DNA from: a virus | Reading direction: 5' to 3' (one strand) | Length of the DNA stretch: 64,000 nt | IMG/VR virus record: IMGVR_UViG_3300037068_000078 | Location: 13,729 to 77,728 of that record | In this document: positions 1-64,000 of the stretch, piece by piece | How positions within the stretch are numbered: the first letter of the stretch is position 1 | How the letters are laid out: each line of letters starts with the position of its first letter | Translations under genes and position numbers: made by a program | Notes under the pieces: generated by a model | The model's database searches: none | The model's input: only the letters and a program-made list of their open reading frames with translations | Told to the model about the DNA's origin: nothing

Positions 1-672
1 AACGCGCCCGTCATCTCGACGCTCGGCATCGAGCCCAAGGTCCCGACGCCGCTCTGGGAGGTCACGGCGTGCTATGCCGCTGACGCTGCCCTCGGCTTCA
101 CTGACGACCCTGCTCGTCCACTACAGACCCTTGAGCTCCTGGGCGTGTTGCCCGCGCTTCAGCAGGATCGCTTCCTGCAGACGCAGCGCAACAATCTCGC
201 CAATAGCGGCCTTGCCGTGCAGGGCGTCAACTCAGCTGGCAACATGGAGATCCTCGTCGAGGAGTCGCAGTACCAGTTCAACGCGTTCGGTCAGGCGGAT
301 ACCGCGTTCGGCAAGCTCACCGTCCTGGCGACGCTGGCCGAGTTGCTCACGCGCATGAAGTCGGCGATCACGTCGAAGTACCCGCGCTCCAAGCTGGTGC
401 CTGATGGCACCCGCATCGGTCCAGGCCAAGCGGCCGTCACGCCGACGGACATCAAGGCTGAGATCGTGTCGGAGTACCGTGCTGCAGAGTTCGACGGGCT
501 AGTTGCCAGCACCACGGACTTCATCGCGAACCTGATCGTTCAGATCGACCCGAACAGCCCCAACAAGGTTCAGGTTCTCTGGCCGCCGCGTCTCGCTGGT
601 CAGCTGCGTCAATTCGACGTGCTGGCACAGTTCCGTCTCATGTACCCCGACGACACGCAAGTCGCGTCGTAA
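1..672 (+). CDS. Tail sheath protein, Mu gpL-like (5' truncated)
   Basis: Frame open from base 1 with the DPARPLQTL motif typical of Mu-like sheaths; directly precedes the tube gene. Confidence 0.9.
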   Translation, partial: NAPVISTLGIEPKVPTPLWEVTACYAADAALGFTDDPARPLQTLELLGVLPALQQDRFLQTQRNNLANSGLAVQGVNSAGNMEILVEESQYQFNAFGQADTAFGKLTVLATLAELLTRMKSAITSKYPRSKLVPDGTRIGPGQAAVTPTDIKAEIVSEYRAAEFDGLVASTTDFIANLIVQIDPNSPNKVQVLWPPRLAGQLRQFDVLAQFRLMYPDDTQVAS

Positions 673-701
673 CCCCGCCATTTTGAGAGGACGAACAAAC
701 A

Positions 702-1067
702 ATGGCAAGCCCGAATAGAATTGGCGGTGTCCTCAGTCTGCGTGTCGATGGCACGCAGTATGAGGCTCGCGGCAACTTCCAAGTCACACCTAGCTCTGTC
801 AAGCGTACGGGCGTGGCTGGTCAGGACAACGTGCACGGCTTCATCGAGGAGCCGATCGTACCGTCCATCAAGGGAGACCTCTCCATCGGCAATCAGTTGT
901 CGGTGAAGCAGCTGGAGGCACTGGACAACGTCACAGTGCAGGTGATCCTCGCCAACGGGCGCACGTACGTTCTATCGAACGCGTGGACCACGTCGGCGTT
1001 CGTCATCGACGCGCACGACGGCAAGGTCGAGGTCACGTTTGAGGGGCTCACCTGCGACGAGATGTAG
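702..1067 (+). CDS. Tail tube protein, Mu gpM-like
   Basis: 121 aa, RIGG...VDG N-terminus, ends VTFEG; follows sheath. Confidence 0.85.
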   Translation: MASPNRIGGVLSLRVDGTQYEARGNFQVTPSSVKRTGVAGQDNVHGFIEEPIVPSIKGDLSIGNQLSVKQLEALDNVTVQVILANGRTYVLSNAWTTSAFVIDAHDGKVEVTFEGLTCDEM

Positions 1068-1130
1068 TTGGAATGAGGGCTGGCAACTTGCCCTAAAAGT
1101 TGCACCACAAACAAAAATCAGAGGACTACC

Positions 1131-1493
1131 ATGACGAAGCGCGTTGCAAAGGTTGAAAAGGAAGGGCTCACCGAAGAACAGCCTGAGGCTGTGCCTGCGG
1201 ATGAGCTTTTCTCATATGTGCTGCAGAAACCGATCAAGTCGTACGGCAAGGAAGTGCGTGTCATCAAGATGCGTCGACCGACCGGTCATGATTTGATGGC
1301 AGTGGGCAACCCGGTGGTTTTCTATCCATATACTACGCCAATCAAAATCGAGCACGACTTGCCCAAGGTGCTCAACATGGTGGCGCGTATCTCCGAGCCG
1401 CCCATCCCGTCAGGCTCACTGGCGGACATGGACCCCAACGACATCCTCGGCATTGCTTGGGCCATCTCGCCGTTTTTTACTCCGGCGAGGTAG
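1131..1493 (+). CDS. Tail assembly chaperone (Mu gp41-like)
   Basis: L.KPI...G...I.MRRPTG.DL pattern; between tube and tape measure genes. Confidence 0.8.
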   Translation: MTKRVAKVEKEGLTEEQPEAVPADELFSYVLQKPIKSYGKEVRVIKMRRPTGHDLMAVGNPVVFYPYTTPIKIEHDLPKVLNMVARISEPPIPSGSLADMDPNDILGIAWAISPFFTPAR

Positions 1494-1648
1494 ACACGCC
1501 GTTGGTCTACGAGCTCGTAGACATCGCAATCGACCTCGCCTTGACTTTCAAGTGCAGCCCCTTCGAGTTCATGGACGTACCACCGCGCTCGCTATACATG
1601 CTCAGGCAGCGCACGAACGTCGTGATCAAGAAAATGCAGCAGGATTAA
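1472..1648 (+). CDS. -1 frameshift extension of the tail assembly chaperone
   Basis: Slippery G TTT TTT at 1472-1478; the -1 frame stays open to 1648 and abuts the tape measure start. Confidence 0.7.
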   Translation, partial: VFYSGEVDTPLVYELVDIAIDLALTFKCSPFEFMDVPPRSLYMLRQRTNVVIKKMQQD

Positions 1649-3748
1649 ATGTCTGAACAAGAGACCCTTCGCCTCGTCGCTGAAGTAGTCGACAAGTACA
1701 GCGCACCGATGAAGCAGATGATGGACCAGCTGAACAAGCTGGGCCAAGCGGCGAAGGGTGTCCACGAGGATGGCAAGAAGCGCACTAACGAGCACACCAA
1801 GGCGTTTCGTGATCTTCACGACCAGCTGAACAAGGTCAAGGATACTACCACCGACGTTCTTCGTCCCGCGTTCAATGCGCTGGGTATTACGGTTCTCTCC
1901 GTTGCAGGCAGCATCGCAGCGGTGAGCGAGGCGGTCAAGAACTTCGGCGAGTACGGGCAGAAGCTGGAGTACGCACACCGCGCCAGCGGCCTGCTCACAT
2001 CCTCCGTGCGGGGCTTGTCCGAGGCGAACGAGCGCTTCGGCATGTCAGCCGAGGACACCATACGCTCGCTGGAGCAGTTCGGCGGGCACATGAACGAGCT
2101 CGCTCGCAAGAACCCGAACTACATAAACGAGTTCAAGAAGTACCCGCGCCTGTGGAACGAGCTAGGCAGCGCGCTGATGAACGGGCATCTCACCCGTCAG
2201 CAGCAGCTGGACAAGGCGATGAACTACGTCTCTACCATCCGAGACGTCGACCAGAAGAAGCGCGTGCTGGCGCTGCTCGGCCTACCCGAGAACTGGGCTT
2301 ATCTCTCCGAGAAAGAGATGGCCGAGATGCGCAAGCGGGCGGAGGACTTCAACAACCGCTTCCCGTTCAGCGCCAAGGCCGCCGAGGATGCCAAGAAGGC
2401 GTGGGACGACTTGATCACCACGTTCCACGGCCTGCGCGATGAGATGGGTGGCGAGTTCGCGCCCGGCTTCTCTAAGGGCCTGAAGGAGTTCAACGAGCTC
2501 ATTAACTCCGAGTCCTTCAAGGAGTTCAAGGGCTACGTTGACGCCGTGGGCAAGTCGCTGAGCGGCTGGAACATCGGCTCATTCAAGTCTGACGCGCAGG
2601 ATCTAAAGGCAATCATGGACGCCATCAGCGCGACCGTGCACGGCGTCGAGGGTATGTGGGCGAAGATCGCCGAGATCTGGAAGCGAGGCTTCGGCAGCGG
2701 CACGGGCACAGGTGCGCCCGGTAGCCAAAGCGACCAAAAGCAGCAGGACAACGTGAAGGAGGGCACTCGCAAGGGTCTCGAGGAGTTCTACAACACGCTC
2801 AAGCAACAAAACAACGACGGCGGCTACACTCCCATGGCGTACCATCCCCCCGGCTCATCCGGCGGCGGAGGCGGGGGGACGCCGAGGTTTGGAAGCGCGG
2901 AGTACCCGAACCTTGGTGCGGGCGCACCGGGTGGCGGCGGTGGTCTCAGCGGTGGCAGTGTTCCGAAGTCCTCGCAAGGAACAGGGAACGGTGCTCTGGG
3001 TCCCGATGCGATGTACTCAATGAACCCTGGTCCGCAGAATGATTCGGCGCTTGCCTCTGATCGTGAGAAGCGGTTTAGGGATGAGGTCACTAGAAATCCC
3101 GGGCTTCTTGACCGCATGGCGCAAATATCGCTCGGCGAGAACAAGGGCAAGAAGGCCAATCAAGAGGTCATCGAGACGATATTCAACCGCGCTTCAGCGC
3201 GCGGCACCTCGCTTGCGCAGGCAATGAAGGAATACACGGGGCGAGGTTCCGATGGTTACTATCCGGGGACCACGTTCTCGGGCGGTGCGCGGGCGATGGG
3301 CAACGCAAAGCTTCGCGCCATGGCAGAGGAGCACATTCGCAAAGCGTGGGGCGGCAGCAACGTCAGCGGATATGCCACGGACAATTCATCGAGTTGGTTG
3401 GCTGAGAAAGAAAAGCGGTCTGGTGCATTCACGTGGCACAACGACGACAGCGCTGAGTCGTTCTTCTCACCGGGAAAGTCTGGGGGTGGGCGAGCCTCTC
3501 GAGGCAGCTATCTCAAGTGGCTGCACGGGCTCGATGGTCAGAGGAAAGACAGCGACGCCGAGCTTCTCTCCAAGGGCATGAAGACCATGGACAACCGCGA
3601 CTTCAAGGGCAACGCCAACGTGACAGTTGACTTCCGCAACATGCCGAAGGGCGTTGCCGTTGCTGGCAAGGCTGATGGCATGTTCAAGCAGGTGACGCTC
3701 AACCGTGGGCGGCAGATGTTCGACAGCGACAAGATGGGTCTCGGCTGA
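1649..3748 (+). CDS. Tape measure protein with possible C-terminal cell-wall hydrolase domain
   Basis: 699 aa; helical N-half starting ETLRLVAEVVDKYSAP, Gly-rich linker, then ISLGEN...VIETIFNR. Confidence 0.85.
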   Translation: MSEQETLRLVAEVVDKYSAPMKQMMDQLNKLGQAAKGVHEDGKKRTNEHTKAFRDLHDQLNKVKDTTTDVLRPAFNALGITVLSVAGSIAAVSEAVKNFGEYGQKLEYAHRASGLLTSSVRGLSEANERFGMSAEDTIRSLEQFGGHMNELARKNPNYINEFKKYPRLWNELGSALMNGHLTRQQQLDKAMNYVSTIRDVDQKKRVLALLGLPENWAYLSEKEMAEMRKRAEDFNNRFPFSAKAAEDAKKAWDDLITTFHGLRDEMGGEFAPGFSKGLKEFNELINSESFKEFKGYVDAVGKSLSGWNIGSFKSDAQDLKAIMDAISATVHGVEGMWAKIAEIWKRGFGSGTGTGAPGSQSDQKQQDNVKEGTRKGLEEFYNTLKQQNNDGGYTPMAYHPPGSSGGGGGGTPRFGSAEYPNLGAGAPGGGGGLSGGSVPKSSQGTGNGALGPDAMYSMNPGPQNDSALASDREKRFRDEVTRNPGLLDRMAQISLGENKGKKANQEVIETIFNRASARGTSLAQAMKEYTGRGSDGYYPGTTFSGGARAMGNAKLRAMAEEHIRKAWGGSNVSGYATDNSSSWLAEKEKRSGAFTWHNDDSAESFFSPGKSGGGRASRGSYLKWLHGLDGQRKDSDAELLSKGMKTMDNRDFKGNANVTVDFRNMPKGVAVAGKADGMFKQVTLNRGRQMFDSDKMGLG

Positions 3749-4269
3749 TGGTGCTCTCATTCTGGCGGCTCAACCTGCAGCCCGCCTCCTTCAATGGTGC
3801 AGTCTTTCACATCGCGGTCAGCTCTCGTCAAGGAGGCAGGCGGCAGGTGGAACATGAGTTTCCCAAGAAGGAGGATCCCTTCGCGGAGGACATGGGCCGC
3901 AGGGCGCGTGGCTTCAACATCCTGGGGTACGTCATCGGTGCAGACTTCGAGCAACAGCGCGATGCGCTGATCGAGCAACTGGAGCTCGAGGGCAATGGTA
4001 CGCTCGTGTTACCCACTTACTCCGAGGACCAGATCGTGGTCTGCGACGTGTACAGCGTAGTGGAGCGGCGCGAGCACGGTGGGTACGCGGAGATAGAGAT
4101 GCGCTTCCTCGAGGCTGGGCAGGATCCATCCACGGTGGCCTCAGTGGACACGCAGGGGGCGGCGAACGCAGCTGCAGACCAAGCGGGCGGGCTTGCCTCG
4201 TCCTCGCTGCAGGGCAATGACTTCAACGGCGCATTCATGAACTCATCGGACATTACACAACTCACATGA
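3748..4269 (+). CDS. DNA circularization protein N-terminal domain (Mu gpN-like)
   Basis: WR..LQPASFNG..F, GGRR..EHEFP, EDMGR, GTLVLP motifs. Confidence 0.85.
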   Translation: MVLSFWRLNLQPASFNGAVFHIAVSSRQGGRRQVEHEFPKKEDPFAEDMGRRARGFNILGYVIGADFEQQRDALIEQLELEGNGTLVLPTYSEDQIVVCDVYSVVERREHGGYAEIEMRFLEAGQDPSTVASVDTQGAANAAADQAGGLASSSLQGNDFNGAFMNSSDITQLT

Positions 4270-4952
4270 ACAGCTTAGACGCAAACGAGGCGATGCAGGT
4301 ATTGAACGGCACGGTATTCCCGTCGCTGCTCTCCTTGGTCTCGGGCTCGACACTTGCCAGCGCGCAACTGATCAGCTTGATCGGCATCCTCGCGGTCAAT
4401 GGCCCGAACGAGTTGCAGGCCGTGCCAGATGGCGACAAGACATTCTGGCAGGACATCACCGTAATCTTCGATCAGGCGCAGGTCATGGGGGCTACGTTCC
4501 AGCAGCTGGAGAACGTGCGCACGACCATCGACGCGCTGACGCTCGTCGGTCTACCGGCCATCGCCGTGCGGAACTACTGCGTGCGCATGTGTCTCGTGGA
4601 GCAGGTGCGCATACTCGCTGACACTGTCTTCACGAGTAGGCAGCAGATAGACGCCTACTTCGACGCTATCAACACCTCGTTTGGTGACGCCGAGGAGGTC
4701 GCGGCGAATAACAAGGATAACGTTGCGTATATCGCTCTGCTCAAGTTGCATGGAGCAGCATCCAATGATCTTGCCACGCGCTCGCGCCCGTTACCGCTCA
4801 TGACTACGTACAGTTACCCCAACGCGCGGCCCGCGCTGTGGATCGCGCAGAACCTGTACCAGGACCCCTCGCGATACAATGAGCTCATCTCGGAAAACAA
4901 CCCGATCCGCCCGCTGTTCATGCCGACTAGCGGCAAGGCGTTGGCCTCGTAA
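4266..4952 (+). CDS. Mu gpN C-terminal-like baseplate protein
   Basis: C-terminal PAL.IA..LY.DPSR..EL..EN...PLFMP motif. Confidence 0.7.
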   Translation: MNSLDANEAMQVLNGTVFPSLLSLVSGSTLASAQLISLIGILAVNGPNELQAVPDGDKTFWQDITVIFDQAQVMGATFQQLENVRTTIDALTLVGLPAIAVRNYCVRMCLVEQVRILADTVFTSRQQIDAYFDAINTSFGDAEEVAANNKDNVAYIALLKLHGAASNDLATRSRPLPLMTTYSYPNARPALWIAQNLYQDPSRYNELISENNPIRPLFMPTSGKALAS

Positions 4953-6004
4953 TGCCCAATCCAAAGGAGTTGGCGGCAGTGGTCGCCAATGGTCAGCGCT
5001 ACGAGATCTGGACTGAGATCGAGGTGACACGAGACGTCTCTGACATCATCGATCACACGCTACTCACCGTAGCGGAGATCAGCCCAGAGACCAGCGGTGC
5101 CATCAGTGCATTGAAGCTGCAGCCGGGTGACAAGTGCACGGTCTTTCTAGCTGGGCAGAAGGTCATCACTGGTATGGTCTACATGCGACAGGCCGTGCTC
5201 GACCCAAACAATCATCAGGTGCAGATCGGCATCTCGTCGCAGGCACAGGCTGTGATGGTCTCCACCGTGGATGGCAATCCTGGTCAGTACACCAACCAGA
5301 CGCTTCAGCAGATGGGCAGCGCGGTGTTCGGCCCCGTGGGCGTTAACTTCACGGTGAAGGCCAGCGGCGATGAGCAGTTCACGCGCGTAAGCGAGCACAT
5401 CGGTGAGACACGTTTCGCATTTATCGAGCGCCTCGCGCGCATGGTCAACATGCATCTCTTCGACGACGGCAACGGTGGCATCCAGGCGTTTCGCGGGGCT
5501 TCCGGTGGCGGGCTCACGCTGAAGGAGGGCACCAACTTCAAGCGCGGGCGCATCCTGCTTAAGAACAGCGACCACGTGGACGACATCACCATCAAGGGCC
5601 ACGACTTCGGCAACGACAGCGCCGACATGAACCGCTCGCCCGAGGGGAAAACCACGGCGGACCCGGCCATTGGAAGGTCGTTCAAGATGATCGCCGAGGA
5701 GATGGGTAGCTCTAGCAAGATGCAGAAGCGCGCCAATCATCAAGGAGACTGGACCAAGTACATGCAGGTGGATGGTGACATCACGACGCAGGGTTGGTTC
5801 GCCCCCGACGGTACACTCTGGTGGACGCATGTTGGAGAGAAGATCATGGTGAACTCGCCTTCGCTGCTGCCCGAGAACACTTTTAAGTTCATGATCAAGG
5901 GCGTGGTGCACCGTCAGTCCACCGCCAACGGAACGACGACTGACGTGCTGCTGTGCCGCGAGGACGGTTTCGGCAGTGGTCAGCAAGAACCGATACAGCA
6001 CTGA
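4952..6004 (+). CDS. Baseplate hub, Mu gpP-like
   Basis: 350 aa; V.NG.RY..W..I.V N-terminus, GET.F.FIERLAR, GW....G.LW. Confidence 0.85.
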   Translation: MPNPKELAAVVANGQRYEIWTEIEVTRDVSDIIDHTLLTVAEISPETSGAISALKLQPGDKCTVFLAGQKVITGMVYMRQAVLDPNNHQVQIGISSQAQAVMVSTVDGNPGQYTNQTLQQMGSAVFGPVGVNFTVKASGDEQFTRVSEHIGETRFAFIERLARMVNMHLFDDGNGGIQAFRGASGGGLTLKEGTNFKRGRILLKNSDHVDDITIKGHDFGNDSADMNRSPEGKTTADPAIGRSFKMIAEEMGSSSKMQKRANHQGDWTKYMQVDGDITTQGWFAPDGTLWWTHVGEKIMVNSPSLLPENTFKFMIKGVVHRQSTANGTTTDVLLCREDGFGSGQQEPIQH

Positions 6005-6771
6005 TGAGATTCGTATCACCACGCGGCTCGGCCGAGCGGGTTGGCAACTCGCTTTCACGCACCATCGTCGAGAAGGTCGACGACACCAAGCTCATGCAAT
6101 ATCACAATCTGTCGCTCTACTCGGACGAGCAGCAGAACGGAGTTGAGCACGCGCACCAGTACGGGTTCGTCAACGTGCCGCAGGAGCCCACCGGCGAGGG
6201 TAAGCAGCGCACAGGTGCCGAAGCATTCATGGGCTTCATGGGCGGCGGTCGCAGCCACGGCGTCGCGTTCATGGCGGGCGACAGGCGATATCGCCTGTAC
6301 AAGCTGGCAAATGGCGAGGTCGCCATGCATGACGACCAGGGTCAGCAGATCCACATGAAGCGCGACGGGCTTTGGGCATCCGTGCCCAATAGCAAGAAGG
6401 TCATGATGCAGATCATGGACGACGACAAGCTGCCGCAGGCGGACGACGCGCCCACCAGCGGCAAGCAAAAGATGGGGCAGGTGCAGCAAGCGGGCCGGTC
6501 GGCGGCGATCAACGTCGTGCTCGACAAGAGCCAGTTCACCATCAACCATCCTAGTGGGCACGTGCAGGTCAACTGCGCGAGCTTCGGTGTAAACGCCAGC
6601 GGCGACGTCGGCGTGAAGGGTGGTGGCAACGTAGAGCTACAGGCGGGCAACAAGCTGGGCTTCGACGCGAGCGGCCCCGTGGTCACCAAGGGTGGTGGCA
6701 GCGTGGGTAGCAACGGTGCTGTCAGCAGTCCCGGCGACCAGCCTCCGATCCCAGCTTGGGAGGTGCCGTAA
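6004..6771 (+). CDS. Baseplate spike, Mu gp45-like
   Basis: VE...QYGF...P, GG.RSHGV....DRRYR...L..GEVA.HDDQG; ATG overlaps upstream stop. Confidence 0.85.
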   Translation: MRFVSPRGSAERVGNSLSRTIVEKVDDTKLMQYHNLSLYSDEQQNGVEHAHQYGFVNVPQEPTGEGKQRTGAEAFMGFMGGGRSHGVAFMAGDRRYRLYKLANGEVAMHDDQGQQIHMKRDGLWASVPNSKKVMMQIMDDDKLPQADDAPTSGKQKMGQVQQAGRSAAINVVLDKSQFTINHPSGHVQVNCASFGVNASGDVGVKGGGNVELQAGNKLGFDASGPVVTKGGGSVGSNGAVSSPGDQPPIPAWEVP

Positions 6772-7665
6772 GTGGGCTTCTCAGATCTCCGCTTCATGTT
6801 CGACGCCACGCAGAACCGCGTGTTCGTGCAAGACATACCAGCCAGTGTCACACTCTCGCTTGCTACCAACATCAATCAGATCTGGTACAAGGAGGGCGTC
6901 GGGCTCATCTACTTCAACGACAGGCAGCACATCGGCGAGCCGTTCACCGACCCCTCCGTCTACCAGACGCAGATCAACGCGTGGATAACGGCGATGGCTA
7001 CTGCAACTCCAGCGCTCACGCTTGCGCAAGCCAAGGTCATCAAGAACAAGTTCGTTGGAGCTATCTACGACGTCAAGCGGCAGGCACCAGTCACGGTCGG
7101 CACTTCTCTCGGTACGCTGCAGTTCGAGGCGACTGACTCTGCGATGCTCGCGTATACATTGCAGACAGGCTATCAGTTCGTGGCGAACCTGAACGCGATC
7201 ATCGCGCAGCTAAACCAGTGCATCGCAGAGGGCAACGCAGTTCTTGGTGCAGCGAACGGCAACCTGATACCGATCGTCAATGCGCTCATCGGCAACAGTG
7301 GCGGCAGTGGTTTGGGCAAGTACGAGGTCCTGATGGATCAGTACAACCTAGAGACATTCGGTCTTTCTGGTGGTCAAGTCCAGCCGAATCCGCCCATTCG
7401 CGCGAACCTGCCCGGTGACGCGAGTGCGTGGGGCGGAAGTTTCGGCAGTGGCGTGGGCGGCATATCATCTGCATCTCCTGCCCTCGTCTCTCTTGGTTCT
7501 ACAGCGGCACAATCATTCACCGAGAATGATCTCATAGCTATTATTGCGGCGGTCTCAACACAGGTCGTCGTCAAGCAGGCTGTGAACAACGCAAAGCAGG
7601 CAGCGGTGAACGCCTGCGGAACAATCGCAGCAGTTGTCGCGCTCGACGTGACGACGGGATGGTGA
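6772..7665 (+). CDS. Hypothetical tail-module protein
   Basis: 297-aa ORF tightly packed between baseplate genes. Confidence 0.6.
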   Translation: MGFSDLRFMFDATQNRVFVQDIPASVTLSLATNINQIWYKEGVGLIYFNDRQHIGEPFTDPSVYQTQINAWITAMATATPALTLAQAKVIKNKFVGAIYDVKRQAPVTVGTSLGTLQFEATDSAMLAYTLQTGYQFVANLNAIIAQLNQCIAEGNAVLGAANGNLIPIVNALIGNSGGSGLGKYEVLMDQYNLETFGLSGGQVQPNPPIRANLPGDASAWGGSFGSGVGGISSASPALVSLGSTAAQSFTENDLIAIIAAVSTQVVVKQAVNNAKQAAVNACGTIAAVVALDVTTGW

Positions 7666-7666
7666 G

Positions 7667-8176
7667 ATGGCAGACTTCAGGTTACAGGCACAGGACAGGG
7701 ACCACATCAATCTGAACTTCGATTGGTTGCAGCTGGCAAGTGGGCTCATCGATGAGTCCATGGAGCTTGCTAGCGCTGTGCTCATTGCTTTGAACACCGA
7801 CGCCACCGCCAGCGAGACGGACGTGCTGCCGGATCCACGCTCGACCGACAGGCGTGGATGGTGGGGAGATCTCAATGCAGGCACGTTGTGGGGTGGGTGG
7901 CCCATCGGTAGCAAGCTCTGGCTCCTCAAGCGTGCCAAGATCGTGGACAACAATGCGCGCGAGGGTGCGACCACTGCACGCGTGCGCTCGTACATAACCG
8001 CGTGCATCAGGCCCTTCGTCGACAACGGCATTTGCTCAAAGTTCACCATCGACAGCGTCGTCGTGGACAAGTCGAACAAGAAGATCTCTGCAGCCTTCAC
8101 AATATATCGCGGACCTAAGTCGGCGATCAAACTTTCATACCAGCCACTCTGGTCTCAGCTGTTCCCGGGAGCATGA
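7667..8176 (+). CDS. Baseplate wedge, Mu gp46-like
   Basis: L.SAV.I.L.TD..A, DRRGWWGD, IGSKLWLL.R.K. Confidence 0.9.
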   Translation: MADFRLQAQDRDHINLNFDWLQLASGLIDESMELASAVLIALNTDATASETDVLPDPRSTDRRGWWGDLNAGTLWGGWPIGSKLWLLKRAKIVDNNAREGATTARVRSYITACIRPFVDNGICSKFTIDSVVVDKSNKKISAAFTIYRGPKSAIKLSYQPLWSQLFPGA

Positions 8177-8181
8177 CCTAA

Positions 8182-9291
8182 ATGCCTTGGACTACACCAA
8201 CGCTCGATGACGCGCGCACCATAGTTCGCGACGCCATTCAATCGCAGCTGCGCTCGGGGCCAATGATCCCGAACAGCGGCCTGCGCGTCATGTCCGACGC
8301 CAACGCCGCGCTCGCCCAGCTGACGATGCTCTACATCGACTGGCTCGCGCGCCAGTTGCTCCCAGACACCGCCGAGAAGGACTTCCTCGATAGGCATGCG
8401 GCCATCTGGCTGCCGAACAACGGGCGCAAGTCAGCGACGCTGGCGAACGGCGGTGCCACCATCACCGGCATCACCGGCAAGGTGCTCCCAGCTGGCTCGC
8501 AGTTCCAGGCGACCAGCGTCGATGGGACGACGACCTACCTGTTCCAGTCTGGCAACGCGGTGACTCTCAGTGGCGTCCCCACGCCGTTCACGTTCACGGC
8601 CATCACGGCTGGTCACACTGGACTTGCTGCAGGCGACACGCTGGCGCTCAACGTGGGCATCTCCGGCATCAACGGCACGGCCACTATCACTTCTATCGCT
8701 GATGGTATCAACGGTGAGACTGACGATGAACTCCGCGTCCGCGTCCTCGCTCGCATTCAGCAACCCCCGGTAGGCGGAGATGCGAACGATTTCGTGCAGT
8801 GGGTACTCGCGACACCGGGGGTGGCCGTGACGCGCGCGTGGTGCAGCCCGAACGAGATCGGCGCTGGCACCGTTACACTGCGCTTCATGGTGGATGACCT
8901 TCTCAACGAGATCAACGTGTTCCCTACTGCGCAGCAAGCGACGCTAGTCACTGCGTATGTAGACACGGTGCGCCCGGTCTGCCTGAAGGACAGGTTCGTG
9001 TTCGCTCCTACGCCAGAGCCGATCAACTTCGCCATCTCTGGCCTCTCGCCAGACACCGTTGCGAACCGCAACGCAATCCAGGCTTCGGTGAACAAGATGC
9101 TTTTCGAGCGGGCCGCACCTGCGCATGCCATCAACGGCGTGACGCAGGGCGCACAGACGATATATGCAGAGTGGGTCAGCGATGCCATCTCGCAGATCGC
9201 GTCCATCGATCACTTTACCTTGCTCATGAGTGATCACCCCATGCCGTTCAAGTCGTCTCTCGCGATTCTTGGAACCATCACCTACGGATGA
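8182..9291 (+). CDS. Baseplate J-like protein (Mu gp47)
   Basis: QLLPDTAE..FLDRHA, ETDDELR.R, PP.GG...D.V.W, VTRAW. Confidence 0.9.
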   Translation: MPWTTPTLDDARTIVRDAIQSQLRSGPMIPNSGLRVMSDANAALAQLTMLYIDWLARQLLPDTAEKDFLDRHAAIWLPNNGRKSATLANGGATITGITGKVLPAGSQFQATSVDGTTTYLFQSGNAVTLSGVPTPFTFTAITAGHTGLAAGDTLALNVGISGINGTATITSIADGINGETDDELRVRVLARIQQPPVGGDANDFVQWVLATPGVAVTRAWCSPNEIGAGTVTLRFMVDDLLNEINVFPTAQQATLVTAYVDTVRPVCLKDRFVFAPTPEPINFAISGLSPDTVANRNAIQASVNKMLFERAAPAHAINGVTQGAQTIYAEWVSDAISQIASIDHFTLLMSDHPMPFKSSLAILGTITYG

Positions 9292-9297
9292 TTTTAG

Positions 9298-9969
9298 ATG
9301 TCTTGGACGCAGCTATCCACTGTTGATTATCAGCAGGCGCTGAACAACCTTCTGCCCACGGGCGATGCTTGGCCCCGCGAGTTCAACTCCAGCATAGCTC
9401 TGCAGGAGGTGATCGCCGGTCTCGTGACGATCTACGGTGATCCAACTACCTCGGTGGAGCAACTAGCGGCGCTGTTGCTGCAGACTGAGAGTGATCCGCG
9501 CAAGGCCAACGTTCTACTCCCCGACTGGGAGACTGCGTTTGGTTTGCCAGATATTTGCTTACCGAGGTCTTCTGGGCTCACGATCGCACAACGTCAGCAG
9601 AGCCTTGTCAATAAGATAACTTTTCTAGGTGCGCAGTCTCGCGCCTTCTTCATCGCACAGGCCGCACTCAATGGTCAGACTGTCAGTCTCACGGAGTATG
9701 CACCCTACCAGTGCGGCATCTCTGGCGTGGGCAACACGACCAATCTTACCGATGACGGAACGTATCGCTGGGGACTTGGTCGCGAGGAAATACGCTTCGT
9801 GTGGGTTGTCGCACCGACCGCTCTCACTGCGAGCTTCAACGGTGCGGACTTGTTCTGCTTCATGAACCGCTGGAAGCCAGCGCACACCGAGGTGACGTTC
9901 GACTACAGTGCTCTCGCAGAATTTCGCTTCTCGCGACCCTGGAACTCCGGGTTGCTTGCCACTCTCTGA
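9298..9969 (+). CDS. Baseplate protein, Mu gp48/YmfQ-like
   Basis: Y..AL..LLP.G.AWP, LLPDWE..FGLPD.C, KPAHT. Confidence 0.9.
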   Translation: MSWTQLSTVDYQQALNNLLPTGDAWPREFNSSIALQEVIAGLVTIYGDPTTSVEQLAALLLQTESDPRKANVLLPDWETAFGLPDICLPRSSGLTIAQRQQSLVNKITFLGAQSRAFFIAQAALNGQTVSLTEYAPYQCGISGVGNTTNLTDDGTYRWGLGREEIRFVWVVAPTALTASFNGADLFCFMNRWKPAHTEVTFDYSALAEFRFSRPWNSGLLATL

Positions 9970-9984
9970 TAGGGGATCTACGCA

Positions 9985-10686
9985 ATGCCTTCTGCAAATG
10001 ATAACATCAGCCTCAAGGACGGCGGCGACAATCCGTTCAAGATGCGCGCGATCGACGTCTCGCTTCTCGGAGACGGAACGGTTCAGCTCATTCGGCACTA
10101 CTCGACGCTGTACCCTGCTGACTATGGTGTGGGCGGTAGCTATCACACGACCGTCAAGAGTGGGGCAATGGCCGTGGGATTGGGTGCAACTGCTCCGATA
10201 CTTGCATTCCGAAATCCATCCGCGAATTTGCTTGCTGTCCTGCGGCGCATCAAGTTTGAGGCGTGGTCCACGGGCACAGGTTTTGCGGCTGGTCTGGCGT
10301 CCATCGACATGTCCATCGCTCGTAGTTTCTCGGTGCAAGACACGGGTGGCGCGGCTGTCTCGCTGACATCACCTCAGGCCAAGTTGCGCGCGGCAATGTC
10401 TGCTTCATCATCACTCATTCAGGTGGCGACTACCGGGGCGCTCACAGCTGGTACGCGCACCAAGGACACCAACCCTATCGAGGCATTACGCATCGCGGTG
10501 GGGACGGCCACGAACACGCCGTTCATTCCATTCGGTACGGAGCTCTACAAGAAACAGGGCAGTGATCATCCAGTGGTACTGGCACTGAACGAGGGCTTCG
10601 TTCTCGAGGCGACAGTTCCCGGAACGGGAACGTGGGCATGGGCCTCGACTCTCGAGTGGGATGAGCTCCCGATCAGCAGCTTCTAA
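9985..10686 (+). CDS. Hypothetical virion protein
   Basis: Ala/Gly/Thr-rich ORF inside the tail operon. Confidence 0.6.
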   Translation: MPSANDNISLKDGGDNPFKMRAIDVSLLGDGTVQLIRHYSTLYPADYGVGGSYHTTVKSGAMAVGLGATAPILAFRNPSANLLAVLRRIKFEAWSTGTGFAAGLASIDMSIARSFSVQDTGGAAVSLTSPQAKLRAAMSASSSLIQVATTGALTAGTRTKDTNPIEALRIAVGTATNTPFIPFGTELYKKQGSDHPVVLALNEGFVLEATVPGTGTWAWASTLEWDELPISSF

Positions 10687-10701
10687 GGGGGAGCCATTTA
10701 A

Positions 10702-11568
10702 ATGGACTACGCAGTACCATACGCCAACCCCGCACCGAACGGGACTTCGTACGTTGACGGCGATCCGATACACGGCATCGCGCCGAGCATTATCCCTGCT
10801 GCAGCCGTCGAGTACCCTCAGCGCGAGATCGTCAACACCATTCTTAAGAACCAGATCTCGCCGAGCAACGGCGACCTCACGCAGCTGGCTCGTGCTCTGC
10901 AGGCAGATATCGTCAACTGGGCGGTTGACAGTGGCACCGCAAACCATATTATCATCAATCTAGATCCTGCTCCGCCCACACTATTCGCGGGGCTCAAGGC
11001 GTGGATCCTCGTCAAGGTCACCAACACTGGTACGACTGACGTCACGTGTAACGGCATCGTCAAGCCACTGCTGACGCAGGGTCTCGCAAACCTTGCCTCT
11101 GGCGTCATCGTCACGAATGGCATCGCCATTATCGTCTACGATGGCACGCAGTGGCAGCTGATGCTCGGTACTGCGGCCACAAGCGGCCCCGCTGGTCCAA
11201 CGGGCGCGACTGGTGCGGCAGGTGCACCGGGTGCGCAGGGTGCTACGGGTCCGGCTGGTTCGACGGGTGCGCAGGGTCCTGCCGGTCCACAGGGACCTCC
11301 AGGCTCACCAGCGAGCTTGATCCCTGGTCCATATAACGTCGGCGCGTACAGCTTCGCGTTCAACGCGCACTCCAACGACGTGTTCGTGGCAGCTGGCTCC
11401 GGTGGTACGGGCGTCGCGGGTCCAGTCACCATTGCACGGCAAGACTTCGTCCTTCAACCTTATATCGGCGGGACGTGGCGCAACTACGGTGTCGCGTTCA
11501 TGAGCGGTGGTATCGGTTGGTCAGAGAGTGGAACACAGGACATCTCGATCGTGCAGAGGATTGGGTGA
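10702..11568 (+). CDS. Tail fibre protein with collagen-like segment
   Basis: N-terminal Q.EI.N.I...I.P...DL.QL..A fibre motif; Gly-X-Y repeats near 11185-11310. Confidence 0.85.
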
Positions 11569-11966
11569 TGGGGGACTTCAAGCGAACTATCGTCGGGGCA
11601 ATGTGTCCGCACAGATACGAGGACAGCTTCACCGAGATATGGCTCAAGGTCTGGTTTGAAGAATTAGACTTTGCGGTGCCGTTCTTGGCGACCGTCTTCG
11701 ACTGCGAGGGACACGGGCGCGAGCTCTGGTTCCGGGCCATGAAGGGTGAGTATGGTGAGATCGAGGTCATCGGTCCCACGTGCCCACTCCCCAAGCCAGT
11801 GCCGAGACAATACATCACGATGGCAGTTGCCGACTCACCCGTGATCATCTCGGATGGACCTCGTCCTCTTCCCGCGCCGAGGGCACGGCTCGCCATAACA
11901 ATGCAGGTCATCGACTCGCCCATGATAATCTCAGATGAACCAAAACTGCTGGAGTATCATCCGTGA
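11568..11966 (+). CDS. Tail fibre assembly chaperone-like protein
   Basis: PF.A...D.E.HGREL...A..GEYG.I motif; start overlaps fibre stop. Confidence 0.65.
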   Translation: MGDFKRTIVGAMCPHRYEDSFTEIWLKVWFEELDFAVPFLATVFDCEGHGRELWFRAMKGEYGEIEVIGPTCPLPKPVPRQYITMAVADSPVIISDGPRPLPAPRARLAITMQVIDSPMIISDEPKLLEYHP

Positions 11967-12319
11967 GCGTCGAGGTTGATATCACCACGTACAGCGACGC
12001 GGACTTCAATCTCGCGCAGACGCTGCTCACTGCGATGCCAACTGACACCACGTCCAAGTTGCACATGCAGTCGAGACAGTCCGCCACCGACGCCAATGTC
12101 TATCTCAACCTGACGTCGGACGCCGGTCAACTTACCATCGTGGATACTACACACGTCACCATCTCGGTGCCGCAGTCTATGCTCCAGTTCCTGCCGCCTG
12201 GAGTCTACACCTACTCGCTGATATGCACGAGTAACGGTGGGGCGGTGCGCACCGAGGTGTTCAGGGGCGTACACACGCACAACGCCGGTCCCACGCAGTT
12301 CAACGCGAACACGGCGTAA
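11963..12319 (+). CDS. Hypothetical virion protein (BppU N-terminal-like)
   Basis: Beta-rich, LPPG.Y.Y.L motif also seen at the C-terminus of 13139-16060. Confidence 0.5.
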   Translation: MSVEVDITTYSDADFNLAQTLLTAMPTDTTSKLHMQSRQSATDANVYLNLTSDAGQLTIVDTTHVTISVPQSMLQFLPPGVYTYSLICTSNGGAVRTEVFRGVHTHNAGPTQFNANTA

Positions 12320-12349
12320 GTACCCAAAACAAAACAGAGGAGAATAGTC

Positions 12350-12520
12350 ATGGGTCTACAAGTAAAGGGCAACGTGAAGAGCGCGACTCTTGAGATGACC
12401 ATCATTCGCAGGGGTGGGACACGTGAGCCGCTTGGAGTCGTGGGGTATCAGAGCTCCAACAAGTTCAAGCACTACATCGTCAACAAGTGGATCAAGTTCA
12501 AAGAAAGAAGGAGAATCTAA
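12350..12520 (+). CDS. Small hypothetical protein (56 aa)
   Basis: GAGGAG RBS then ATG GGT CTA to TAA; below the ORF-track size cutoff. Confidence 0.6.
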   Translation: MGLQVKGNVKSATLEMTIIRRGGTREPLGVVGYQSSNKFKHYIVNKWIKFKERRRI

Positions 12521-12523
12521 AAC

Positions 12524-12901
12524 ATGGTTGCGCAAACTCAAAACGGCGGCTTGGCCCGCGTCACCGCCGCACTTGCTGCTCTCTCGTGGTGGTTCCAGTG
12601 GGGCACTGGCTCTGCCGCCGCAAAGACGGCGAACGCCGTAACGACCACGTCCACGACCGAGGCACGCGTGGCGTGTACCGCCGCTCAGGCCACGGTCTCG
12701 GTCACCAGCGACACGCTTCAGCTGACGGGCACAGTCACCGCAGCTGGTGCACGCACGATCACAGAAGTCGGCGCGTTCGATGCCGTGGGCTCAGGCAGCC
12801 CCCCGACCGGGGGGAACATGGACTATTACTGCGACTTTAGCTCTGTCTCCTTGGCGAGCGGCGACAGCATCGCCTTCACGCTCAAGGTGCAGTACACCTA
12901 A
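12524..12901 (+). CDS. Hypothetical virion structural protein
   Basis: WGTG, ITE.G.FDA...G.M, L.SGDSI.FT pattern typical of fibre/baseplate domains. Confidence 0.6.
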   Translation: MVAQTQNGGLARVTAALAALSWWFQWGTGSAAAKTANAVTTTSTTEARVACTAAQATVSVTSDTLQLTGTVTAAGARTITEVGAFDAVGSGSPPTGGNMDYYCDFSSVSLASGDSIAFTLKVQYT

Positions 12902-12910
12902 GAGGAATGG

Positions 12911-13132
12911 ATGGCAAACATTCAGATGACAATCAAAGCGCTCGGTGTTGCATACACCGGGCGCAGCTGGGACGACGTCGCTGATGAGGTCGGCGATAAG
13001 ATATTGACAGCGGGCCACGTGTACCGCTGGTTGGAGCCGGGCACTGACGTTCATCTCGGAGAATTTCGGCACGATCGCATCAGCGTTCTAGTCGACAAGG
13101 ACCACATCATCACCGGCTACTCGGTAGGATAA
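12911..13132 (+). CDS. Peptidase inhibitor I78 / potato inhibitor I-like protein
   Basis: RWLEPG.......FRHDRISVLVD....IT....G resembles the family pattern R...PG...T.D.R.DR..V.VD....I.....G. Confidence 0.55.
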   Translation: MANIQMTIKALGVAYTGRSWDDVADEVGDKILTAGHVYRWLEPGTDVHLGEFRHDRISVLVDKDHIITGYSVG

Positions 13133-13138
13133 TACTCA

Positions 13139-16060
13139 GTGACGACATTCGTAGACAGCGCGAAGGGCTCAACGACGATCACAGCGCCGACGCACGCCGT
13201 CGGTGACTTGATCCTCGTCTGTGCGACCCGCAATGCCAGTGCTACTGCACCGGGTCTCGCGACTGGTTATACGAATATTGGAACGACGACTGGCAACACG
13301 AACGCGATGCGTGTTGCCTACAGGATCGCGACGACGACGAGCGACTCTGGTGGTACGTGGTCCAACGCCACTGAACTCGTTCTACAGATCTACCGACCGA
13401 CAAGTGGCAATCAGGCGGCCATCGGCGCGAATGCTGGTCTCTCTGGTTCCTCGACGACGCTGACGTACAGTGCACTCACGCTGCAGGATACTTCAGGCGC
13501 TTCCTGGGTCGCCGCTTTCGGTCAGTCAAAGACATCCGGTGTTGGTCTCTCCTCGATGCCCTCTGGTCTCACGCAGAGACAGGATGAGGTGGGCACTGGC
13601 GAGCTAGTTGGTGGTGATACCAATGGTGGCGTGAGCAGCTGGTCTGCACACACGGACACGATCACGACTTCCGTGTGGAAGGCGTTTGCCATTGAGATCA
13701 AGGATGTTACTCCACCGGGGGGTGATGCGTGGAGCAACGTGCCGTGCTTCGGCGGGTTCACGTTCACGAACAGCTTCAAGACCGCGACCGGTCTCAATAA
13801 CAACGACGCTTGCGTCTCGGTCACTAACCATACCTCGGGAAAGCAATACTTCGAGACCACGGCGATTGGTGGCGTGCACGACGGTGGTGACCACTTCGGC
13901 CTGCGAGACGACATCGGCGCTTCAGCTAACCACTGCAACTGGACGTCGGACGGCACAGTCGATGACAGCTTCGGAGGCGTGCTTGGCACCATCCAAGTGT
14001 GGAACAGCGGCGATACGCTCGGCTTCGCCATTGACATCGACCATAGTCTTATCTGGTTCAAGAACATCACCCAGTCCAGCAACTGGAACAACTCAGGCAC
14101 GGCCAATCCAGCGACGGGCGTCGGTGGGTTCACGTTCTCGATTAACGTGAGCGCGGGTGGCTGGATCGTCTTCTGGTCCACGAACGATAACGGAGCAACG
14201 CTCAACACTGGCACCAGCACGTTCGCTGGTTCCGTTCCCAGCGGCTTCTCTGCATGGTTCAGTGGTAGCGGTCCCGTCACCAATCCAGTGAGTCTCTCCA
14301 TCACTGCATCTGCTACTGTATCAGCAATCAAGAGCGCGGCGCGGAAGCTCGCCGTTACTTCGGCCTCCACAATATCAAACTTGAAAAGCGTGGGGAAACC
14401 ACTAGCCTTCTCGTCTGCGAGTGCGGTCAGCTCCACCTTGATGAAGCTGAAGAACGTGCTCGTCTCGTTCACCAGTGGATCGACACTGACGCTGGTCAAT
14501 CAAACTGGCAAGAATATCATCGTGCCAGCTGGGTCTATCCTTAGCCAACAGAAAGTAGTGGGCAAGGTCTTGGCCGTGTCTGCTAGCAGCGTACTCACAC
14601 TGCTGAAGCAGATGAGCAGAGCATTCAGCTTTGTCTCCACGAGCGCGATCTCGGTGTTGAAGCTATGGCCCAAGACGCTATCGTTTTCCTCTTCTTCGCT
14701 CGTCACCAGGGCGAACAGCGTCAGCAAGCTGCTGCAGGTGGCCGCACCCGGTGCTGTCTCACTAGTGAAGCAGATCAGCAAGCCGCTTGCGATCACTTCT
14801 GCCAGCATCGCGTCTATCATTGCCATCAAGGCAAGGAGTGTTCTGCTCGCCATCACTAGTTCCTCGACTGTCACAGTCTCAAAGAACGTGGTGAAGCAGC
14901 TATCCATCGCATCTGCGGGTATTGTTGCAGTCGTGCGCGCGGTGACGAAGACGCTCTCTTTCAATGCGACGTCTGCTGTCTCAGTGCTGCGGCAGTTGGG
15001 CAAGATACTGCCGATCCTCTCAGCCAGCATTGTCTCAGTGCTCGCCATCAAGGCTCGGTCAGTTGTGCTCGCCATCACTGCCGCCTCGACTGTCAGTGTT
15101 ACGAAGAGTGTGGCGAAACCGCTCGCCATTGTATCTGCGAGCGTCGTCGCAGTCGTGCGAAGCTTCGGCAAGGTGCTCCTCGCCACGTCTTCAGCTATTA
15201 GCCTAGTGCTGCTGAAGCAGGTCAGCAAGTCGTTCTCGGTCACGGGAGCTAGCACGGTCTCGATCATAGCGATCAAGGCCAAGACAGTTTTCCTGGCGAT
15301 CACCAGTGCATCATCCATCACCTTGTCGAAGGCCATAACCAAGCCGCTCCTCATCGGTGTGCTCAGTGCTACGACTCTGTTGAAGCAAGTCAATAAGCCA
15401 CTGTCTTTCACCTCTGCCAGCGTGGTCAGCGCCACGGCGGGGCGGCTATTCATTCGCGTGCTCAACGTGGTGAGCGCATCGGCTGTCAGCGTGAAGCGTG
15501 GGTACACAAAGACACTGCAGGTTGTTTCTGGCTCAAGTCTGAGCATGTCGAGGGCCATCAGCAAGATCCTGCAGATAGAGTCTATCAGCAGACTCATAAT
15601 CAGCATAGCGTCCTCGGTCAGGTCGTCGGCTGGCGCACCTCGCCGCGTACTGGGCAGGATCACTCGCTACTTCGTGACGGGCAGTCTGGAAATCCAACGC
15701 ATAACTGGAAGCATCAACATGGACCAACACGAACCGCTGGACTTCCTCTGCAACACGGACTGGCAGCTGGGCGGGCCACTTACCGATGGGCTCGGCAACG
15801 TGCTGAGCCTTGCCGGTGCCACGCTCACGTGGAAGCTGGACAGTCTCGATGGGGGTACCAACTTCATCACGCTCACGGGTAGCCCGGCCATAGCTATCAC
15901 CGACAATGCAACGTCGACCGTGCTGGTGGACGTGCCGACAGCTGAGACTGGGCCACTGCCTCCCGGTACATATCGCGACTATCTCTATGTCACCACGTCC
16001 GGCGGAGCCTTCCTGCCACTGTGGTCAGGGCTCATTCGAGCGAAAGCAGCACCAGCGTAA
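13139..16060 (+). CDS. Large tail-associated/receptor-binding protein (SPRY/ConA-like domain plus 18-aa repeat stalk)
   Basis: 973 aa; SGK.YFE and GDTLGFAID.D...IWF (SPRY-like); long Ser/Val/Lys repeat region. Confidence 0.7.
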   Translation: MTTFVDSAKGSTTITAPTHAVGDLILVCATRNASATAPGLATGYTNIGTTTGNTNAMRVAYRIATTTSDSGGTWSNATELVLQIYRPTSGNQAAIGANAGLSGSSTTLTYSALTLQDTSGASWVAAFGQSKTSGVGLSSMPSGLTQRQDEVGTGELVGGDTNGGVSSWSAHTDTITTSVWKAFAIEIKDVTPPGGDAWSNVPCFGGFTFTNSFKTATGLNNNDACVSVTNHTSGKQYFETTAIGGVHDGGDHFGLRDDIGASANHCNWTSDGTVDDSFGGVLGTIQVWNSGDTLGFAIDIDHSLIWFKNITQSSNWNNSGTANPATGVGGFTFSINVSAGGWIVFWSTNDNGATLNTGTSTFAGSVPSGFSAWFSGSGPVTNPVSLSITASATVSAIKSAARKLAVTSASTISNLKSVGKPLAFSSASAVSSTLMKLKNVLVSFTSGSTLTLVNQTGKNIIVPAGSILSQQKVVGKVLAVSASSVLTLLKQMSRAFSFVSTSAISVLKLWPKTLSFSSSSLVTRANSVSKLLQVAAPGAVSLVKQISKPLAITSASIASIIAIKARSVLLAITSSSTVTVSKNVVKQLSIASAGIVAVVRAVTKTLSFNATSAVSVLRQLGKILPILSASIVSVLAIKARSVVLAITAASTVSVTKSVAKPLAIVSASVVAVVRSFGKVLLATSSAISLVLLKQVSKSFSVTGASTVSIIAIKAKTVFLAITSASSITLSKAITKPLLIGVLSATTLLKQVNKPLSFTSASVVSATAGRLFIRVLNVVSASAVSVKRGYTKTLQVVSGSSLSMSRAISKILQIESISRLIISIASSVRSSAGAPRRVLGRITRYFVTGSLEIQRITGSINMDQHEPLDFLCNTDWQLGGPLTDGLGNVLSLAGATLTWKLDSLDGGTNFITLTGSPAIAITDNATSTVLVDVPTAETGPLPPGTYRDYLYVTTSGGAFLPLWSGLIRAKAAPA

Positions 16061-16124
16061 TTTGTCCCCTCCGGGCAGATGGCGACTCGGGCTGCTTTTC
16101 CTCTCAGTCCGTGCGTCCAAACTT

Positions 16125-16154
16125 GGTGGGGGCTTCGGCCCCCATCCTTTCTTT
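16125..16154 (+). terminator. Probable intrinsic terminator/hairpin
   Basis: TGGGGGC-TTCG-GCCCCCA followed by TCCTTTCTTT. Confidence 0.6.
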
Positions 16155-16168
16155 AACAGGAGAAGCAA

Positions 16169-17044
16169 ATGCGGAGTTCACAGGAGGCGGTTGACTACTG
16201 CGTCCGACAGGAGGTCACTTCTCCTGCGTACTACACCAAGCACTATCAAAATCCAGAGTGGCCGGGCGCGAGCAGCGGCATCACCGTGGCGTGTGGCTAC
16301 GACCTTGGCTACGCCTCGCCGGAGAAGATCCGCCGCGACTGGTCAGGTCTTGTCAGCGCCGAGATGCTCGACGTCATGCTGCACTGCTCGGGCGTCAAGG
16401 GGCAGGAGGCGAAGGCGCTGCTGCCGCAGGTGCGCAGCAAGATCTCCATTCCGTGGGCAGCTGCCGTGCAGGTGTTCATGGACAGCGACTGGCCCCAGTG
16501 GGAGTCCACGGTGGCGCACGCGATACCCAACACCGAGCGGCTCACTCCCACGTGCTACGGCGTGCTGACAGCGACCGCATACAATCGCGGCGCGGCTGGC
16601 TTCAACTCCAATGCTGCGCGCTTCACCGAGATGCACAACATTCGCAACGAGGTGGACCAGGGCGATCTTCCACCCGTGGCGGGGCAGTTCCTCAGCATGC
16701 GTCGGCTGTGGCCCACGCTCAAGGGCCTGCAGGACAGGTACACCGAGGCGGCCTCGCTCTGGAACAAGGGGCTAACGCAGCCCACTCCGATCGTGGTGGC
16801 TCCCCCCGTTCCTCACGACGGTGAGCACCCGCTCAATGCAGGACCTGCGCGTACCAAGCCACCTGCAACTACCAACGCGCAGAACGGCGCAACGACGGCC
16901 GTCGTCGTGGCAACCGGGGGGATGGCGAAGAAGGCTGCAGAGAGCGGAATGCCGCTGTGGCAGGTAGCGTTGATGGTCGTGGCAGGGCTCGTGGTGGCCG
17001 GGACCATCTGGTATGCGTGGTACAGAAACCGTAACCCGAAATAG
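16169..17044 (+). CDS. Endolysin (lysozyme/pesticin-like) with C-terminal transmembrane helix
   Basis: EV.S..YY....P.WPG.SSG.T...GYDLG, YNRG, M.RLW....GL..R..EA; hydrophobic C-terminus. Confidence 0.85.
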   Translation: MRSSQEAVDYCVRQEVTSPAYYTKHYQNPEWPGASSGITVACGYDLGYASPEKIRRDWSGLVSAEMLDVMLHCSGVKGQEAKALLPQVRSKISIPWAAAVQVFMDSDWPQWESTVAHAIPNTERLTPTCYGVLTATAYNRGAAGFNSNAARFTEMHNIRNEVDQGDLPPVAGQFLSMRRLWPTLKGLQDRYTEAASLWNKGLTQPTPIVVAPPVPHDGEHPLNAGPARTKPPATTNAQNGATTAVVVATGGMAKKAAESGMPLWQVALMVVAGLVVAGTIWYAWYRNRNPK

Positions 17045-17059
17045 AGGACTCAGCATCAC

Positions 17060-17431
17060 ATGATGGTCTTATTCTTTTGGCTGCTCAATGCAGCCACCGT
17101 TATCGTTGTCTATCTCTACTGGATCCGCCCACTGTTGTTGAAGAACGCCAAGTTCTCGGCGCTGGTCAACAGCTGGGAGGGCTCTTACTTCTCGGCATTC
17201 AGCGCCAAGTTCGCTGGCATCAAGCAGAAGCTCACCGCTGCGCTCGTGTATTTAGCGGGCATGGTTGTCATGATGCACGACTGGATCGCGCCGTACGTCA
17301 CCGGCGTCGACGTGACACCGATCATCGGTGAGATCCAGGCGAAGATGCCCTCGTGGGGTTGGCCGGTGCTTCTTGTGGCGATCACCGCGCTGCTCGACTA
17401 CTTCCGCAGTCTAGCGGACAAGCGAGCGTAA
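17060..17431 (+). CDS. Membrane protein, putative holin/antiholin
   Basis: Three hydrophobic segments, follows endolysin. Confidence 0.55.
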   Translation: MMVLFFWLLNAATVIVVYLYWIRPLLLKNAKFSALVNSWEGSYFSAFSAKFAGIKQKLTAALVYLAGMVVMMHDWIAPYVTGVDVTPIIGEIQAKMPSWGWPVLLVAITALLDYFRSLADKRA

Positions 17432-17432
17432 T

Positions 17433-17822
17433 ATGTGGGAAGCGATCATCGGCTTTCTGGGAGGCCCTGTCGTCAAGGGTCTCCTCGCTGCGTACAACGC
17501 CAAGTTGAAGGCGGCGACCGACGACAAGACGATTGCCAGCGGCCTAGCCGCTGATCAGATCGCGGCAGAGACTGCCTCGGGCGAGATGGCGATGAAGCTC
17601 AAGGTGGCACAGATCGGCCATCCATTCGAGCCCGAGAAGCTGGCGTTCTACGTCGTGCTGATCTACTTCGCCAAGTGTCTTTTGTGGGACAAGGTGCTGG
17701 GGCTTGGCAGCACGGACCCGGTTACGGGAGCCGTCGGCGTGTGGGCAAATCTGGTCATGTCCTTCTACTTCGGCAAGCGCACGATTGAGAACGTAACCAC
17801 CATCGTCAAAGCGTTCAGGTAG
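17433..17822 (+). CDS. Putative holin (3TM-like)
   Basis: Hydrophobic segments and C-terminal FYFGKRT.E motif. Confidence 0.6.
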   Translation: MWEAIIGFLGGPVVKGLLAAYNAKLKAATDDKTIASGLAADQIAAETASGEMAMKLKVAQIGHPFEPEKLAFYVVLIYFAKCLLWDKVLGLGSTDPVTGAVGVWANLVMSFYFGKRTIENVTTIVKAFR

Positions 17823-17880
17823 ATTTTTCCGGGGCCTCACTCACGTGGTACAATTGAACAAACACACAGGGGAATGAAAG

Positions 17881-18549
17881 ATGAAGCCAAGAGTTATCGT
17901 CGTCGGCGCTGATAAGGGTGGCGTTGGCAAGACTACCGTCTCGCGCGTCATGCTCGACTACTTCACGAACGCGCACCTGCAGCCGCGCGCCTTCGACACG
18001 GAGAAGAAGGAAACGGGCGTGCTCAAGCGCTTTCATCCAAGCATCACGGAGATCGTTGACTTCTCCAAGGTCGATGGGCAGATGCGCGTGTTGGACTCGC
18101 TCAAGACGTCACCGCTCACGCTCATCGACTGTAGGGCCAACTTGCTGTTGGACTCGTTGGATACGCTCGCCAACATCGGCTTCCTCGACAAGGTGAAGAA
18201 TGGTGAGATCACCATCCAGACATTCCACGTGCTGGATGGATCCGTGGCCGCGCTCGACGAGGTGGCGGACGCCGCAAAGATCCTCAATAACGAGGGCTAC
18301 TACGTTGTGCGCAACCACATCAATGACCGTGCCTTCTTCAGCTGGAGCGAGACGCGCTCCAAGATTGCTGGCACCGTGGTTGACGTGCCCAAGCTCGATG
18401 AGCGCGCCAGCGAGGCGGTGGACGACATGGGCGTCTCGTTCGAGGAGTTCATTTCCAAGACGGATAGCGACGTGCTGCGCGGCTACGTGAAGCACTGGAA
18501 GCAGAAGGTCTACGCCGTGTTCGACGGCATCGGTCTCAGTAAACAGTAG
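17881..18549 (+). CDS. ParA/MinD/CobQ-family ATPase
   Basis: Deviant Walker A GADKGGVGKTT, AFDTE, TLID. Confidence 0.8.
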   Translation: MKPRVIVVGADKGGVGKTTVSRVMLDYFTNAHLQPRAFDTEKKETGVLKRFHPSITEIVDFSKVDGQMRVLDSLKTSPLTLIDCRANLLLDSLDTLANIGFLDKVKNGEITIQTFHVLDGSVAALDEVADAAKILNNEGYYVVRNHINDRAFFSWSETRSKIAGTVVDVPKLDERASEAVDDMGVSFEEFISKTDSDVLRGYVKHWKQKVYAVFDGIGLSKQ

Positions 18550-18559
18550 GGAGGAACGC

Positions 18560-19108
18560 ATGCCACCACTCATTCGGGATATGGCTCGAGAGCTCGACGT
18601 GGAGGCCCAAGAGATCATGGTGCTATTCAGCACCATGGTGAGAGAGTTCCAGGGTGTGAAACACCTGTTGGAACGTGTAGAGGCCAATCAGGCCGCAATG
18701 ATGGAGAAGATTAACATGGTTGATGCGAACGTTCAGAAAGTCGTCGACGACGCAAATGCAATCAAGGCACAGATGGATACGGTCGTGGCGAAGCTTGGTG
18801 CCAATGCTGCCACCATCGCTGACTTGCAAGCGAAGCTCGACGCTGCCAACGCGACGATCGCGGCTGGTGGCACCATCTCGGCGGACGACGTTGCTGCCCT
18901 GCAGGGCGTAGCGGCGACGCTGGAGGCGGGTACGTCCGAGGCGCAAGCTGCTGCGGCACCCGCTGCGGCGGCGGCCCCTGGGGTCGCTGCGGCTGCTGCG
19001 GTCGGCGCTGCTGCCGATCCCACTGCCACGGCTGCGGCTGCGGCGGCGGCTACGACCGACGCGTCGGCTGGCGCGGCTGGTGGCGCTGCACCCACCAGCG
19101 GCAGCTGA
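18560..19108 (+). CDS. Coiled-coil, Ala-rich hypothetical protein
   Basis: GGAGG RBS; heptad-like region and Ala-rich tail. Confidence 0.6.
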   Translation: MPPLIRDMARELDVEAQEIMVLFSTMVREFQGVKHLLERVEANQAAMMEKINMVDANVQKVVDDANAIKAQMDTVVAKLGANAATIADLQAKLDAANATIAAGGTISADDVAALQGVAATLEAGTSEAQAAAAPAAAAAPGVAAAAAVGAAADPTATAAAAAAATTDASAGAAGGAAPTSGS

Positions 19109-19165
19109 CCTCCTGGGGTCGCGCTGCGATCCCTAGGGCGAAGGTTGTGGGGGTAAGATAGTATG

Positions 19166-19193
19166 GCCGGGGCGAGAGCCCCGGCTTTTTATT
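19166..19193 (+). terminator. Intrinsic terminator ending the late operon
   Basis: GCCGGGGC-GAGA-GCCCCGGC then TTTTTATT at a convergent gene junction. Confidence 0.85.
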
Positions 19194-19371
19194 GCCTGGA
19201 GGCGAAGCGCCGTACGCAGCTGGGGCAGCTGTGCAGCCACTCTCCTTTTATCTGGTGCGTGCGCCAGCCCTTGCGCTTGGCAACGGCGAGCGCCGTGCGA
19301 AAGTCCTCCTCGTCAGTGTCGAGGTAGTCGGGACACTCGTCGCACTGAAACATGCCGCGATCGAAGCTCAT
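19189..19371 (-). CDS. Small zinc-finger protein
   Basis: CDEC...GW......W.H.CPSC. Confidence 0.65.
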   Translation of the reverse strand: MSFDRGMFQCDECPDYLDTDEEDFRTALAVAKRKGWRTHQIKGEWLHSCPSCVRRFASRQ

Positions 19372-19535
19372 CGTCTGAATGTCCTTAGCTGCACGTCAAT
19401 GAGTGTCTTAAACGCATCGCGCCGTATTTCATCTAGTTCTTTGTTTGGTCCGTACTTGCTGGTGGCGTCATCCATCTCACGGATAACGCGACCAAGCCGG
19501 GTCACTGCCTCCATGAACACACCGTGGGAAATCAT
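19368..19535 (-). CDS. Small hypothetical protein (55 aa)
   Basis: ATGA overlaps with neighbours at both ends. Confidence 0.55.
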   Translation of the reverse strand: MISHGVFMEAVTRLGRVIREMDDATSKYGPNKELDEIRRDAFKTLIDVQLRTFRR

Positions 19536-21085
19536 ATTAGCCACTTTCTAAACTCCTCTTGGTTCATTAACGTCGCTAGGTCAAGCTTCTTGCGCAGGCT
19601 GCGCACCACATCCCAATCAATAGTGTTCTCTGTCAAAAGATCGACGTAGGTCACGGGCCGGTGCTGGCCCTTGCGCCACGTGCGGCGCTCGCTTTGGTCG
19701 CGCTGCTCAAGGTCGTAGTTGTTAGCATAGTAGATCACCAGCGCGGGCTTCACCCACGTGTTGCCGCGCATGCCCGCGCCCTGCGTCGCGCACATGTACA
19801 GGCAGTCTGGATCGTTGATGAAGCGACGCTCCTCGGCGCTGCGCGTGTTGACGTTGCCACCGTGCCACTGTGCCACGGCCTGCGGGCCAAACTGCTTCTT
19901 CAATCGGTCGATGATCTTGAACAGCGGCGGCTTCCACGGGCACCATATCACCGCCTTCTCGCTGGGGTTGTCCTGCAGCACTTCGAGCAGAACGTCCGTG
20001 CGCTTCTCAGGTATCTCCCGGAACTTTCCCTCGTCGTCCACCACGTAGCCGCAGTTCACCTGAATGCGCCGCGTGATCATCTTGATGACCATGTCCACGG
20101 TGACGAAGCCGTCGCCCACCTGCGCATGGCCGAAGGACTTCAGATCACTCAGCACGCGCTTCTGCTCGGGCAGCAGCGGCACGTCGCGCGGCACGTACAC
20201 CTTCTCTGGCAGGTCCAGGCAGTCCTCGGCGCGCACGCGGTAGCTGTACTGCGCGACCTTGGCCTGTAGCTCATCGAGGTTCTTGAACGCGACGATCTGC
20301 TTTATGGTGCGCGAGTTTTGCTTTCCCGCTGCGTCCTTGCCGGGCAGGTAGATCTTCTGCGGCTTGATGACTGCGTATCTGTATTTGAAGGCCCACTCGT
20401 TAGACGCGCGCAAAATGCGCTCGTCCAGGAACAAGCACTGCGAGTAGACGTCCATCGGTGAGTTGGGAGACCACAGCCCTGAGAGTATGCGCTTGGCGTG
20501 AGACTGCGCGCCCAAGTTGACGAGGAAGCGCGTGCGGTCTGCACTACCGTTCTTGATGACGGTGCTCTCGTCGATGGCAACCATCGCCCCGCGCTGCTGC
20601 ACGAACTCCCACGCTAGATCCTGCGCGGCCTTCACGGATGAGAGCGCCTCTACGTTGATTGTGATGACGCGCTGGCGCTTGGGGTCCTTGCACCCTAGCA
20701 GCGCCTCGGTGCGCCGCTTCAGCGGGCCGGTCGTGGACTTGCCACTTATCCACGGCACCTGCAGCATCCGCTTGTACAAGCCGGGGTCCAGGTGCTTGCG
20801 GTACTCGCACCAGTTCTCCTCGTCGTCGCCCTTGTCCAGCCACCAGTTGCGATACGAGCCTGCAGGCGCAACGATCAGCAGATCTGGCGTCCCCCCGTTC
20901 ATCGACTGGCTCGCCCAGTCCGCCAGCAACGCAGCTGACTTGCCAGTGCCCATGTCCATGAGATACGCGAAGACGTCCTCTGGCACAGGAACGGGGGGAG
21001 CGTTACGGCTGGCGGTGATGGCGGCTAGCTGGTGGGACATCAAGGGCAGGCGCGGCTTGTAACCGTCCAGAACGTCGGTGGGCAT
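19532..21085 (-). CDS. SNF2-family helicase
   Basis: MDMGTGKS, IDEST, ILSG, QSE.R..R.GQ; probable start at 21085 after GGAGG. Confidence 0.9.
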   Translation of the reverse strand: MPTDVLDGYKPRLPLMSHQLAAITASRNAPPVPVPEDVFAYLMDMGTGKSAALLADWASQSMNGGTPDLLIVAPAGSYRNWWLDKGDDEENWCEYRKHLDPGLYKRMLQVPWISGKSTTGPLKRRTEALLGCKDPKRQRVITINVEALSSVKAAQDLAWEFVQQRGAMVAIDESTVIKNGSADRTRFLVNLGAQSHAKRILSGLWSPNSPMDVYSQCLFLDERILRASNEWAFKYRYAVIKPQKIYLPGKDAAGKQNSRTIKQIVAFKNLDELQAKVAQYSYRVRAEDCLDLPEKVYVPRDVPLLPEQKRVLSDLKSFGHAQVGDGFVTVDMVIKMITRRIQVNCGYVVDDEGKFREIPEKRTDVLLEVLQDNPSEKAVIWCPWKPPLFKIIDRLKKQFGPQAVAQWHGGNVNTRSAEERRFINDPDCLYMCATQGAGMRGNTWVKPALVIYYANNYDLEQRDQSERRTWRKGQHRPVTYVDLLTENTIDWDVVRSLRKKLDLATLMNQEEFRKWLI

Positions 21086-21186
21086 TTTAGAGAGAACCTC
21101 CTGTGTGCATATAAAGTCTACCATGTATTGAAGGCGGATTTTCCAATACGAAATCAATACGTCGATTCGCTAGGGGGGCCAGTACC

Positions 21187-21274
21187 TTAGCGCGTGCGTA
21201 TTGGAATATTGATTATTTCTCCGTGCGGGCGCGCGCACGTACGCACTGGTGCGCCTGCGTAGAAATCCAATACA
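21187..21274. repeat. 88-bp element copy 1 (homologous to 62188-62275) in a GTATTG/CAATAC-rich intergenic region
   Basis: Shared GTGCGGGCGCGCGCAC and GCGCCTGCGTAGAAATCCAATACA blocks at identical spacing. Confidence 0.9.
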
Positions 21275-21427
21275 TTCGGGTTCCGTTAGGGCCGCGCCTG
21301 CCCCCCGTGCTATGATTGCCCCCGGCGAGTTCCCTAGCAGCAGCAAAGCACTCTCCAGCGGCCCACGTCACACAGCCCCGGTGGCGTGGGCCGTCTACAC
21401 ACCGGGGCAGCACACGGGGCCTACCAC

Positions 21428-22075
21428 ATGAACAAACGAGCGACGCCGGTCCCCAAGCCGGTTAGCGCTGCCACGCGAGCGATGCTCGACGAGATGGCAG
21501 TGGATAGCAGCAAGCCAGCCAGCGAGGATAAGCTGGAGGCGTGTCGCACCAAGCTGGTCACCCTGCGCGACAAGCAACGTGAGAAGCAGGATCTCGAGGA
21601 GCGCATCAAGGTACTCAACACCGCCATCCTGGAGATCACGCAGCGCGAGCTCGTGGACCTGATGCAGGACGCGAAGATCGACAAGCTGGGCCTGCCCGCC
21701 ACGGGCAATTGGCCCGCGTTCGACGTCGAGTTGGACGACTACTACCACGCCGTCATCCCCAAGGAGAACGAGCAGCTTGCGTACAAGCATCTCGAGAAGG
21801 TGGGGATGGAGGATCTCATCAAGACTACGTTCACCATCAGCTTCGGGCTGGGCGAGGGCAAGCGCTGCCAAGCGTTCCTGAAGAAACTGGAGAAGTTGAA
21901 GGAGCCCTTCGACGTGAAGCAGGGCGTGCCGTGGAACTCCTTGACCGCCTACATCAAGGGTGAGTACAAGGCTGGAAGACCGCTCACCGAGAAGGTGAAG
22001 GGACTACTCGGTGCGACGGTCGGTCGCATCGTGAAGGTGAAACCGCAGAAGAAGGACCAGCGGAATGGCAAGTAA
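21428..22075 (+). CDS. Replication-module hypothetical protein
   Basis: Coiled-coil N-terminus, DLIK, V.W.SL.A.IK; precedes SSB-like gene. Confidence 0.7.
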   Translation: MNKRATPVPKPVSAATRAMLDEMAVDSSKPASEDKLEACRTKLVTLRDKQREKQDLEERIKVLNTAILEITQRELVDLMQDAKIDKLGLPATGNWPAFDVELDDYYHAVIPKENEQLAYKHLEKVGMEDLIKTTFTISFGLGEGKRCQAFLKKLEKLKEPFDVKQGVPWNSLTAYIKGEYKAGRPLTEKVKGLLGATVGRIVKVKPQKKDQRNGK

Positions 22076-23000
22076 GACACAGCAGCAGACGAAGAAGCCC
22101 GCGCCCGCGCCCGTCAAGGGCAAGACGCAGGCTGCACCGCCGCCGAAGGCCAGTGTGCCAGCGGTGCGTAAGCAACAGGAGATGGTCGCGCAGGGTGAGT
22201 CCTACGAGACCGACATGATGAACGAGATGTCAGGCGACGCGGGTCGCGGCGTCAGCACGGCGGCCAACGACAACATCGTACCGCTCATCTATGTGCTGCA
22301 GTCGCAGTCGCCGCAGGCATTGCGCCAGAAGACGGAGTTCATTCCGGGCGCGCAGGCTGGCATGTTCTGGATGCGCGGGACCAAGGAGGTCGTGGACGGC
22401 GAGGAGGGCCTGCCCGTCGTCATCGTTCATCTCAACGTGGTGTGGGTCGAATGGCGGCCGAACCGGGGTGGCTTGGTTGGCCGCCATGCAAGCAAGCCTG
22501 CGAACGCGGTGCAGAAGGCGCTCGACGCGCAGAAGCCCGACCGTCTCTCGTGGGTGCTGCCCAACGGTAACGTGGTCGTGGAGACGCGCGAGCACGCCAT
22601 TATCCGCGTGGACACCGGCGACGCCTACGTCATCCCGCTCTCTGGCAGCAACCACGGCGCGGCCCGTCAGCTGATGACCAGCATCAATCGCAAGAAGATC
22701 CCGGGCACGGACCTCAAGGCGGCGGTGTACGGCTATCAGTGGCGCATGAAGACGATCGCCAAGACCAACGACGACGGCGATTGGTTCGGTATCATGTTCG
22801 AGGAGGAGATGGATGAGGCAGGTGAGAACCAGCTGCTCACCTGGAACATCGACGGCGGCAAGACCTACAAGTTCGCGCGCCAGCTTAATGAGGACTTCGA
22901 GTCCGGTCGCAAGGTCTCTGACCAGGGCGACGAGAGCGAGCTCGGCGGAGGCGAAGATAGCGACGATGGAGACGGTGAAGGCACCGGCAAATCCTTCTAG
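22065..23000 (+). CDS. Putative single-stranded DNA-binding protein
   Basis: P.I.VLQ..SPQ, WVEW, N..GDW motifs and very acidic C-terminal tail. Confidence 0.65.
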   Translation: MASKTQQQTKKPAPAPVKGKTQAAPPPKASVPAVRKQQEMVAQGESYETDMMNEMSGDAGRGVSTAANDNIVPLIYVLQSQSPQALRQKTEFIPGAQAGMFWMRGTKEVVDGEEGLPVVIVHLNVVWVEWRPNRGGLVGRHASKPANAVQKALDAQKPDRLSWVLPNGNVVVETREHAIIRVDTGDAYVIPLSGSNHGAARQLMTSINRKKIPGTDLKAAVYGYQWRMKTIAKTNDDGDWFGIMFEEEMDEAGENQLLTWNIDGGKTYKFARQLNEDFESGRKVSDQGDESELGGGEDSDDGDGEGTGKSF

Positions 23001-23068
23001 CACTTCTTCGCAGCGGCGCGGCTACCCGGTCCCCAGCGCGGGGCCGGGTAGTTCCTTAAACGGGGTAG

Positions 23069-24748
23069 GTGATGGCGAGGAAGCCGAGCAAGAAACCAGA
23101 GGAAGCGGTAGCAGCGCGTATGATGGCGTTGTTCGATGGCTATAAGTCTGCGAGCGGCACGCACGGTGAGCCGAACAGAGACGCCAACGGCATCAAGTGG
23201 TCTATCAAGAAAACGGCAAAGACTGTGAGCATGCCCGTCACCGCTGAGTTATGGATGAAGCACCTTAGCGGCGAGCGCCCGCTGGGCGTGGTCCCCATCC
23301 GATCTGACGACAGCTGCATTTGGGGCAGCGTGGACGTTGACAAATACAACATCGACCTTCTCGAGGTCGTCAAGCGGGTGAAGGCAATGAAGCTGCCGCT
23401 GGTGCCGTGTCGCTCCAAGTCAGGTGGGCTCCACCTGTTCATGTTCACCAAGGAGCCGGTGACGGCCTCGGCGATGCAGCTGACCTTGCGCAACTTGGCG
23501 GCCACGCTGGGCTTCGCGGACAGTGAGATCTTCCCTAAGCAGACGAAGATCCTGGACGAGCAGGGTGACAGCGGCAGCTGGATGGTGATGCCGTACTACG
23601 GCGACACGTTTGGCGGTAAGCTCAAGTTTCAGCGCGGGTTGAAGGAGACTGGCGCGGAGATGACGGTGGAGGAGTTCCTGAACTTCGCCGAGCGGCACCG
23701 CGTCACCGAGGAGGACATGGCACAGCTGCGCAGCCGCAGCGTGCCGGAGGAGCAGGGCGGGCCGCCACGCAAGAAGCGCGCGAACGGCAAGTCCGTGGCA
23801 TACGGCGATGGTCCGCCGTGCCTGCAGTTCATGGCGGAGTCCGGCTTCCCGGAGGGGGGCCGCAATAACGCGCTGTTCCACATAGGCGTGTATCTCAAGA
23901 AGGCGGAGCCCACGAAGTGGAAGGAGCTACTGGAGTCCGATAATCAGAAGTACATGCGCCCGCCGCTGCCCAGCGAGGAAGTCGAGCAGGTGAAGAAGTC
24001 GCTCGAGAAGAAGGACTACGAGTACAAGTGCAAGGACCAGCCCATGGCGTCCCACTGCGACAGCATCATGTGTCGCAGCCGCAAGTACGGCGTGGGCAAC
24101 GACGTGTTCCCGCAGATCACCAGCGTGCGCAAGGTGGAGAGCGAGCCGCCCGTGTGGTTCGTGGACATCGATACGCCGGAGGGGACCAAGACCCTGCGGC
24201 TCAAGACCGAGGAGTTCCAATACTACCACCACTTCCAGCGCCACTGCATGGAGGTGGCGACCGTCATCTTCAAGCACCTGCCGCAGAACATATGGAACAT
24301 CATCATGATGGACGCCATGGCTAACACCGAAATCCATCTGCCTCCCCCCGACCTGCGAGCGGGGGGTAGGTTTAGGGAACTCATGGAGACGTTCCTTACT
24401 AACAGGACGCGCGGCCTCACGAAGGAGGACCTACTACGTGGTGCTTCGTGGGAGGACGAGGACGGTGGCCGGTTCTACTTCAGGCTGGCAGACCTCAACA
24501 AGTTCATGGAGCGCGAGGGCATCAAGCTTTCGCGCAGTGAGCTCACGTCGCTCATCAAGCGCATGCACAACACCTTCGACGACGAGGGCGAGCTCGTTGG
24601 CGAGAACATGGCGAACAAGGTGGACTTCAACCCGCACGTGGGCATGCGCATCAAGACCAACTACGTCAACACGTGGTGGGTGCCATCATCCGTCGTGCAG
24701 CGCGCACCCGAGTTGGACGCGCCCGAACTACCCAAGGAGAACCTATGA
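23069..24748 (+). CDS. DNA primase (AEP superfamily with PriCT-like domain)
   Basis: WG.VDVD.Y, RSKSGG.HLF, EIFPKQ, PPCL, GGRNNALF, Cys cluster. Confidence 0.85.
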   Translation: MMARKPSKKPEEAVAARMMALFDGYKSASGTHGEPNRDANGIKWSIKKTAKTVSMPVTAELWMKHLSGERPLGVVPIRSDDSCIWGSVDVDKYNIDLLEVVKRVKAMKLPLVPCRSKSGGLHLFMFTKEPVTASAMQLTLRNLAATLGFADSEIFPKQTKILDEQGDSGSWMVMPYYGDTFGGKLKFQRGLKETGAEMTVEEFLNFAERHRVTEEDMAQLRSRSVPEEQGGPPRKKRANGKSVAYGDGPPCLQFMAESGFPEGGRNNALFHIGVYLKKAEPTKWKELLESDNQKYMRPPLPSEEVEQVKKSLEKKDYEYKCKDQPMASHCDSIMCRSRKYGVGNDVFPQITSVRKVESEPPVWFVDIDTPEGTKTLRLKTEEFQYYHHFQRHCMEVATVIFKHLPQNIWNIIMMDAMANTEIHLPPPDLRAGGRFRELMETFLTNRTRGLTKEDLLRGASWEDEDGGRFYFRLADLNKFMEREGIKLSRSELTSLIKRMHNTFDDEGELVGENMANKVDFNPHVGMRIKTNYVNTWWVPSSVVQRAPELDAPELPKENL

Positions 24749-25122
24749 AGACGTGGGAGATAATGATCCCGGGACTGCGTTTCAGCGTGCTGCTGTACAG
24801 GGGCGACGACTCGCAGCCATCCATCGATGAATGCTGGGAGGCGATGCAGCGCACCGGCTTGATTAGTGGCACGAAGGAGAGTTGGACGTACATGCTCGCG
24901 GAGCTAGGGCCACGGCGCTGCGACTATGGGTTCGGTAAGTTACCACAGGGGCGAGGCTCTGCCGTTGAGCGAGCCAGAGAGGAACTGAGACGTGAAGCGC
25001 AAGCCATCATCGACCGCCAAGCCAAGGAGCAAGAGCAAGTCCGAGAAGTCCAAGACGGACAGAAGCGAGCCTATCGTCACAGGCGAAGAACTACGCTTCC
25101 GGATAGTGATCACCTACTATGA
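24745..25122 (+). CDS. Hypothetical protein
   Basis: ATGA overlap with primase stop, AAGGAG RBS. Confidence 0.5.
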   Translation: MKTWEIMIPGLRFSVLLYRGDDSQPSIDECWEAMQRTGLISGTKESWTYMLAELGPRRCDYGFGKLPQGRGSAVERAREELRREAQAIIDRQAKEQEQVREVQDGQKRAYRHRRRTTLPDSDHLL

Positions 25123-25208
25123 CGGACGCAGGTACCGCACTCGCATCGAGGCGCTGCGCGCACTCAAGACTTTCAAGTTGAAGCCAGGACAGCTGGCGAC
25201 GGTCATAG

Positions 25209-25679
25209 ATGGAGGTACAGGTGAGTAGACTGATTATGGTGGCAGCGTTCGCGCTGTGCAACGAGGAGGTTCTTCTCGTGCGAAAGGAGAAGCCGAAGTG
25301 GCAGAGCGGCTTGCTGAACGGCGTGGGCGGCAAGGCAGAAGTACACGAGACGCCTCTTGATGCAATGTGCAGGGAGTTCTTGGAGGAGACCAACATCGAA
25401 GTCTCAGCCGATAGGTGGAACCACTTCGCGTCGGAGTTCGGGCGCGGCTACGTGGTGCACTTCTTCCGGTGTCGTCTCTCGACGCTGGTGCGTGACGTCA
25501 CTCCCACGCAGAACGACGCGGGCGAGAAACTGTACTGGTACAACGCGCGCATGCTGGACAGGCAGTCGATCATCGGCAACCTGCAGTGGCTCATCCCGCT
25601 GGCGGTGGACCCGCGCGGCTTCAACCGTCCAGTGATCGTGGACGCGATCGAGGACATCAAGGAGAACCCCACGTGGTGA
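25209..25679 (+). CDS. NUDIX hydrolase
   Basis: GGK.E..E...AM.REF.EET Nudix box. Confidence 0.9.
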   Translation: MEVQVSRLIMVAAFALCNEEVLLVRKEKPKWQSGLLNGVGGKAEVHETPLDAMCREFLEETNIEVSADRWNHFASEFGRGYVVHFFRCRLSTLVRDVTPTQNDAGEKLYWYNARMLDRQSIIGNLQWLIPLAVDPRGFNRPVIVDAIEDIKENPTW

Positions 25680-26149
25680 TAGACGAACGGTTGGTGCGCT
25701 TGGGCGCGCAGGGTGGCTGGATCGCGGTGGACCTCGACGGTACCGCGCTGGTCTACGACAAGTGGGTGGCGTGGAACGCGTTCGGCGAGCCAATCTGGCC
25801 CATGATCGAGCGCATCAAGGCATGGCGCGCAGCTGGCATCGAGGTGCGCTGGATGACGGCCCGCGTGTTCCCGTTCATCCCCAAGGTCAACGAGGGCGCG
25901 TGGTCCATTCAGCAAAAGTGCCGCATGACCGACCGCATGTGGACCATCGGCGAGATGATCACGGCCATACAGGCGCACACCGAGCCGTTCGTCGGCGAGC
26001 GACTGCCGTGCACGTGCGCCAAGGACGTGGACATGATCGAGCAGTGGGACGACCGCGCCGTGCAGGTAGTGGCGAACACTGGGCAGACGCTGGCGCAAGG
26101 TTGGGAGGCAGAGCGCGAGGCGCTGCACGGGAAGGTGTTCAAGTCATGA
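25676..26149 (+). CDS. HAD-superfamily phosphatase
   Basis: IAVDLDGT, TAR, K...M...WDDRA. Confidence 0.8.
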   Translation: MIDERLVRLGAQGGWIAVDLDGTALVYDKWVAWNAFGEPIWPMIERIKAWRAAGIEVRWMTARVFPFIPKVNEGAWSIQQKCRMTDRMWTIGEMITAIQAHTEPFVGERLPCTCAKDVDMIEQWDDRAVQVVANTGQTLAQGWEAEREALHGKVFKS

Positions 26150-27666
26150 AGCCCACCATCATCCTCGGCCCGCCCGGTACGGGCAAGACTACATCGATCC
26201 TCAACCTCGTCGAGGAGTCGATGGCGCGTGGCACCGCGCCGGATCAGATCGCACTCGTCACGTTCACCAAGCGCGGGGCGGACGAGGGCAAGACGCGTGC
26301 AAAGAAGAAGTTCAACCTGGAGGATCGCCAGCTGCCGTTCTTCAGCACGCTCCATGCCATGTGCTATCGCCAGTTGGGGCTCAAGCGGAGCGACCTGCTC
26401 GCAGGGCAGGCGTTCAATGAGTTCGCCCAGTACGCAGGCGTGCGCGTCACCGGCCGAGCGTGGTCCGACGACGGCATTCTCACAGGCTTCGAGGCGGGCG
26501 ACCGCATACTGTTCATGGAGAACCTGTCACGCATACGGCAGGTGTCGCTCCGCGAGCAGTACGAGTGCGGCAACGACGACCTCGACTGGAACGAGGTGCA
26601 GCGCGTGAGCAAGGCGCTGGCTGCGTTCAAGCATCGCAAGGGCCTGCTCGACTTCACGGACATGCTCATCGAGTTCGTGCGCATGGGTAATGGCCTGCCG
26701 ATAGAGGAGCTATACGTCGATGAGTCGCAAGATCTATCTAGTCTCCAGTGGGCCGTCGTCGATCTCCTCGCTGCCAACTGCAAGCGGGTCACGGTGGCTG
26801 GCGATGATGACCAAGCTATCTACAGATGGGCGGGTGCCGACGTCGAGCACCTCATCAACATGGACGGAGACGTGCGAGTGCTCGGGCAGAGCTACCGAGT
26901 GCCTACGGCTGTGCAGGCATTGGCGAACGAAGTGATCGGCGGTGTCGCGCACAGGCGATCCAAGGAGTGGGCCGCGCGCAAGGCCAAGGGGCGCGTGGAC
27001 TACGCCATGGCGTTCTCTGACGTCGGCGTGGATAGCTCTGACGTGCTGGTGCTGGCGCGCAATACCTACGTGCTGAAGGAGCAGGTGATGCCAGCGCTGA
27101 AACAGGAGGGCATCATCTACGAGGTAGGTGGCAAGTCCTCGGTGGACGTAAAGATCATGCGGGCAGTCACCTCGTGGGAGATGCTGCGCGCGGGCGACGC
27201 CGTCTCGCTGGAGGAGGCCCGCGTGATGTACGGGTACATAAGCAGCAGCACCGGCGTCAAGCGTGGCTTCAAGGAGCTGAAGAACTACGGCGACGACGGC
27301 GACGCGCCCATCACCATGCGCGACTTAGTCAACACGGGCGGCCTGCTCGTGGACCCGGTGACCATCTGGCACGAGGCGTTGGACCGCCTGCCGAAGGAAG
27401 AGATGAGCTACATGCTGGCGGCCCGCCGCAGGGGCGAAAAGCTGAAGGGTACGCGCCCGCGCGTGCGGCTCTCCACCATCCACTCTGCCAAGGGAGCAGA
27501 GGCGGAACACGTGGTCTTGATGAAGGAGATTGCCGCACGCACTCACTACGAGATGCAGCAGCAGCCGGACGACGAGCGTCGCGTGTGGTACGTGGGGGCC
27601 ACGCGCGCGAAGGAGAGACTGACCATCGTAAACTCAGAGACACCGAGGGAGTGCCCCTGGCTATGA
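26146..27666 (+). CDS. UvrD/Rep-like SF1 helicase
   Basis: GPPGTGKT, VDESQD, AGDDDQAIY, QSYR, STIH.AKG.E, YVG.TRA. Confidence 0.95.
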   Translation: MKPTIILGPPGTGKTTSILNLVEESMARGTAPDQIALVTFTKRGADEGKTRAKKKFNLEDRQLPFFSTLHAMCYRQLGLKRSDLLAGQAFNEFAQYAGVRVTGRAWSDDGILTGFEAGDRILFMENLSRIRQVSLREQYECGNDDLDWNEVQRVSKALAAFKHRKGLLDFTDMLIEFVRMGNGLPIEELYVDESQDLSSLQWAVVDLLAANCKRVTVAGDDDQAIYRWAGADVEHLINMDGDVRVLGQSYRVPTAVQALANEVIGGVAHRRSKEWAARKAKGRVDYAMAFSDVGVDSSDVLVLARNTYVLKEQVMPALKQEGIIYEVGGKSSVDVKIMRAVTSWEMLRAGDAVSLEEARVMYGYISSSTGVKRGFKELKNYGDDGDAPITMRDLVNTGGLLVDPVTIWHEALDRLPKEEMSYMLAARRRGEKLKGTRPRVRLSTIHSAKGAEAEHVVLMKEIAARTHYEMQQQPDDERRVWYVGATRAKERLTIVNSETPRECPWL

Positions 27667-28398
27667 GCGAGCTAACACCAGAGCAGAAGGCGGCGATCAT
27701 TGTGGCGCGTGCGGCAGTCCTCAACACGCGGGTCGCTGCCCTGCAGGCAGAGGCGGAGACACAAAGGTTTGAGGGCCGGTTCGTAACGGTCAGCAGTGCA
27801 GACTTCATTCGATTGATCAACGAGAGCGGCTGCATGGACGCAGACGTTCGCGCGTTGTTAATGACAGGGAGGTGGGTGTGAGCAGAACACCAGAGAGCGT
27901 GATTATCGTACAATGGCACGACGTCGAGACGGATGCGCCGCCGGAGAAGAAGCTGCTGATGGTGACCGGCGACAGCGGCTACGTCAACAACAAGGATTTC
28001 CTGTGCCTCGCGTACTACGACGAGCAGTATCGTCCACGACTGGGCGGCGAGATTCGTTGGCAGTCTGTTACCAATGACTCGCTCTCTGACTGCGGTTGGT
28101 ATCCGAAGCGATGGGCTCATCCCATCAATCTGGAGAACGTGCCATGAACAATGACCACTTCTGGCGCGTCTGCCGCGAGATTGCAGACATGCGACACGAC
28201 GAGGTGTACGACCTGCCTGCTCAAGCGCTCAACGACATGAACGTGCCGCACGACGACCCGTTCGGCATTCCAACGGTGGAGGACAAGCTGCGACTCATAA
28301 AGCAGTACGCATGTATCTATGCGCACGGCGACATGTTCGACTGCCGCGTTTCACACGACCCACACAAGTACACCTTTGAGAGGAAGAGACCATCATGA
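27663..28398 (+). other. Three small coupled hypothetical CDSs (27663-27881, 27872-28147, 28144-28398)
   Basis: Overlapping start/stop codons. Confidence 0.6.
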
Positions 28399-28931
28399 TG
28401 AACGTAATGCTAGACCTCGAGACGTGGGGCACAAAGCCGGGCAGCGCCATTCGCAGCATCGGTGCTGTCACGTTCGACCCATTCGGCGACGGGACGGTCG
28501 ACGAGTTCTACGCCAACATCAGCGACGAGTCGTGCGCTGCGGCCAATCTCACGAAGGACCCGAGCACCATCGCATGGTGGGCGAGGCAGTCCGAAGCAGC
28601 ACAGAAGTCTCTGCTCAAGGACCAGCAACCGATCGAGAAGGTCGTGCGCGACTTTCGCCAGTGGTTCATCGCGAACAAAGGTTTGTGGGTGTGGTCGCAG
28701 GGCAGCAACTTCGACGTCGTGTTGTGGGAGGCTGCACACGAGCGGGTCAACGTCGTCGTCCCGTGGAAGTTCTGGGATGCTCGCGACACCCGTACGGCGT
28801 ACGAGATCGGCAGGCTGAACACCCGCACGATCAAGCGCGCTGGCACCTACCACAACGCGCTGGACGACGCCAAGCATCAGGCGAAGTGCGTGCAGCTGGC
28901 GTACAAGCGTATCTCTGTGTCGATGGTTTAG
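28395..28931 (+). CDS. DEDDh 3'-5' exonuclease
   Basis: MLDLET, SIGAV.F, G.NFD, RDTRT, HNALDDA. Confidence 0.9.
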   Translation: MMNVMLDLETWGTKPGSAIRSIGAVTFDPFGDGTVDEFYANISDESCAAANLTKDPSTIAWWARQSEAAQKSLLKDQQPIEKVVRDFRQWFIANKGLWVWSQGSNFDVVLWEAAHERVNVVVPWKFWDARDTRTAYEIGRLNTRTIKRAGTYHNALDDAKHQAKCVQLAYKRISVSMV

Positions 28932-28981
28932 ATAACGAGTTTCAACCAAGGGTAGCCCCCAAAAAGAGGAGAATAAGGGAA

Positions 28982-29461
28982 ATGTTTACGGAAGAGCTGA
29001 AACAACTGCTTGAGAAAGCCATCAAGCACGGAAACCGTGAAGCCAGAACTAGGATTGTGGTTCTGTCTGAGCATGCTGGTGTCAGTGTGGTTTCGTATAT
29101 CGAGCAAGAAGCTCAGCTAGAAGAAAAACAACAGCGATCTCCCGTGCAACACGCACCGCGTGAAAAGCTAGCAAAATTTCTGCAAGAGATCGAAGACACT
29201 GACTGGGATGGGGCCGGAGCTGAGACTCCGCCTGAGGAAGTGTTAGGCTCATTACAGCGGATGCGAGACAATCATGACACATACGAAGAACTTTCAGATG
29301 GACAAAAGAGATTTGTCTCGCTGTTGGAGAACTTGTTTGACGCGCGTATGGCGTTTGAAGATGTTGACCGCGACATGCTGTTCCCTTCAGGATTCCCAAG
29401 ATATCGGAACAGCGCACGCAAAATGAAAGCGCTGGCAAAAGCAAACGGATGGAAGAAATGA
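28982..29461 (+). CDS. Hypothetical protein with AT-richer codon usage
   Basis: Purine-rich RBS region; stop overlaps the next ATG. Confidence 0.6.
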   Translation: MFTEELKQLLEKAIKHGNREARTRIVVLSEHAGVSVVSYIEQEAQLEEKQQRSPVQHAPREKLAKFLQEIEDTDWDGAGAETPPEEVLGSLQRMRDNHDTYEELSDGQKRFVSLLENLFDARMAFEDVDRDMLFPSGFPRYRNSARKMKALAKANGWKK

Positions 29462-30408
29462 AGTCCGGCATCCAGCGCTTCTTCGCCTACGCACGCGCCC
29501 GCCACGAGATCACCCTGCGGCGGGCGCTGGGGCTACCGCGTCCGTGGACCAAGGACAGCATCCTTGACACGTACCGCTTCACGTGCGTGTTCCGCGAGCA
29601 GGACAAGACAACCAAGTGGTTCCGGCAGAACGTGCGTGACCCCATGCGCAATGCACAGTCAGTGCTGCTAGCAACGGTGGTGTTCCGCATGCTCAATCGC
29701 ATCGAGGTGGGCGAGGCCATCTTTCATGCCGAGTACAAGAACGGCGGCACGGCGTGGGATGCCTTCCTCGAGAGCCGCGACGTGCGCCACCTGCAGCGCG
29801 CCATCAAGCGAGCCATCCCGGACGGTCCCTACGTCACGGGCGGGTACATCATCACGTCTCCCCCCGGCTGCCCGAAGTTGGAGGGCATGATGAAGGTGAT
29901 CAAGTCCTTTGAGCGGGGGGAGGAAGAGTGGGAGGGGCTTGGCGCTGGCATAATCGGCACGATGAATTGGGACGGCGAGGAGGGGGCAGCAGAGTACATG
30001 CTGCACAATCGCGGCGATGTCACGCTCGAGAGTTGCTGGCGCTGGCTGCGTCGCTTCAAGTGGTTCGGTGACTTCCACTCGTACGAGATCGTGACGGACC
30101 TGCGTCACACGCGACTGCTCGACATGGCACCTGACATCAACACTTGGGCCAATCCCGGCCCCGGTGCAAATCGCGGGGCGAACCGCGTGTACGGCCGTGA
30201 CAAGGACACGCGCAATAGCAAGGAGAAGCTGAACGCGGAGATGCATGAACTTCTTGGTCATTCACTTGATAGCAAGTTGTGGCCGCAACGACCAGTCAAT
30301 GAATGGCCAAGATGGGAGATGCGAGACGTAGAGCACACGCTCTGCGAGTTCGACAAGTACGAGCGCGTGCGGCTGGGCGAGGGGCGTCCTCGCGGAGTCT
30401 ACAGGTGA
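29458..30408 (+). CDS. 5-hydroxymethyluracil DNA kinase (5-HMUDK; aGPT-Pplase1 family)
   Basis: PWT.D.IL..YRF..V.RE.D.TT, Y...TDL, GPGA.RG, D.EH.LCEFDKY.R. Confidence 0.85.
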   Translation: MKSGIQRFFAYARARHEITLRRALGLPRPWTKDSILDTYRFTCVFREQDKTTKWFRQNVRDPMRNAQSVLLATVVFRMLNRIEVGEAIFHAEYKNGGTAWDAFLESRDVRHLQRAIKRAIPDGPYVTGGYIITSPPGCPKLEGMMKVIKSFERGEEEWEGLGAGIIGTMNWDGEEGAAEYMLHNRGDVTLESCWRWLRRFKWFGDFHSYEIVTDLRHTRLLDMAPDINTWANPGPGANRGANRVYGRDKDTRNSKEKLNAEMHELLGHSLDSKLWPQRPVNEWPRWEMRDVEHTLCEFDKYERVRLGEGRPRGVYR

Positions 30409-30409
30409 C

Positions 30410-30955
30410 ATGGCACTGACTGATGAAGAGAAAGAGAAGTTCCGGGCAGCGGTGACCAGCGGCGAATACTCCATGTCGCAGATCGCCAGGATGTTCAACA
30501 TGGTCTCAGTCAACGCGGCGATAGGGAGGGCGCACCGCATGGGTATCTCAAACGGCAGGGCACCGCTGAACAATAACAAGCGCCGTTTACCCGAGGGCTC
30601 GGGTCTCGAGCTCATAAAGAAGATCGGGGCTGGCATACCGCGCAGGCCGCGCGGTCGTCCACCGGGCAGCATGAGACTGACGTTCACGCCACCGCTCGGT
30701 GATGTCACGCCACCCAAGCTGAAGTTGATAGCAGAGTGGGACAAGAAGAAGTTTCCGCAGCCGAACGCCGCGTGCTTCGACTGCATCAACCTGTTCACGC
30801 AGTGCAAGTGGCCCATTCGTGATGAGCCAGTTCAGTTCTGCGGTGAGTTAAAGCGTGAAGCGAAACCGGGTGAGAAGTTGAACGATGTGCCGTATTGTGA
30901 TAGGCACTCCAAGATGGCTAAACAGGAACCGTACAAGAAGGGAGAGCAGTGGTGA
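30410..30955 (+). CDS. gcrA: GcrA-like transcriptional regulator
   Basis: S.SQIA......NA.IG.AHR.G HTH and C-terminal CKWP...FCG...PYC..H. Confidence 0.8.
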   Translation: MALTDEEKEKFRAAVTSGEYSMSQIARMFNMVSVNAAIGRAHRMGISNGRAPLNNNKRRLPEGSGLELIKKIGAGIPRRPRGRPPGSMRLTFTPPLGDVTPPKLKLIAEWDKKKFPQPNAACFDCINLFTQCKWPIRDEPVQFCGELKREAKPGEKLNDVPYCDRHSKMAKQEPYKKGEQW

Positions 30956-31737
30956 GAGTTTATATCCCAAGCATGGGCCGGGCGGGTGACATCGGCGCGA
31001 AGGTGATGACGTGCAACTACATTGACCGTGCGACCTACGTGGTGCCCTCGGCGGAGGTCAAGCGATATCAGAACTCGCTCGGCATGCGCAAGGGCACGTA
31101 CGAAGTACTTGCCTGCGACGAGGTCGGCATCGCGCAGACGCGGCGCTGGATCGGTGAGCAGGCCGCGTCGCGCAAGGAGGCCTCCTTCTGCATGATGGAC
31201 GACGACCTGCGCTTTGCCGTGCGCGAGGGCAAGGATGGCATCAAGCTGCGCAATGCCGAGCGCCCGGACGTGGCAGCGATGCTGGAGTGGATTGCGGGCA
31301 GCTTAGGCAAGTACGCGCACGTCAGCGTATCGGCGCGTGACAAGAACCACACGAACACAGACGCGCATGACGTCAACTGTCGCACCCTGCGCGTGCTGGC
31401 CTACCAGACCAAGAAGTTCTTGGCGATGGAGCACGGGCGGGTGGCCGTGATGGAGGACTTCGACGTCAACCTGCAGCTGTTGCGCAGCGGCGAACAGAAC
31501 ATCTGCTCGTTCGTGTTCGCCAGCGACCAGCGCGAGACGGGATCCAAGGGTGGGTGCAGCAGCTACCGCACGTTGGAACTGCACAACGCAGCTGCGCATC
31601 GCATCGTGGAGCTTCACGCGCCCTTCGCCAAGCTGCGTGAGAAGGAGACCAAGGCCAAGGGCGTGTTGAGCAAGCGCATGGAGGTCACTATCTTTTGGAA
31701 GAAAGCGTTCGCATCGAGCCAGAGGAGAGCCGCATGA
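30949..31737 (+). CDS. GT-A fold glycosyltransferase (TET-associated/GREB1-like type)
   Basis: IPS.GRA, GIA.TR.WI, MMDDD, MEDFD..LQLL..G, GGCS..RT. Confidence 0.75.
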   Translation: MVRVYIPSMGRAGDIGAKVMTCNYIDRATYVVPSAEVKRYQNSLGMRKGTYEVLACDEVGIAQTRRWIGEQAASRKEASFCMMDDDLRFAVREGKDGIKLRNAERPDVAAMLEWIAGSLGKYAHVSVSARDKNHTNTDAHDVNCRTLRVLAYQTKKFLAMEHGRVAVMEDFDVNLQLLRSGEQNICSFVFASDQRETGSKGGCSSYRTLELHNAAAHRIVELHAPFAKLREKETKAKGVLSKRMEVTIFWKKAFASSQRRAA

Positions 31738-31982
31738 ATAACCCGTACGTTTGGGCCGCGCTCGCTGTTGCCGTTACACTGTGTGCACTTGGTGCAGCGT
31801 GGCGGATGGCGCACCGCGCGGAGCGTCACAGCCGCGATGAGTACGACCGGTTGATGCGCCGCGTGGGCACGGACGGCGCGTACTACTACGGCGAAAGCGA
31901 CACGGTCTATGACGAGTCCGGCATGTCGGCGGGCTTCGGCGTGGGACCACTGATCAAGAAGGATGGGAAAGATGGCGTATAA
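31734..31982 (+). CDS. Small membrane protein
   Basis: N-terminal hydrophobic helix. Confidence 0.5.
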   Translation: MNNPYVWAALAVAVTLCALGAAWRMAHRAERHSRDEYDRLMRRVGTDGAYYYGESDTVYDESGMSAGFGVGPLIKKDGKDGV

Positions 31983-32946
31983 GCAGGAGCCGCCGTTCGC
32001 GGTGCAGATCGAGCTCGCAGAGGGGTGCAACCTGCGCTGCTCCTTCTGCGGGCTGAATGGCATACGCGGCAAGGAGAACGACTTCAAGGTGATGACGGAC
32101 AAGGTGCTGCAGTCCGCCATCAAGCAAATGCTGGCGTTGAACTGGAACCCGCGCATTGAGTTCGCAATGCACGGCGAGCCCACCATGCATCCAGGCTTCG
32201 TGGACATGGTGAAGATCGTGCGCTGGCTCGCGCCCAAGTTCCACATCATGATGACCAGCAACGGCGGCGGACTGCTGAAGAAGCCGGGGCCGGTGCAGCT
32301 GATTAAGGACCTGTTCGACGGTGGGCTCAACTGCCTAGCGCTGGACGACTACCAGGACGCGAAGCTGGTGCCGAAGATCCGCGCGGCACTGGGGAACAAC
32401 CTGGGCGAGCACGTGGACGCGCAGGTGTACGAATATCCGGAGGACAAACGTGGCAACCCGCACGCAAGACATCATCGACGCTCACTCGTCTTCATTCAAG
32501 CGATTGATGCAGCAACGACAGGAACTCACTCGCATCTCAACAATCATGCTGGAGCGGGAGCTCCTCCTAATGATGACGGCGCTGGGAAGAGATGCGCTAA
32601 GCCATTTCGCGAACTTTCAATACGATGGGACGGTAACGTGGCGGTCTGCTGCAATGACTGGCGAGGTGTTTACAAATGCGGAAATGTTGTTTCGGACGGT
32701 CTTGACACCGTCTGGAATGGTGATCCAATGCGCGCTGCCAGAGTTAAGCTCTACCACGGAGAGCGAGACTTTGGTCCATGCAACGGCTGCGATGCTAAGT
32801 CGGATCGCGTCGGACTTCTTCCAGATAAATTCGGCCGTGAGGATCTACCGAGAGTTTCAGCCGCCGTCAAGCGAGCAATCGGAGCCGCGCTTGAAGGTGA
32901 TAGTTATACAAAAGCTGTACTGAGACCATGGGAGGTGGGGAAGTGA
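31963..32946 (+). CDS. Radical SAM protein with SPASM/Twitch domain
   Basis: CNLRCSFC, GEP, TSNG, C..PF..L.I..DG.V..CC.D, C..C. Confidence 0.9.
   Translation: MGKMAYKQEPPFAVQIELAEGCNLRCSFCGLNGIRGKENDFKVMTDKVLQSAIKQMLALNWNPRIEFAMHGEPTMHPGFVDMVKIVRWLAPKFHIMMTSNGGGLLKKPGPVQLIKDLFDGGLNCLALDDYQDAKLVPKIRAALGNNLGEHVDAQVYEYPEDKRGNPHARHHRRSLVFIQAIDAATTGTHSHLNNHAGAGAPPNDDGAGKRCAKPFRELSIRWDGNVAVCCNDWRGVYKCGNVVSDGLDTVWNGDPMRAARVKLYHGERDFGPCNGCDAKSDRVGLLPDKFGREDLPRVSAAVKRAIGAALEGDSYTKAVLRPWEVGK
32450..32923 (+). CDS. Candidate overprinted protein (157 aa) in the +1 frame of the radical SAM gene
   Basis: GGAGG 6 nt before GTG; ordinary residue composition; coincides with a codon-usage shift in the host gene. 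Confidence 0.4.
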   Translation: MATRTQDIIDAHSSSFKRLMQQRQELTRISTIMLERELLLMMTALGRDALSHFANFQYDGTVTWRSAAMTGEVFTNAEMLFRTVLTPSGMVIQCALPELSSTTESETLVHATAAMLSRIASDFFQINSAVRIYREFQPPSSEQSEPRLKVIVIQKLY

Positions 32947-33155
32947 ATACAGAAGAGAACACAGTTAAGCTGGTGGGACAGATAGAGAGGCGCACCGACT
33001 ACATCGCCACCATCAACGGCGTGCTTCATCAGCTGTGGTGCCTCACGGACATGGCCCAGTATCACCAGCGATGGGAGTGGCGCAAGGTGCCGTTCTACTC
33101 CAACGAGGAGGCATTGAAGATCGGTACGATCGTGGGAGGAGACAAGGCGCTGTGA
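32943..33155 (+). CDS. Small hypothetical protein
   Basis: GTGA coupling on both sides. Confidence 0.5.
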   Translation: MNTEENTVKLVGQIERRTDYIATINGVLHQLWCLTDMAQYHQRWEWRKVPFYSNEEALKIGTIVGGDKAL

Positions 33156-33628
33156 GGAAGCCCATCATCATCGGCATGAACAACCCCATCAGCCTTGCGC
33201 CCGGTCACGAGCTCTATCCGCTGCCCGATGGCTGCACCGGCAACCGGCTGTGGAAGATGTTGGACGCCAGCATGCAGACGCGCGGCAAGGGGCGCGTGAA
33301 GATGAAAGCGTACCTCGACGCGTTCGAGCGGCGCAACTTGGTGATCGACAAGGCGTGGAACAAGGTGGCGGCCCGCGCACGCGCCCACGAGATATCCATC
33401 GAGCTCTTCGGTAGCAAGCGCACGGTGGTCCTACTAGGCACGGAGGTAGCAAACGCCTTCGGCCTCCCCCCGCTCAAGCTTGTTCCGACGATGGTCGGGG
33501 GGATTGTATTCCGGCAGGTGCCGCACCCGTCGGGAAGGAACCTCTGGTACAACACGCCGGAGAACATGGTCAGCGTGGGGAACCTGCTCGCTGACCTATA
33601 TGAGGAGAGCATTCGTGAAGATGCCTGA
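33152..33628 (+). CDS. Uracil-DNA glycosylase superfamily protein
   Basis: IIG.N, TG.RL, VVLLG..V, PHPSGRN.WYN. Confidence 0.65.
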   Translation: MRKPIIIGMNNPISLAPGHELYPLPDGCTGNRLWKMLDASMQTRGKGRVKMKAYLDAFERRNLVIDKAWNKVAARARAHEISIELFGSKRTVVLLGTEVANAFGLPPLKLVPTMVGGIVFRQVPHPSGRNLWYNTPENMVSVGNLLADLYEESIREDA

Positions 33629-33935
33629 GTGTAGTTGCTACGCGGCTGACGCCGTGGCTGCAGAGAACTTGAACTACGACGTGGCGTGGGCAGCTGCTCA
33701 CTCCGCTGAGTTAGCGGCGACGTTGAACGGAATATGTAAGGAGGCGTACCCGTACTACGTCAACACCGTAGTCGTCATGCTGCTGCGGAGCGTAGCAATA
33801 CACACCAAGGGCAAGAGGAAGGAGGACGAGCGCTTTTTGGAGATACTGGAGACGCTCGTGGGTGATGTTAAAATGCGCGACGACGTATTGAACGCGCTGC
33901 TGGAGCGCAACAGAGAGGGAAGAACCAATCAATGA
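33621..33935 (+). CDS. Hypothetical protein
   Basis: Coupled ORF before the TS homologue. Confidence 0.5.
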   Translation: MPECSCYAADAVAAENLNYDVAWAAAHSAELAATLNGICKEAYPYYVNTVVVMLLRSVAIHTKGKRKEDERFLEILETLVGDVKMRDDVLNALLERNREGRTNQ

Positions 33936-35011
33936 AAGTCATCAAGGGCCGGAACGTGAATGGGCTTTATGCCGTGGGCCACGACTACTTGACGTCGTAT
34001 GGCGAGGAGGGGACGTCGCGCGCGGGGTCGGTGCTGGTATCACCCAAGCCCGTCACCTCGGTGTACCTGCAGCCGCGCGAGCGCGTGCTGTTCGACGCCG
34101 TGCGCAACGCCAACCCGTTCTTCCACATGATGGAGGGGCTGTGGATGCTGGCAGGACGCAGCGACGCCAAGTTTCTGAACCACTACGTGCGCGACTTCGG
34201 CAAGAATTTTGCGGAGGATGGTCTGTACATTCACGGCGCGTATGGTGACAGGTGGCGGAGCGCATTCGGCTTCGACCAGCTGACTGAGATTGTGGACAAG
34301 CTGCGCAAGAACCCGGACGACCGCCAGTGCGTATTGCAGATGTGGGACTCGCGCCCTGGCGCGCAGCACGACGCGGGATGCGACGACCTGATGGGCGAGT
34401 GGAAGGACCGGCCCTGCAACACGCAGGCGTTCTTCCGCGTGCGCAAGGAGCACACGTTTCGGTTTCGCGGCGGCGAGTCGACCTACGACGACAAGCTCGA
34501 CATGACCATCTGCTGCCGCAGCAACGACATCGTGTGGGGTGCCTACGGCGCGAACGCCGTGCACTTCAGCATGCTGCAGGAGTACATGGCCGGGCGCATC
34601 GGCGTGGATGTCGGCACGCTCTATCAGGTGTCGAACAACTACCACGGTTATACGGCGGTGCTCGACGCGCTGGGCGACCCCATGCTGCAGGAGAGCGATC
34701 TGTACACCAGCGGCGAGGTCCACGCGCTGGACATGGGCACCGACTGGGGCAGGTGGGACGAGGACCTGAAGCACTTCATGAAGTGGCACGACGACATTTT
34801 GTGGGCTGAGGGCCACGTGTCGTTCGGGACGAGCTTCTTCAACGAGTGGTTCACGCAGGTACCGATGCGCGCGGCTATTTCCAATTGGTGTCACCGCCGA
34901 GGCGACAAGGAGAAAGCGCTCGACTTCGCAAGTCGCATCGCCGCAAGCGACTGGCGCACCGCCTGCACGCAGTGGCTTCAGCGCAGGTACGACGGGAGCA
35001 ACGGCAAGTGA
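33932..35011 (+). CDS. Thymidylate synthase homologue, probable dUMP hydroxymethylase
   Basis: NPFF...E.LW.L.G, GAYG.R, RQ.V...W, PCN, RSND..WG..GAN; clustered with 5-HMUDK. Confidence 0.85.
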   Translation: MKVIKGRNVNGLYAVGHDYLTSYGEEGTSRAGSVLVSPKPVTSVYLQPRERVLFDAVRNANPFFHMMEGLWMLAGRSDAKFLNHYVRDFGKNFAEDGLYIHGAYGDRWRSAFGFDQLTEIVDKLRKNPDDRQCVLQMWDSRPGAQHDAGCDDLMGEWKDRPCNTQAFFRVRKEHTFRFRGGESTYDDKLDMTICCRSNDIVWGAYGANAVHFSMLQEYMAGRIGVDVGTLYQVSNNYHGYTAVLDALGDPMLQESDLYTSGEVHALDMGTDWGRWDEDLKHFMKWHDDILWAEGHVSFGTSFFNEWFTQVPMRAAISNWCHRRGDKEKALDFASRIAASDWRTACTQWLQRRYDGSNGK

Positions 35012-35622
35012 TCGACGAGATCGAGAGCGACCCGCGCATTGCGGGGCAGATCACGCGATACCACACGTGGCCGCGCCTGCGCGACCAATCCGTGGGCGAG
35101 CACAGCTGGCAGATCACTCGCATCCTGCTGACCGTGTGGCCCGCCTGCCCGCGTCGCATGTTGGTGCACGCCACGCTGCACGACGTGGGCGAGATGGCCG
35201 GGGACATACCGTACCCTGGCAAGCGCAACGACCCGGTGCTGAAGGACAGAATGGACGCGGCCGAGCGGGCGGTGCATTACAGAATGACGGAGCGGTGGCG
35301 CTTGCCCTCGCCCGCCATCCTGTCTCACTACGAGGAGAAGGTGTTCAAGTGCATCGAGTACATCGAGATGTGGGAGTACGGCCTGCAGGAGCAGAACCTC
35401 GGCAACAAGTACGGCGCGGTCGTCTCACTGCGCATGATCGTGGCGGCCAACGCGTTGATCGACGCGCTGGTGCCAACGCGCGGTGACCCGGACATTCGTC
35501 CGTCGATCCGCAAGTACGTGGACGAGCGCAAGCGGCAGGAGTGGGGAGCAGAGGGCGTGCCCCCGCGCCTGAGAGCCGAGCAGGCAATCGAGAAGCAACA
35601 GGAGGAGCAGAGCAATGGCTAA
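35008..35622 (+). CDS. HD-domain 5'-deoxynucleotidase-like protein
   Basis: RYH......QSVGEHS, LHD.GE..GDIP. Confidence 0.85.
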   Translation: MIDEIESDPRIAGQITRYHTWPRLRDQSVGEHSWQITRILLTVWPACPRRMLVHATLHDVGEMAGDIPYPGKRNDPVLKDRMDAAERAVHYRMTERWRLPSPAILSHYEEKVFKCIEYIEMWEYGLQEQNLGNKYGAVVSLRMIVAANALIDALVPTRGDPDIRPSIRKYVDERKRQEWGAEGVPPRLRAEQAIEKQQEEQSNG

Positions 35623-36505
35623 CACGGGAATGGAACACATGAAGCACCTGCAGGCGGTCGTGGATAGCGACGTCCGCGTGCTGCAGAAGAAGGAGGCGAC
35701 CTACCAGGGCAGCTGGAAGCGCGCTGGCGGGCGCTCGGCTTGGTTCATGATGCGCCGGAACATGGACCGGCTCATCGAGATGATGAAGAAGCCCGACGCC
35801 GGACACGGCTTCAGCGTCGAGGACCTCGACGATGCCATCCGTCACGCCACAGTGCGCGAGCCCACGAACCAAGATGTCACGCTTGACGCGTCGATAGTTA
35901 AGTACCTGCGCGACAGCTACTTGGCCGAGAACGTGTTCGCCAAGATCCGCGAGAACCCGGATGGCCGCGATGGCACCGTGCTCGCCTGCCTGCGCGACCT
36001 GCGTCGCTACCTCACGCTCATCGAGGCCGAGATGATCTCGCGCGGCGTCGTGAAGAACGAGATGCCAGCAACGCTCGATGAGCTGTTGACCAAGCCACTC
36101 GTTGTAATGGAGACAGTTGTCACGACTGATCCAGTGCGCGCCCCATGGCAGATCTGCCACGCGCCCATGTCGCTCGACAGTCCACAGGAGACCGAGTTAC
36201 TGCAGCACTTCTACTCGCAGCGCACGGAGACCATGTGGCAGCTGGAGCCGTTCGTCGTGAGCGATAACCTACCGCGCTCACTAGTGAGCTACTACAATCT
36301 ATCGGCACACGACAATCGAACGTGGGTGCTGCGCGTGCAGAATGCGCCCGCAGAACTGCGCGACCAGTGGCCGCGTCTGCAGCCAGAGCTCAACGCCAAG
36401 GAGCACGAGGACCACCCGAACCGTTTCATGTACGAGTGGCTAGACGGCCCGCAGAAGTACAGGCTGCGCGACAGGTACGTCACGTTCTGGGGGAGGGAGG
36501 CGTGA
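35615..36505 (+). CDS. MazG-like nucleotide-modification-associated protein
   Basis: L.KK...Y..SW, R..DRL, L.DL..Y..L. Confidence 0.6.
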   Translation: MANTGMEHMKHLQAVVDSDVRVLQKKEATYQGSWKRAGGRSAWFMMRRNMDRLIEMMKKPDAGHGFSVEDLDDAIRHATVREPTNQDVTLDASIVKYLRDSYLAENVFAKIRENPDGRDGTVLACLRDLRRYLTLIEAEMISRGVVKNEMPATLDELLTKPLVVMETVVTTDPVRAPWQICHAPMSLDSPQETELLQHFYSQRTETMWQLEPFVVSDNLPRSLVSYYNLSAHDNRTWVLRVQNAPAELRDQWPRLQPELNAKEHEDHPNRFMYEWLDGPQKYRLRDRYVTFWGREA

Positions 36506-36777
36506 GCATCACGTACAACCCGGCCACGCTTAGGTTCGGCTGCGACGCGTGCGACGAGGCATTGGTTATAGAGGAGAGCGCTGGGGGCGGGGCTGACAGG
36601 CTGCCTCCCGCGTGGGGCAGAGTATCACTGTCCACTGGAGCAGACCCCAACACGGGATGGTACGAGGCAACAAGCTCGATCCTGTGCCCCGCATGCGTGA
36701 TCAAATACAAGAAAAAGGTGATAGGTGAAGGCGACGACAAAAAGCATACGGCCCCGTCGGCAGGTTCTCAATCCTAA
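36502..36777 (+). CDS. Small zinc-finger protein
   Basis: CDAC...P..W...LCPAC. Confidence 0.5.
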   Translation: MSITYNPATLRFGCDACDEALVIEESAGGGADRLPPAWGRVSLSTGADPNTGWYEATSSILCPACVIKYKKKVIGEGDDKKHTAPSAGSQS

Positions 36778-38821
36778 CCAGATGCCGTTGATCACGCCGA
36801 ACTCCACGTGGGTTCGGCCGTCGGAACTCCCGGACCTGCGAGGGCTCCGGGAGTTCGCCATTGACACAGAGGAGAAGGACGATGGACTTGCCAACGATCG
36901 CGGCCCCGGTTGGGTGTACGGCGCTGGTCACGTTGCTGGTGTTAGCTGCGCTTGGCGCGAGGGCGACGGCACGCTGCGGTCGATCTACGCACCCGTACGC
37001 CACCCGGACAGCGACTGCTTCGATCACGACGCTGTACGCAGGTGGCTCAAGGACCACTTCAACTGTGGTGCGCGGGTCATATTCCAGAACGGGCCGTACG
37101 ACCTAGGTTGGATCGAGCAGGACTTCGGCGTTAAGGCTCCGGAGCACATCGACGACATCGGCTGCATGGCGGTGATGATCGACGAGACACATCGCGAGTA
37201 CAGCCTGGACGCCATCTCGCGGCGACTGGGGCGGCAGGGCAAGAACATGCGCGAGCTCATCGAGGCCGCGCACGCCTACGGCTATCCAGCTGCCAAGGTC
37301 AAGGAGGCGATCGGCAGGATGCCCGCGCGCTACGTGGGGCCGTATGCAGAACAAGACGCAGTCGAGACGCTGCTCGGGGCCGAGGACATGCGGCCGGAGT
37401 TGGCGGAGCAGGGCTTGCTCAACGCCTACCAGCTGGAGATGGATCTCATCCCGCTGATCCACGCCATGCGCAAGCGCGGCATTCGCATGGACATGGACCG
37501 GCTGTACGCAAACCGCGACAAGCTCTACGAGATGCGCGACGAGACGCTGAAGGAGATACAGCGCAGGTGCGGTGGCCGCCAGCTGGTGATGGAGGACATC
37601 CGCTCGGAGGACTGGCTGCACCGCACGTTCGGCGCGCAGGGTGTCGAGTACCGGGGTGACGATGGCTCCTATAACTTCCAAAAGGACTGGATGCGTCAAG
37701 GCTACCTGGGACGCTACCAGGACGGCAAGGAGGGCCACTGGCTGCCGCTACTGGTGGCGCGTGCCAAGCAATGTCACGATAGCGCCGACAAGTTCATCGA
37801 TGGCTTCCTCATCAACTTCGCGCACAACGGGCGCATCCATGCCAGCATCAATCAGTTCCTGAACGAGGACGGTGGCACCCGCACGCACCGCTTCTCCTAC
37901 TCTGATCCCCCGCTCCAACAGATGCCGAGCCGGGGGGAGATGCTGATAAAGACGTGGCTGTTGACGAAGCAGATCGTGGAGATGATCCGCGTGTGCTTCC
38001 TGCCGGAGCGTGGTGAGAAATGGTTCAGCCCGGACTACTCGCAGCAGGAGTACCGGCTGATGGTGCACTACGCTGCGATGGAGGAGTTGACGAAGGCGGA
38101 CTGGGCCGCGCAGAAATACATCGACGACGTCAACACCGACTTCCACAACATGGTGGTGGAGATGACGGGCTTGCCGCGCCAGCGCGCCAAGGACGTGAAC
38201 TTCGCCAAGTCGTACGGCGCTGGCCTGAAGAAGTTCGCGGCCATGACGGGCATGACGCTGGAGGAGTCTGAGAAGACAATCACGCAGTACGACACCGAGA
38301 TGCCGTTCATTAAGCAGTTGAACGAGCGCTGCGACAAGGCCGCGCAGCAGCGCGGGTACATCGTGATGCTCGACGGCGCACGCATGCACTTCAACACCTG
38401 GGAGTGCGCCAAGTGGATCGACTACGACGTCAAGCGCGCGGCGGAGTTCGCGGGCTATAAGCAGAACGACTGCCACAAGGATGAGGCGCTTGAGCGCACG
38501 CGCACACCGGGGCATCCGTGGTTCGGCAAGCCGTTGCGCCGCGCCAACACGCGCAAGGCCATGAACGGCTTGATCCAGGGTGGGTCGGCGCGCATGGGCA
38601 AGCGCGCGATGCGCGACATGTGGCGCGAGGGCTACGTGCCGCTCGTGCAGATGCATGACGAATTCCCCAACTCCGTCGCGAAGGAGAAGGATGGCAAGCG
38701 CATTGCTGAGATCATGCGGTCTGCCTTCAAGGGGCGCGTGCCGTTCAAGGTGGATGAGGAGTACGGACCCAATTGGGGAGAGGCGAAATACAAATGGAAG
38801 GAAGTCAAGGCAGCAGCATGA
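36725..38821 (+). CDS. DNA polymerase, family A
   Basis: Exonuclease motifs DTE, N..YD, YA..D; T.RFS...P.LQQ.P, DYSQQEYR, K..NF...YG, IQG, HDE. Confidence 0.95.
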   Translation: MKATTKSIRPRRQVLNPNQMPLITPNSTWVRPSELPDLRGLREFAIDTEEKDDGLANDRGPGWVYGAGHVAGVSCAWREGDGTLRSIYAPVRHPDSDCFDHDAVRRWLKDHFNCGARVIFQNGPYDLGWIEQDFGVKAPEHIDDIGCMAVMIDETHREYSLDAISRRLGRQGKNMRELIEAAHAYGYPAAKVKEAIGRMPARYVGPYAEQDAVETLLGAEDMRPELAEQGLLNAYQLEMDLIPLIHAMRKRGIRMDMDRLYANRDKLYEMRDETLKEIQRRCGGRQLVMEDIRSEDWLHRTFGAQGVEYRGDDGSYNFQKDWMRQGYLGRYQDGKEGHWLPLLVARAKQCHDSADKFIDGFLINFAHNGRIHASINQFLNEDGGTRTHRFSYSDPPLQQMPSRGEMLIKTWLLTKQIVEMIRVCFLPERGEKWFSPDYSQQEYRLMVHYAAMEELTKADWAAQKYIDDVNTDFHNMVVEMTGLPRQRAKDVNFAKSYGAGLKKFAAMTGMTLEESEKTITQYDTEMPFIKQLNERCDKAAQQRGYIVMLDGARMHFNTWECAKWIDYDVKRAAEFAGYKQNDCHKDEALERTRTPGHPWFGKPLRRANTRKAMNGLIQGGSARMGKRAMRDMWREGYVPLVQMHDEFPNSVAKEKDGKRIAEIMRSAFKGRVPFKVDEEYGPNWGEAKYKWKEVKAAA

Positions 38822-39288
38822 GAAAACTACCGAGCCAAACTGTTCTCTGCACGCTGTTCCGATATGCGCCCAAGTCCGGTGTGCTCACGCGGTGGGATGG
38901 CCGCACCTGCGGCAAGAAGGTGTCGATCAAGAATGCCGACTACTGGGCCACGCGCGTGGTGTGGAAGATGCAGACAGGCAGCGACCCGCGCGTGGTGGTG
39001 CCGCGCGATGGCGACCCGAGCAACCTGCGCTGGTCCAACCTGATGGAAACCAGCCACAGCGGGCACCGGGTGCGGGGCGCGGCACACAGTACCAGCAAGA
39101 CCGGCCTGCGGGGCGTGTATAAGGTGGGTGCCCGGACCTACCGGGCTCAGGTGTGGTGGCGGGGCCGCAAGCTACACTTGGGCACCTTTCCGTCCGGGGT
39201 GGCAGCTGTGGCGGCCCGCAAGACGGCCCTGGCGCGACTTATGGCGGGCAAACCGGCTCTCACAGCTGCCAAGATAAGGTCGCGTTAA
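38818..39288 (+). CDS. HNH-AP2 homing endonuclease-like protein, degenerate HNH
   Basis: RDGDPSNLRWSNL then S.TG.RGVY, Y.AQ, HLGTF....A..AR. Confidence 0.7.
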   Translation: MRKLPSQTVLCTLFRYAPKSGVLTRWDGRTCGKKVSIKNADYWATRVVWKMQTGSDPRVVVPRDGDPSNLRWSNLMETSHSGHRVRGAAHSTSKTGLRGVYKVGARTYRAQVWWRGRKLHLGTFPSGVAAVAARKTALARLMAGKPALTAAKIRSR

Positions 39289-39315
39289 CCAGCTGGGGCC
39301 AGTCTCAAAATAGTC

Positions 39316-39346
39316 CTTGCGCCCCGGCAAGAACCGCCACTATAGT
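39316..39346 (+). promoter_or_regulatory. Candidate sigma70-type promoter for the accessory region
   Basis: TTGCGC-N18-TATAGT, each preceded by C as in alphaproteobacterial CTTG...CTATA promoters. Confidence 0.5.
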
Positions 39347-40785
39347 ATGAGCGTGATTTGGTAGTGCTTAAGGCAACGGTCTCATTAGCCGCGAAGCCCC
39401 ACTCCAGATCATCCGACGCGGTACACGTACTAGCGCCCGGTGCTGGCAACAGCACCCGCCCCGTACTTACACTGCGCCACGCGCCAGCCAAAAGGGCAGC
39501 GGGTTCTCCATACCCCAAGGCAGCGCACGGTGCGGTACAGTCTCTCCTCCGGCATACGCCTAACGGCAGCCGCACATCCGGAGAGGCGCAGGGGCTAAGG
39601 CACAGCTAGGCACGGGGTGGATTCCGGCGGGCTGCGGTGCAAACGCGGCGGGTTACAAATTTTAAACAGGCAAAAGTTTATGCGCCGCGCGGCACCAGCT
39701 GCGCGGCGCATTGCCGTTTGCCTAGCAAGCGTAACGCGGGCCGCATGGTGCGGCCTGCACAACAGCAAGTGGAGAACGACATGATGTACGACCAGAAGAA
39801 GGCGCTGCGGTTGCTGGCGCGCTGCACGATGCGTGATTTCACCAAGACCGACTGGTACGGGTTCGCCGGTTGCGAGACCAAGGACCCCATGATCGGAGAA
39901 GTTGACGAGCACACACTGATACTCGACGGCGACGTGCTGCTGGTGCTGGACAAGCAAGACCTGGAGGGCGGCACCGAGGGCGTCACCTTCAAGCTGAAGA
40001 TCAACAGCTACTGAGATGCGCATCCTCCGCACAACGAAAGCGCTGCGAGCCCTCGCAGCGTTCACCGCGTGGAAGCTCACGCTCCTCACCATTGTACCAG
40101 CACTGGCAAACTAGGAGATCGCAAATGAAGTTTCGCAAGGTTGGGCGCGCACCGCGTGCCACACGCAAGCAAATGGGTCTAGCACCTGTAGCCACGGTTC
40201 AGCATGTGAAGCAGGAGCTGAGCAAACTTCGCCGCCTGCGCACACTTGGTTACGCTACGCAGTACGGTCGCATCGAGGAGCTCGAGAGCTTCATCGAGAC
40301 CAATGGCGCTTCACACGGGTACTGAGGAGATCGCAATGTCCGACAAGTTCATGCAGGCATACGTCAACGGCAAGCGGCTCGCAGCACTGCGCGCCCATCC
40401 TAAGTTCGAGGCGCTGCGGCAGGACACCTTGCGCCTGCAGCGCGAGGCGCTCGACAAGGCGCGCAGCGCCATCACCAAGGTTGAACCCAAGCAACGTGAC
40501 CTGAGGAGGGAACCATGAGGCAGCTAGGCAAGGCAGTCGGCATCCTATTGGCGTTTGACCGGTTGAGCGATGCACAGTTCGAAGACTTGCACGCGTTCCA
40601 CGCGCCGAGTGAATGCTACGGCGACGTTGAGCACGGTTTGCGCCGTCGCTTCCGCACTGTGCGGCGACACGCCTGCCACGTGGCGGGCTGCAAGAACCTC
40701 GCGCAGCTGCGCAGGGCAGTCATCAAGGTGTGTCCCACGTGGGACCGCTACAATCACCACCGTCTCGGCATCAGCGTTATCTAAG

Positions 40786-40838
40786 AGTTCATCGACGAGC
40801 GCCGTTGCGTGCGGCGCTCCACGATGCACTTACGCATC
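40786..40838 (+). repeat. 53-bp intergenic hairpin repeat, copy 1
   Basis: Identical to 41525-41577. Confidence 0.95.
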
Positions 40839-41524
40839 TCAACCGCAAACTGGAGTTCACAACATGGCTCGCAAGCGCTTCGCATTCGACGTCAAGGCCG
40901 CGATCAAGGCAGCGTGGGACTACTGCTGGGCAAACAACATCAAGACCCGCGCCAACGGGGACCACTACCGCCCGTCGACGACCTACTACCTCACCTCCTC
41001 AGACATCGAGGCGCAGGTGCGGCGCTTCGCCGAGGAGACCGCAGCTGGTAAGCAGTGGGGCAGCACGGGCCGCGCCTACGGCAAGGGATACTCGACCGTG
41101 CGGCTCTCGGGCAACCTGCTCGGTGCGGTGCGCGACTGGCTGCATGAGGAGTGCTACAGGGGGCGCATCGTTGCCCACAACTTCGGCAAGGGGCACATCT
41201 CCGGGCAGCGCTACCGCCCAGCTGGCGAGCCGGTGAGCGAAGTCGAGCAGCGCACGTTCGACGCCAAGGCCAAGCGGGCGGCCACGCCGCGCCCGGTGCA
41301 CCTCTACTGCGGGCACGAGCAGCGCAAGCGCTTCCTGTGCGCGCAGGTGAAGAAGCCCTCGTTCCGCGTGCCGCGCTCGCAGGCACGCTGCACCAGCGAT
41401 GCTGCGAAGGTCACCTGCCCGCGCTGCATCAAGCTAATGCGCGACAAGGACGGCAAGCCAGCGGCGGGCACACCCGGCCCGCAGCTGCTCACCGACATCT
41501 TCAACAATAGCTTTGGCAGAGGCT

Positions 41525-41577
41525 AGTTCATCGACGAGCGCCGTTGCGTGCGGCGCTCCACGATGCACTTACGCATC
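41525..41577 (+). repeat. 53-bp intergenic hairpin repeat, copy 2
   Basis: Identical to 40786-40838. Confidence 0.95.
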
Positions 41578-43822
41578 AACTGCAAATGGAGGACTACATG
41601 CGTGACAAGATCAAGGTCAATGTCTACACCAATCGCGACGCCATCGAGGTTGCCTTCTCCGCGCGTTGGGTCATCTGCTCGGCATGCGAGGGATGCGCCA
41701 CCGATCGCGGCCGCAGCGTCGAGTGCGACGGCGGTGGGTTCACGTCCAGCGAGTGGGCCGAGCAAGACGACGAGTTCAAGCAGGACTACTTGGCGGGCCG
41801 CTACGACCGGCCATGCACGTACTGCAACGGCTTGGGGCGCGTGCAGGAGATCGACGAGGAGCAGGTGCAGGGCTGGCGCGAGAAGATCCTGTACAAGGAG
41901 TACTGCAGGCAGCTGCAGGACAACTACGACATCGACGCGATGCAGGCCGCAGAGCGGAGGATGGGAGCATGAACGCGTACCAACGGTTCCTCGCCGAGAT
42001 CGCTCGGTCGCACGACGGTGACATCGAGATCACCGGGATGCTGCGCTACGCCTGCGGCACGCTCGTACTGTTCAAGCGCGAGTACCGCAGCGCCAGCTTC
42101 GGCGACCAGCTGGAGCACCGCGTTGCCTTCTTCCGCGTGGAGAACAACGTGGCCCACAAGGTGTGGGACCACATCGCCTGATCAACAGCAACACGGAGTT
42201 ACAAGTCATGATCGAGAAACTTACCAAGGCACAGGAGCGCGTCAAGACGGCGCTGGCCTGCCTCATCAAGGAGAAGCATCCGGTGGCCCGCGCGGTGGAA
42301 CCGCTGCGCGAGGCCGCAGTCGAGCGCGCTGCGGAATATGCACGTGAGCAGGTGGCGGCGGTGCGCAAGGAACTGAAGGCTGCGGGCAACGACCTCAACG
42401 TGTGCGCGCCATACCCGCGCAGCGGCTCGCTGAGCAGAAACGATTGGCTCCACGCGCATCGCAAGTACACGCTCTTCGGCGCGCTGTGCAAGTGGCGCAA
42501 GTCCACGATCTCTATGAACGAGCCGCGTCTCGCGGACGTCGACCCCGAGCTAGTGAAGCGCTTCATCGACGAGGCCAAGAAGGACGCGGCCTGGGAGTAC
42601 GATGCCTTCATCGTCAAGCTGTGTCGCAAGGTCAACGAATACGGCCCGTGCAAGCGGGCGAAGGTTGCTGACGACAACACCAACGTGTGGGGTCGCAGCT
42701 ACCTCTACGTCACGCTGGCAACCGGCGAGGAGCAGGCATGGCTCACGCAGCAGATCATCAACGTCTCCAAGCTGGGACGTCCCTTTAACCAGTGGCCCAC
42801 GCGGCTCATGAAGAACCACTATGTGCCAGCTTAGCATCCTACTACTTCGCGTCCCCCCGCTCATGGCGGGGGGCTTCATCATCGCCCTCGCAATCGGGGG
42901 ATGGATCGCAGGAGGACTACAATGAAGGCTCGAAAGCAATTGGCTGCGGTGCTCGACGCCGCGCAGTACACGTCCCTGAAGGGACAGGAGGTTCGCTTCG
43001 GTCGCTACGTGGTGAAGGTGGACACCTATACCCGCAGCGGTCAGTCGGGCAGCTGGGGCACTGGCTTCAAGTTCAGCACGATGACGTACGGCGTGCTGAC
43101 CCGCAGGCACCCGGACAAGTTGGGTTGGCGCTTGTACAGCGCGAACCACGGCGCGACGTGGCACGAGCAACTCAAGATGGCCCTGCGCGCCAAGGGCAAG
43201 GTCATACTGAAGCGCGAGCGCCGCAAGGAGTTCGCGTTCGACAGCATCCAGAAAATCAACCGGGACTATTACGGTTCCAGCTACCAGTGGAGGCGGTGAT
43301 GGTTGAGGTCTACGTTGTAAGCACGATGGGCACGCTGTTCCTGGTGTCGATCGCGGTAGTCTACCTCGCTCGACGCGCGTTGTTAGAGAAGGGCTACGTG
43401 CTGGAAGAGCAAGTCAACGAGAACTGGCGCGTGCACCGCGCCCAAGTGGGAGGGATCATGAAGCAGGTATCGCAGGACAAGTGGCGCGATGGCGTCAAGT
43501 TCCTGGCGGGGCTGGGCGTTGGCCCCACGCTCACGCTTGAGGAGCAGATCGCACTGAAGAAGCGCATGCTCGATCGTGGCATGTCGGATCAGGAAGCAGC
43601 AGTGACGCTACACAGCATGGGATGGATACGCAGATGAGCAGGATCAACACCGTGCGACCCTGCCCGTGCGGCAGCGGCCTTCCCAGCGTGTGGCGCAACG
43701 ACGCGCGGGGCATCCCGCTGTGCCGCACCTGCACCAAGTGCCACGTGGAGCGCATGCGCGGTTACCGCGCCGACGTGCTGACGAACCCGGATTACGAGGC
43801 CACAGAGGCCATCGACGAGGAT

Positions 43823-44091
43823 TAGGAGCGGAGCACTCCCAAGGCGAAGCCGCTGTAACAACGGTCGCAGGTGGTTAGAAACATTTGCCCACCACACAGG
43901 ACATCGTTCCCGGCTCTGCTCCTAGTCGCCATCACGTCAAGGGTGGCGACACCATGACCAAACGGGTGAAACGGTGTAAGTTACACTGCTGCTGCGGCCC
44001 CGCGTGGCCGCTGTAGTGTGAGAGTTAGTCCTCCCACTCTGCGCTTCGTGTGTGTATTTTCACGAAGCGCAGCAGGGAGCACTTCCGCTCC
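43823..44091 (+). ncRNA. Candidate structured RNA / leader
   Basis: Several hairpins inside a 5'/3' closing helix. Confidence 0.45.
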
Positions 44092-44111
44092 TTTTAGAAA
44101 AGAGGAATACC

Positions 44112-44351
44112 ATGGCTACCAAGAAGACTGCAGCGTCTCGCCGGGTCAGCAACGATGTCAAGATCACCGTCGTGAAGAAGGAGAACCCCTTCGTCGACGG
44201 CACGCACCGCGCCAAGATGGCGAAGTACGTGCTGACGCACAACGGCAAGACCTACGGCGAGTTGAAGGACGCGTCGAAGGGGCTGGTCGACAGCTGGATC
44301 ATCCGCCAGCTGGCTGACCGCAAGCTCATCAAGGTAAGGACCGCAGCCTAA
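44112..44351 (+). CDS. Small basic protein, paralogue 1 of the NPF..GT...GLVD.W.IRQ family
   Basis: Clear similarity to C-termini of 46703-47326 and 53653-54291. Confidence 0.8.
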   Translation: MATKKTAASRRVSNDVKITVVKKENPFVDGTHRAKMAKYVLTHNGKTYGELKDASKGLVDSWIIRQLADRKLIKVRTAA

Positions 44352-44508
44352 CGTCCCGCATTCCCAATCCATCACCTGATTGTGTAATGCGTAGGCGCTA
44401 GACTGGGGGCGGGACGGCGCGGCAATTTCGTGCGGCGTTGTGGACACGCTGGATCGCGCGGAGTTCGCGTCGTCCCTGCTTACCCTTTACCCACTGGAGA
44501 ATGAACCA

Positions 44509-45516
44509 ATGACCGCAGATGTTGATCCGAAATTGATAAGCCGCGTGCGCAAGCTGCTCGCCATGGCGAACGGCGCTGGTGCCTCGCAGGCCGAGGCGGA
44601 GTTCGCCGCTGAGCGTGCACGCGAGATGATGGCCGAGCACGGCATGACCATTGCCACCCTGGAGGCGGGCGGCGGGCAGGGCGAGGGCCGCGCCAAGAGG
44701 AAGACCACCGGGCTCTCGGTGAAGGAGTGGCAGCGCGGTATCATGTATGCGCTGGCCCAGCAGAGCTTCGTGACCGCGTTCTACGAGGACCGCAGGGACC
44801 GCACGGGCGGCCACTGGGATCTCATCGGCCGCGAGAGCGCGGTGGTGACGTGCCAGCTGATGCACGTGTACCTAGTGAAGACCGTGCTGCGCACCACCCG
44901 CGAGACCTACGGTGGCAAGTACGACGAAGTCTTCATGAAGGCCATGGGCGAGCGCATTGCCGAGCGCATCGAGGAGCGGCACGATGCCGCCATGTATGCG
45001 CAGAAGCAGGAGGCCGCAGCGCGACAGGCGCACGCTAACTCACACCCTGGCACCAATGCACTGGTGGTCGTGCTGGAGGACTTCGCGGCGAAGGAGGCGG
45101 ACCTCAACAATGACCTAGCGAACGGCTGGGCACCGGGCACCACGGCGCGCAGGCGCGAGGAGGAGCTACGCGAGCAGGAGGCACAGGCCGCCAAGAAACA
45201 GAAGCGCCGCGAGGAGCTACGTGCGGCGGGTCTCGAGCACGACGTCGTCGAGCTCATGCTGTACGGCTACAGCGAGCAGCAAGCGCTCAAGATACTGCGA
45301 GCGTCGGAGGAGCCCAAGGAGACGGAGGAGGAACGTGCCAAGCGCAAGGCACGTGCGGAGCGCGAGCGCCGCATATACGAGGAGCGCGAGGACAGGAGAC
45401 GCGAGCGTGCGGCACGTTTGTATAACTCGTCCAGCTTCAGGGCTGGGCGGGCTGCGGGCGATAACGTGGGGCTGGATACCCAAGTGAACCAGCGCGAAGT
45501 GAAGAAGTTGACCTGA
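44509..45516 (+). CDS. DUF2786-domain protein
   Basis: KL..RVRKLLAMA......EAE.A..RA..MM..HG; C-terminal G..AG..V.L..QV. Confidence 0.8.
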   Translation: MTADVDPKLISRVRKLLAMANGAGASQAEAEFAAERAREMMAEHGMTIATLEAGGGQGEGRAKRKTTGLSVKEWQRGIMYALAQQSFVTAFYEDRRDRTGGHWDLIGRESAVVTCQLMHVYLVKTVLRTTRETYGGKYDEVFMKAMGERIAERIEERHDAAMYAQKQEAAARQAHANSHPGTNALVVVLEDFAAKEADLNNDLANGWAPGTTARRREEELREQEAQAAKKQKRREELRAAGLEHDVVELMLYGYSEQQALKILRASEEPKETEEERAKRKARAERERRIYEEREDRRRERAARLYNSSSFRAGRAAGDNVGLDTQVNQREVKKLT

Positions 45517-45570
45517 GTTGCGTGCGTAACTGAACCATCCAACAGCAAACAAAACTGGGAGCATATCGAA

Positions 45571-46706
45571 ATGTGCTATCAATACGACGTCACCATAGCA
45601 GGCACCAAGAACTCCGAACCCGAGCGCATGGTCATCATCGTGCACGCCATGACCAAGGACGGTGCGCGCGACGAGGCACTGGACGAGGCCGCCAAGTACG
45701 GCGTCACCAGCTGCAACATCCACAAGATCGTGAACCGTGGCATCAGCAACGGGTTCCAGTGGCTACCTGCCAAGCAACACAGCTACGAGGACAAGAAGCT
45801 GCGCGCCAAGCAACCGCGCACGACGGGCAAGAAGGCGCGCAAGGCCGCGCTGACGGTGTCGTGATGCACACGTGGTTCAGCATGGTCCTGCCGCCCAAGC
45901 GCCGCAAGCGCAGGCGCGGCAGGCACATGGCGCACAAGGAGACGCGGCGGGCAGAGGCCCGTCGCAGTGCGCGCTACTACAATCGCCGCGTGAAGATGCA
46001 CTGGCTGCTCAGCGAGGGCGACCAATGTGGGTAAAGATCACAGGTAGTCCAAGCGTGGGCCTGGAGGCTCAGCACTTGCTGCGCTGGCACGGCAGGCCAG
46101 TGGCGACGATCAAGCGCCGCGCCCACGCTTGGGAGTGCTCCCTTTTGGAGCTATCATGTCTAGGTGCCCGACCAGTCGAGCACCCGCTTTCACACTCGTT
46201 GAGCGAAGTGCAGCAATTGTGCGAACACGCGCTAACGGCAATGGGCTGGAGCCCGGTGGAGTTACGCCATGGATGAGAAGGCTTTCAAGGCACGCGAGGA
46301 GCACTATCGCGAGCGCATGCGTAAGGCAGGCTACAAGGTGACGGATGAGGACATGACCTACATCCGAGAGCTCGAGGAGCGCATCGGCCCCGACCCGTTC
46401 ATGCGCGTGCAGACTAGCTTGGTGATGGGCATGATGTCCATCGCTCTCGCCAAGAAGCGCGCGATGGTGAGCGACGATGTGCTGTTGGACATCGCGGGCA
46501 AGCTGGCGGCGGATGCCATGCTGCGCATACTCATGGACGCAGTGGTGGGTGTGCTCAAGGTCGTGAAAGAGCACAAAGACGATGGTGCCACGATAGAGAA
46601 CGTGCTCGCGGCCAACTATCTGCAGTGGCACCGCGAGCAGCAAGCAGAGAACGTGCACCTGCAGAACATGCTCATCCTCATCTGCCCGGAGGAGATCAAG
46701 GAATGA
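45571..46706 (+). other. Small hypothetical CDSs (including 45571-45864 and 46269-46706)
   Basis: Coupled ORFs with RBSs. Confidence 0.55.
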
Positions 46707-47326
46707 GCGAGAAGATCAATTGGGTGAACGTGCGCGCCCTGCAGATCGAGGGCATGCACGGCGGCCACATGCTGCGCATCAAGCAATCGGTGGGCGCACC
46801 CAACGGCCCCGGTGCGTTCTGGTACTGCTACCGCAACGGGCAGTATCTCGGCATCGAGCACACGCTGGAGCTCGCAAAGGAGCGGTCCATGTCGGGCCGC
46901 ATGCGGATGCCAGCCAGTGAGCTTGAGGAATGCCTGCAGCGCTACGGCAAGGATCTTCCCCCCGGCCTCCTGGCCTCGGAGAAGGCGCGCTTGGCCGAGT
47001 GGAAGAAGAACCCCGCCAGCAAGGCTCCCAAGAAGGTGCCCGAGGTGAGCGGGGGGAAGGAGAAGGTACAGGCTGCGAAGCCAGCTGCACCAGCGCCACA
47101 GGCCAAGCCGGGTGTGGTGAAGACGCGGTCGATCGACGGGCAAACCGTGGTCGTGAAGTCCCGGACCAACCCCTTCACCAAGGGGACGGACCGGGCGAAG
47201 AAGATAGGCTACGTGCTGGACCGCGACGGTCACACGGTGGGCCAGCTTAAGAAGGAGAGCGAGGGGCTCGTCGATGGCTGGACCATACGCCAGTGCATCG
47301 AGCGCGGGCTCGTCGAGCTCAAGTGA
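46703..47326 (+). CDS. Paralogue 2 of the NPF..GT...GLVD.W.IRQ family with extra N-terminal domain
   Basis: NPFTKGTDRAKK..YVL...G.T.G.LK..S.GLVDGWTIRQ. Confidence 0.8.
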   Translation: MSEKINWVNVRALQIEGMHGGHMLRIKQSVGAPNGPGAFWYCYRNGQYLGIEHTLELAKERSMSGRMRMPASELEECLQRYGKDLPPGLLASEKARLAEWKKNPASKAPKKVPEVSGGKEKVQAAKPAAPAPQAKPGVVKTRSIDGQTVVVKSRTNPFTKGTDRAKKIGYVLDRDGHTVGQLKKESEGLVDGWTIRQCIERGLVELK

Positions 47327-47654
47327 TCGCCGTAGTAGCCTACGACGATGAGGCAAGGTCGGTGACCGTCGGAGTTGACGGCCGCCGTTATGAGTACGGG
47401 TTGGGAGACGCGTACCACGTGGCTCGGGCCGAGCTACACAAGCTGAGGCGTGCCCCTGGGCGACAGCTGAACTGGCTGAAGCGCAGGGGCAGGCTCATGG
47501 GGAAGTGGGGAACAAATGGAGAAGCGAACGTCTTGGGTTGATCTTACGTTCTGGTTGATTATCATACTGGTGCTGGCGAACGCAGTGTCCGTCAGCACCG
47601 TCATTTCACTTAGCCTGTTCATGGACAGGCAGCAAACAATGGAGGAAGTTAGTA

Positions 47655-48341
47655 ATGAGTGATGGAGCAATCATCTTGCTTGCGCTGTTCGCCCTGCCCA
47701 CGGCGATAGCTGTTATGCGTGGGCACCAAAGCGTGCTGGCTATCGCGTTCATCAACGCGTTCGGCTTCGTGCTCTCGCTTTACTTCACGCCGCTGGCGGG
47801 GCTGGCGGGCTGGCTGATTGCTATGGTGTGGGCGCTCGCAGCCGTGCGGCGTCGGCGCAGGCTGAGCGCCCTGCAGCGGTGGGAGGGCAAGCGCGTGGTG
47901 ATCTGGTTCGCGTTGATGATGGTGCTGACCGGGGCCTCTCAAGCGTGGGCGGCAGCACCTGGATATGAACTCGACTGTGACGCCCCTAGCGTCATGATTG
48001 GTGACGATACCCGTGACGACCCGGTAATTGGTGTGCGCATATTCTACACGCCAGATGAACACGCGTGGCGCGTTCTGCACGTGATGTCCACCGGGCTCAT
48101 CGTCTCGCGTGGTGCGCAGTACGGCATCATGGACGCCACCAACGACCATCGCGTGCAGTGGCAGGGCGCGTTGATACGCAAGCCGAGCATCTACATGATC
48201 GGCGAGCTACAGCGCGGCAAGGACGGCGGTGTCTCGTACATGGAGTGGATCTATGACCGCGCTAAGAACAACGCGCTCGTCATGCAGTCCATCGCCAAGT
48301 GCTTCAAGCCGACCCCGCCGCTGCCACGACCTACGATGTGA
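47655..48341 (+). CDS. Superinfection immunity (T4 Imm-like) domain fused to an exported-type domain
   Basis: LPT.IA..R.H....AI...N........GW..A.VWAL, then a further hydrophobic helix ending AWA and a soluble domain. Confidence 0.6.
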   Translation: MSDGAIILLALFALPTAIAVMRGHQSVLAIAFINAFGFVLSLYFTPLAGLAGWLIAMVWALAAVRRRRRLSALQRWEGKRVVIWFALMMVLTGASQAWAAAPGYELDCDAPSVMIGDDTRDDPVIGVRIFYTPDEHAWRVLHVMSTGLIVSRGAQYGIMDATNDHRVQWQGALIRKPSIYMIGELQRGKDGGVSYMEWIYDRAKNNALVMQSIAKCFKPTPPLPRPTM

Positions 48342-48351
48342 GGAACCAGTG

Positions 48352-50004
48352 ATGAGAGAAATGCGGGAGCCGACAGTCACCATCAATGGCAAGGAGTTAA
48401 CCAGCGCGCAGGCACTAACACTGCGCGTTGGCCTCAACATCTTTCTCATGGGCCTCAAGGAGCTTCAGCTCGGTGGCACGCTCGAGAACGGGTATCGTCA
48501 ACGTGGCATCGAGGTGCTCACGATGATGCTCGAGACACCGCAGGAGTTGGGCAGCCATGGATGAAGTATTCCAGTGGGTCATCTTCGCGTTGCTGGTGCT
48601 GTTCGTCGTGAGCGCGGTAGGCGTGCACGTTGCACAGCGGATCAAGCGCAGGCAGCCCTGATGCCCAAGTTCCACGTGGGGCAGGAGGTCGTCTGCATCA
48701 ACGACGACTTCTCTAAGATGCTCAAGATGTACAGCCTGCTCAACCTGCCCGGCTTCAACCTGCCGCGCAGGGGCAACCTGTACGTGGTGCGCGACTACGT
48801 GATACACGGCAAGTTCCCGGCGATCGTGGTCATGGAGTTGCACAACCCCATCATCCCGTACATGGATGACATCTGGCGTGAGGCTGGCTTCTGGGATGAG
48901 CGCTTCGAGCCGCGCACCAAGCGCACAGTAAACGAGATGCTAACCAAGGCGCTGAGCGCGCCGTGGCAAGATCCATACTTCGACGAAGCCGATCCAATGG
49001 TGGATCCGGTGCATCAAGGAGAAGATGCGTGACAAAAATGTACAAGGTAGTATTCATCGGCAACGAGCGGCAGCGCGATGATTTCGTGGAGCTATTCGGT
49101 GATGAGATCAAGCGCTACACAATTGAGCGCGTGGACGACGGCCCCATCGACAGTAGCAAGCCCATCAAGATCGTGAACGGTCACGCGACTGCAATGCCCC
49201 CGGCCAAGCGGCGCAAGAAGCGCAGGATCTCGTCGTCGCAGAACGGCCCGGCCCGCGACCAGTTGCTCCGCTACATGCAGAACAACAGCGGCAGCATCAC
49301 CAGTGCGGCAGCTGGCAAGTTCATGTCCAGGATCAACCTGAAGCCGAACGGCGGTAGCGCGCGGCTGGCTGATCTCTGCCTCCTGGGGATGGTGGAATAC
49401 AACGAGCAGTCCGAGGTCTATACTCTGACGGAGCTCGGCAAGACCACGGAGAAGACCCCGAACCCGGTGTACAAGAGGGCAGGGCAATGACCAAGCAACT
49501 CCCCAACCCGTTCGACCCCACAGACGAAGGCCGCTTCGAGTTTGACGCGGTGGCGTTCGTCCAGGCGCTTGAGGAGGCGCTCGTCATCGAGACGGAGCTC
49601 ATGGCACTGCGCGGCCTGCGCACTAGCAAGTCCGCACAGCTGGACGCCATCGAGGACCTCCGGAGGCTGGCCTCGTGACCAGCACCACACAGTGGAGGAA
49701 ACTTGCCGTGGTGGTGGAGATACCAGTGCGCGGCAAGGCCAGCGAGAACGACTTGGTGTACGCCGTGCGAGCGGCCATTAGCGATGCCAAGCTGCACCAG
49801 ACGCTCAAGCTGCGTCGCGTGGTGCAGACTGGCACGACGCAGGTGAAGGCCCTGGGGCGCGTGCTCCAGGGCCGCAACAAGGCCGAGCCCAACGGCGACA
49901 TCAAGGCCATACGGCTCGCACTCAAGGAGATCAGTGTGCGCGTCTCGCGGCTGGAAACAGCAACCAACCCACACAGAGGGAGCCCAGCTGGTGACTTCGA
50001 CTAA
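48352..50004 (+). other. Small hypothetical CDSs (48352-48564, 48661-49032, 49029-49490, 49487-49678, 49675-50004)
   Basis: Coupled ORFs; 49029-49490 ends in a winged-helix-like segment (L..L...G.V......YTLTE.G). Confidence 0.55.
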
Positions 50005-50355
50005 CAAGAAGAAACGCAGGCCGCAGCGGCACGAGCCACCCGTCAACCAAGTGCCACCGTACAACGGCCTGTGCTGCGGCGGCCCGTACGACGGACAGCC
50101 GATGGCATCCTTACGCCTGCGCAAGCCGATGACGCTTGCGGTGCTGGGGCGCATAGTGGGGTCCGGCGAGTACGTGCTCACCTGGGGCGTCGTGTGGCTG
50201 TGGAAGAAGACGCCATGACCACGCGCACAACCATCTTCACCATATTAGCCGTCGCCGCACTGTTGTTCGTGCTCTCCCGCGTGGGCAAGCACGAGCACAG
50301 GTGCATCACCGTCGCCGACGCCATGCAGGTGGCTGGCAACTGCAGGAGAAATTGA

Positions 50356-50805
50356 ATGCCGACCTTCGACTACGTCTTCAAGCACGAGTCTCCCTTCGTC
50401 AAGAACACGATGGGTGATACGCCACCGGACGGCAAGCTCTACGGCGCGGTGCTGCCCGGCAACTTGATGCCGTGGATGTGGATCACGCCGAATACGTGGC
50501 TCCCTCCGGGATACATCAATGCGCCGCGCTACCATCTGTCTGAGTCCGTCAAGTACGTGAACCACGAGGAGTTCTGGGGGCAGGTGCAAAACTCCCAGAA
50601 GTACAAGCTCGCTCCCCCGCCTACCGGGGGGCACATGGAGTGGTGGGACAGGCAGCATGCGTACGGGCGCTATCTGCAGCGGTGCGCGGCGTATCGCTAC
50701 GAGCCGAGAGACTATCAAGCGTGGGTCGCGCGTGGCAGGCACGACGACCCGAGAGACGGGGACCACGTCGCCGTGTTAACAGCAAGAGGAGGAGCGAGAA
50801 CATAA
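50356..50805 (+). CDS. Hypothetical protein directly upstream of array 1
   Basis: AGGAG RBS; 149 aa, aromatic-rich. Confidence 0.65.
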   Translation: MPTFDYVFKHESPFVKNTMGDTPPDGKLYGAVLPGNLMPWMWITPNTWLPPGYINAPRYHLSESVKYVNHEEFWGQVQNSQKYKLAPPPTGGHMEWWDRQHAYGRYLQRCAAYRYEPRDYQAWVARGRHDDPRDGDHVAVLTARGGART

Positions 50806-50807
50806 AG

Positions 50808-51472
50808 AAGTGAGCAGGGGTCGCAGGAGTTGTACCGTACCTGCCAAGCGAGCAGTTCACGTTGAGCGTAGCGTATTGGAGGAGCGAGACCGAGTAATAT
50901 AAGCGTACCGCATTTCAGGAGTGAGCCGTTTTGTCCCGCGAGTACCGATGGATGCGAGCGAGCCGGGTTACAAGGAGCGTGCCGTATAGTAGGAGTGAGA
51001 CGCACGAAGGTGAGCGTGCCGTATGGGATGAGCGAACCAAATGAGTGGAGAGTACCGGAACAGCTAGAGTGAGCAGTCATAAACGACCGTATCGGAAAGC
51101 GAGAGCGAGCCGTTTTGTTAGAGCGTGCCGGAAAGCAAGAGCGAGCCGTGCTGTTAGAGCGTACCGTATTGCTAGAGTGAGACCATGGACATGAGTGTAG
51201 CGTAAATACGGAGCGAGCCGCCTTCTAAGAGTGTACCGATCAAGAAAAGCGAGCCGTATTGTACTGATCGTACCGAATAGATGGAGTGAGACGTAAAACT
51301 TGAGAGTACCGTTAATGTGGAGCGAGCCGCATTAAGTAGAGCGTACCGTCGATAATGTGCGAACCTAACTGCAGAGAGCGTACCGAGATTACAGAGTGAA
51401 CCCGTTAACGAAGGGAGCGTACCGAAATCACAGAGTGAACCCGTTGCATGAGCGTACCGAAATCGATGAGTG
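50808..51472 (+). ncRNA. TIGR-like dual-repeat guide RNA array 1 (about 18 units)
   Basis: Alternating GAGCGAGCCG-like and GAGCGTACCG-like 10-mers separated by mostly 8-9 nt variable spacers; period 36-37 nt. Confidence 0.9.
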
Positions 51473-51516
51473 CCTTACCAAACTGAGCAGACGACCCAAC
51501 AGAGGGAAATGAAAAC

Positions 51517-52377
51517 ATGAAACGTGCAGAGACCGTGATACCGCGCGCATCCAAGGAGATGGTGCTCGAGGCCGCGAACCTTACCAACCCGGAGGCGAGG
51601 TTCCTCGTCTCGGACTACTACGCAACGCAGGACATGCGCAAGCGAGCGGACATGCAGCTGCGACATCGCGGCGAGCAGACCGACCCGCAGCGCGTCAGCG
51701 CGCTGGGCTACATGGGCGACGGCTTCGCGCTCATGGAGGCACAGATCCAGCGCATGCTCACGAAGTATGCCGAGGGGACACCAGTGGGTCGCTGGATGAT
51801 GTCGCAGTACGGCGTGGGGCCGGTCATCGCAGCTGGGATGCTGGCGCACCTGGACGTCGAGGACAAGCCCACGGCGGGCCACTTCTGGCGGTTCAGCGGG
51901 CTGGATCCCACGTGCAAGTGGGAGAAGGGCCAGAAGCGCCCGTACAACCCGGATATGAAGCAGCTGTGCTACCACTTCGGTGAGTGCGCCAAGCGCACCA
52001 GCGGCAGCGAGAACAGCTTCTACGGTCGCTTCTACCGCGAGCGCAAGGCCAAGTTGATCGAGCGCAACGAGGCGGGCCACTACGCCGAGCGGGCGAAGAC
52101 GTTCTTCACTCATTCTGCAGAGTGGAAGGCGATCCTCGCGACCGGCAAGCTGCCACCCGGCAACCTGGACAGGCAGGCGTGCAACATCACGTCGAAGATC
52201 TTCCTCTCGCACCTGCACGCGATCATGTACTGGCACAAGTACGGCGTGGCACCACCCAAGCCGTTCGCGATCGCCGTGCTGGGCCACGCGCACGAAGTCA
52301 AGATACCGATGGCCGACGACCACTTCCCGGGGTTCAGTAGCGCGTACTACGGGGCAAGGCCGGAGGGCATCGTCTAG
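51517..52377 (+). CDS. TasA-like Nop-domain (IS110-related) RNA-guided DNA-binding protein, no nuclease domain
   Basis: Helical N-terminus then GVGPVIAAGML...FWRFSGL (IS110/Nop-like); no RuvC DEDD or HNH region; flanked by dual-repeat arrays. Confidence 0.85.
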   Translation: MKRAETVIPRASKEMVLEAANLTNPEARFLVSDYYATQDMRKRADMQLRHRGEQTDPQRVSALGYMGDGFALMEAQIQRMLTKYAEGTPVGRWMMSQYGVGPVIAAGMLAHLDVEDKPTAGHFWRFSGLDPTCKWEKGQKRPYNPDMKQLCYHFGECAKRTSGSENSFYGRFYRERKAKLIERNEAGHYAERAKTFFTHSAEWKAILATGKLPPGNLDRQACNITSKIFLSHLHAIMYWHKYGVAPPKPFAIAVLGHAHEVKIPMADDHFPGFSSAYYGARPEGIV

Positions 52378-53036
52378 AGACGGTCACGGTCCGAGAGTAT
52401 CGACCAACTGGATCGAGCCGTACGTGGAAGTGTACCGAGGTTACCGAGCGAGCCTGCTATGCAGCGAGTACCGTGATCGCTAAGCGAGACGTGCAAGGAG
52501 CGTACCGAAATAAGTGAGCGAGCCTTAATTGGGCGAGTGTACCTTTGCTCAGGAGCGAGACGCATCACGTGAGAGTACCGTCCTACTTAGGATCGAACCG
52601 TGTAAAATGAGAGAACTGCTTCCCTAGAGTGAGCCCGCTCATTACGAGAGTACCTAGATGAATGAGCGAGACGCTGGTTACAAGCGTACCGTAAGGATAA
52701 GCGAGCCGTTGTGATAGAGAGTACAAAATTGCAGGAGCGAGCCGCTGTGCCGGAGAGTACGATAAATCAGGAGCGAGACGTTGGGATCTACAGTATCGCA
52801 ATAGAATGATCGAGCCGCCTTGGGAGAGCGTGCCGTATGGGATATGAGTGAGGCGTTTGTCTGGAGTGTGTACCGAGAGATATAAGCGAGCCGTGCGAAC
52901 GGCAAGAGTACCGTACCCCGTGTGCGAGACGATTACTGCAGAGTGTACCGCAATTTGGAAGCGAGACGAGTTTTGCGATAGTATCGGAACCCCACAGCGA
53001 ACCGAAGTGTCGAGAGAGTACCGACCAAGCAAAGTG
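52373..53036 (+). ncRNA. TIGR-like dual-repeat guide RNA array 2 (about 18 units)
   Basis: Same two alternating repeats, period and orientation as array 1. Confidence 0.9.
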
Positions 53037-53057
53037 CAACAAAGAGGAGAGACAGAT

Positions 53058-53417
53058 TTGAAGATAACAGAAGCAACTGACAAGCGGGCCATCGACACGT
53101 ACGAGCGCGGGCTGGCGTGCTGGCACATACTGGGGACAGCCGACGGCATCATACTCGTATTCCGCTCACCCAACACGCCAGCTGAGGCGAGTCCACCAAC
53201 GGGCTTCAACACTTACTGCCACGCGTTCAATGACATCCACGAGGCCGAGGTGTTCGTGCGGCAAGCGGTGGTCAAGGAGGTGGCGCGCGACGTGTGGGCT
53301 GCGGCCTACGAGCACTTCAAGGTGCCGATAGAAGCGATCAAGCCCGCACCGCGTGGTGATGCACCCGCAACGCGTGTTGAGGCACCCGCACCGCCGGAAT
53401 CTCTCCGCCGGATGTAG
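53058..53417 (+). CDS. Hypothetical protein directly downstream of array 2
   Basis: GAGGAG RBS then TTG start. Confidence 0.55.
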   Translation: MKITEATDKRAIDTYERGLACWHILGTADGIILVFRSPNTPAEASPPTGFNTYCHAFNDIHEAEVFVRQAVVKEVARDVWAAAYEHFKVPIEAIKPAPRGDAPATRVEAPAPPESLRRM

Positions 53418-53441
53418 GCTCGCAGCCTCGTGTGATCTCTG

Positions 53442-53523
53442 GGAGGGGTAGTGTAAGGCGCACGGCAGGGTTCGCCCCCAGTCCCTGCAGGTACGGGGTT
53501 CGATCCCCCGTTCCCTCCGCCCA
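53442..53523 (+). ncRNA. tRNA-like cloverleaf with non-canonical anticodon arm
   Basis: Acceptor GGAGGGG/TCCCTCC, D arm GTGT/GCAC, stem GCAGGG/CCCTGC with 12-nt loop, T arm CGGGG-TTCGATC-CCCCG, ends GCCCA. Confidence 0.65.
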
Positions 53524-53652
53524 TTATTCTGGCGCTCGTGTCTCGTGGTATCATTGAGTTTGTTTGCTCAATGAGACCACGGGCCGAGAGGCCAAGGATC
53601 ACACCGGGATGCGATAATGCATCACTCAGAAAGAGGATTGGAAGACTAGCAA

Positions 53653-54291
53653 ATGGCAAGAAACTTAGAGGACCTGAACGTACTGCACTCCGAGATGTTG
53701 GCAACAGCGTGCGATCTCGGTGTGGTGCTGCCCGAGGATCTGAAGTTGGAGTTCCAGACCGTCGAGGTGGGCGAGGCTACGTGCGACAGCCTCGACAAGC
53801 TGATCCGCGACTTTCGTGCGGCGGCGGAAGCTGGTAACACTGAAAATTCGTCTGAAGCGGCGGAGGGCGTCCCGCCGAAGAAGACCAGGAGACCCGCCAA
53901 GAAGAAGGCGGATACGGGGCAACAGCAACCCACAGAGGAGACTACCGTGACCACTGCAACTGCGAAGAAGCCTGCGAAGGCTGCGAAGAAGGCCAAGGCC
54001 GCGCCGTCGAAGAAGACCGCCAAGAAGGCCGTGGCGAAGAAGGCCGCTACCCAAAAGGCGCGCGGGGGCGGGGGTGCTGCGACGAGCGGGCGCATCACCA
54101 ACGAGACCAAGATCAAGGTCATCAGCAAGGAGAACCCGTTCACCGAGGGCACCACGCGCGGCAAGATGGCCGCCTACGTGCTGGGCCACACCGGCGAGAC
54201 GTTCGGCAAGATGAAGTCGGCGTCGAAGGGGCTGGTCGACGGATGGGTCATCCGCCAGCTGGCTGAGAAGAAGCTGATCTCGATCGAGTAA
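53653..54291 (+). CDS. Paralogue 3: acidic N-terminus, histone H1-like KKA linker, NPF..GT...GLVD.W.IRQ domain
   Basis: AKKPAKAAKKAK repeats; possible in-frame internal GTG start at 53947 after GAGGAG. Confidence 0.8.
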   Translation: MARNLEDLNVLHSEMLATACDLGVVLPEDLKLEFQTVEVGEATCDSLDKLIRDFRAAAEAGNTENSSEAAEGVPPKKTRRPAKKKADTGQQQPTEETTVTTATAKKPAKAAKKAKAAPSKKTAKKAVAKKAATQKARGGGGAATSGRITNETKIKVISKENPFTEGTTRGKMAAYVLGHTGETFGKMKSASKGLVDGWVIRQLAEKKLISIE

Positions 54292-54374
54292 CCATTGCGC
54301 CTACAAGAAACAATCAGAGGAAAACTGGGGGCACTGGCGCAAGCCGGTGCCTCTCTGATATTTGGAGAAGGCAC

Positions 54375-55693
54375 ATGGTTGATATCATGCCAATGAGAGA
54401 CTATGGACTGACGTACGAGGAGGCGGCGCACGGCGTGCAGTCCGCCATCAAGTACGAGATGGACCGCGAGAAGCATGAGATACGCAGCACGCTGAAGCAC
54501 CTGCGCGTCGGCGTGGACATGCGGGCTGCGGACGCCCGCGCCCTGGCTGAGCTACTGATAGCCAAGGGCGTGTTCACCGCCGATGAGTACATCGAGTACA
54601 TGCGGCTCGCCGCCAATGAAGAACTCGCGCGCTACACCGAGCACGTGCGCGAGAAGTACGACCTGCCGATGAACGTGGAGTTCCGGTGATGATACCCATC
54701 AGCTGGAACTATCCCAATCTCCGCATCTCGCACGAGACTGGACACGACTACGGCACGGTCGTGAGACTGAGCGAACTCAGCAACCCATGCAGCATGAGCA
54801 TGATACGGGACGCGTGTCCCGAGCTCGGCGGCTACAGCTGGGGTCAGATAGAGGACCTATGGGTGCGCGTGCAGAAGGCCAAGCATGCCGAGCAGGTGCG
54901 CAGAGGATATTGAACTTGAAAATGGAAATGGGAATACAAAACTGGGAGCAATTGAAATGACAGGTAAGAGACACGCGCGGGTGTTTCACATGCTCGTCGC
55001 GAATGGACACTCGGCGCATAAGGCAGCCGAGATCATCCTAGACGCCAGAAGGGGGTATCGATACGCTCTCGACTGGATCCACTTGGCCCACGATATGGTG
55101 GACCTCGCGAAGTGGATGGAGCGCTACCACGCGCAGCATCGGAGGAGCGCATGACCAAGGTGTACGTGGTCATGGGCAACGACTTCCCGGACGCGGTGTT
55201 CGACAACGAGGTTGATGCGATCATCCACATCAACATATGCAAGGCACAATGTCCGCGTCGGCACATGGCACCTCGCATCTACTGGCGGGTGTACGACTTC
55301 CCGCTGAGGAGCCTCGCGCATGACTGACAACCCAAATGGCTATTGGTGCCGACAGTGTGGATGGAGTAGAGCAGAGGCCGAGCAGCGGTGTAGCTCGACC
55401 TACTGCAGGGAGCGACGCGACGAGGAGGACCTAGAGCGCGAGTGCCCTCGGCCCAATTATCTCTTCGAGTTCTAGGGAGCGCAGCCATGTACGACTACGT
55501 GAGACGCATGTACCGCGTGAACCCGGTGGTGGGCCACTACGTGCAGCACAGCTTCACGCGTCGCGTGGGGCGCATCACGAGCGAGGATGCAAGCTGCGGC
55601 CACTACGTGCAGGTGTTGTTCACGGGCGACAGCTGGGCGCTGCCGTGCCATCCCACCGAGATGGCGTACCTGGGGCCGGTGCCGCCCGACTGA
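54375..55693 (+). other. Small hypothetical CDSs (54375-54689, 54686-54913, 54957-55154, 55151-55327, 55487-55693)
   Basis: RBSs and coupling. Confidence 0.55.
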
Positions 55694-55761
55694 GTGCCAC
55701 CCCAATACCACCAAGGCCGGTCGCCCTGAGAGCCCCTCGGGCGGCCGTCAGTGACCACCCG

Positions 55762-56208
55762 TCAGCCCTGCACATTGTAACCCGCCGCGCAGCACAGCGC
55801 CTCCAGCACCATCTCCCACGGCCATCGGCTCGGGCCTCCGCCCCAGTGCAGGGCCACGTTGTGCAGGGGCCGCAGCCCACCCACCTTGGCCTGCACCACC
55901 AGCGCACCCGGTATCAGCCAGAGCTCATCCACAGCAGCGCCCCTGCGCGACCCGCCAGCGTGCCTCCGGCGCACGGCTATGTGCACCCGGCCCCCAGCCC
56001 TGACCCTCCTGGCTATCCAGCCCACCTGCTCCGGCCGCATGGGCACGGTCCATCCATCAGTTGCCTTGTACTCGACCCAGAACTCGCAGCCCGCCCAGCA
56101 CCCGTTGCTGTCGGGCACGCCGCGTATGATGGCGGTCTCGATCGTCTGCCAGTGCACCTGGGGCAGGTGCTTGCGGAACAGGGGCCGCAGGCCGTCGTCA
56201 ACTGTCAC
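55762..56208 (-). CDS. VRR-NUC-like PD-(D/E)XK nuclease / resolvase
   Basis: IE.....GVPD........FWVEYK........RPEQ..W. Confidence 0.8.
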   Translation of the reverse strand: MTVDDGLRPLFRKHLPQVHWQTIETAIIRGVPDSNGCWAGCEFWVEYKATDGWTVPMRPEQVGWIARRVRAGGRVHIAVRRRHAGGSRRGAAVDELWLIPGALVVQAKVGGLRPLHNVALHWGGGPSRWPWEMVLEALCCAAGYNVQG

Positions 56209-56906
56209 CGCTGCCTCCGTATGCGCGCGGCGAAGCGTGCAGCCTCGCGCCAGTCGTTTTGATTGCGGCCCTCGTAGCGCGCGGCGAACGACCACGCCAT
56301 GCTGTCCGCGCTGTGCAGCAGCGCACGCACCACCCGCGAGGCCAGCGCGATGGTCTTGAGGCCGAAGCCGTGCAGGCGTAGATCAGGCCGCTCCTGCTTG
56401 ATGGCGGCTAGTATCTCCTCGATCTGTCTGGGATCCGCGTTGCGCTTGCATATGCTGCCCACGCCGACGTACGCGCCGTGCGCCAGTCGCGCGCCATACA
56501 TGCGCAGGTGTCGCACGTAGTCGGTGACCGCGTAGCCCTGCAGCACCGGCATGATGTAGATGCCCCACACCTGTTTGATGAGCGCATCATAGCGCTGGAT
56601 GGTGAGGCGCTGGTGGGTGCGCACCGAGAGGCCGGTCTTCTCAATGATGAACGGCTCGCACATGTAATCTTGCGCCACAGCTGCCACGAGACCTCGGTTG
56701 CCGCGCCAGCGCATGATCTCCTTGGCGTAGTGCGCCACGCTGTGGCGATACCTGCCGTGTCGCGAGAGCTCGGTGAATGCGCCGCTATCCATGATCCAGC
56801 GCTCGGCTCCAACGGTGGTGCGGTCGCGCAGCCTGTTCACGCTGATGAATGCGTGTGAGAAGTGCCGCGCGTCCGATGGTTGGTGCAGCCCCACGTAGAA
56901 GATCAC
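56205..56906 (-). CDS. DpdA/TGT-like base-exchange transglycosylase
   Basis: MDSGAF.EL, QDYMCEP, PVLQG, GVGS.CKR, LHGFG.K, SADSMAWS. Confidence 0.75.
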   Translation of the reverse strand: MIFYVGLHQPSDARHFSHAFISVNRLRDRTTVGAERWIMDSGAFTELSRHGRYRHSVAHYAKEIMRWRGNRGLVAAVAQDYMCEPFIIEKTGLSVRTHQRLTIQRYDALIKQVWGIYIMPVLQGYAVTDYVRHLRMYGARLAHGAYVGVGSICKRNADPRQIEEILAAIKQERPDLRLHGFGLKTIALASRVVRALLHSADSMAWSFAARYEGRNQNDWREAARFAARIRRQR

Positions 56907-56976
56907 ATGTCCTCGCCGAACATGACCAATAGAGCGATGACGCAGATCCCAGCGACGACGCACGATGCTGCGAAGG

Positions 56977-59900
56977 TCATCGGCTCACCGCCCGCCGCAG
57001 CAGTGCCTTCAGTGCGTCAATGGCCTCCGTGTACGTGCCCTCCTCCGACAGACACAGGAGCCACTCGCTGGCGAAGCTGTCTGCCTCCTCGTCCACGTCG
57101 AACTCCGGCGCTATGCGCATCCACTGGTTTCCGATCCACACGTGGGAGCGCAGCTGCCGCCAGTTCTCGCCCGCGACGACGCAGTAGCGTATCTCGCCTG
57201 CCAGTGGCTTCGCCATCGTTGGTGCCACCACAGTGAGCTCGTGCATGGGCTCGCCTGTACGCGGGATCACCCATAGGCACGCGGGACACACCATCTTGTC
57301 GGGCTGCCCGTGCAGGCGCATCCACTTCTCGTGCTTGCATGTCATGTTTCTCTCCTCACTCGTATCTCCCAGTTGTGCTTGGCGAAGTGCGTCTCGCACA
57401 CGCGCTCTGCGTCGGACTGCGTGGAGCAGTAGGCTATCGCGCGCCACCCGCCCCACACGTGCAACTCCACGAGCCATCGCGTCATCGCTCGCGCTGCCAT
57501 CGTGCAAAGGCGCGGCATGCTGCCTGCACCGCGTAACTTTCCAGCTGCATGCCCTCCTTGACGCACGCATCTAGGAAGATGGCTGCGTCCGCCTTGCGCC
57601 GCAAGGCCAAGTCACGCAAACGCTGACGCACCTCGCCTATCGTCAGGCTCATGTCGCCATCGAACACGAGACTGACTGCCACGGGCGGCATCGCCTCGCC
57701 GAAGAGCTCGATCATCTCGGCTTGTGTTATGGGGCCAGTATTGGTCGCCGTCATGTCAGTCATCTCCAGGTGTTCGACAAGCGTGATCTCCATGCTGTCG
57801 CCGCCGTCGTTGATGTTCGTCGTGTACTGCCTGATCCACCAGTTTCGGCACTGGTACATAAATGGCCTCTGGTGATGCTGCTGATCGTACCACTCGCGCA
57901 CGCGCTTCTTCAGCACGGGGTCCAGCGTCGTAAACGTGACCTCGTATGGCTGGCGGACTACTGGCGGGTAGTCCTGCCACGGTGAGTTGAATGTACTCAC
58001 TATCCTACTCCATACGATATGCTGAGCCTACCGGGCTCCATCACGACGGTGTCGCCCTCGCACAGGATCAGGCTGGGATCAAACGGTGCGAAGTGCATGA
58101 TGTTCAACTTGTCCACGATGAGAACGCGGTTCATCACACCAGATGCAGAGCACTTAACTGTGATGGAGTGACGATTGCTGATGCGTAACCCGCCGCTCGG
58201 CAGCCGCGACTTGTTCCACAACTTGAACAGCGTGGACTTCTGCGCGATCACCGTCTTGTTCGCGTAGAATACGACTCGTGATATCTCAAACATCAGCCGC
58301 CCCAATCTCTCATGATGTCCTCGTGCGCGGTGCCGTCCTTGCGCGCCGCGTGGAGTGCGGAGTGCGTTAGCTCGGCCACGGCCCGTATGATCTCCGTCAA
58401 CTTCTCCCTGAACAACTCCTCGCTCATGCGCTGCTCAAGGAACTCCCTCTCGAGAAACACCAGCTGGTCATCCATCACTGCGATGGTAACTGAACGGATC
58501 TCGCGTGTTGTCATGCCTTCACTCCCTTCGCCTTGCGCAGTATGTCCAGCGCCTCCACGATGTCACTGCGCTCGGCGCTGCGCTGGTGCACGCCTGCGGT
58601 CCACCTGTTTAGCTCGGCGGCAGCCGTCTCGCGCTGGGCGATGGTCTGCTTCAGCATGTGGTCTGCGTCGGCGAGCCGCGCCTCGAGCAGCTTGATGGCC
58701 TCGTTGGTGGTGGGGTTGGTGATGTATGTGGTGATGATGTTGCTAGTCATTTCACTTCTCCTCCATGGCTGCATTGAGCCATTCTTGTATTGAACTGCGT
58801 ATCTGTAGCATGCAACTCTCCACGTGCTCGCCCGTGCCCATGTAGCCACCCCCGGTTGGCCGCAGTAGCGATAGCGTCCACGTGTAGCCCTCGCGTGGCT
58901 CCTCACGCACCTGAATGTAGCCCACGCGCACACCGCCGAGGTACACGGCATGGAGGGAACCGCTTTGATTGCTCCGCTTGCTTACGTTGAAGTCGAAGCG
59001 CCCTGACTTGATGAAGACGGCGAGCGCGTCGACATGCTTCGCACTTGAAGCGTCGTCCGCTTTCTTGGGTGAACGACTCGCCGCACGCTGAGCAGACAGC
59101 TGCAACTCGTGTTGAGCGGGGGGTGCCGCTACGGGTGATCGCTGACTGGATGGCGTCTTGGGTGTAGCTGCGTCCGGTCTCTTCTTCGAGGGCATCTCGC
59201 ACTTGTCTCCAGGTCATCGTCTGTCTCAGTTCAAGTGCACGTGCGACGGGCACGCGCCGTGCGCCTGTGTGGTAGGCGCTGTCTCGCACGGCCTCCTCGG
59301 GGTCGTAGCCTGCGAAGCGGATGAGTGTCAATCGCGACTCCTGTATTCCTCGCGCTCGATGTCTAGTGCTATCTCATCGAGCTCGTCGGCGATGCTGGTG
59401 TACGAAACGAAGATGTAGGACTTGGGCTCTAGTTCGCGCACGCGCTTGGCTAATATGCGTAGTCTCTCTACTTTGTCTGTCGTCATTGGCTGTCCACGTA
59501 GATGCGCAGCGCCAAGTTCACGATGTAACCCGCCGCAGCCAGCAACAGCAACCACCGCGCCCAGTCCCACGCACGGCTGAAGCACGTGGGGCGCTGGGAC
59601 TCGAGACAGTCGTCGGGCGTGGGCTTGGTCATCGCAGCAGCCCCTCGCCCAGCATGGTCAGGCCAGCGCCGAGCAGGATGCACACGATGGTCATCCACCA
59701 CGGCATCCAGTCCTCGGCGCGGAGCACGCGGTAGCCGTGCAGGCTGAGCTCGTCCAACAGCACACCCGCCAGCTTCTTGTCGCTGCACCGCGCCTTGTAC
59801 TGCGTGATGCCGTTCTCGATGATGGTGGCGGGTAGTATGCGCACCTCGCGCGTGAACATGGTCATGTCGTCTTCCCCTCTGGACCCAACCTGCCCAAAAC

Positions 59901-61825
59901 GCGCACTAGGACAACGTGCCCGTCGCCGGTCACGTGATAGCAGTTGCCGGGCACGAGATCGTCCTTGTGAACGCGCGAACCATCATTCCAAGTGACGGTG
60001 ATGTATCGCTCGGATTTGTCACGCGTGCGATCGAACTCAAACTTGCGCATCATCAGCGCAAACGTGCGGCCGATGGCCTCGACGAGAATGCGCGACTCGT
60101 CGCCCGGTAACTCCATGTGTCGGGCTAGATGCGTGTTGCCGTAGTTCTGGCGCACCAAGTCGCGCACCGACTTGACGAATAGCTCGTGTATCTCGTTGAC
60201 GTCCATCTCTTTCATCATCTTGGTCTCTGCCTCCCCTTTATTTAGCGGAATAGTAGTGCAGCGAGTATGGACCACAGCAGCGCGGTGACCTCGAACTGGT
60301 GCGCCCTGTCCCACGAGTCGTTGCTGCGCAAGTGCGTCACGAACATGGCGATGAATGCGAACAGAGCCATGATCAGGCACCAGTACGCGACTATGATGCG
60401 AGCCATCACCATAACTGCAACTCCCTTCGTATCTCCTCGTCCTCTCTCACGCGCTCCTCGGGGGTCAGCGCCCTGCGGTGCTGGTACTCCGCCCAGTTGA
60501 GCCACGCCACGCCAGCTGCTACCAGCGCCAGCGCGGTCCACACCATCCACATCATCGCAGTATCCTCAGGTAACATCGGAGGATACTATCAGTCTCGCGG
60601 TACTCCAGCATGTCGGCCTGCAGCTGCTCGCGTATCTTCACGAGCGATGCTGCGCGGTGCTCCGCCTCCGTCACGTCGAGCACCGTGTTCCAGCTGAGCA
60701 CGATGGGTGCCTCGCTCTCGTGGCGCACCACGTAGCCACGTGCCCGCAGATACGTGATGGCCTCTATGTCGCTTAAGAACACGAGTGTGCTCATCGGTCG
60801 TGCCTTGCCTTCAGCAACGTGTCAGCCAGCGGCATTCTCAGCGGCTGGCGTGCGTGATCGGTGCCATCCACCGAGTCGGCAATGCGCCGCATGTCGTTGC
60901 GAATGTCGAACAGCAGCCAGCACAGCACGGCCACGAACACCATGAGCGTGAGCGCCGAGATGGCAGTCAGGTCCAGCCACGCATACAGGTTGATCATGGC
61001 TTCACCATCATCCCTGCCGTCTGCGTGGCGACAGCCAGCCCCATCACCGCGTAGGCCGCGCAGCCCAGCCCGAGCAGCATCCACGGTGCGGCCACGACTG
61101 CCACCACGCTAACAGCGGGTGCCAGCATCACGATCGTCGCTGCAGCTGCAGCCTCCTTTGGGTCCATCATAGTTCGTTCTCCTCTGCTGTTGTTGGGGTT
61201 ATCACACTGTACTTGCCCGCCTGCACGCCAGCGTCGAAGCACGGCTCGCAGACGAAGCGAATGTATACGTGGCCGTTCTCACCCGCATTCCACACTGTGA
61301 CCTTGGGCTCGTCCTTGTTGAACGCGCGGCTGCAGTCGCCGCACTCAATGGTGCTTGGTGTGGTCATGCGCGCACCTCGATCCATCCGCAGTCCATCGCG
61401 CGCTGCAGGGTGCGCCACGGAATGCCGCTGCACATGTGCAGGGTGCGCGGCGTGCACTGCGTACGCAGCTTGTGGCCGTACTTGCGTGAGACCTCCTTGT
61501 TGACGTAGGTGATGCGCGCGTCGCGCCAGCTGCATATCGGTTTCTCAAGCGTGCGACGCTTGATAAGCCGAGGGCTCCCGCCGTTGTTCCAGTAGCGCAG
61601 GTCGATGGTGGGACACTTGGTGATGGGCTTGCCGGTCAGCGCTGCAATGGCGTGTGCTGTATAGCGGCGGGCCGCCAGCATGCAGACTAGGTCCGTGACG
61701 GTGATGCTGCGTTGGCGAAGGGCATAATACAAATTGAGGGTACGCGGCAGCTTGTAATAGACGCGGATGAACCGCTGCCAATGTATGGGAAGACGAGCGA
61801 CGGCTGTCGCTTGCTGGCGTTGCAT
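56977..61825 (-). other. Minus-strand cluster of about 15-20 small hypothetical CDSs
   Basis: Tightly coupled ORFs, e.g. 56977-57345, 58293-58514, 59629-59865, 60552-60794, 61364-61825. Confidence 0.6.
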
Positions 61826-61898
61826 GTTTGAGAGGCCCCGTGTGTGGTGGTTCTTGCCGGGGCAGTGTCGCACGGGGGGCAGGGGGCGCAAAGCCGGT

Positions 61899-62275
61899 TA
61901 TCGCGATTCTCCTGTTTTTATCAGGAGTTCTCCCGATAAAGTTGTGGGGCGCGGCGTATTGGATGTATTGGATTTCGTCCAATTATCGAGAGAATTAGCT
62001 CGTTTTTAAGGAGAAAGTGTATTGATACGACGTCGTACGCGATGAAAAACGCATGCTTTTGGCATCACTTTGCATCGCAAAGTTCTCCTGATAATAGGGA
62101 GAATCGCGAATATCCTGCAGGCTCGTATTGCTTTCGTAAAATTTCAATATGAATCCAATACGTCAATTGTCCAATGATGGCGGGGGGTTAGCGTGCGTGT
62201 ATTGAAATATTAGAAAGTTCCTTGTGCGGGCGCGCGCACACACACACTGGAGCGCCTGCGTAGAAATCCAATACA
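61899..62275. promoter_or_regulatory. AT-rich divergent control region, candidate origin/operator; includes 88-bp element copy 2 (62188-62275)
   Basis: Seven GTATTG/CAATAC hexamers, an imperfect inverted repeat, and a strand switch. Confidence 0.55.
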
Positions 62276-62372
62276 CCATCCCCCGATACCACCGACGATT
62301 TTGGGTGGGGGCTTGCCAAATTTTTCCGACGCAGTTAGGCGGGATAGGTTGCCTTGGCAGGGCAGGGGATAC

Positions 62373-62885
62373 ATGCGGCGGCACTGGACCATCATCGAAA
62401 CGCACAGCGCGACATCTCGGAAGACGGTGGGCACACTCGTCGGCACCGGCGTTGATCACTATCATCCTGAGTACCGTGCTCCTCTCTTCAACGGTGGTCG
62501 CCTCACCTGTTCGCTCTTCCCCTGCTACGTGTTCGTGCGCTGCACCAGCGATGAGCATGCTGGTCTCTTCAAGGCCAAGGGCGTCAAGCGCGTGTTCCCT
62601 CTCAGCAAGCACCTGCATCGTGAGTTGCGTAGTCTCGTCGCGCGGTTACGCGCCATGGAGGACCGCAGGGGCTACGTCGATGTAGATCGCATGTTCATCA
62701 ATCGTGAGCACGAGCGGTTTGAACCTGGGCAAGACGTGCGCGGCTTGCACGGCATGCTGCAGGGGATCACGGCCAAGTTCGTTGAGTATGTTGAGGATGG
62801 TTATGCGAGGGTGTCCACAAGCATCCTTGGCGGGCGGGAGCTAGTCGCTACCGTCGACGCGCACGAGCTGATAGGCGTTTGGTAA
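62373..62885 (+). CDS. NusG/RfaH-like antitermination factor
   Basis: W..I.T, Y.P, LFP.YVFV, KGV..V (NGN); F.PG..VR...G...G (KOW); ILG. Confidence 0.8.
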   Translation: MRRHWTIIETHSATSRKTVGTLVGTGVDHYHPEYRAPLFNGGRLTCSLFPCYVFVRCTSDEHAGLFKAKGVKRVFPLSKHLHRELRSLVARLRAMEDRRGYVDVDRMFINREHERFEPGQDVRGLHGMLQGITAKFVEYVEDGYARVSTSILGGRELVATVDAHELIGVW

Positions 62886-63062
62886 CTCGCCGCTAGCTCG
62901 ATGTGCCAATTAACTGACGGCCGCATGCAGTCGCTTTTTCAAGCGCGGCGTTCGCCCCCTGCAAAGAATAGGAAACTCAGTTGGACCTCATCCCGTGGGA
63001 CATCATCGGCATGATTCTCATCGTGGCGGGCTTCACCGCAATCGGCTTCACGTTGCTGCACG

Positions 63063-63671
63063 ATGTTTAGCGTTGAGCTCGATGCCACCGAGTACATCAA
63101 GCACGTTGAAGCGCTGCAGGGGCGCATGGACCAAGTCCCTTATGCGCTGGCGCTTGCGCTGAACAAGGCAAACGAGAACACGCGTGAGCTACTGGTGCGG
63201 GTGTGGCCGCAGCATGTGAAGGCACGGCAGTCCGGCTTCATACGCTATGCGCTACGGCGCGGCCCCCCGGCTACCAAGCGTGAACTTCGTGTTGAGATAT
63301 ACGACCAGACGCGCAAGCCGTTCATCAAGCGTCTCGATACAGGTGGCACGCATGCAGCCAAGGGCAGCAACCTAGCCATTCCATTCGAGCGCAACGTGCG
63401 CATAGGTGCGCATGGTGTGAAGTCCGCAATGCTACCACGCAACCTGCCTAATGCATTCGTCGCTGACCTCAATGGGCGCGGCCCTGCAGTGTGGCAACGG
63501 CAGAAGACCAAGAAGGGCACACGCATCAAGCTCATGTATGTGCTTAAGCCCAGCGTGCCTGTGCCACACAAGCTATCGTTCAGTGAAGACTTCGAAGTGA
63601 GCATGCGCAACGAAGTGCGAACCAGCTTCCCCGCTGCAATGGCGCGGGCCATGAAAGGACGTAGGTCATGA
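63063..63671 (+). CDS. Phage morphogenesis protein (lambda gpZ-like)
   Basis: Basic, QVPYA.ALALN..; located before the cos-like site. Confidence 0.55.
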   Translation: MFSVELDATEYIKHVEALQGRMDQVPYALALALNKANENTRELLVRVWPQHVKARQSGFIRYALRRGPPATKRELRVEIYDQTRKPFIKRLDTGGTHAAKGSNLAIPFERNVRIGAHGVKSAMLPRNLPNAFVADLNGRGPAVWQRQKTKKGTRIKLMYVLKPSVPVPHKLSFSEDFEVSMRNEVRTSFPAAMARAMKGRRS

Positions 63672-63916
63672 CCACAGCAAAGGTTAGTTGCCCAGTGGGT
63701 GCGTACACCAGCTTAGGTACAGCAACTACTTCAATGCTCATTACACCAACGGGCAGCATTGAGATTGTAGCTGCTGCAAGCCAGCCTGCTAGCAGCGTGC
63801 AAGGGCACCCACTCAATGAGATGCTCGATGGCAAGCCATTCCTCTTTCCGTTTGCACAGCAAGTGTGGGCCATGCCGAATGGCATCGGAGCTGTTGATGT
63901 GATCGTTACGATATGA
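63668..63916 (+). CDS. Small hypothetical protein
   Basis: ATGA overlap with upstream stop. Confidence 0.5.
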   Translation: MTTAKVSCPVGAYTSLGTATTSMLITPTGSIEIVAAASQPASSVQGHPLNEMLDGKPFLFPFAQQVWAMPNGIGAVDVIVTI

Positions 63917-63957
63917 GGAGATACCTGTGACAAACAATTGTTTCTCAAAAGAGTCTT

Positions 63958-64000
63958 GGGTCCTTGCTGGCCCTCTCAAGGGGCGCGGGGCTCGCGCCAT
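63958..64000 (+). other. Possible lambda-type cos region
   Basis: GGGTCCT (same heptamer as lambda cosQ) followed about 20 nt later by CGCGGGGCTCGCG. Confidence 0.4.

Follow-up and report, generated by a model that had tools for sequence, protein, structure and literature searches.

The viral genome IMGVR_UViG_3300037068_000078 carries a gene cluster that, on balance, we read as encoding a two-stage thymidine hypermodification pathway that bypasses both phosphorylation and amino-acid transfer: 5hmdU would be O-glycosylated and the attached sugar then tailored by radical chemistry. As a glycosyltransferase and a radical SAM enzyme are found instead of a kinase and a transferase, an undescribed sugar-bearing DNA base is predicted. 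No description of a pathway of this kind was found in the literature. The window analyzed is a stretch of 64,000 nucleotides (positions 13,729 to 77,728 of the record), to which all coordinates refer; the genome was searched as the complete 77.7-kb record (77,728 bp).

Organization of the gene cluster

Positions 29449-36505 form a single, tightly packed gene array on the plus strand, as are all genes described here. The array runs in the order HMUDK_hel, GcrA-like protein, TAGT (GT-A) glycosyltransferase, BtrN-like twitch radical SAM enzyme and MUG/TDG-fold glycosylase, followed in its 3' part by a uracil-type thymidylate synthase (TS) homologue, an HD hydrolase, a 296-aa protein and PolA. Gene set and order are shared with related viral contigs, which is more than chance would give. 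The thymidine hypermodification cluster noticed in the first-pass annotation is real and its gene set recurs, while two of the gene calls need correcting.

The packed array is opened by an Rv2179c-like 3'-5' exonuclease gene (28395-28931; Pfam PF16473, 6.3e-46), which is also present by synteny in the relatives L008, L023 and L037. The next ORF (28964-29461; ~165 aa, start uncertain) sits where PaMx11 and MW2 have a P-loop kinase. Its translation has no P-loop, no Pfam, PHROG or NCBIfam match was obtained, and it has no relatives in 30 related loci. The GcrA-like gene (30410-30955; Pfam GcrA, 3.7e-13) is an insertion between the HMUDK_hel paralogue and the glycosyltransferase; its NCBIfam score is far under the cut-off and tblastn gave no match to its product in the 30 related loci. 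Two further small ORFs were seen in translation. One, of 95 aa (31695-31982), has one hydrophobic helix but is of uncertain coding status, with no family match and no relatives in the 30 loci. The other, of 75 aa (32928-33155), ends in a TGA stop that overlaps the GTG start of the glycosylase gene.

The glycosylase (33152-33628) is assigned to the UDG superfamily by its AF2 model (pLDDT 95.7), which has a MUG/TDG-like fold with human TDG and E. coli MUG as top Foldseek matches (E 1.4e-5, prob 1.0, TMq 0.64). It belongs to phrog_12275, is a homologue of MW2 gp08 and conserves the motifs GMNNP and HPSGRN; PF03167 is carried by 1 among the best 120 of its 224 relatives. The TS homologue (33932-35011), called as such from the outset, is borne out by Pfam Thymidylat_synt (3.2e-18) and phrog_5131 (1.6e-99) as a phage dUMP hydroxymethylase type, with the motifs DRPCN, CRSND and GAN and with 43% identity to PaMx11 gp51 and 41% to MW2 gp17. 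The catalytic PCN and the GAN asparagine align, the latter at the pyrimidine-discriminating position, which is Asn in TS and Asp in CMP hydroxymethylase. Overlapping the TS stop codon is the GTG start of the HD-domain gene (35008-35622). Its product is a phosphohydrolase of the YfbR-like 5'-deoxynucleotidase type (HD_3 / YfbR-like match weak, phrog_6047 9.3e-23), homologous to PaMx11 gp52 and MW2 gp18, in agreement with the initial HD call.

The 296-aa protein (35615-36505), previously described as MazG-like, a call that was not confirmed, gave no hit in Pfam, PHROG or NCBIfam and is placed by synteny: an N-terminal domain of ~140 aa with conserved motifs adjoins the TS gene in relatives. A language-model atlas gave a weak lead toward small phage proteins (score 0.83). 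The family A DNA polymerase gene (36725-38821; Pfam DNA_pol_A, 2e-36) is syntenic with those of PaMx11, MW2 and PhiJL001. Upstream of the cluster, the reported NUDIX hydrolase (25209-25679; Pfam NUDIX, 8e-11) was recovered and is probably a nucleotide-pool enzyme. The HAD gene reported with it was not: the call goes back to nothing but a DLDGT motif at 25721, in an ORF (25586-26149) that has no Pfam match.

Absence of the kinase and the amino-acid:DNA transferase

A six-frame search of the 77,728-bp record, including the part outside the window, gave no match to ADDT/aGPT-Pplase2 (PF18724) at E<=1, and the same search does recover ADDT in PaMx11 and MW2. The initial reading that no canonical transferase is present thus holds for the amino-acid-transferring clade. 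The profile of the P-loop 5-hmdU kinase (PF18748) likewise had no match in the genome at E<=1, tblastn with the PaMx11 gp49 and MW2 gp14 kinases found nothing in it, and its sole Walker A motif within a real ORF is that of a UvrD helicase. ADDT and the AAA_33 kinase are both absent from five complete relatives as well. As the genome has no 5-HMUDK kinase, there is no enzyme behind the "phosphorylate, then substitute" frame in which the cluster was first placed, nor behind the sugar-phosphate then proposed.

The HMUDK_hel protein

The gene originally called a 5-HMUDK kinase (29449-30408) matches PF18723, HMUDK_hel, and that family only (1.9e-42, 146 bits); the match is full length, over residues 8-310, and the protein has no P-loop. 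It is a helix-hairpin-helix paralogue of the amino-acid:DNA transferase, of the M6 gp55 / PaMx11 gp50 type, and not a kinase; identity to PaMx11 gp50 is 46%. The best structural match to its AF2 model (pLDDT 86.7) is PaMx11 gp46/PUGT (8z2n, Z 10.5), with HhH DNA glycosylases next in rank. In the alignment, the invariant residues E295 and C299 fall on the E..LC motif of PaMx11 gp46. Since the protein lies in the aGPT-Pplase / DNA-glycosylase-like superfamily and keeps the Glu/Cys motif, a transferase-like protein is present after all, outside the amino-acid-transferring clade. It occurs in every related locus and accompanies the TS gene in all cluster variants. A probable role of HMUDK_hel is to act on 5hmdU in DNA or to present it, and the conserved motif suggests that it may catalyze a step outside the sugar-pathway model.

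That step could be a true group transfer, in which the cysteine attacks C6 to give an exocyclic methylene, as in ADDT. The glycosyltransferase and the radical SAM enzyme would then provide the incoming nucleophile, or else place on 5-CH2-O a leaving group other than phosphate, and the final base would not be a simple O-glycoside. The fold and the Glu/Cys match to gp46 point this way, as do the essential roles of Cys and Glu in ADDT (PMC8989533), the presence of HMUDK_hel in all loci and a weak match of the ADDT profile to the C-terminus of the PhiJL001 homologue. However, glycinylation in vitro proceeds without the family member M6 gp55 (PMC8989533), hhalign lends weak support (E 0.12) and glycosides do not leave readily. 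HMUDK_hel also adjoins the TS gene in the kinase- and ADDT-containing clusters of PaMx11 and MW2, and so is not specific to sugar-type chemistry. We consider group transfer by HMUDK_hel unlikely.

Pairing of a glycosyltransferase with a radical SAM enzyme

The GT-A glycosyltransferase first noticed in the cluster (30949-31737) belongs to the TAGT family, PF20691, at 48.7 bits (the family cut-off is 27.5), and to phrog_842 (8.8e-36). Its DDD (84-86), ED (169-170) and GGC (201-203) motifs are invariant in 16 orthologues, and it is 34% identical to PhiJL001 gp22. We predict that it is a 5hmdU-DNA O-glycosyltransferase. To our knowledge, the TAGT enzymes characterized in phages act on 5hmC, which counts against a 5hmdU target.

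The radical SAM call with a SPASM/twitch region (31963-32946) was also upheld, by Pfam Radical_SAM and SPASM matches. The enzyme is BtrN-like with one C-terminal twitch domain, and all of 18 orthologues keep C22/C26/C29 and C211/C229/C230/C273/C276. Its best PDB match is BtrN (4m7t, 3e-7), with the core and the C-terminal cysteines aligned, and anSME is second; an NCBIfam twitch subfamily scores under its cut-off (4.8e-12). BtrN and anSME are alcohol/thiol dehydrogenases, and BtrN oxidizes a secondary alcohol of an aminocyclitol. The enzyme is predicted to tailor the sugar, though its low identity to BtrN and the lack of a score above any curated NCBIfam equivalog cut-off leave the type of reaction tentative.

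The comparison set comprised 30 related IMG/VR loci of 38-65% GC. TAGT lies immediately 5' of this radical SAM gene in 26 of them, and within the stretch retrieved 23 of these 26 keep the full order HMUDK_hel-TAGT-rSAM-TS. In one MAG contig the three genes recur as hel-rSAM-TAGT. In L023 and L037, TAGT is swapped at the same position for a T4 beta-glucosyltransferase-like GT-B (atlas 0.96-0.98, structural TM 0.64-0.74), so that a glycosyltransferase of either fold, adjoining the radical SAM gene in 28/30 loci, is its constant partner. A P-loop kinase also adjoins the radical SAM gene in these two loci, indicating that phosphorylation coexists with it in some relatives. Neither TAGT nor GT-B was recognizable within the sequence examined of L010 and L012. 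A radical SAM enzyme of this type was found in no deposited phage.

The anSME match admits a different target: the base side chain, glycosylation being separate or protective. The 5-CH2-OH or 5-CH2-OR carbon might be oxidized as anSME makes formylglycine (Ser/Cys CH2-XH to aldehyde), or a C-C bond forged. The M6 radical SAM enzyme, of a different family, rearranges a bond at the 5-methylene (PMC8989533), and L012, a 95% complete record, has the radical SAM gene without TAGT. Against this stand the pairing with a glycosyltransferase and the nature of the top match, auxiliary domain included, a carbohydrate-type dehydrogenase; action on the base is distinctly doubtful. Improbable, too, is a DNA that holds plain glycosyl-5hmU or only 5hmU, the radical SAM enzyme serving, for example, cofactor or nucleotide metabolism. 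PhiJL001 does carry HMUDK_hel, TAGT and TS without this radical SAM gene, and the enzyme has no equivalog assignment. Yet its place between glycosyltransferase and TS is strictly kept across the wide GC range, its NCBIfam scores are not at QueE, NrdG or MoaA level, and its occurrence does not depend on the DpdA gene carried here, which is missing from five relatives. That the glycosyltransferase modifies a host envelope glycan or phage protein, its position being coincidental, is very improbable: GT-A enzymes are functionally diverse, but TAGT is a Pfam family of DNA-base glycosyltransferases, lies within a nucleotide/DNA-modification operon in the 26 loci, adjoins the TS gene in PhiJL001 and MW202897 too, and is substituted by the T4 beta-GT-like enzyme in two loci.

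Comparison with known systems

We compared the cluster with the thymidine hypermodification clusters of Pseudomonas M6, PaMx11, Bordetella MW2, Salmonella ViI and Delftia PhiW-14 (Lee 2018, PMC5889632; Lee 2021, PMC8989533). With these it shares the TS-type dUMP hydroxymethylase (41-43%), the HMUDK_hel paralogue (35-46%), the relative order of the HD hydrolase, MUG/TDG-like (MW2 gp08) and PolA genes and, by inference, 5hmdU as the precursor. Hypermodification of 5hmdU-derived thymidine has been described in PaMx11 and its relatives (PMC8989533). In contrast to the known clusters, P-loop 5-HMUDK and ADDT/aGPT-Pplase2 are lacking here, as are PLP, FAD or acetyltransferase tailoring enzymes, and TAGT and the twitch radical SAM enzyme stand in; M6 gp53 is a spore-photoproduct-lyase-like radical SAM enzyme of a distinct family. 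The closest cultured phage with the sugar-type variant is PhiJL001, an Alphaproteobacteria phage (Mesyanzhinovviridae, Keylargovirus) whose gp19-gp24 show the same order of HMUDK_hel (42%), TAGT (34%), TS (41%) and PolA, with no ADDT above cut-off. There, the Nmad5 protein gp23 holds the slot of the radical SAM enzyme. No description of the PhiJL001 virion base was found in the literature.

In kinetoplastid base J (JBP1/2 and JGT), a TAGT-family GT-A enzyme glycosylates the 5hmU hydroxyl in DNA, which is the first DNA-level step predicted here; JGT glucosylates 5hmU in DNA (Bullard 2014, as cited in 10.1101/2023.12.21.572611). Base J differs in that its 5hmU is formed on DNA by a dioxygenase, rather than before replication via a TS homologue, and in that it involves neither further tailoring nor a radical SAM enzyme. 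Phage 5hmC glycosylation (T4 alpha/beta-GT; 5mYOX/TET with GT) is likewise post-replicative and employs GT-A or GT-B enzymes, but acts on cytosine, whereas the TS homologue here has the uracil-type Asn. In metaviromes, GT-A genes near ThyS have been counted and extra sugar-modifying genes sometimes adjoin (PMC8256090, 10.1101/2023.12.21.572611); radical SAM partners have 0 occurrences in the latter preprint. BtrN (2-deoxy-scyllo-inosamine dehydrogenase) and anSME share with our enzyme the CxxxCxxC core and one C-terminal auxiliary [4Fe-4S] site. Similarity to BtrN is low, our enzyme is longer and has invariant motifs of its own (NPH.R, GTH...NH.G), and a DNA-attached sugar would be an unprecedented substrate for the group.

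Proposed pathway

In the preferred two-stage pathway, homology suggests that, before replication, the TS homologue would turn dUMP into 5-hydroxymethyl-dUMP, while nucleotide pools would be skewed by the two hydrolases (HD and NUDIX) and perhaps also by the 296-aa protein. The phage PolA would build in 5hmdU instead of T, and the MUG/TDG-fold glycosylase may police uracil or unmodified sites. On DNA, TAGT would move a sugar from a nucleotide-sugar directly to the 5-hydroxymethyl oxygen, in the manner of JGT. The BtrN-like enzyme would then take a hydrogen off the DNA-attached sugar, most likely converting a hydroxyl to a keto group, with epimerization or dehydration as alternatives, and the end product would be a tailored glycosyl-oxymethyl-uracil. 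Which sugar is used, where the radical attacks and even that DNA is the target are inferred. We found no aminotransferase, reductase or other partner enzyme for a keto-sugar product. The initial suggestion of a sugar on 5hmU tailored by the radical SAM enzyme is supported in its main part by the absence of ADDT, the pairing of the two genes and the likeness to BtrN, an enzyme that oxidizes a sugar-like alcohol. Two of its premises were wrong: the kinase is missing, and the gene taken for it encodes a transferase-like protein. If this pathway is correct, it would constitute a route to thymidine hypermodification without phosphorylation, encoded by a module that recurs in many uncultured viruses.

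Genome setting and organization of the gene array

The IMG/VR record is 77,728 bp long, complete according to CheckV, and has a GC content of approximately 60%. We searched the full record, and thus also the 13.7 kb beyond the window; coordinates are given as window positions. Among the head and tail genes, portal, terminase gpA, and capsid E are lambda-like and the baseplate is Mu-like. We found no close cultured relative of the genome, nor of its capsid-region protein. The replication region (21386-24748) encodes Pam3 gp33-like and Pam3 gp34-like proteins and a 559-aa protein containing a TOTE-type archaeo-eukaryotic primase domain.

Positions 28395-36505 hold a co-directional, tightly packed plus-strand array with several overlaps of stop and start codons, and PolA follows at 36725. 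The array was annotated by Pfam, PHROG, and NCBIfam scans, of which the Pfam scan covered ORFs of about 90 aa and longer, apart from a few overlapping ORFs. In order, it encodes an Rv2179c-like exonuclease (28395-28931), an ORF without a family match (28964-29461), an HMUDK_hel protein (29449-30408), a GcrA-like protein (30410-30955, Pfam 3.7e-13), a GT-A glycosyltransferase of the TAGT family (30949-31737), a radical SAM/SPASM enzyme (31963-32946), a phrog_12275 protein with a predicted MUG/TDG fold (33152-33628), a thymidylate synthase (TS) homologue (33932-35011), an HD hydrolase (35008-35622), and a 296-aa protein (35615-36505). Scanning 27500-39500 for promoters and terminators gave no more hits than shuffled sequence did, and we therefore claim no operon boundaries. 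The GcrA-like gene between the HMUDK_hel and TAGT genes is particular to this genome and is lacking from all 30 related loci described below; as GcrA is an alphaproteobacterial cell-cycle factor, it hints at the host group. Directly downstream of PolA is an HNH endonuclease gene (38773-39288; phrog_99, 4.8e-27).

The first-pass annotation had placed NUDIX and HAD genes upstream of the array and a MazG-like gene within it. The NUDIX gene is indeed present at 25209-25679. No profile library supported the other two calls, the HAD assignment amounting to a DLDGT motif. The 296-aa protein has no Pfam, PHROG, or NCBIfam match and no DUF1599 match at E ≤ 1, and its atlas lead scores only 0.83. The ORF with the DLDGT motif (25586-26149) overlaps the annotated start of a UvrD-like helicase ORF (25762-27666). 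As the helicase domain of the latter does not start until residue 129, the true helicase start is probably later than 25762.

The P-loop kinase and ADDT are not detected

In all thymidine hypermodification routes resolved in the literature we consulted, 5hmdU in DNA is first phosphorylated, and aGPT-Pplase2/ADDT then exchanges the phosphate for an amino acid or polyamine. Among known systems, the clusters of phages M6, PaMx11, and MW2 come closest. Their backbone is shared with the window cluster, in which the block of kinase, ADDT, and amino-acid tailoring genes is replaced by the glycosyltransferase and radical SAM genes.

The gene at 29449-30408 had been called a 5-HMUDK kinase, an assignment that does not hold. 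Its product matches only Pfam HMUDK_hel, along its entire length, which leaves no space for a P-loop domain. PaMx11 encodes its experimentally defined kinase separately, as gp49, a P-loop protein of 189 aa; it is the neighbouring gp50 that is homologous to the window protein (46% identity). Searched against all six frames of the complete genome at E ≤ 1, the P-loop 5-hmdU DNA kinase profile PF18748 hit nothing, and tblastn searches of the genome with the PaMx11 gp49 and MW2 gp14 kinases were negative. The sole Walker A motif within a real ORF of the genome belongs to the UvrD helicase. A kinase hidden in the ORF at 28319-29461 was rejected, as this ORF has neither a Walker A motif nor a family match.

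We also scanned the genome, as the first-pass annotation had suggested, with PF18724, the profile of ADDT, the amino acid:DNA transferase formerly named aGPT-Pplase2. It hit nothing at E ≤ 1 in any of the six frames of the 77.7-kb genome, including the sequence outside the window, while the same search recovered the PaMx11 (3.3e-29) and MW2 (1.7e-39) enzymes. The earlier statement that no transferase is recognisable thus stands for the ADDT clade, which is missing genome-wide, but not beyond it, since the HMUDK_hel protein is an ADDT paralogue with a Glu/Cys motif. Five complete relatives likewise carry neither ADDT nor any AAA_33 kinase in their genomes.

The HMUDK_hel protein as a probable member of the ADDT fold family

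The HMUDK_hel (PF18723) match, at 146 bits, is well above the cut-off of 25, and residues 8-310 cover profile positions 4-277 of 281. An AlphaFold model based on 19 orthologues is all-alpha, with a pLDDT of 86.7. VIA-align places the PaMx11 gp46/PUGT crystal structure, 8z2n, first (Z 10.5, rmsd 4.1 Å over 227 residues), followed by the queuine-salvage enzyme QNG1 and then by HhH DNA glycosylases. Because Z-scores below 13 can arise by chance between helical folds, we treat this fold evidence as moderate. Foldseek returned nothing at E ≤ 0.001, and the link to gp46 comes from the second look with VIA-align and from the Glu/Cys motif. Residues E295 and C299 are invariant, and hhalign places both on the E..LC motif of gp46, in a weak alignment (E 0.12). 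The Cys and Glu of this gp46 motif are essential in ADDT (PMC8989533). The C-terminus of the homologue in phage PhiJL001 gives a match to the ADDT profile, below threshold. Together, model and motif point, with moderate confidence, to membership in the fold family shared with ADDT. M6 gp55, which is of the same family, was described as the second DNA-glycosylase-like 'aG/PT-PPlase' of M6 by Lee et al. 2018 (PMC5889632), and was dispensable for glycinylation in vitro (Lee et al. 2021, PMC8989533).

The TS homologue and a predicted 5hmdU precursor

The TS homologue had been recognised by its PCN, RSND, and GAN motifs. All three are present and are common to the PaMx11, MW2, and PhiJL001 proteins. 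The protein matches phrog_5131 (1.6e-99) and is 43% identical to PaMx11 gp51 (41-43% across PaMx11 and MW2). The Asn of the GAN motif is also Asn in thymidylate synthases, whereas the aligned residue of CMP hydroxymethylase is Asp. This discriminating Asn is kept in fourteen homologues, including PaMx11 gp51, and we therefore reject a dCMP hydroxymethylase. The predicted precursor of the cluster is 5hmdU, not 5hmdC. Judged by its family, the TS homologue would be a dUMP hydroxymethylase rather than a methylase.

The phrog_12275 protein contains the motifs GMNNP, which is conserved, and HPSGRN. The window protein has no Pfam match; one relative has PF03167. The model of the window protein (pLDDT 95.7) adopts a fold of the UDG superfamily. 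In a Foldseek search its nearest structures were TDG from human and MUG from E. coli, with E-values between 1.4e-5 and 1e-3, a probability of 1.0, and TMq of 0.57-0.66. A homologue, MW2 gp08, sits in the MW2 hypermodification region. Glycosylases of the TDG/MUG type handle U, T, and 5hmU mispairs, and a DNA glycosylase predicted from this model would suit a genome whose replication draws on a dUMP-derived pool.

The TAGT and radical SAM enzymes

Profile searches bore out the earlier calls of a GT-A glycosyltransferase and a radical SAM/SPASM enzyme. The former matches TAGT (PF20691) with 48.7 bits versus 27.5, and its DDD at 84-86, the GT-A DxD motif, is invariant in 16 orthologues. Its predicted activity, from family membership and gene context, is sugar transfer onto a 5-hydroxymethylpyrimidine of DNA. 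The radical SAM enzyme matches Pfam SPASM (4.5e-12) and contains the CxxxCxxC motif as CNLRCSFC (C22-x3-C26-x2-C29), which is invariant. The C-terminal cysteines C211, C229/C230, C273, and C276 are also all invariant and align with the C-terminal domain of BtrN. BtrN is the closest solved structure (E 3e-7), covering both the core and the auxiliary-cluster domain, with anSME second. The enzyme belongs to no curated NCBIfam equivalog: all 31 matches fall far below their cut-offs, the best being spiro-SPASM (54 bits versus 250).

The nucleotide composition of the radical SAM gene is uneven. GC3 is 0.87-0.90 in the first half and 0.43-0.46 after position 32450 (32450-32946), and overall GC drops from approximately 0.62 to 0.53; in high-GC relatives GC3 is approximately 0.8 throughout. 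A 157-aa alternative-frame ORF (32450-32923) overlaps the low-GC3 half. The drop could reflect a recombinant origin or an overprinted gene.

The genome also encodes a DpdA-family DNA transglycosylase (56205-56963, minus strand; PF23859, 1.4e-45). This gene points to an additional 7-deazaguanine-type modification of the DNA; a Pfam survey of ORFs from the genome turned up none of the QueC/D/E or FolE families. We rejected the radical SAM enzyme as a QueE surrogate for this DpdA because it has a twitch domain and no QueE-type scores, and because five relatives carry it without DpdA.

Conservation of the pair in related viral loci

Scanning IMG/VR with the radical SAM protein yielded 30 loci (45-64% identity) with GC contents from 38% to 65%. 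In 26 of the 30, the TAGT gene immediately precedes the radical SAM gene. Wherever the contig is long enough, HMUDK_hel is found upstream and the TS homologue downstream of the pair, the full order being preserved in 23 loci. The gene map shows ADDT in none (0/30). The radical SAM family comprises 1,376 sequence clusters at E ≤ 1e-10, and the 120 of these that were listed are all metagenome-derived. Among 50,697 phage records there was no orthologue, only Campylobacter phage proteins with 21% identity. For prophage copies, a scan of GTDB genomes returned one MAG contig only, with the same trio in a different gene order.

TAGT is missing in two loci, L023 and L037, where a 331-aa protein without a Pfam or PHROG match takes its place. 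In the ESM Atlas this protein falls among T4 beta-glucosyltransferase/GT-B clusters (feature scores 0.96-0.98, structural TM 0.64-0.74), and its relatives occur in E. coli phages IME392 and EP_H11; sequence-profile searches of the PDB found nothing for the L023 GT-B or for the MUG/TDG-like phrog_12275 protein, both of which were placed by fold and language-model searches. PMC13697223 lists, among SP15-like T-modified phages, EP_H11 and a phage written EcoM_IME92, which is probably IME392. The occurrence of a glycosyltransferase of either fold beside the radical SAM gene is the strongest argument that the radical SAM enzyme acts on a glycosylated base.

In both loci (L023:4991-7577 and L037:4991-7952), HMUDK_hel comes first, then the T4 beta-GT-like GT-B, this same radical SAM enzyme, a P-loop kinase, and a MUG/TDG-like protein. 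The kinase is of the AAA_33/HMUDK_HMUD1-like type, so the case against phosphorylation does not extend to every relative. ADDT was not found in the L023 record (99% complete). This variant module may make yet another base.

Two further loci, L010 and L012, have the radical SAM gene without a recognisable glycosyltransferase in the available sequence; in L010 the gene upstream of it encodes a 291-aa protein with no family match. L012 also carries a 1,220-aa family A DNA polymerase (L012:2245-5907) into which an intein splicing domain and an HNH endonuclease are inserted, and a dCTP deaminase gene after the radical SAM gene.

PhiJL001, the closest cultured phage, has HMUDK_hel, TAGT, and TS genes as in the window, but a Nmad5 protein where the window has the radical SAM enzyme. 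The association of GT-A with ThyS genes has already been counted in metaviromes (10.1101/2023.12.21.572611). We found no description in the literature consulted of radical SAM chemistry, glycosylation, and thymidine hypermodification so combined.

A proposed pathway and its implications

Gene content, protein families, catalytic motifs, the lack of kinase and ADDT, and conserved synteny form the observed basis for the following scheme. The TS homologue would convert dUMP to 5hmdUMP, with the HD and NUDIX proteins shaping the nucleotide pool, and PolA would build 5hmdU into DNA. There, TAGT would O-glycosylate 5hmdU by the chemistry that JGT, an enzyme of the TAGT family, uses to make base J. 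The twitch radical SAM enzyme would then tailor the sugar by a radical mechanism, most likely, by analogy to BtrN, through oxidation of an alcohol to a ketone. On balance we lean slightly towards this scheme as a whole, in which 5hmdU is made, glycosylated on DNA, and its sugar tailored by the radical SAM enzyme.

A bolder proposal, which we consider rather unlikely, is that the glycosyltransferase, the orphan aGPT-Pplase paralogue, and the twitch radical SAM enzyme jointly make a DNA base of a new class by a route that needs no kinase, with the radical SAM enzyme acting on the sugar on double-stranded DNA. The product would then be a keto-, deoxy-, or rearranged glycosyl-thymidine, which the Cys/Glu paralogue might process further. 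If so, carbohydrate tailoring by a radical SAM enzyme would have its first example with DNA as the substrate, and the base would occur widely among uncultured phages, both marine and high-GC ones.

The window cluster represents a recurrent natural alternative in which kinase and ADDT are absent and a glycosyltransferase and a radical SAM enzyme are found instead. Should the predicted scheme of 5hmdU glycosylation and sugar tailoring hold, the cluster would offer a clean genetic background, free of kinase and ADDT, for the role of the M6 gp55-type paralogue, and its radical SAM enzyme would be the first DNA-directed member of the BtrN-type group. It would also add a base-J-like base with a further tailored sugar to phage DNA chemistry. 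Given more than 1,300 metagenome sequence clusters of the radical SAM family and loci of 38-65% GC, such a base could be common in nature, and it could bear on restriction evasion and on DNA-modifying enzyme tools.

Follow-up and report, generated by a model that had tools for sequence, protein, structure and literature searches.

A phage known only from sequence, uncultured and drawn from soil or rhizosphere, carries a gene set between two long series of short repeats. Is this arrangement an RNA-guided system of the TIGR-Tas kind, devoid of nuclease, and if so, what can be said of the action and the targets of its guides? TIGR-Tas systems were described in 2025, and catalogues now list some 20,000 tas loci, with 4,126 arrays of the dual-repeat type.

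We analysed 64,000 nucleotides (the window) of IMG/VR record IMGVR_UViG_3300037068_000078, a 77.7-kb genome estimated to be complete. A first, sequence-only reading of the window had proposed that the locus is phage-encoded and has the architecture of TIGR-TasA. The origin is borne out by the virus record itself and by its genes for baseplate, primase, helicase and DNA polymerase. The architecture is confirmed as well: a protein of the Tas family, with a Nop fold and without nuclease domain, is flanked by dual-repeat arrays that run on the strand of the gene and whose edge repeat is like that of SpTIGR. The locus is probably a genuine dual-repeat TIGR-TasA system of a tailed soil or rhizosphere phage, one that would occupy DNA by means of its guides without cleaving it. 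The coordinates are collected in Table 1.

Table 1. Features of the TIGR-TasA locus, in window coordinates
Feature	Coordinates	Strand	Description
Upstream TIGR array	50808..51475	+	18 tigRNA units, made up of 19 edge and 18 loop repeats
Example of a canonical 36-nt unit	51103..51148	+	From one edge repeat through the next, with 8-nt spacers A and B before and after the loop repeat
Recent tandem unit duplication	51373..51445	+	Two copies of 34 nt that lie 39 nt apart and have 91% identity
tasA	51517..52377	+	286 aa, solo Nop-domain TIGR-associated protein
GVGPVIAAG ... FWRFSGL segment	51811..51900	+	Residues 99-128; part in common with the RNA-binding domain of IS110 (weak match to Pfam Transposase_20)
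Loop F250-x6-H257-x-H259	52264..52293	+	Aligned to the SpTasH pre-tigRNA processing pair Y289/H296
Downstream TIGR array	52375..53041	+	18 units

A chained parse finds 37 repeats upstream of the gene and 36 downstream, in strict alternation of two types, A and B. Both are 10 nt long: type A, the edge repeat, reads GAGCGAGCCG, and type B, the loop repeat, GAG[C/A]GTACCG. A unit consists of an edge repeat and a loop repeat, each followed by a spacer of about 8 nt, and successive repeats start 16-21 nt apart, mostly 18-19. Information content is high at exactly 10 positions per repeat, and near zero between repeats. The motif GAGNGWRMCG matches the window at 36 places, against 7.4 +/- 3.1 in shuffled sequences, none of 100 shuffles reaching 36; 28 of the 36 matches lie on the plus strand inside the two arrays. 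The sequence-only reading, which had announced two same-strand arrays of about 18 units each, was thus right, and the example that it quoted from position 51103 is exact. By the processing rule given in PMC12045711, with cut points halfway along the edge repeats, the mature tigRNA of that unit would extend from about 51108 to 51143, mid-edge to mid-edge.

The two types of repeats both begin with GAG and end with CCG, so that the terminal nucleotides, which correspond to box D and box C, are common to edge and loop. The 36-nt periodicity adjoins the gene in about 40 related loci. No excess of structure is seen in the array RNA (z = 0.06), and none would be expected of a dual-repeat system. CRISPR-Cas was considered and rejected: alternating 10-nt repeats with 8-nt spacers are not the single repeat of 25-36 nt, with spacers about as long and cas genes alongside, of such systems, and PADLOC returned no match, including for the protein. 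An Rfam search returned none either.

Repeats of 10 nt placed every 18 nt also look like iteron arrays, and one may ask whether they act as DNA, in the manner of iterons or a centromere, by offering a series of binding sites to the DNA-binding protein encoded next to them. The comparison with related loci makes this very improbable. In all relatives, the repeats have a strict strand polarity, which follows that of the gene. The edge repeat has a homologue in SpTIGR, a system in which it is the RNA transcribed from the array that is processed and bound. Moreover, positions 4 and 7 of the edge repeat, which form a C-G pair here and in most relatives, switch jointly to T-A in five loci (L009, L040, L051, L055 and L056; for example GAATGAAGCG and GATTGAAACA), while the loops keep A.A at these positions: such compensatory change is the signature of RNA pairing, and the same pattern of edge pair and loop is described by Faure et al. 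Within the window alone, the covariation of positions 4 and 7 is not significant. Across loci, the last bases of edge and loop also co-vary, being both G or both A, with one mixed locus, L002. The pair of repeats itself is nothing special: the suggestion that this repeat variant might not have been described falls, since an identical edge and loop pair is found in the relatives L005, L006 and L011.

We now turn to the protein. The NCBIfam model NF052498 (TIGR_Tas_endo) recognises it at 159 bits for a cut-off of 100 (E 1.4e-46). Against the PDB, phmmer finds TasH at 5e-7, and a profile search finds TasR at 2e-16 and TasH at 2e-13. An AlphaFold (AF2) model built on a 70-sequence alignment attains a pLDDT of 90.8 and a pTM of 0.88, against a pLDDT of only 38.8 for the single-sequence model; it predicts a coiled-coil hairpin at residues 24-86 (helices 24-50 and 62-86) and a Nop domain at about 89-270. 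With this model as query, Foldseek places nothing but TasH and TasR among its best 10 matches (E 2e-6 to 9e-5). VIA-align ranks TasH first (Z 19.0 over 226 aa, rmsd 3.5), TasR second (Z 17.5) and the IS110-family structure ISCro4 third (Z 12.3), the remainder scoring 7.9 or less; Nop5 and Nop56/58 are not among the best 50 VIA-align matches, which are filled by coiled-coil look-alikes. The membership in the Nop and Tas family that had been read from the letters alone is thus upheld both by HMM and by structure.

The same holds for the details of that reading. The two motifs that it had pointed out in a 286-aa gene are both found in the open reading frame, GVGPVIAAG at residues 99-107 and FWRFSGL at residues 122-128. 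Its statement that RuvC and HNH domains are missing also stands: Pfam finds neither, the only match being a weak one to Transposase_20, and the alignment with TasH begins at residue 66 of the TasH chain, past its HNH domain, with only about 21 residues ahead of the coiled coil in the phage protein. Since it has no HNH or RuvC domain, the protein is a TasA.

Could the gene nevertheless be the remnant of an IS110-family RNA-guided transposase, with repeats that are unrelated to it? Some annotations lean this way: the Transposase_20 match (E 0.007, 17.2 against a threshold of 21.3), an NCBIfam IS110 score of 18.9 bits, and PHROG 4285, which is labelled 'transposase'. However, the 18.9 bits are to be read against the cut-off of 140 for that model, NF033542; the DEDD/RuvC-like catalytic domain is missing, with no Pfam DEDD_Tnp match; TasH and TasR score far above the structures of the IS110 family; and the arrays are kept beside the gene in the relatives. 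The scores refute this reading, whose probability is negligible. The IS110/IS621 bridge-RNA recombinases do have in common with the phage protein a Nop-like RNA-binding domain (GxGP...W..F.GL), but the latter lacks the DEDD domain and the transposon ends, and comes with an array of many guides instead of a single bridge RNA.

The C-terminal loop deserves attention because, in SpTasH, Y289 and H296 form the catalytic pair for the processing of pre-tigRNA (PMC13421893). The histidine is kept, as H257, and the tyrosine is replaced by phenylalanine, F250. Among 70 relatives, position 250 is F in 58 and Y in 12, H257 is present in 69, and a second histidine, H259, in 68. The protein TaTasR has Trp at the position of the tyrosine, which indicates that a processing Tyr is not universal. 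Judging by these residues, it is possible that a His/His processing site (F250, H257, H259) replaces the Tyr/His pair.

On the regularity of the arrays, the sequence-only reading was right in part. It gave spacers of 8-9 nt and a period of 36-37 nt: the modal spacer length is indeed 8 nt (46 of 70) and 26 of the 36 units have the announced length, 13 with 36 nt and 13 with 37 nt, but spacers range from 6 to 11 nt and 10 units have other lengths. Its repeat consensus is present, but in arrays that are more degenerate: a repeat of 10 nt has a mean of 1.1-1.6 mismatches, and a lenient canonical filter lets through only 10 of the 36 units. With such degenerate repeats, and only 13 units of exactly 36 nt, some units may be non-functional. 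Units 1, 17 and 18 of the upstream array are degenerate. Truncated edge repeats are found at 52375, 51466 and 53032, where the arrays abut genes: the upstream array ends on one, truncated at its 3' side, about 40 nt before the start codon of tasA, and the downstream array on one 17 nt before the next start codon, a TTG at 53058. An additional edge-like 10-mer lies at 50792-50801, in overlap with the stop codon of the gene upstream.

These irregularities raise the question of decay: the protein may fold, while many or most units have drifted past processing or loading, leaving arrays that are largely relics. Repeats deviate from their consensus by only 0-0.6 mismatches in L005 and L011, and spacers of lengths other than 8 nt, about 34% here, amount to 3-24% in relatives; together with the few units that pass the filter and the change of the processing tyrosine to phenylalanine, these figures favour decay. 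But L008, the closest relative, is equally degenerate and yet has an array of more than 2 kb, and the phenylalanine, being the majority residue of the clade, is not a lesion. Furthermore, the reading frame of tasA is intact, with all 22 invariant residues of the family and nearly all the near-invariant ones kept, and positions G5, A6 or T6, and C9 of the repeats are almost invariant, which points to continuing selection. We thus consider it distinctly unlikely that the system is decaying.

The setting of the locus bears on another alternative. A TasA ribonucleoprotein might be more than a blocker of DNA: it might recruit a nuclease or an effector in trans, or bend DNA and so help the phage to integrate, to partition or to control its replication. 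Faure et al. raised such possibilities, including a link with ParB, and the genes that flank the module (50356-50805, 53058-53417 and 53653-54291) are without known function. However, no ParB, integrase or nuclease gene was found beside the locus, and no directly adjacent neighbour of tasA is kept in L008, where the homologue of gene 50356 is on the opposite side of the module; the guides are also without match in their own genome, and this speaks against roles directed at the phage itself, for example in partition or at an origin. Such an additional role seems unlikely, and a TasA that occupies its targets remains our preferred reading.

In the whole genome, all 36 guides belong to the two arrays around tasA: no dispersed guide units were found elsewhere, a single marginal match scoring 21 against array scores of up to 45. 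No sigma-70-like promoter was found before either array, and no promoter or terminator within or beside the arrays; in particular, no terminator was found after the downstream array, terminator-like hairpins being absent before 54327. In two DNA runs, the locus is represented by the source contig and by identical short contigs that come from another rhizosphere study; variants of the arrays were found in neither run. Against GenBank phages, a megablast search of the locus gave no match, and the sole tblastn match is Microcystis phage Mvi-JY20, at 22% identity.

What do the guides target? Their spacers have a GC content of 39%, against 61% for the phage, the AT bias being strongest in the first 3-4 bases. 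The sequence-only reading had suggested looking for targets in host and phage genomes. In the 77.7-kb genome of the phage, both spacer registers and both strand configurations were searched, with gaps of 0-2, and the null was obtained by shuffling the spacer pairings. There are no exact matches, one match with at most one mismatch (null 0.5), and 17 with two mismatches (null 11.7 +/- 8.2), a result that is no different from that of shuffled pairings. Guides of 16 nt give too little power to a search for targets: many chance matches to a 16-nt pattern are expected in large collections, a problem also reported by the field. For one guide in one layout, calculation gives about 0.002 chance matches in a 5-Mb genome.

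The locus has no spacers in common with the relatives L005, L008 and L011, and the relatives without common spacers have protein identities of 62-79%. The upstream array holds traces of a recent tandem duplication (Table 1). Putting these observations together, one can conjecture that the AT-rich guides would serve the multiplexed silencing of AT-rich DNA, such as promoters or horizontally acquired islands, in a high-GC host or in rival elements, and that the arrays would be renewed without adaptation machinery, by unit duplication and point mutation. We hold this conjecture to be speculative, and rather doubtful. If both parts were true, a complete phage genome would inform on the natural targets, and on the origin of spacers, of TIGR systems.

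Several known systems help to place the locus. SpTIGR-TasH, from Salicola phage CGphi29 (Faure et al. 2025, PMC12045711; PDB 9w03, 9w04, 21kl; PMC13421893), is also phage-encoded and dual-repeat, with 10-nt repeats, 8-nt spacers and a 16-nt guide. Its edge repeat, AAGCGAGCCA, is nearly identical to GAGCGAGCCG here, whereas its loop repeat, AAGACAACCA, differs from GAGAGTACCG. The SpTIGR array ends on an edge repeat followed by a terminator, and it is on this basis that repeat A of the window is taken to be the edge repeat. SpTasH is the best structural match, and the two proteins are only 24% identical. SpTasH has an N-terminal HNH domain and cuts DNA, while the protein of the window has no such domain; the single array of SpTIGR lies downstream of its gene and is closed by a terminator, and the window has two flanking arrays for which no terminator was found. 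FpTIGR-TasA, from Flavonifractor plautii (PMC12045711), likewise combines a solo Nop-domain Tas with a dual-repeat array, and its 36-nt tigRNAs co-purify with TasA; compared by description, its spacers have 9 nt, hence 18 variable nt, against mostly 8 nt here.

The TasA proteins of the stem-loop type (MbTasA, PlTasA and BlTasA; bioRxiv 10.64898/2026.09.09.750476, 10.64898/2026.08.11.744272) are likewise free of nuclease, and experiments establish their guide-dependent binding to DNA and their reversible repression of transcription. Their guides are framed by hairpins and they have no C-terminal processing loop, in contrast to the plain repeats and the conserved loop and histidine found here. 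Finally, the box C/D snoRNPs (Nop5, Nop56/58) have, according to the papers, a similar coiled-coil dimer with a Nop domain, and a two-spacer guide with box C/D-like motifs; the differences are a target that is DNA and not RNA, and the lack of a fibrillarin or L7Ae partner and of a k-turn.

Assuming that the locus works as the published family does, the arrays and tasA would be transcribed together, as part of a long phage transcript that runs rightward. Each unit would be bound by a TasA dimer, which would contact box D and box C, the GAG...CCG ends common to edge and loop repeats. Cleavage halfway along the edge repeats would turn the precursor into RNAs of about 36 nt, the length of the tigRNAs that TasA binds (PMC12045711). 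Having no nuclease, the complex would then act by occupancy: as many as 36 sites, in the host or in mobile elements that compete with the phage, would be blocked for transcription or replication, the phage presumably not being among the targets. Binding without cleavage by a dual-repeat TasA would agree with the work on the stem-loop type, the only proteins for which guide-dependent repression of transcription by TasA is reported (10.64898/2026.09.09.750476).

The locus is real but not new: systems of this kind were published in 2025-2026, an NCBIfam model already names this protein, and no new principle is added. Its value is that of a clean natural example, in a phage genome estimated to be complete and with guides confined to two arrays. 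As such, it bears on three questions about the family: the natural targets of TasA, with guides that are strongly AT-biased and a phage that is not itself targeted; the gain of spacers, with units that bear traces of having been duplicated and having diverged, and no spacers in common with relatives; and the processing of guides in dual-repeat TasA systems, with a phenylalanine at the position of the catalytic tyrosine.

The 286-amino-acid product of the gene that lies between the two repeat arrays is TasA. It clears the NCBIfam model NF052498, labeled 'TIGR-Tas system RNA-guided endonuclease', with an E-value of 1.4e-46 and 159 bits against a cut-off of 100. Searches of the PDB with the single sequence find the Tas proteins TasH (5e-7) and TasR (4e-4); a profile built on an alignment of 70 family sequences finds TasR at 2e-16, TasH at 2e-13 and IS621 at 0.011. 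The same alignment yields an AlphaFold model with pLDDT 90.8 and pTM 0.88, in which a long helical hairpin (residues 24-86) is followed by a helical domain. Foldseek places TasH and TasR chains on top (E 2e-6 to 9e-5, TM 0.54-0.68) and IS621 next, and VIA-align gives Z 19.0 for TasH (226 residues, rmsd 3.5), 17.5 for TasR (193 residues, rmsd 3.0), 12.3 for the IS110-family ISCro4, and at most 7.9 for unrelated coiled coils. The alignment with TasH starts at its residue 66, past the HNH domain, and about 21 residues of our protein lie N-terminal of its coiled coil: it is thus TasA, and the nuclease-less Tas protein proposed by the sequence-only reading is upheld by both HMM and structure comparison.

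Membership in the IS110 family was considered and rejected, the protein reaching 18.9 bits with an NCBIfam IS110 model that requires 140. Its sole Pfam match is a sub-threshold one to Transposase_20 (residues 95-132), and its PHROG match, PHROG 4285, is labeled 'transposase'.

The processing residues of SpTasH, the HNH-bearing protein of Salicola phage CGphi29, are Y289 and H296 (PMC13421893), and they align with F250 and H257 of TasA. Of the 70 family sequences, 58 have F and 12 have Y at the first of these positions, where TaTasR has Trp; H257 is kept in 69 of the 70, and a second histidine, H259, in 68.

Coordinates of the TasA gene and its arrays in the window
Feature	Position	Strand	Units, counted edge to edge
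Upstream TIGR array	50808-51475	+	18
tasA	51517-52377	+	
Downstream TIGR array	52375-53041	+	18

The 10-mer GAGNGWRMCG matches 36 times in the window, versus 7.4 +/- 3.1 in shuffled sequences, and 28 of these matches are on the + strand within the two arrays. A chained parse gives a strict alternation of repeat A, GAGCGAGCCG, and repeat B, GAG[C/A]GTACCG, whose starts are mostly 18-19 nt apart. The claim of two + strand alternating dual-repeat arrays, with 18 + 18 units mostly 36-37 nt long, is confirmed. Information content is high across the 10 positions of each repeat and about zero between repeats, G5, A6 (type A), T6 (type B) and C9 being near-invariant. The modal spacer length is 8 nt; spacer A has 8 or 9 nt and spacer B nearly always 8, hence the split of unit lengths between 36 nt (13 units) and 37 nt (13 units), with 10 units of other lengths. 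Predicted RNA structure in the arrays is at the level of shuffled sequences (z = 0.06), as expected for the dual-repeat type and not for the stem-loop type. Mismatches to the repeat consensus number 1.1-1.6 per 10 nt in the window arrays, 0.9-1.6 in L008, the nearest related locus, and 0-0.6 in the related loci L005 and L011; degenerate units may be inactive in part. A search of the whole phage genome found no guide units outside both arrays. The sole unit-like match elsewhere, at 18307-18352, scores 21, versus up to 45 within the arrays, and is probably due to chance.

The roles of the two repeats can be read from phage CGphi29, whose tasH gene lies at L030:14395-15324. In its downstream array, AAGCGAGCCA alternates with AAGACAACCA, with 8-nt spacers, and the last element before the terminator is the first of these repeats. 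Since TIGR arrays terminate with an edge repeat (Faure et al., PMC12045711), the GCGAGCC-type repeat is the edge repeat, and repeat A of the window is its homolog. Positions 4 and 7 of the edge repeat can form a C-G pair where the loop repeat has A.A, which fits the structural rule of Faure et al. (PMC12045711). Among related loci, a compensatory change to T-A is seen in GAATGAAGCG of L009, and in GATTGAAACA and similar repeats of L040, L051, L055 and L056, and the 3'-terminal bases of edge and loop co-vary, G/G or A/A, with one mixed locus. In L009 and L010 (around 1428-2224), with 75% TasA identity, the edge repeat is GAATGAAGCG, positions 4 and 7 having switched jointly from C-G to T-A, and the loop repeat, GAGAGTACCG, is the same. 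The repeat variant had been thought perhaps undescribed; it is not new, since the pair recurs unchanged in L005, L006 and L011.

TasA homologs of about 285 amino acids number more than 800 in metagenomes. Nearly all related loci examined, whether from viral or metagenome contigs or from genomes of bacteria and MAGs, show a 36-nt periodicity beside the gene, and the bacterial genomes span many phyla, including Proteobacteria, Acidobacteria, Firmicutes and Chloroflexota. L008, with 79% protein identity, retains homologs of three neighbor genes, but its tasA module is on the opposite side of the homolog of the gene at 50356: no accessory gene stays adjacent to tasA in this comparison. The tasA neighbors in the window have no recognizable function, with no ParB, integrase or nuclease among them. 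The 360 nt immediately 5' of tasA in L008 (3600-3960) hold no TIGR array and consist of G/T-rich reiterated GGCAKGG-like motifs with 62% GC; the second array of L008 is found another 1.7 kb or so upstream, around 1776-2242. Two genes downstream of the window arrays, 53653-54291 encodes a 212-amino-acid protein, with a homolog in L008 (45% identity), whose Lys/Ala/Pro-rich tail resembles histone H1 or a nucleoid protein; its coding repeats create a false 36-nt periodicity at about 53880-54090 that draws many unrelated metagenome contigs.

Spacers have 39% GC, versus 61% for the genome, the bias being strongest in the 3-4 bases that immediately follow each repeat; spacers of relatives are biased the same way, but less so. 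None of the spacers is common to the window and L005, L008 or L011, so that turnover of spacers is much faster than that of the protein. The arrays bear signs of having grown by duplication of units: the 34-nt segments at 51373 and 51412 are copies with 91% identity, the spacer B family AAATCACA, AAATCGAT, AAATAAGT, AGATTACA is found in both arrays, and an 18-nt loop-plus-spacer string is common to 51012 and 52826. In the upstream array, same-type spacers of neighboring units resemble each other more than random pairs do, with 4 close pairs versus 0.8 expected (p = 0.003); the downstream array and L008 show this more weakly. Compared to the phage's own genome in both registers and both configurations, the guides matched no more often than expected by chance. 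In large collections, 16-nt guides have many chance matches, a limitation also reported by the field.

The full IMG/VR virus record, 77,728 bp of which the window is bases 13729-77728, is rated complete by CheckV and comes from a rhizosphere metagenome. PHROG matches to baseplate hub and wedge proteins, primase, helicase, DNA polymerase and thymidylate synthase identify it as a tailed phage. Low-depth short contigs identical to this phage, in the region 49500-54500, occur in a second rhizosphere study, from another year; the phage is thus not restricted to a single sample. The gene at 47655-48341, which precedes the first array by some 2.5 kb, encodes a predicted membrane protein of 228 amino acids with a PHROG match labeled 'immunity to superinfection' and a sub-threshold Pfam match to the superinfection immunity protein PF14373 (23.9 bits versus a cut-off of 27.9). 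The thymidylate-synthase-like gene is at 33932-35011 (PHROG 5131, E 1.6e-99); if the phage thymidines are modified, RNA-DNA pairing on its own genome could also be affected.

Beyond the identity and anatomy of the locus, established here, we infer the mechanism from what is published on the family. A single transcript would carry tasA and the arrays, since a search of the array-tasA block revealed neither a promoter nor a terminator signal, the first terminator-like hairpin lying downstream at 54327. Dimers of TasA would attach to the box C/D-like termini of edge and loop repeats, and RNAs of about 36 nt would arise from cuts in the middle of the edge repeats. In each resulting complex, spacer A would base-pair with one strand of the DNA and spacer B with the neighboring stretch of the opposite strand; TasA having no nuclease, the outcome would be occupancy of the site. 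Reversible, guide-dependent repression has been demonstrated with TasA proteins of the stem-loop type (bioRxiv 10.64898/2026.09.09.750476); for dual-repeat TasA, tigRNA binding is all that has been shown (PMC12045711). The locus is a real, well-formed TIGR-TasA system of an already known kind.
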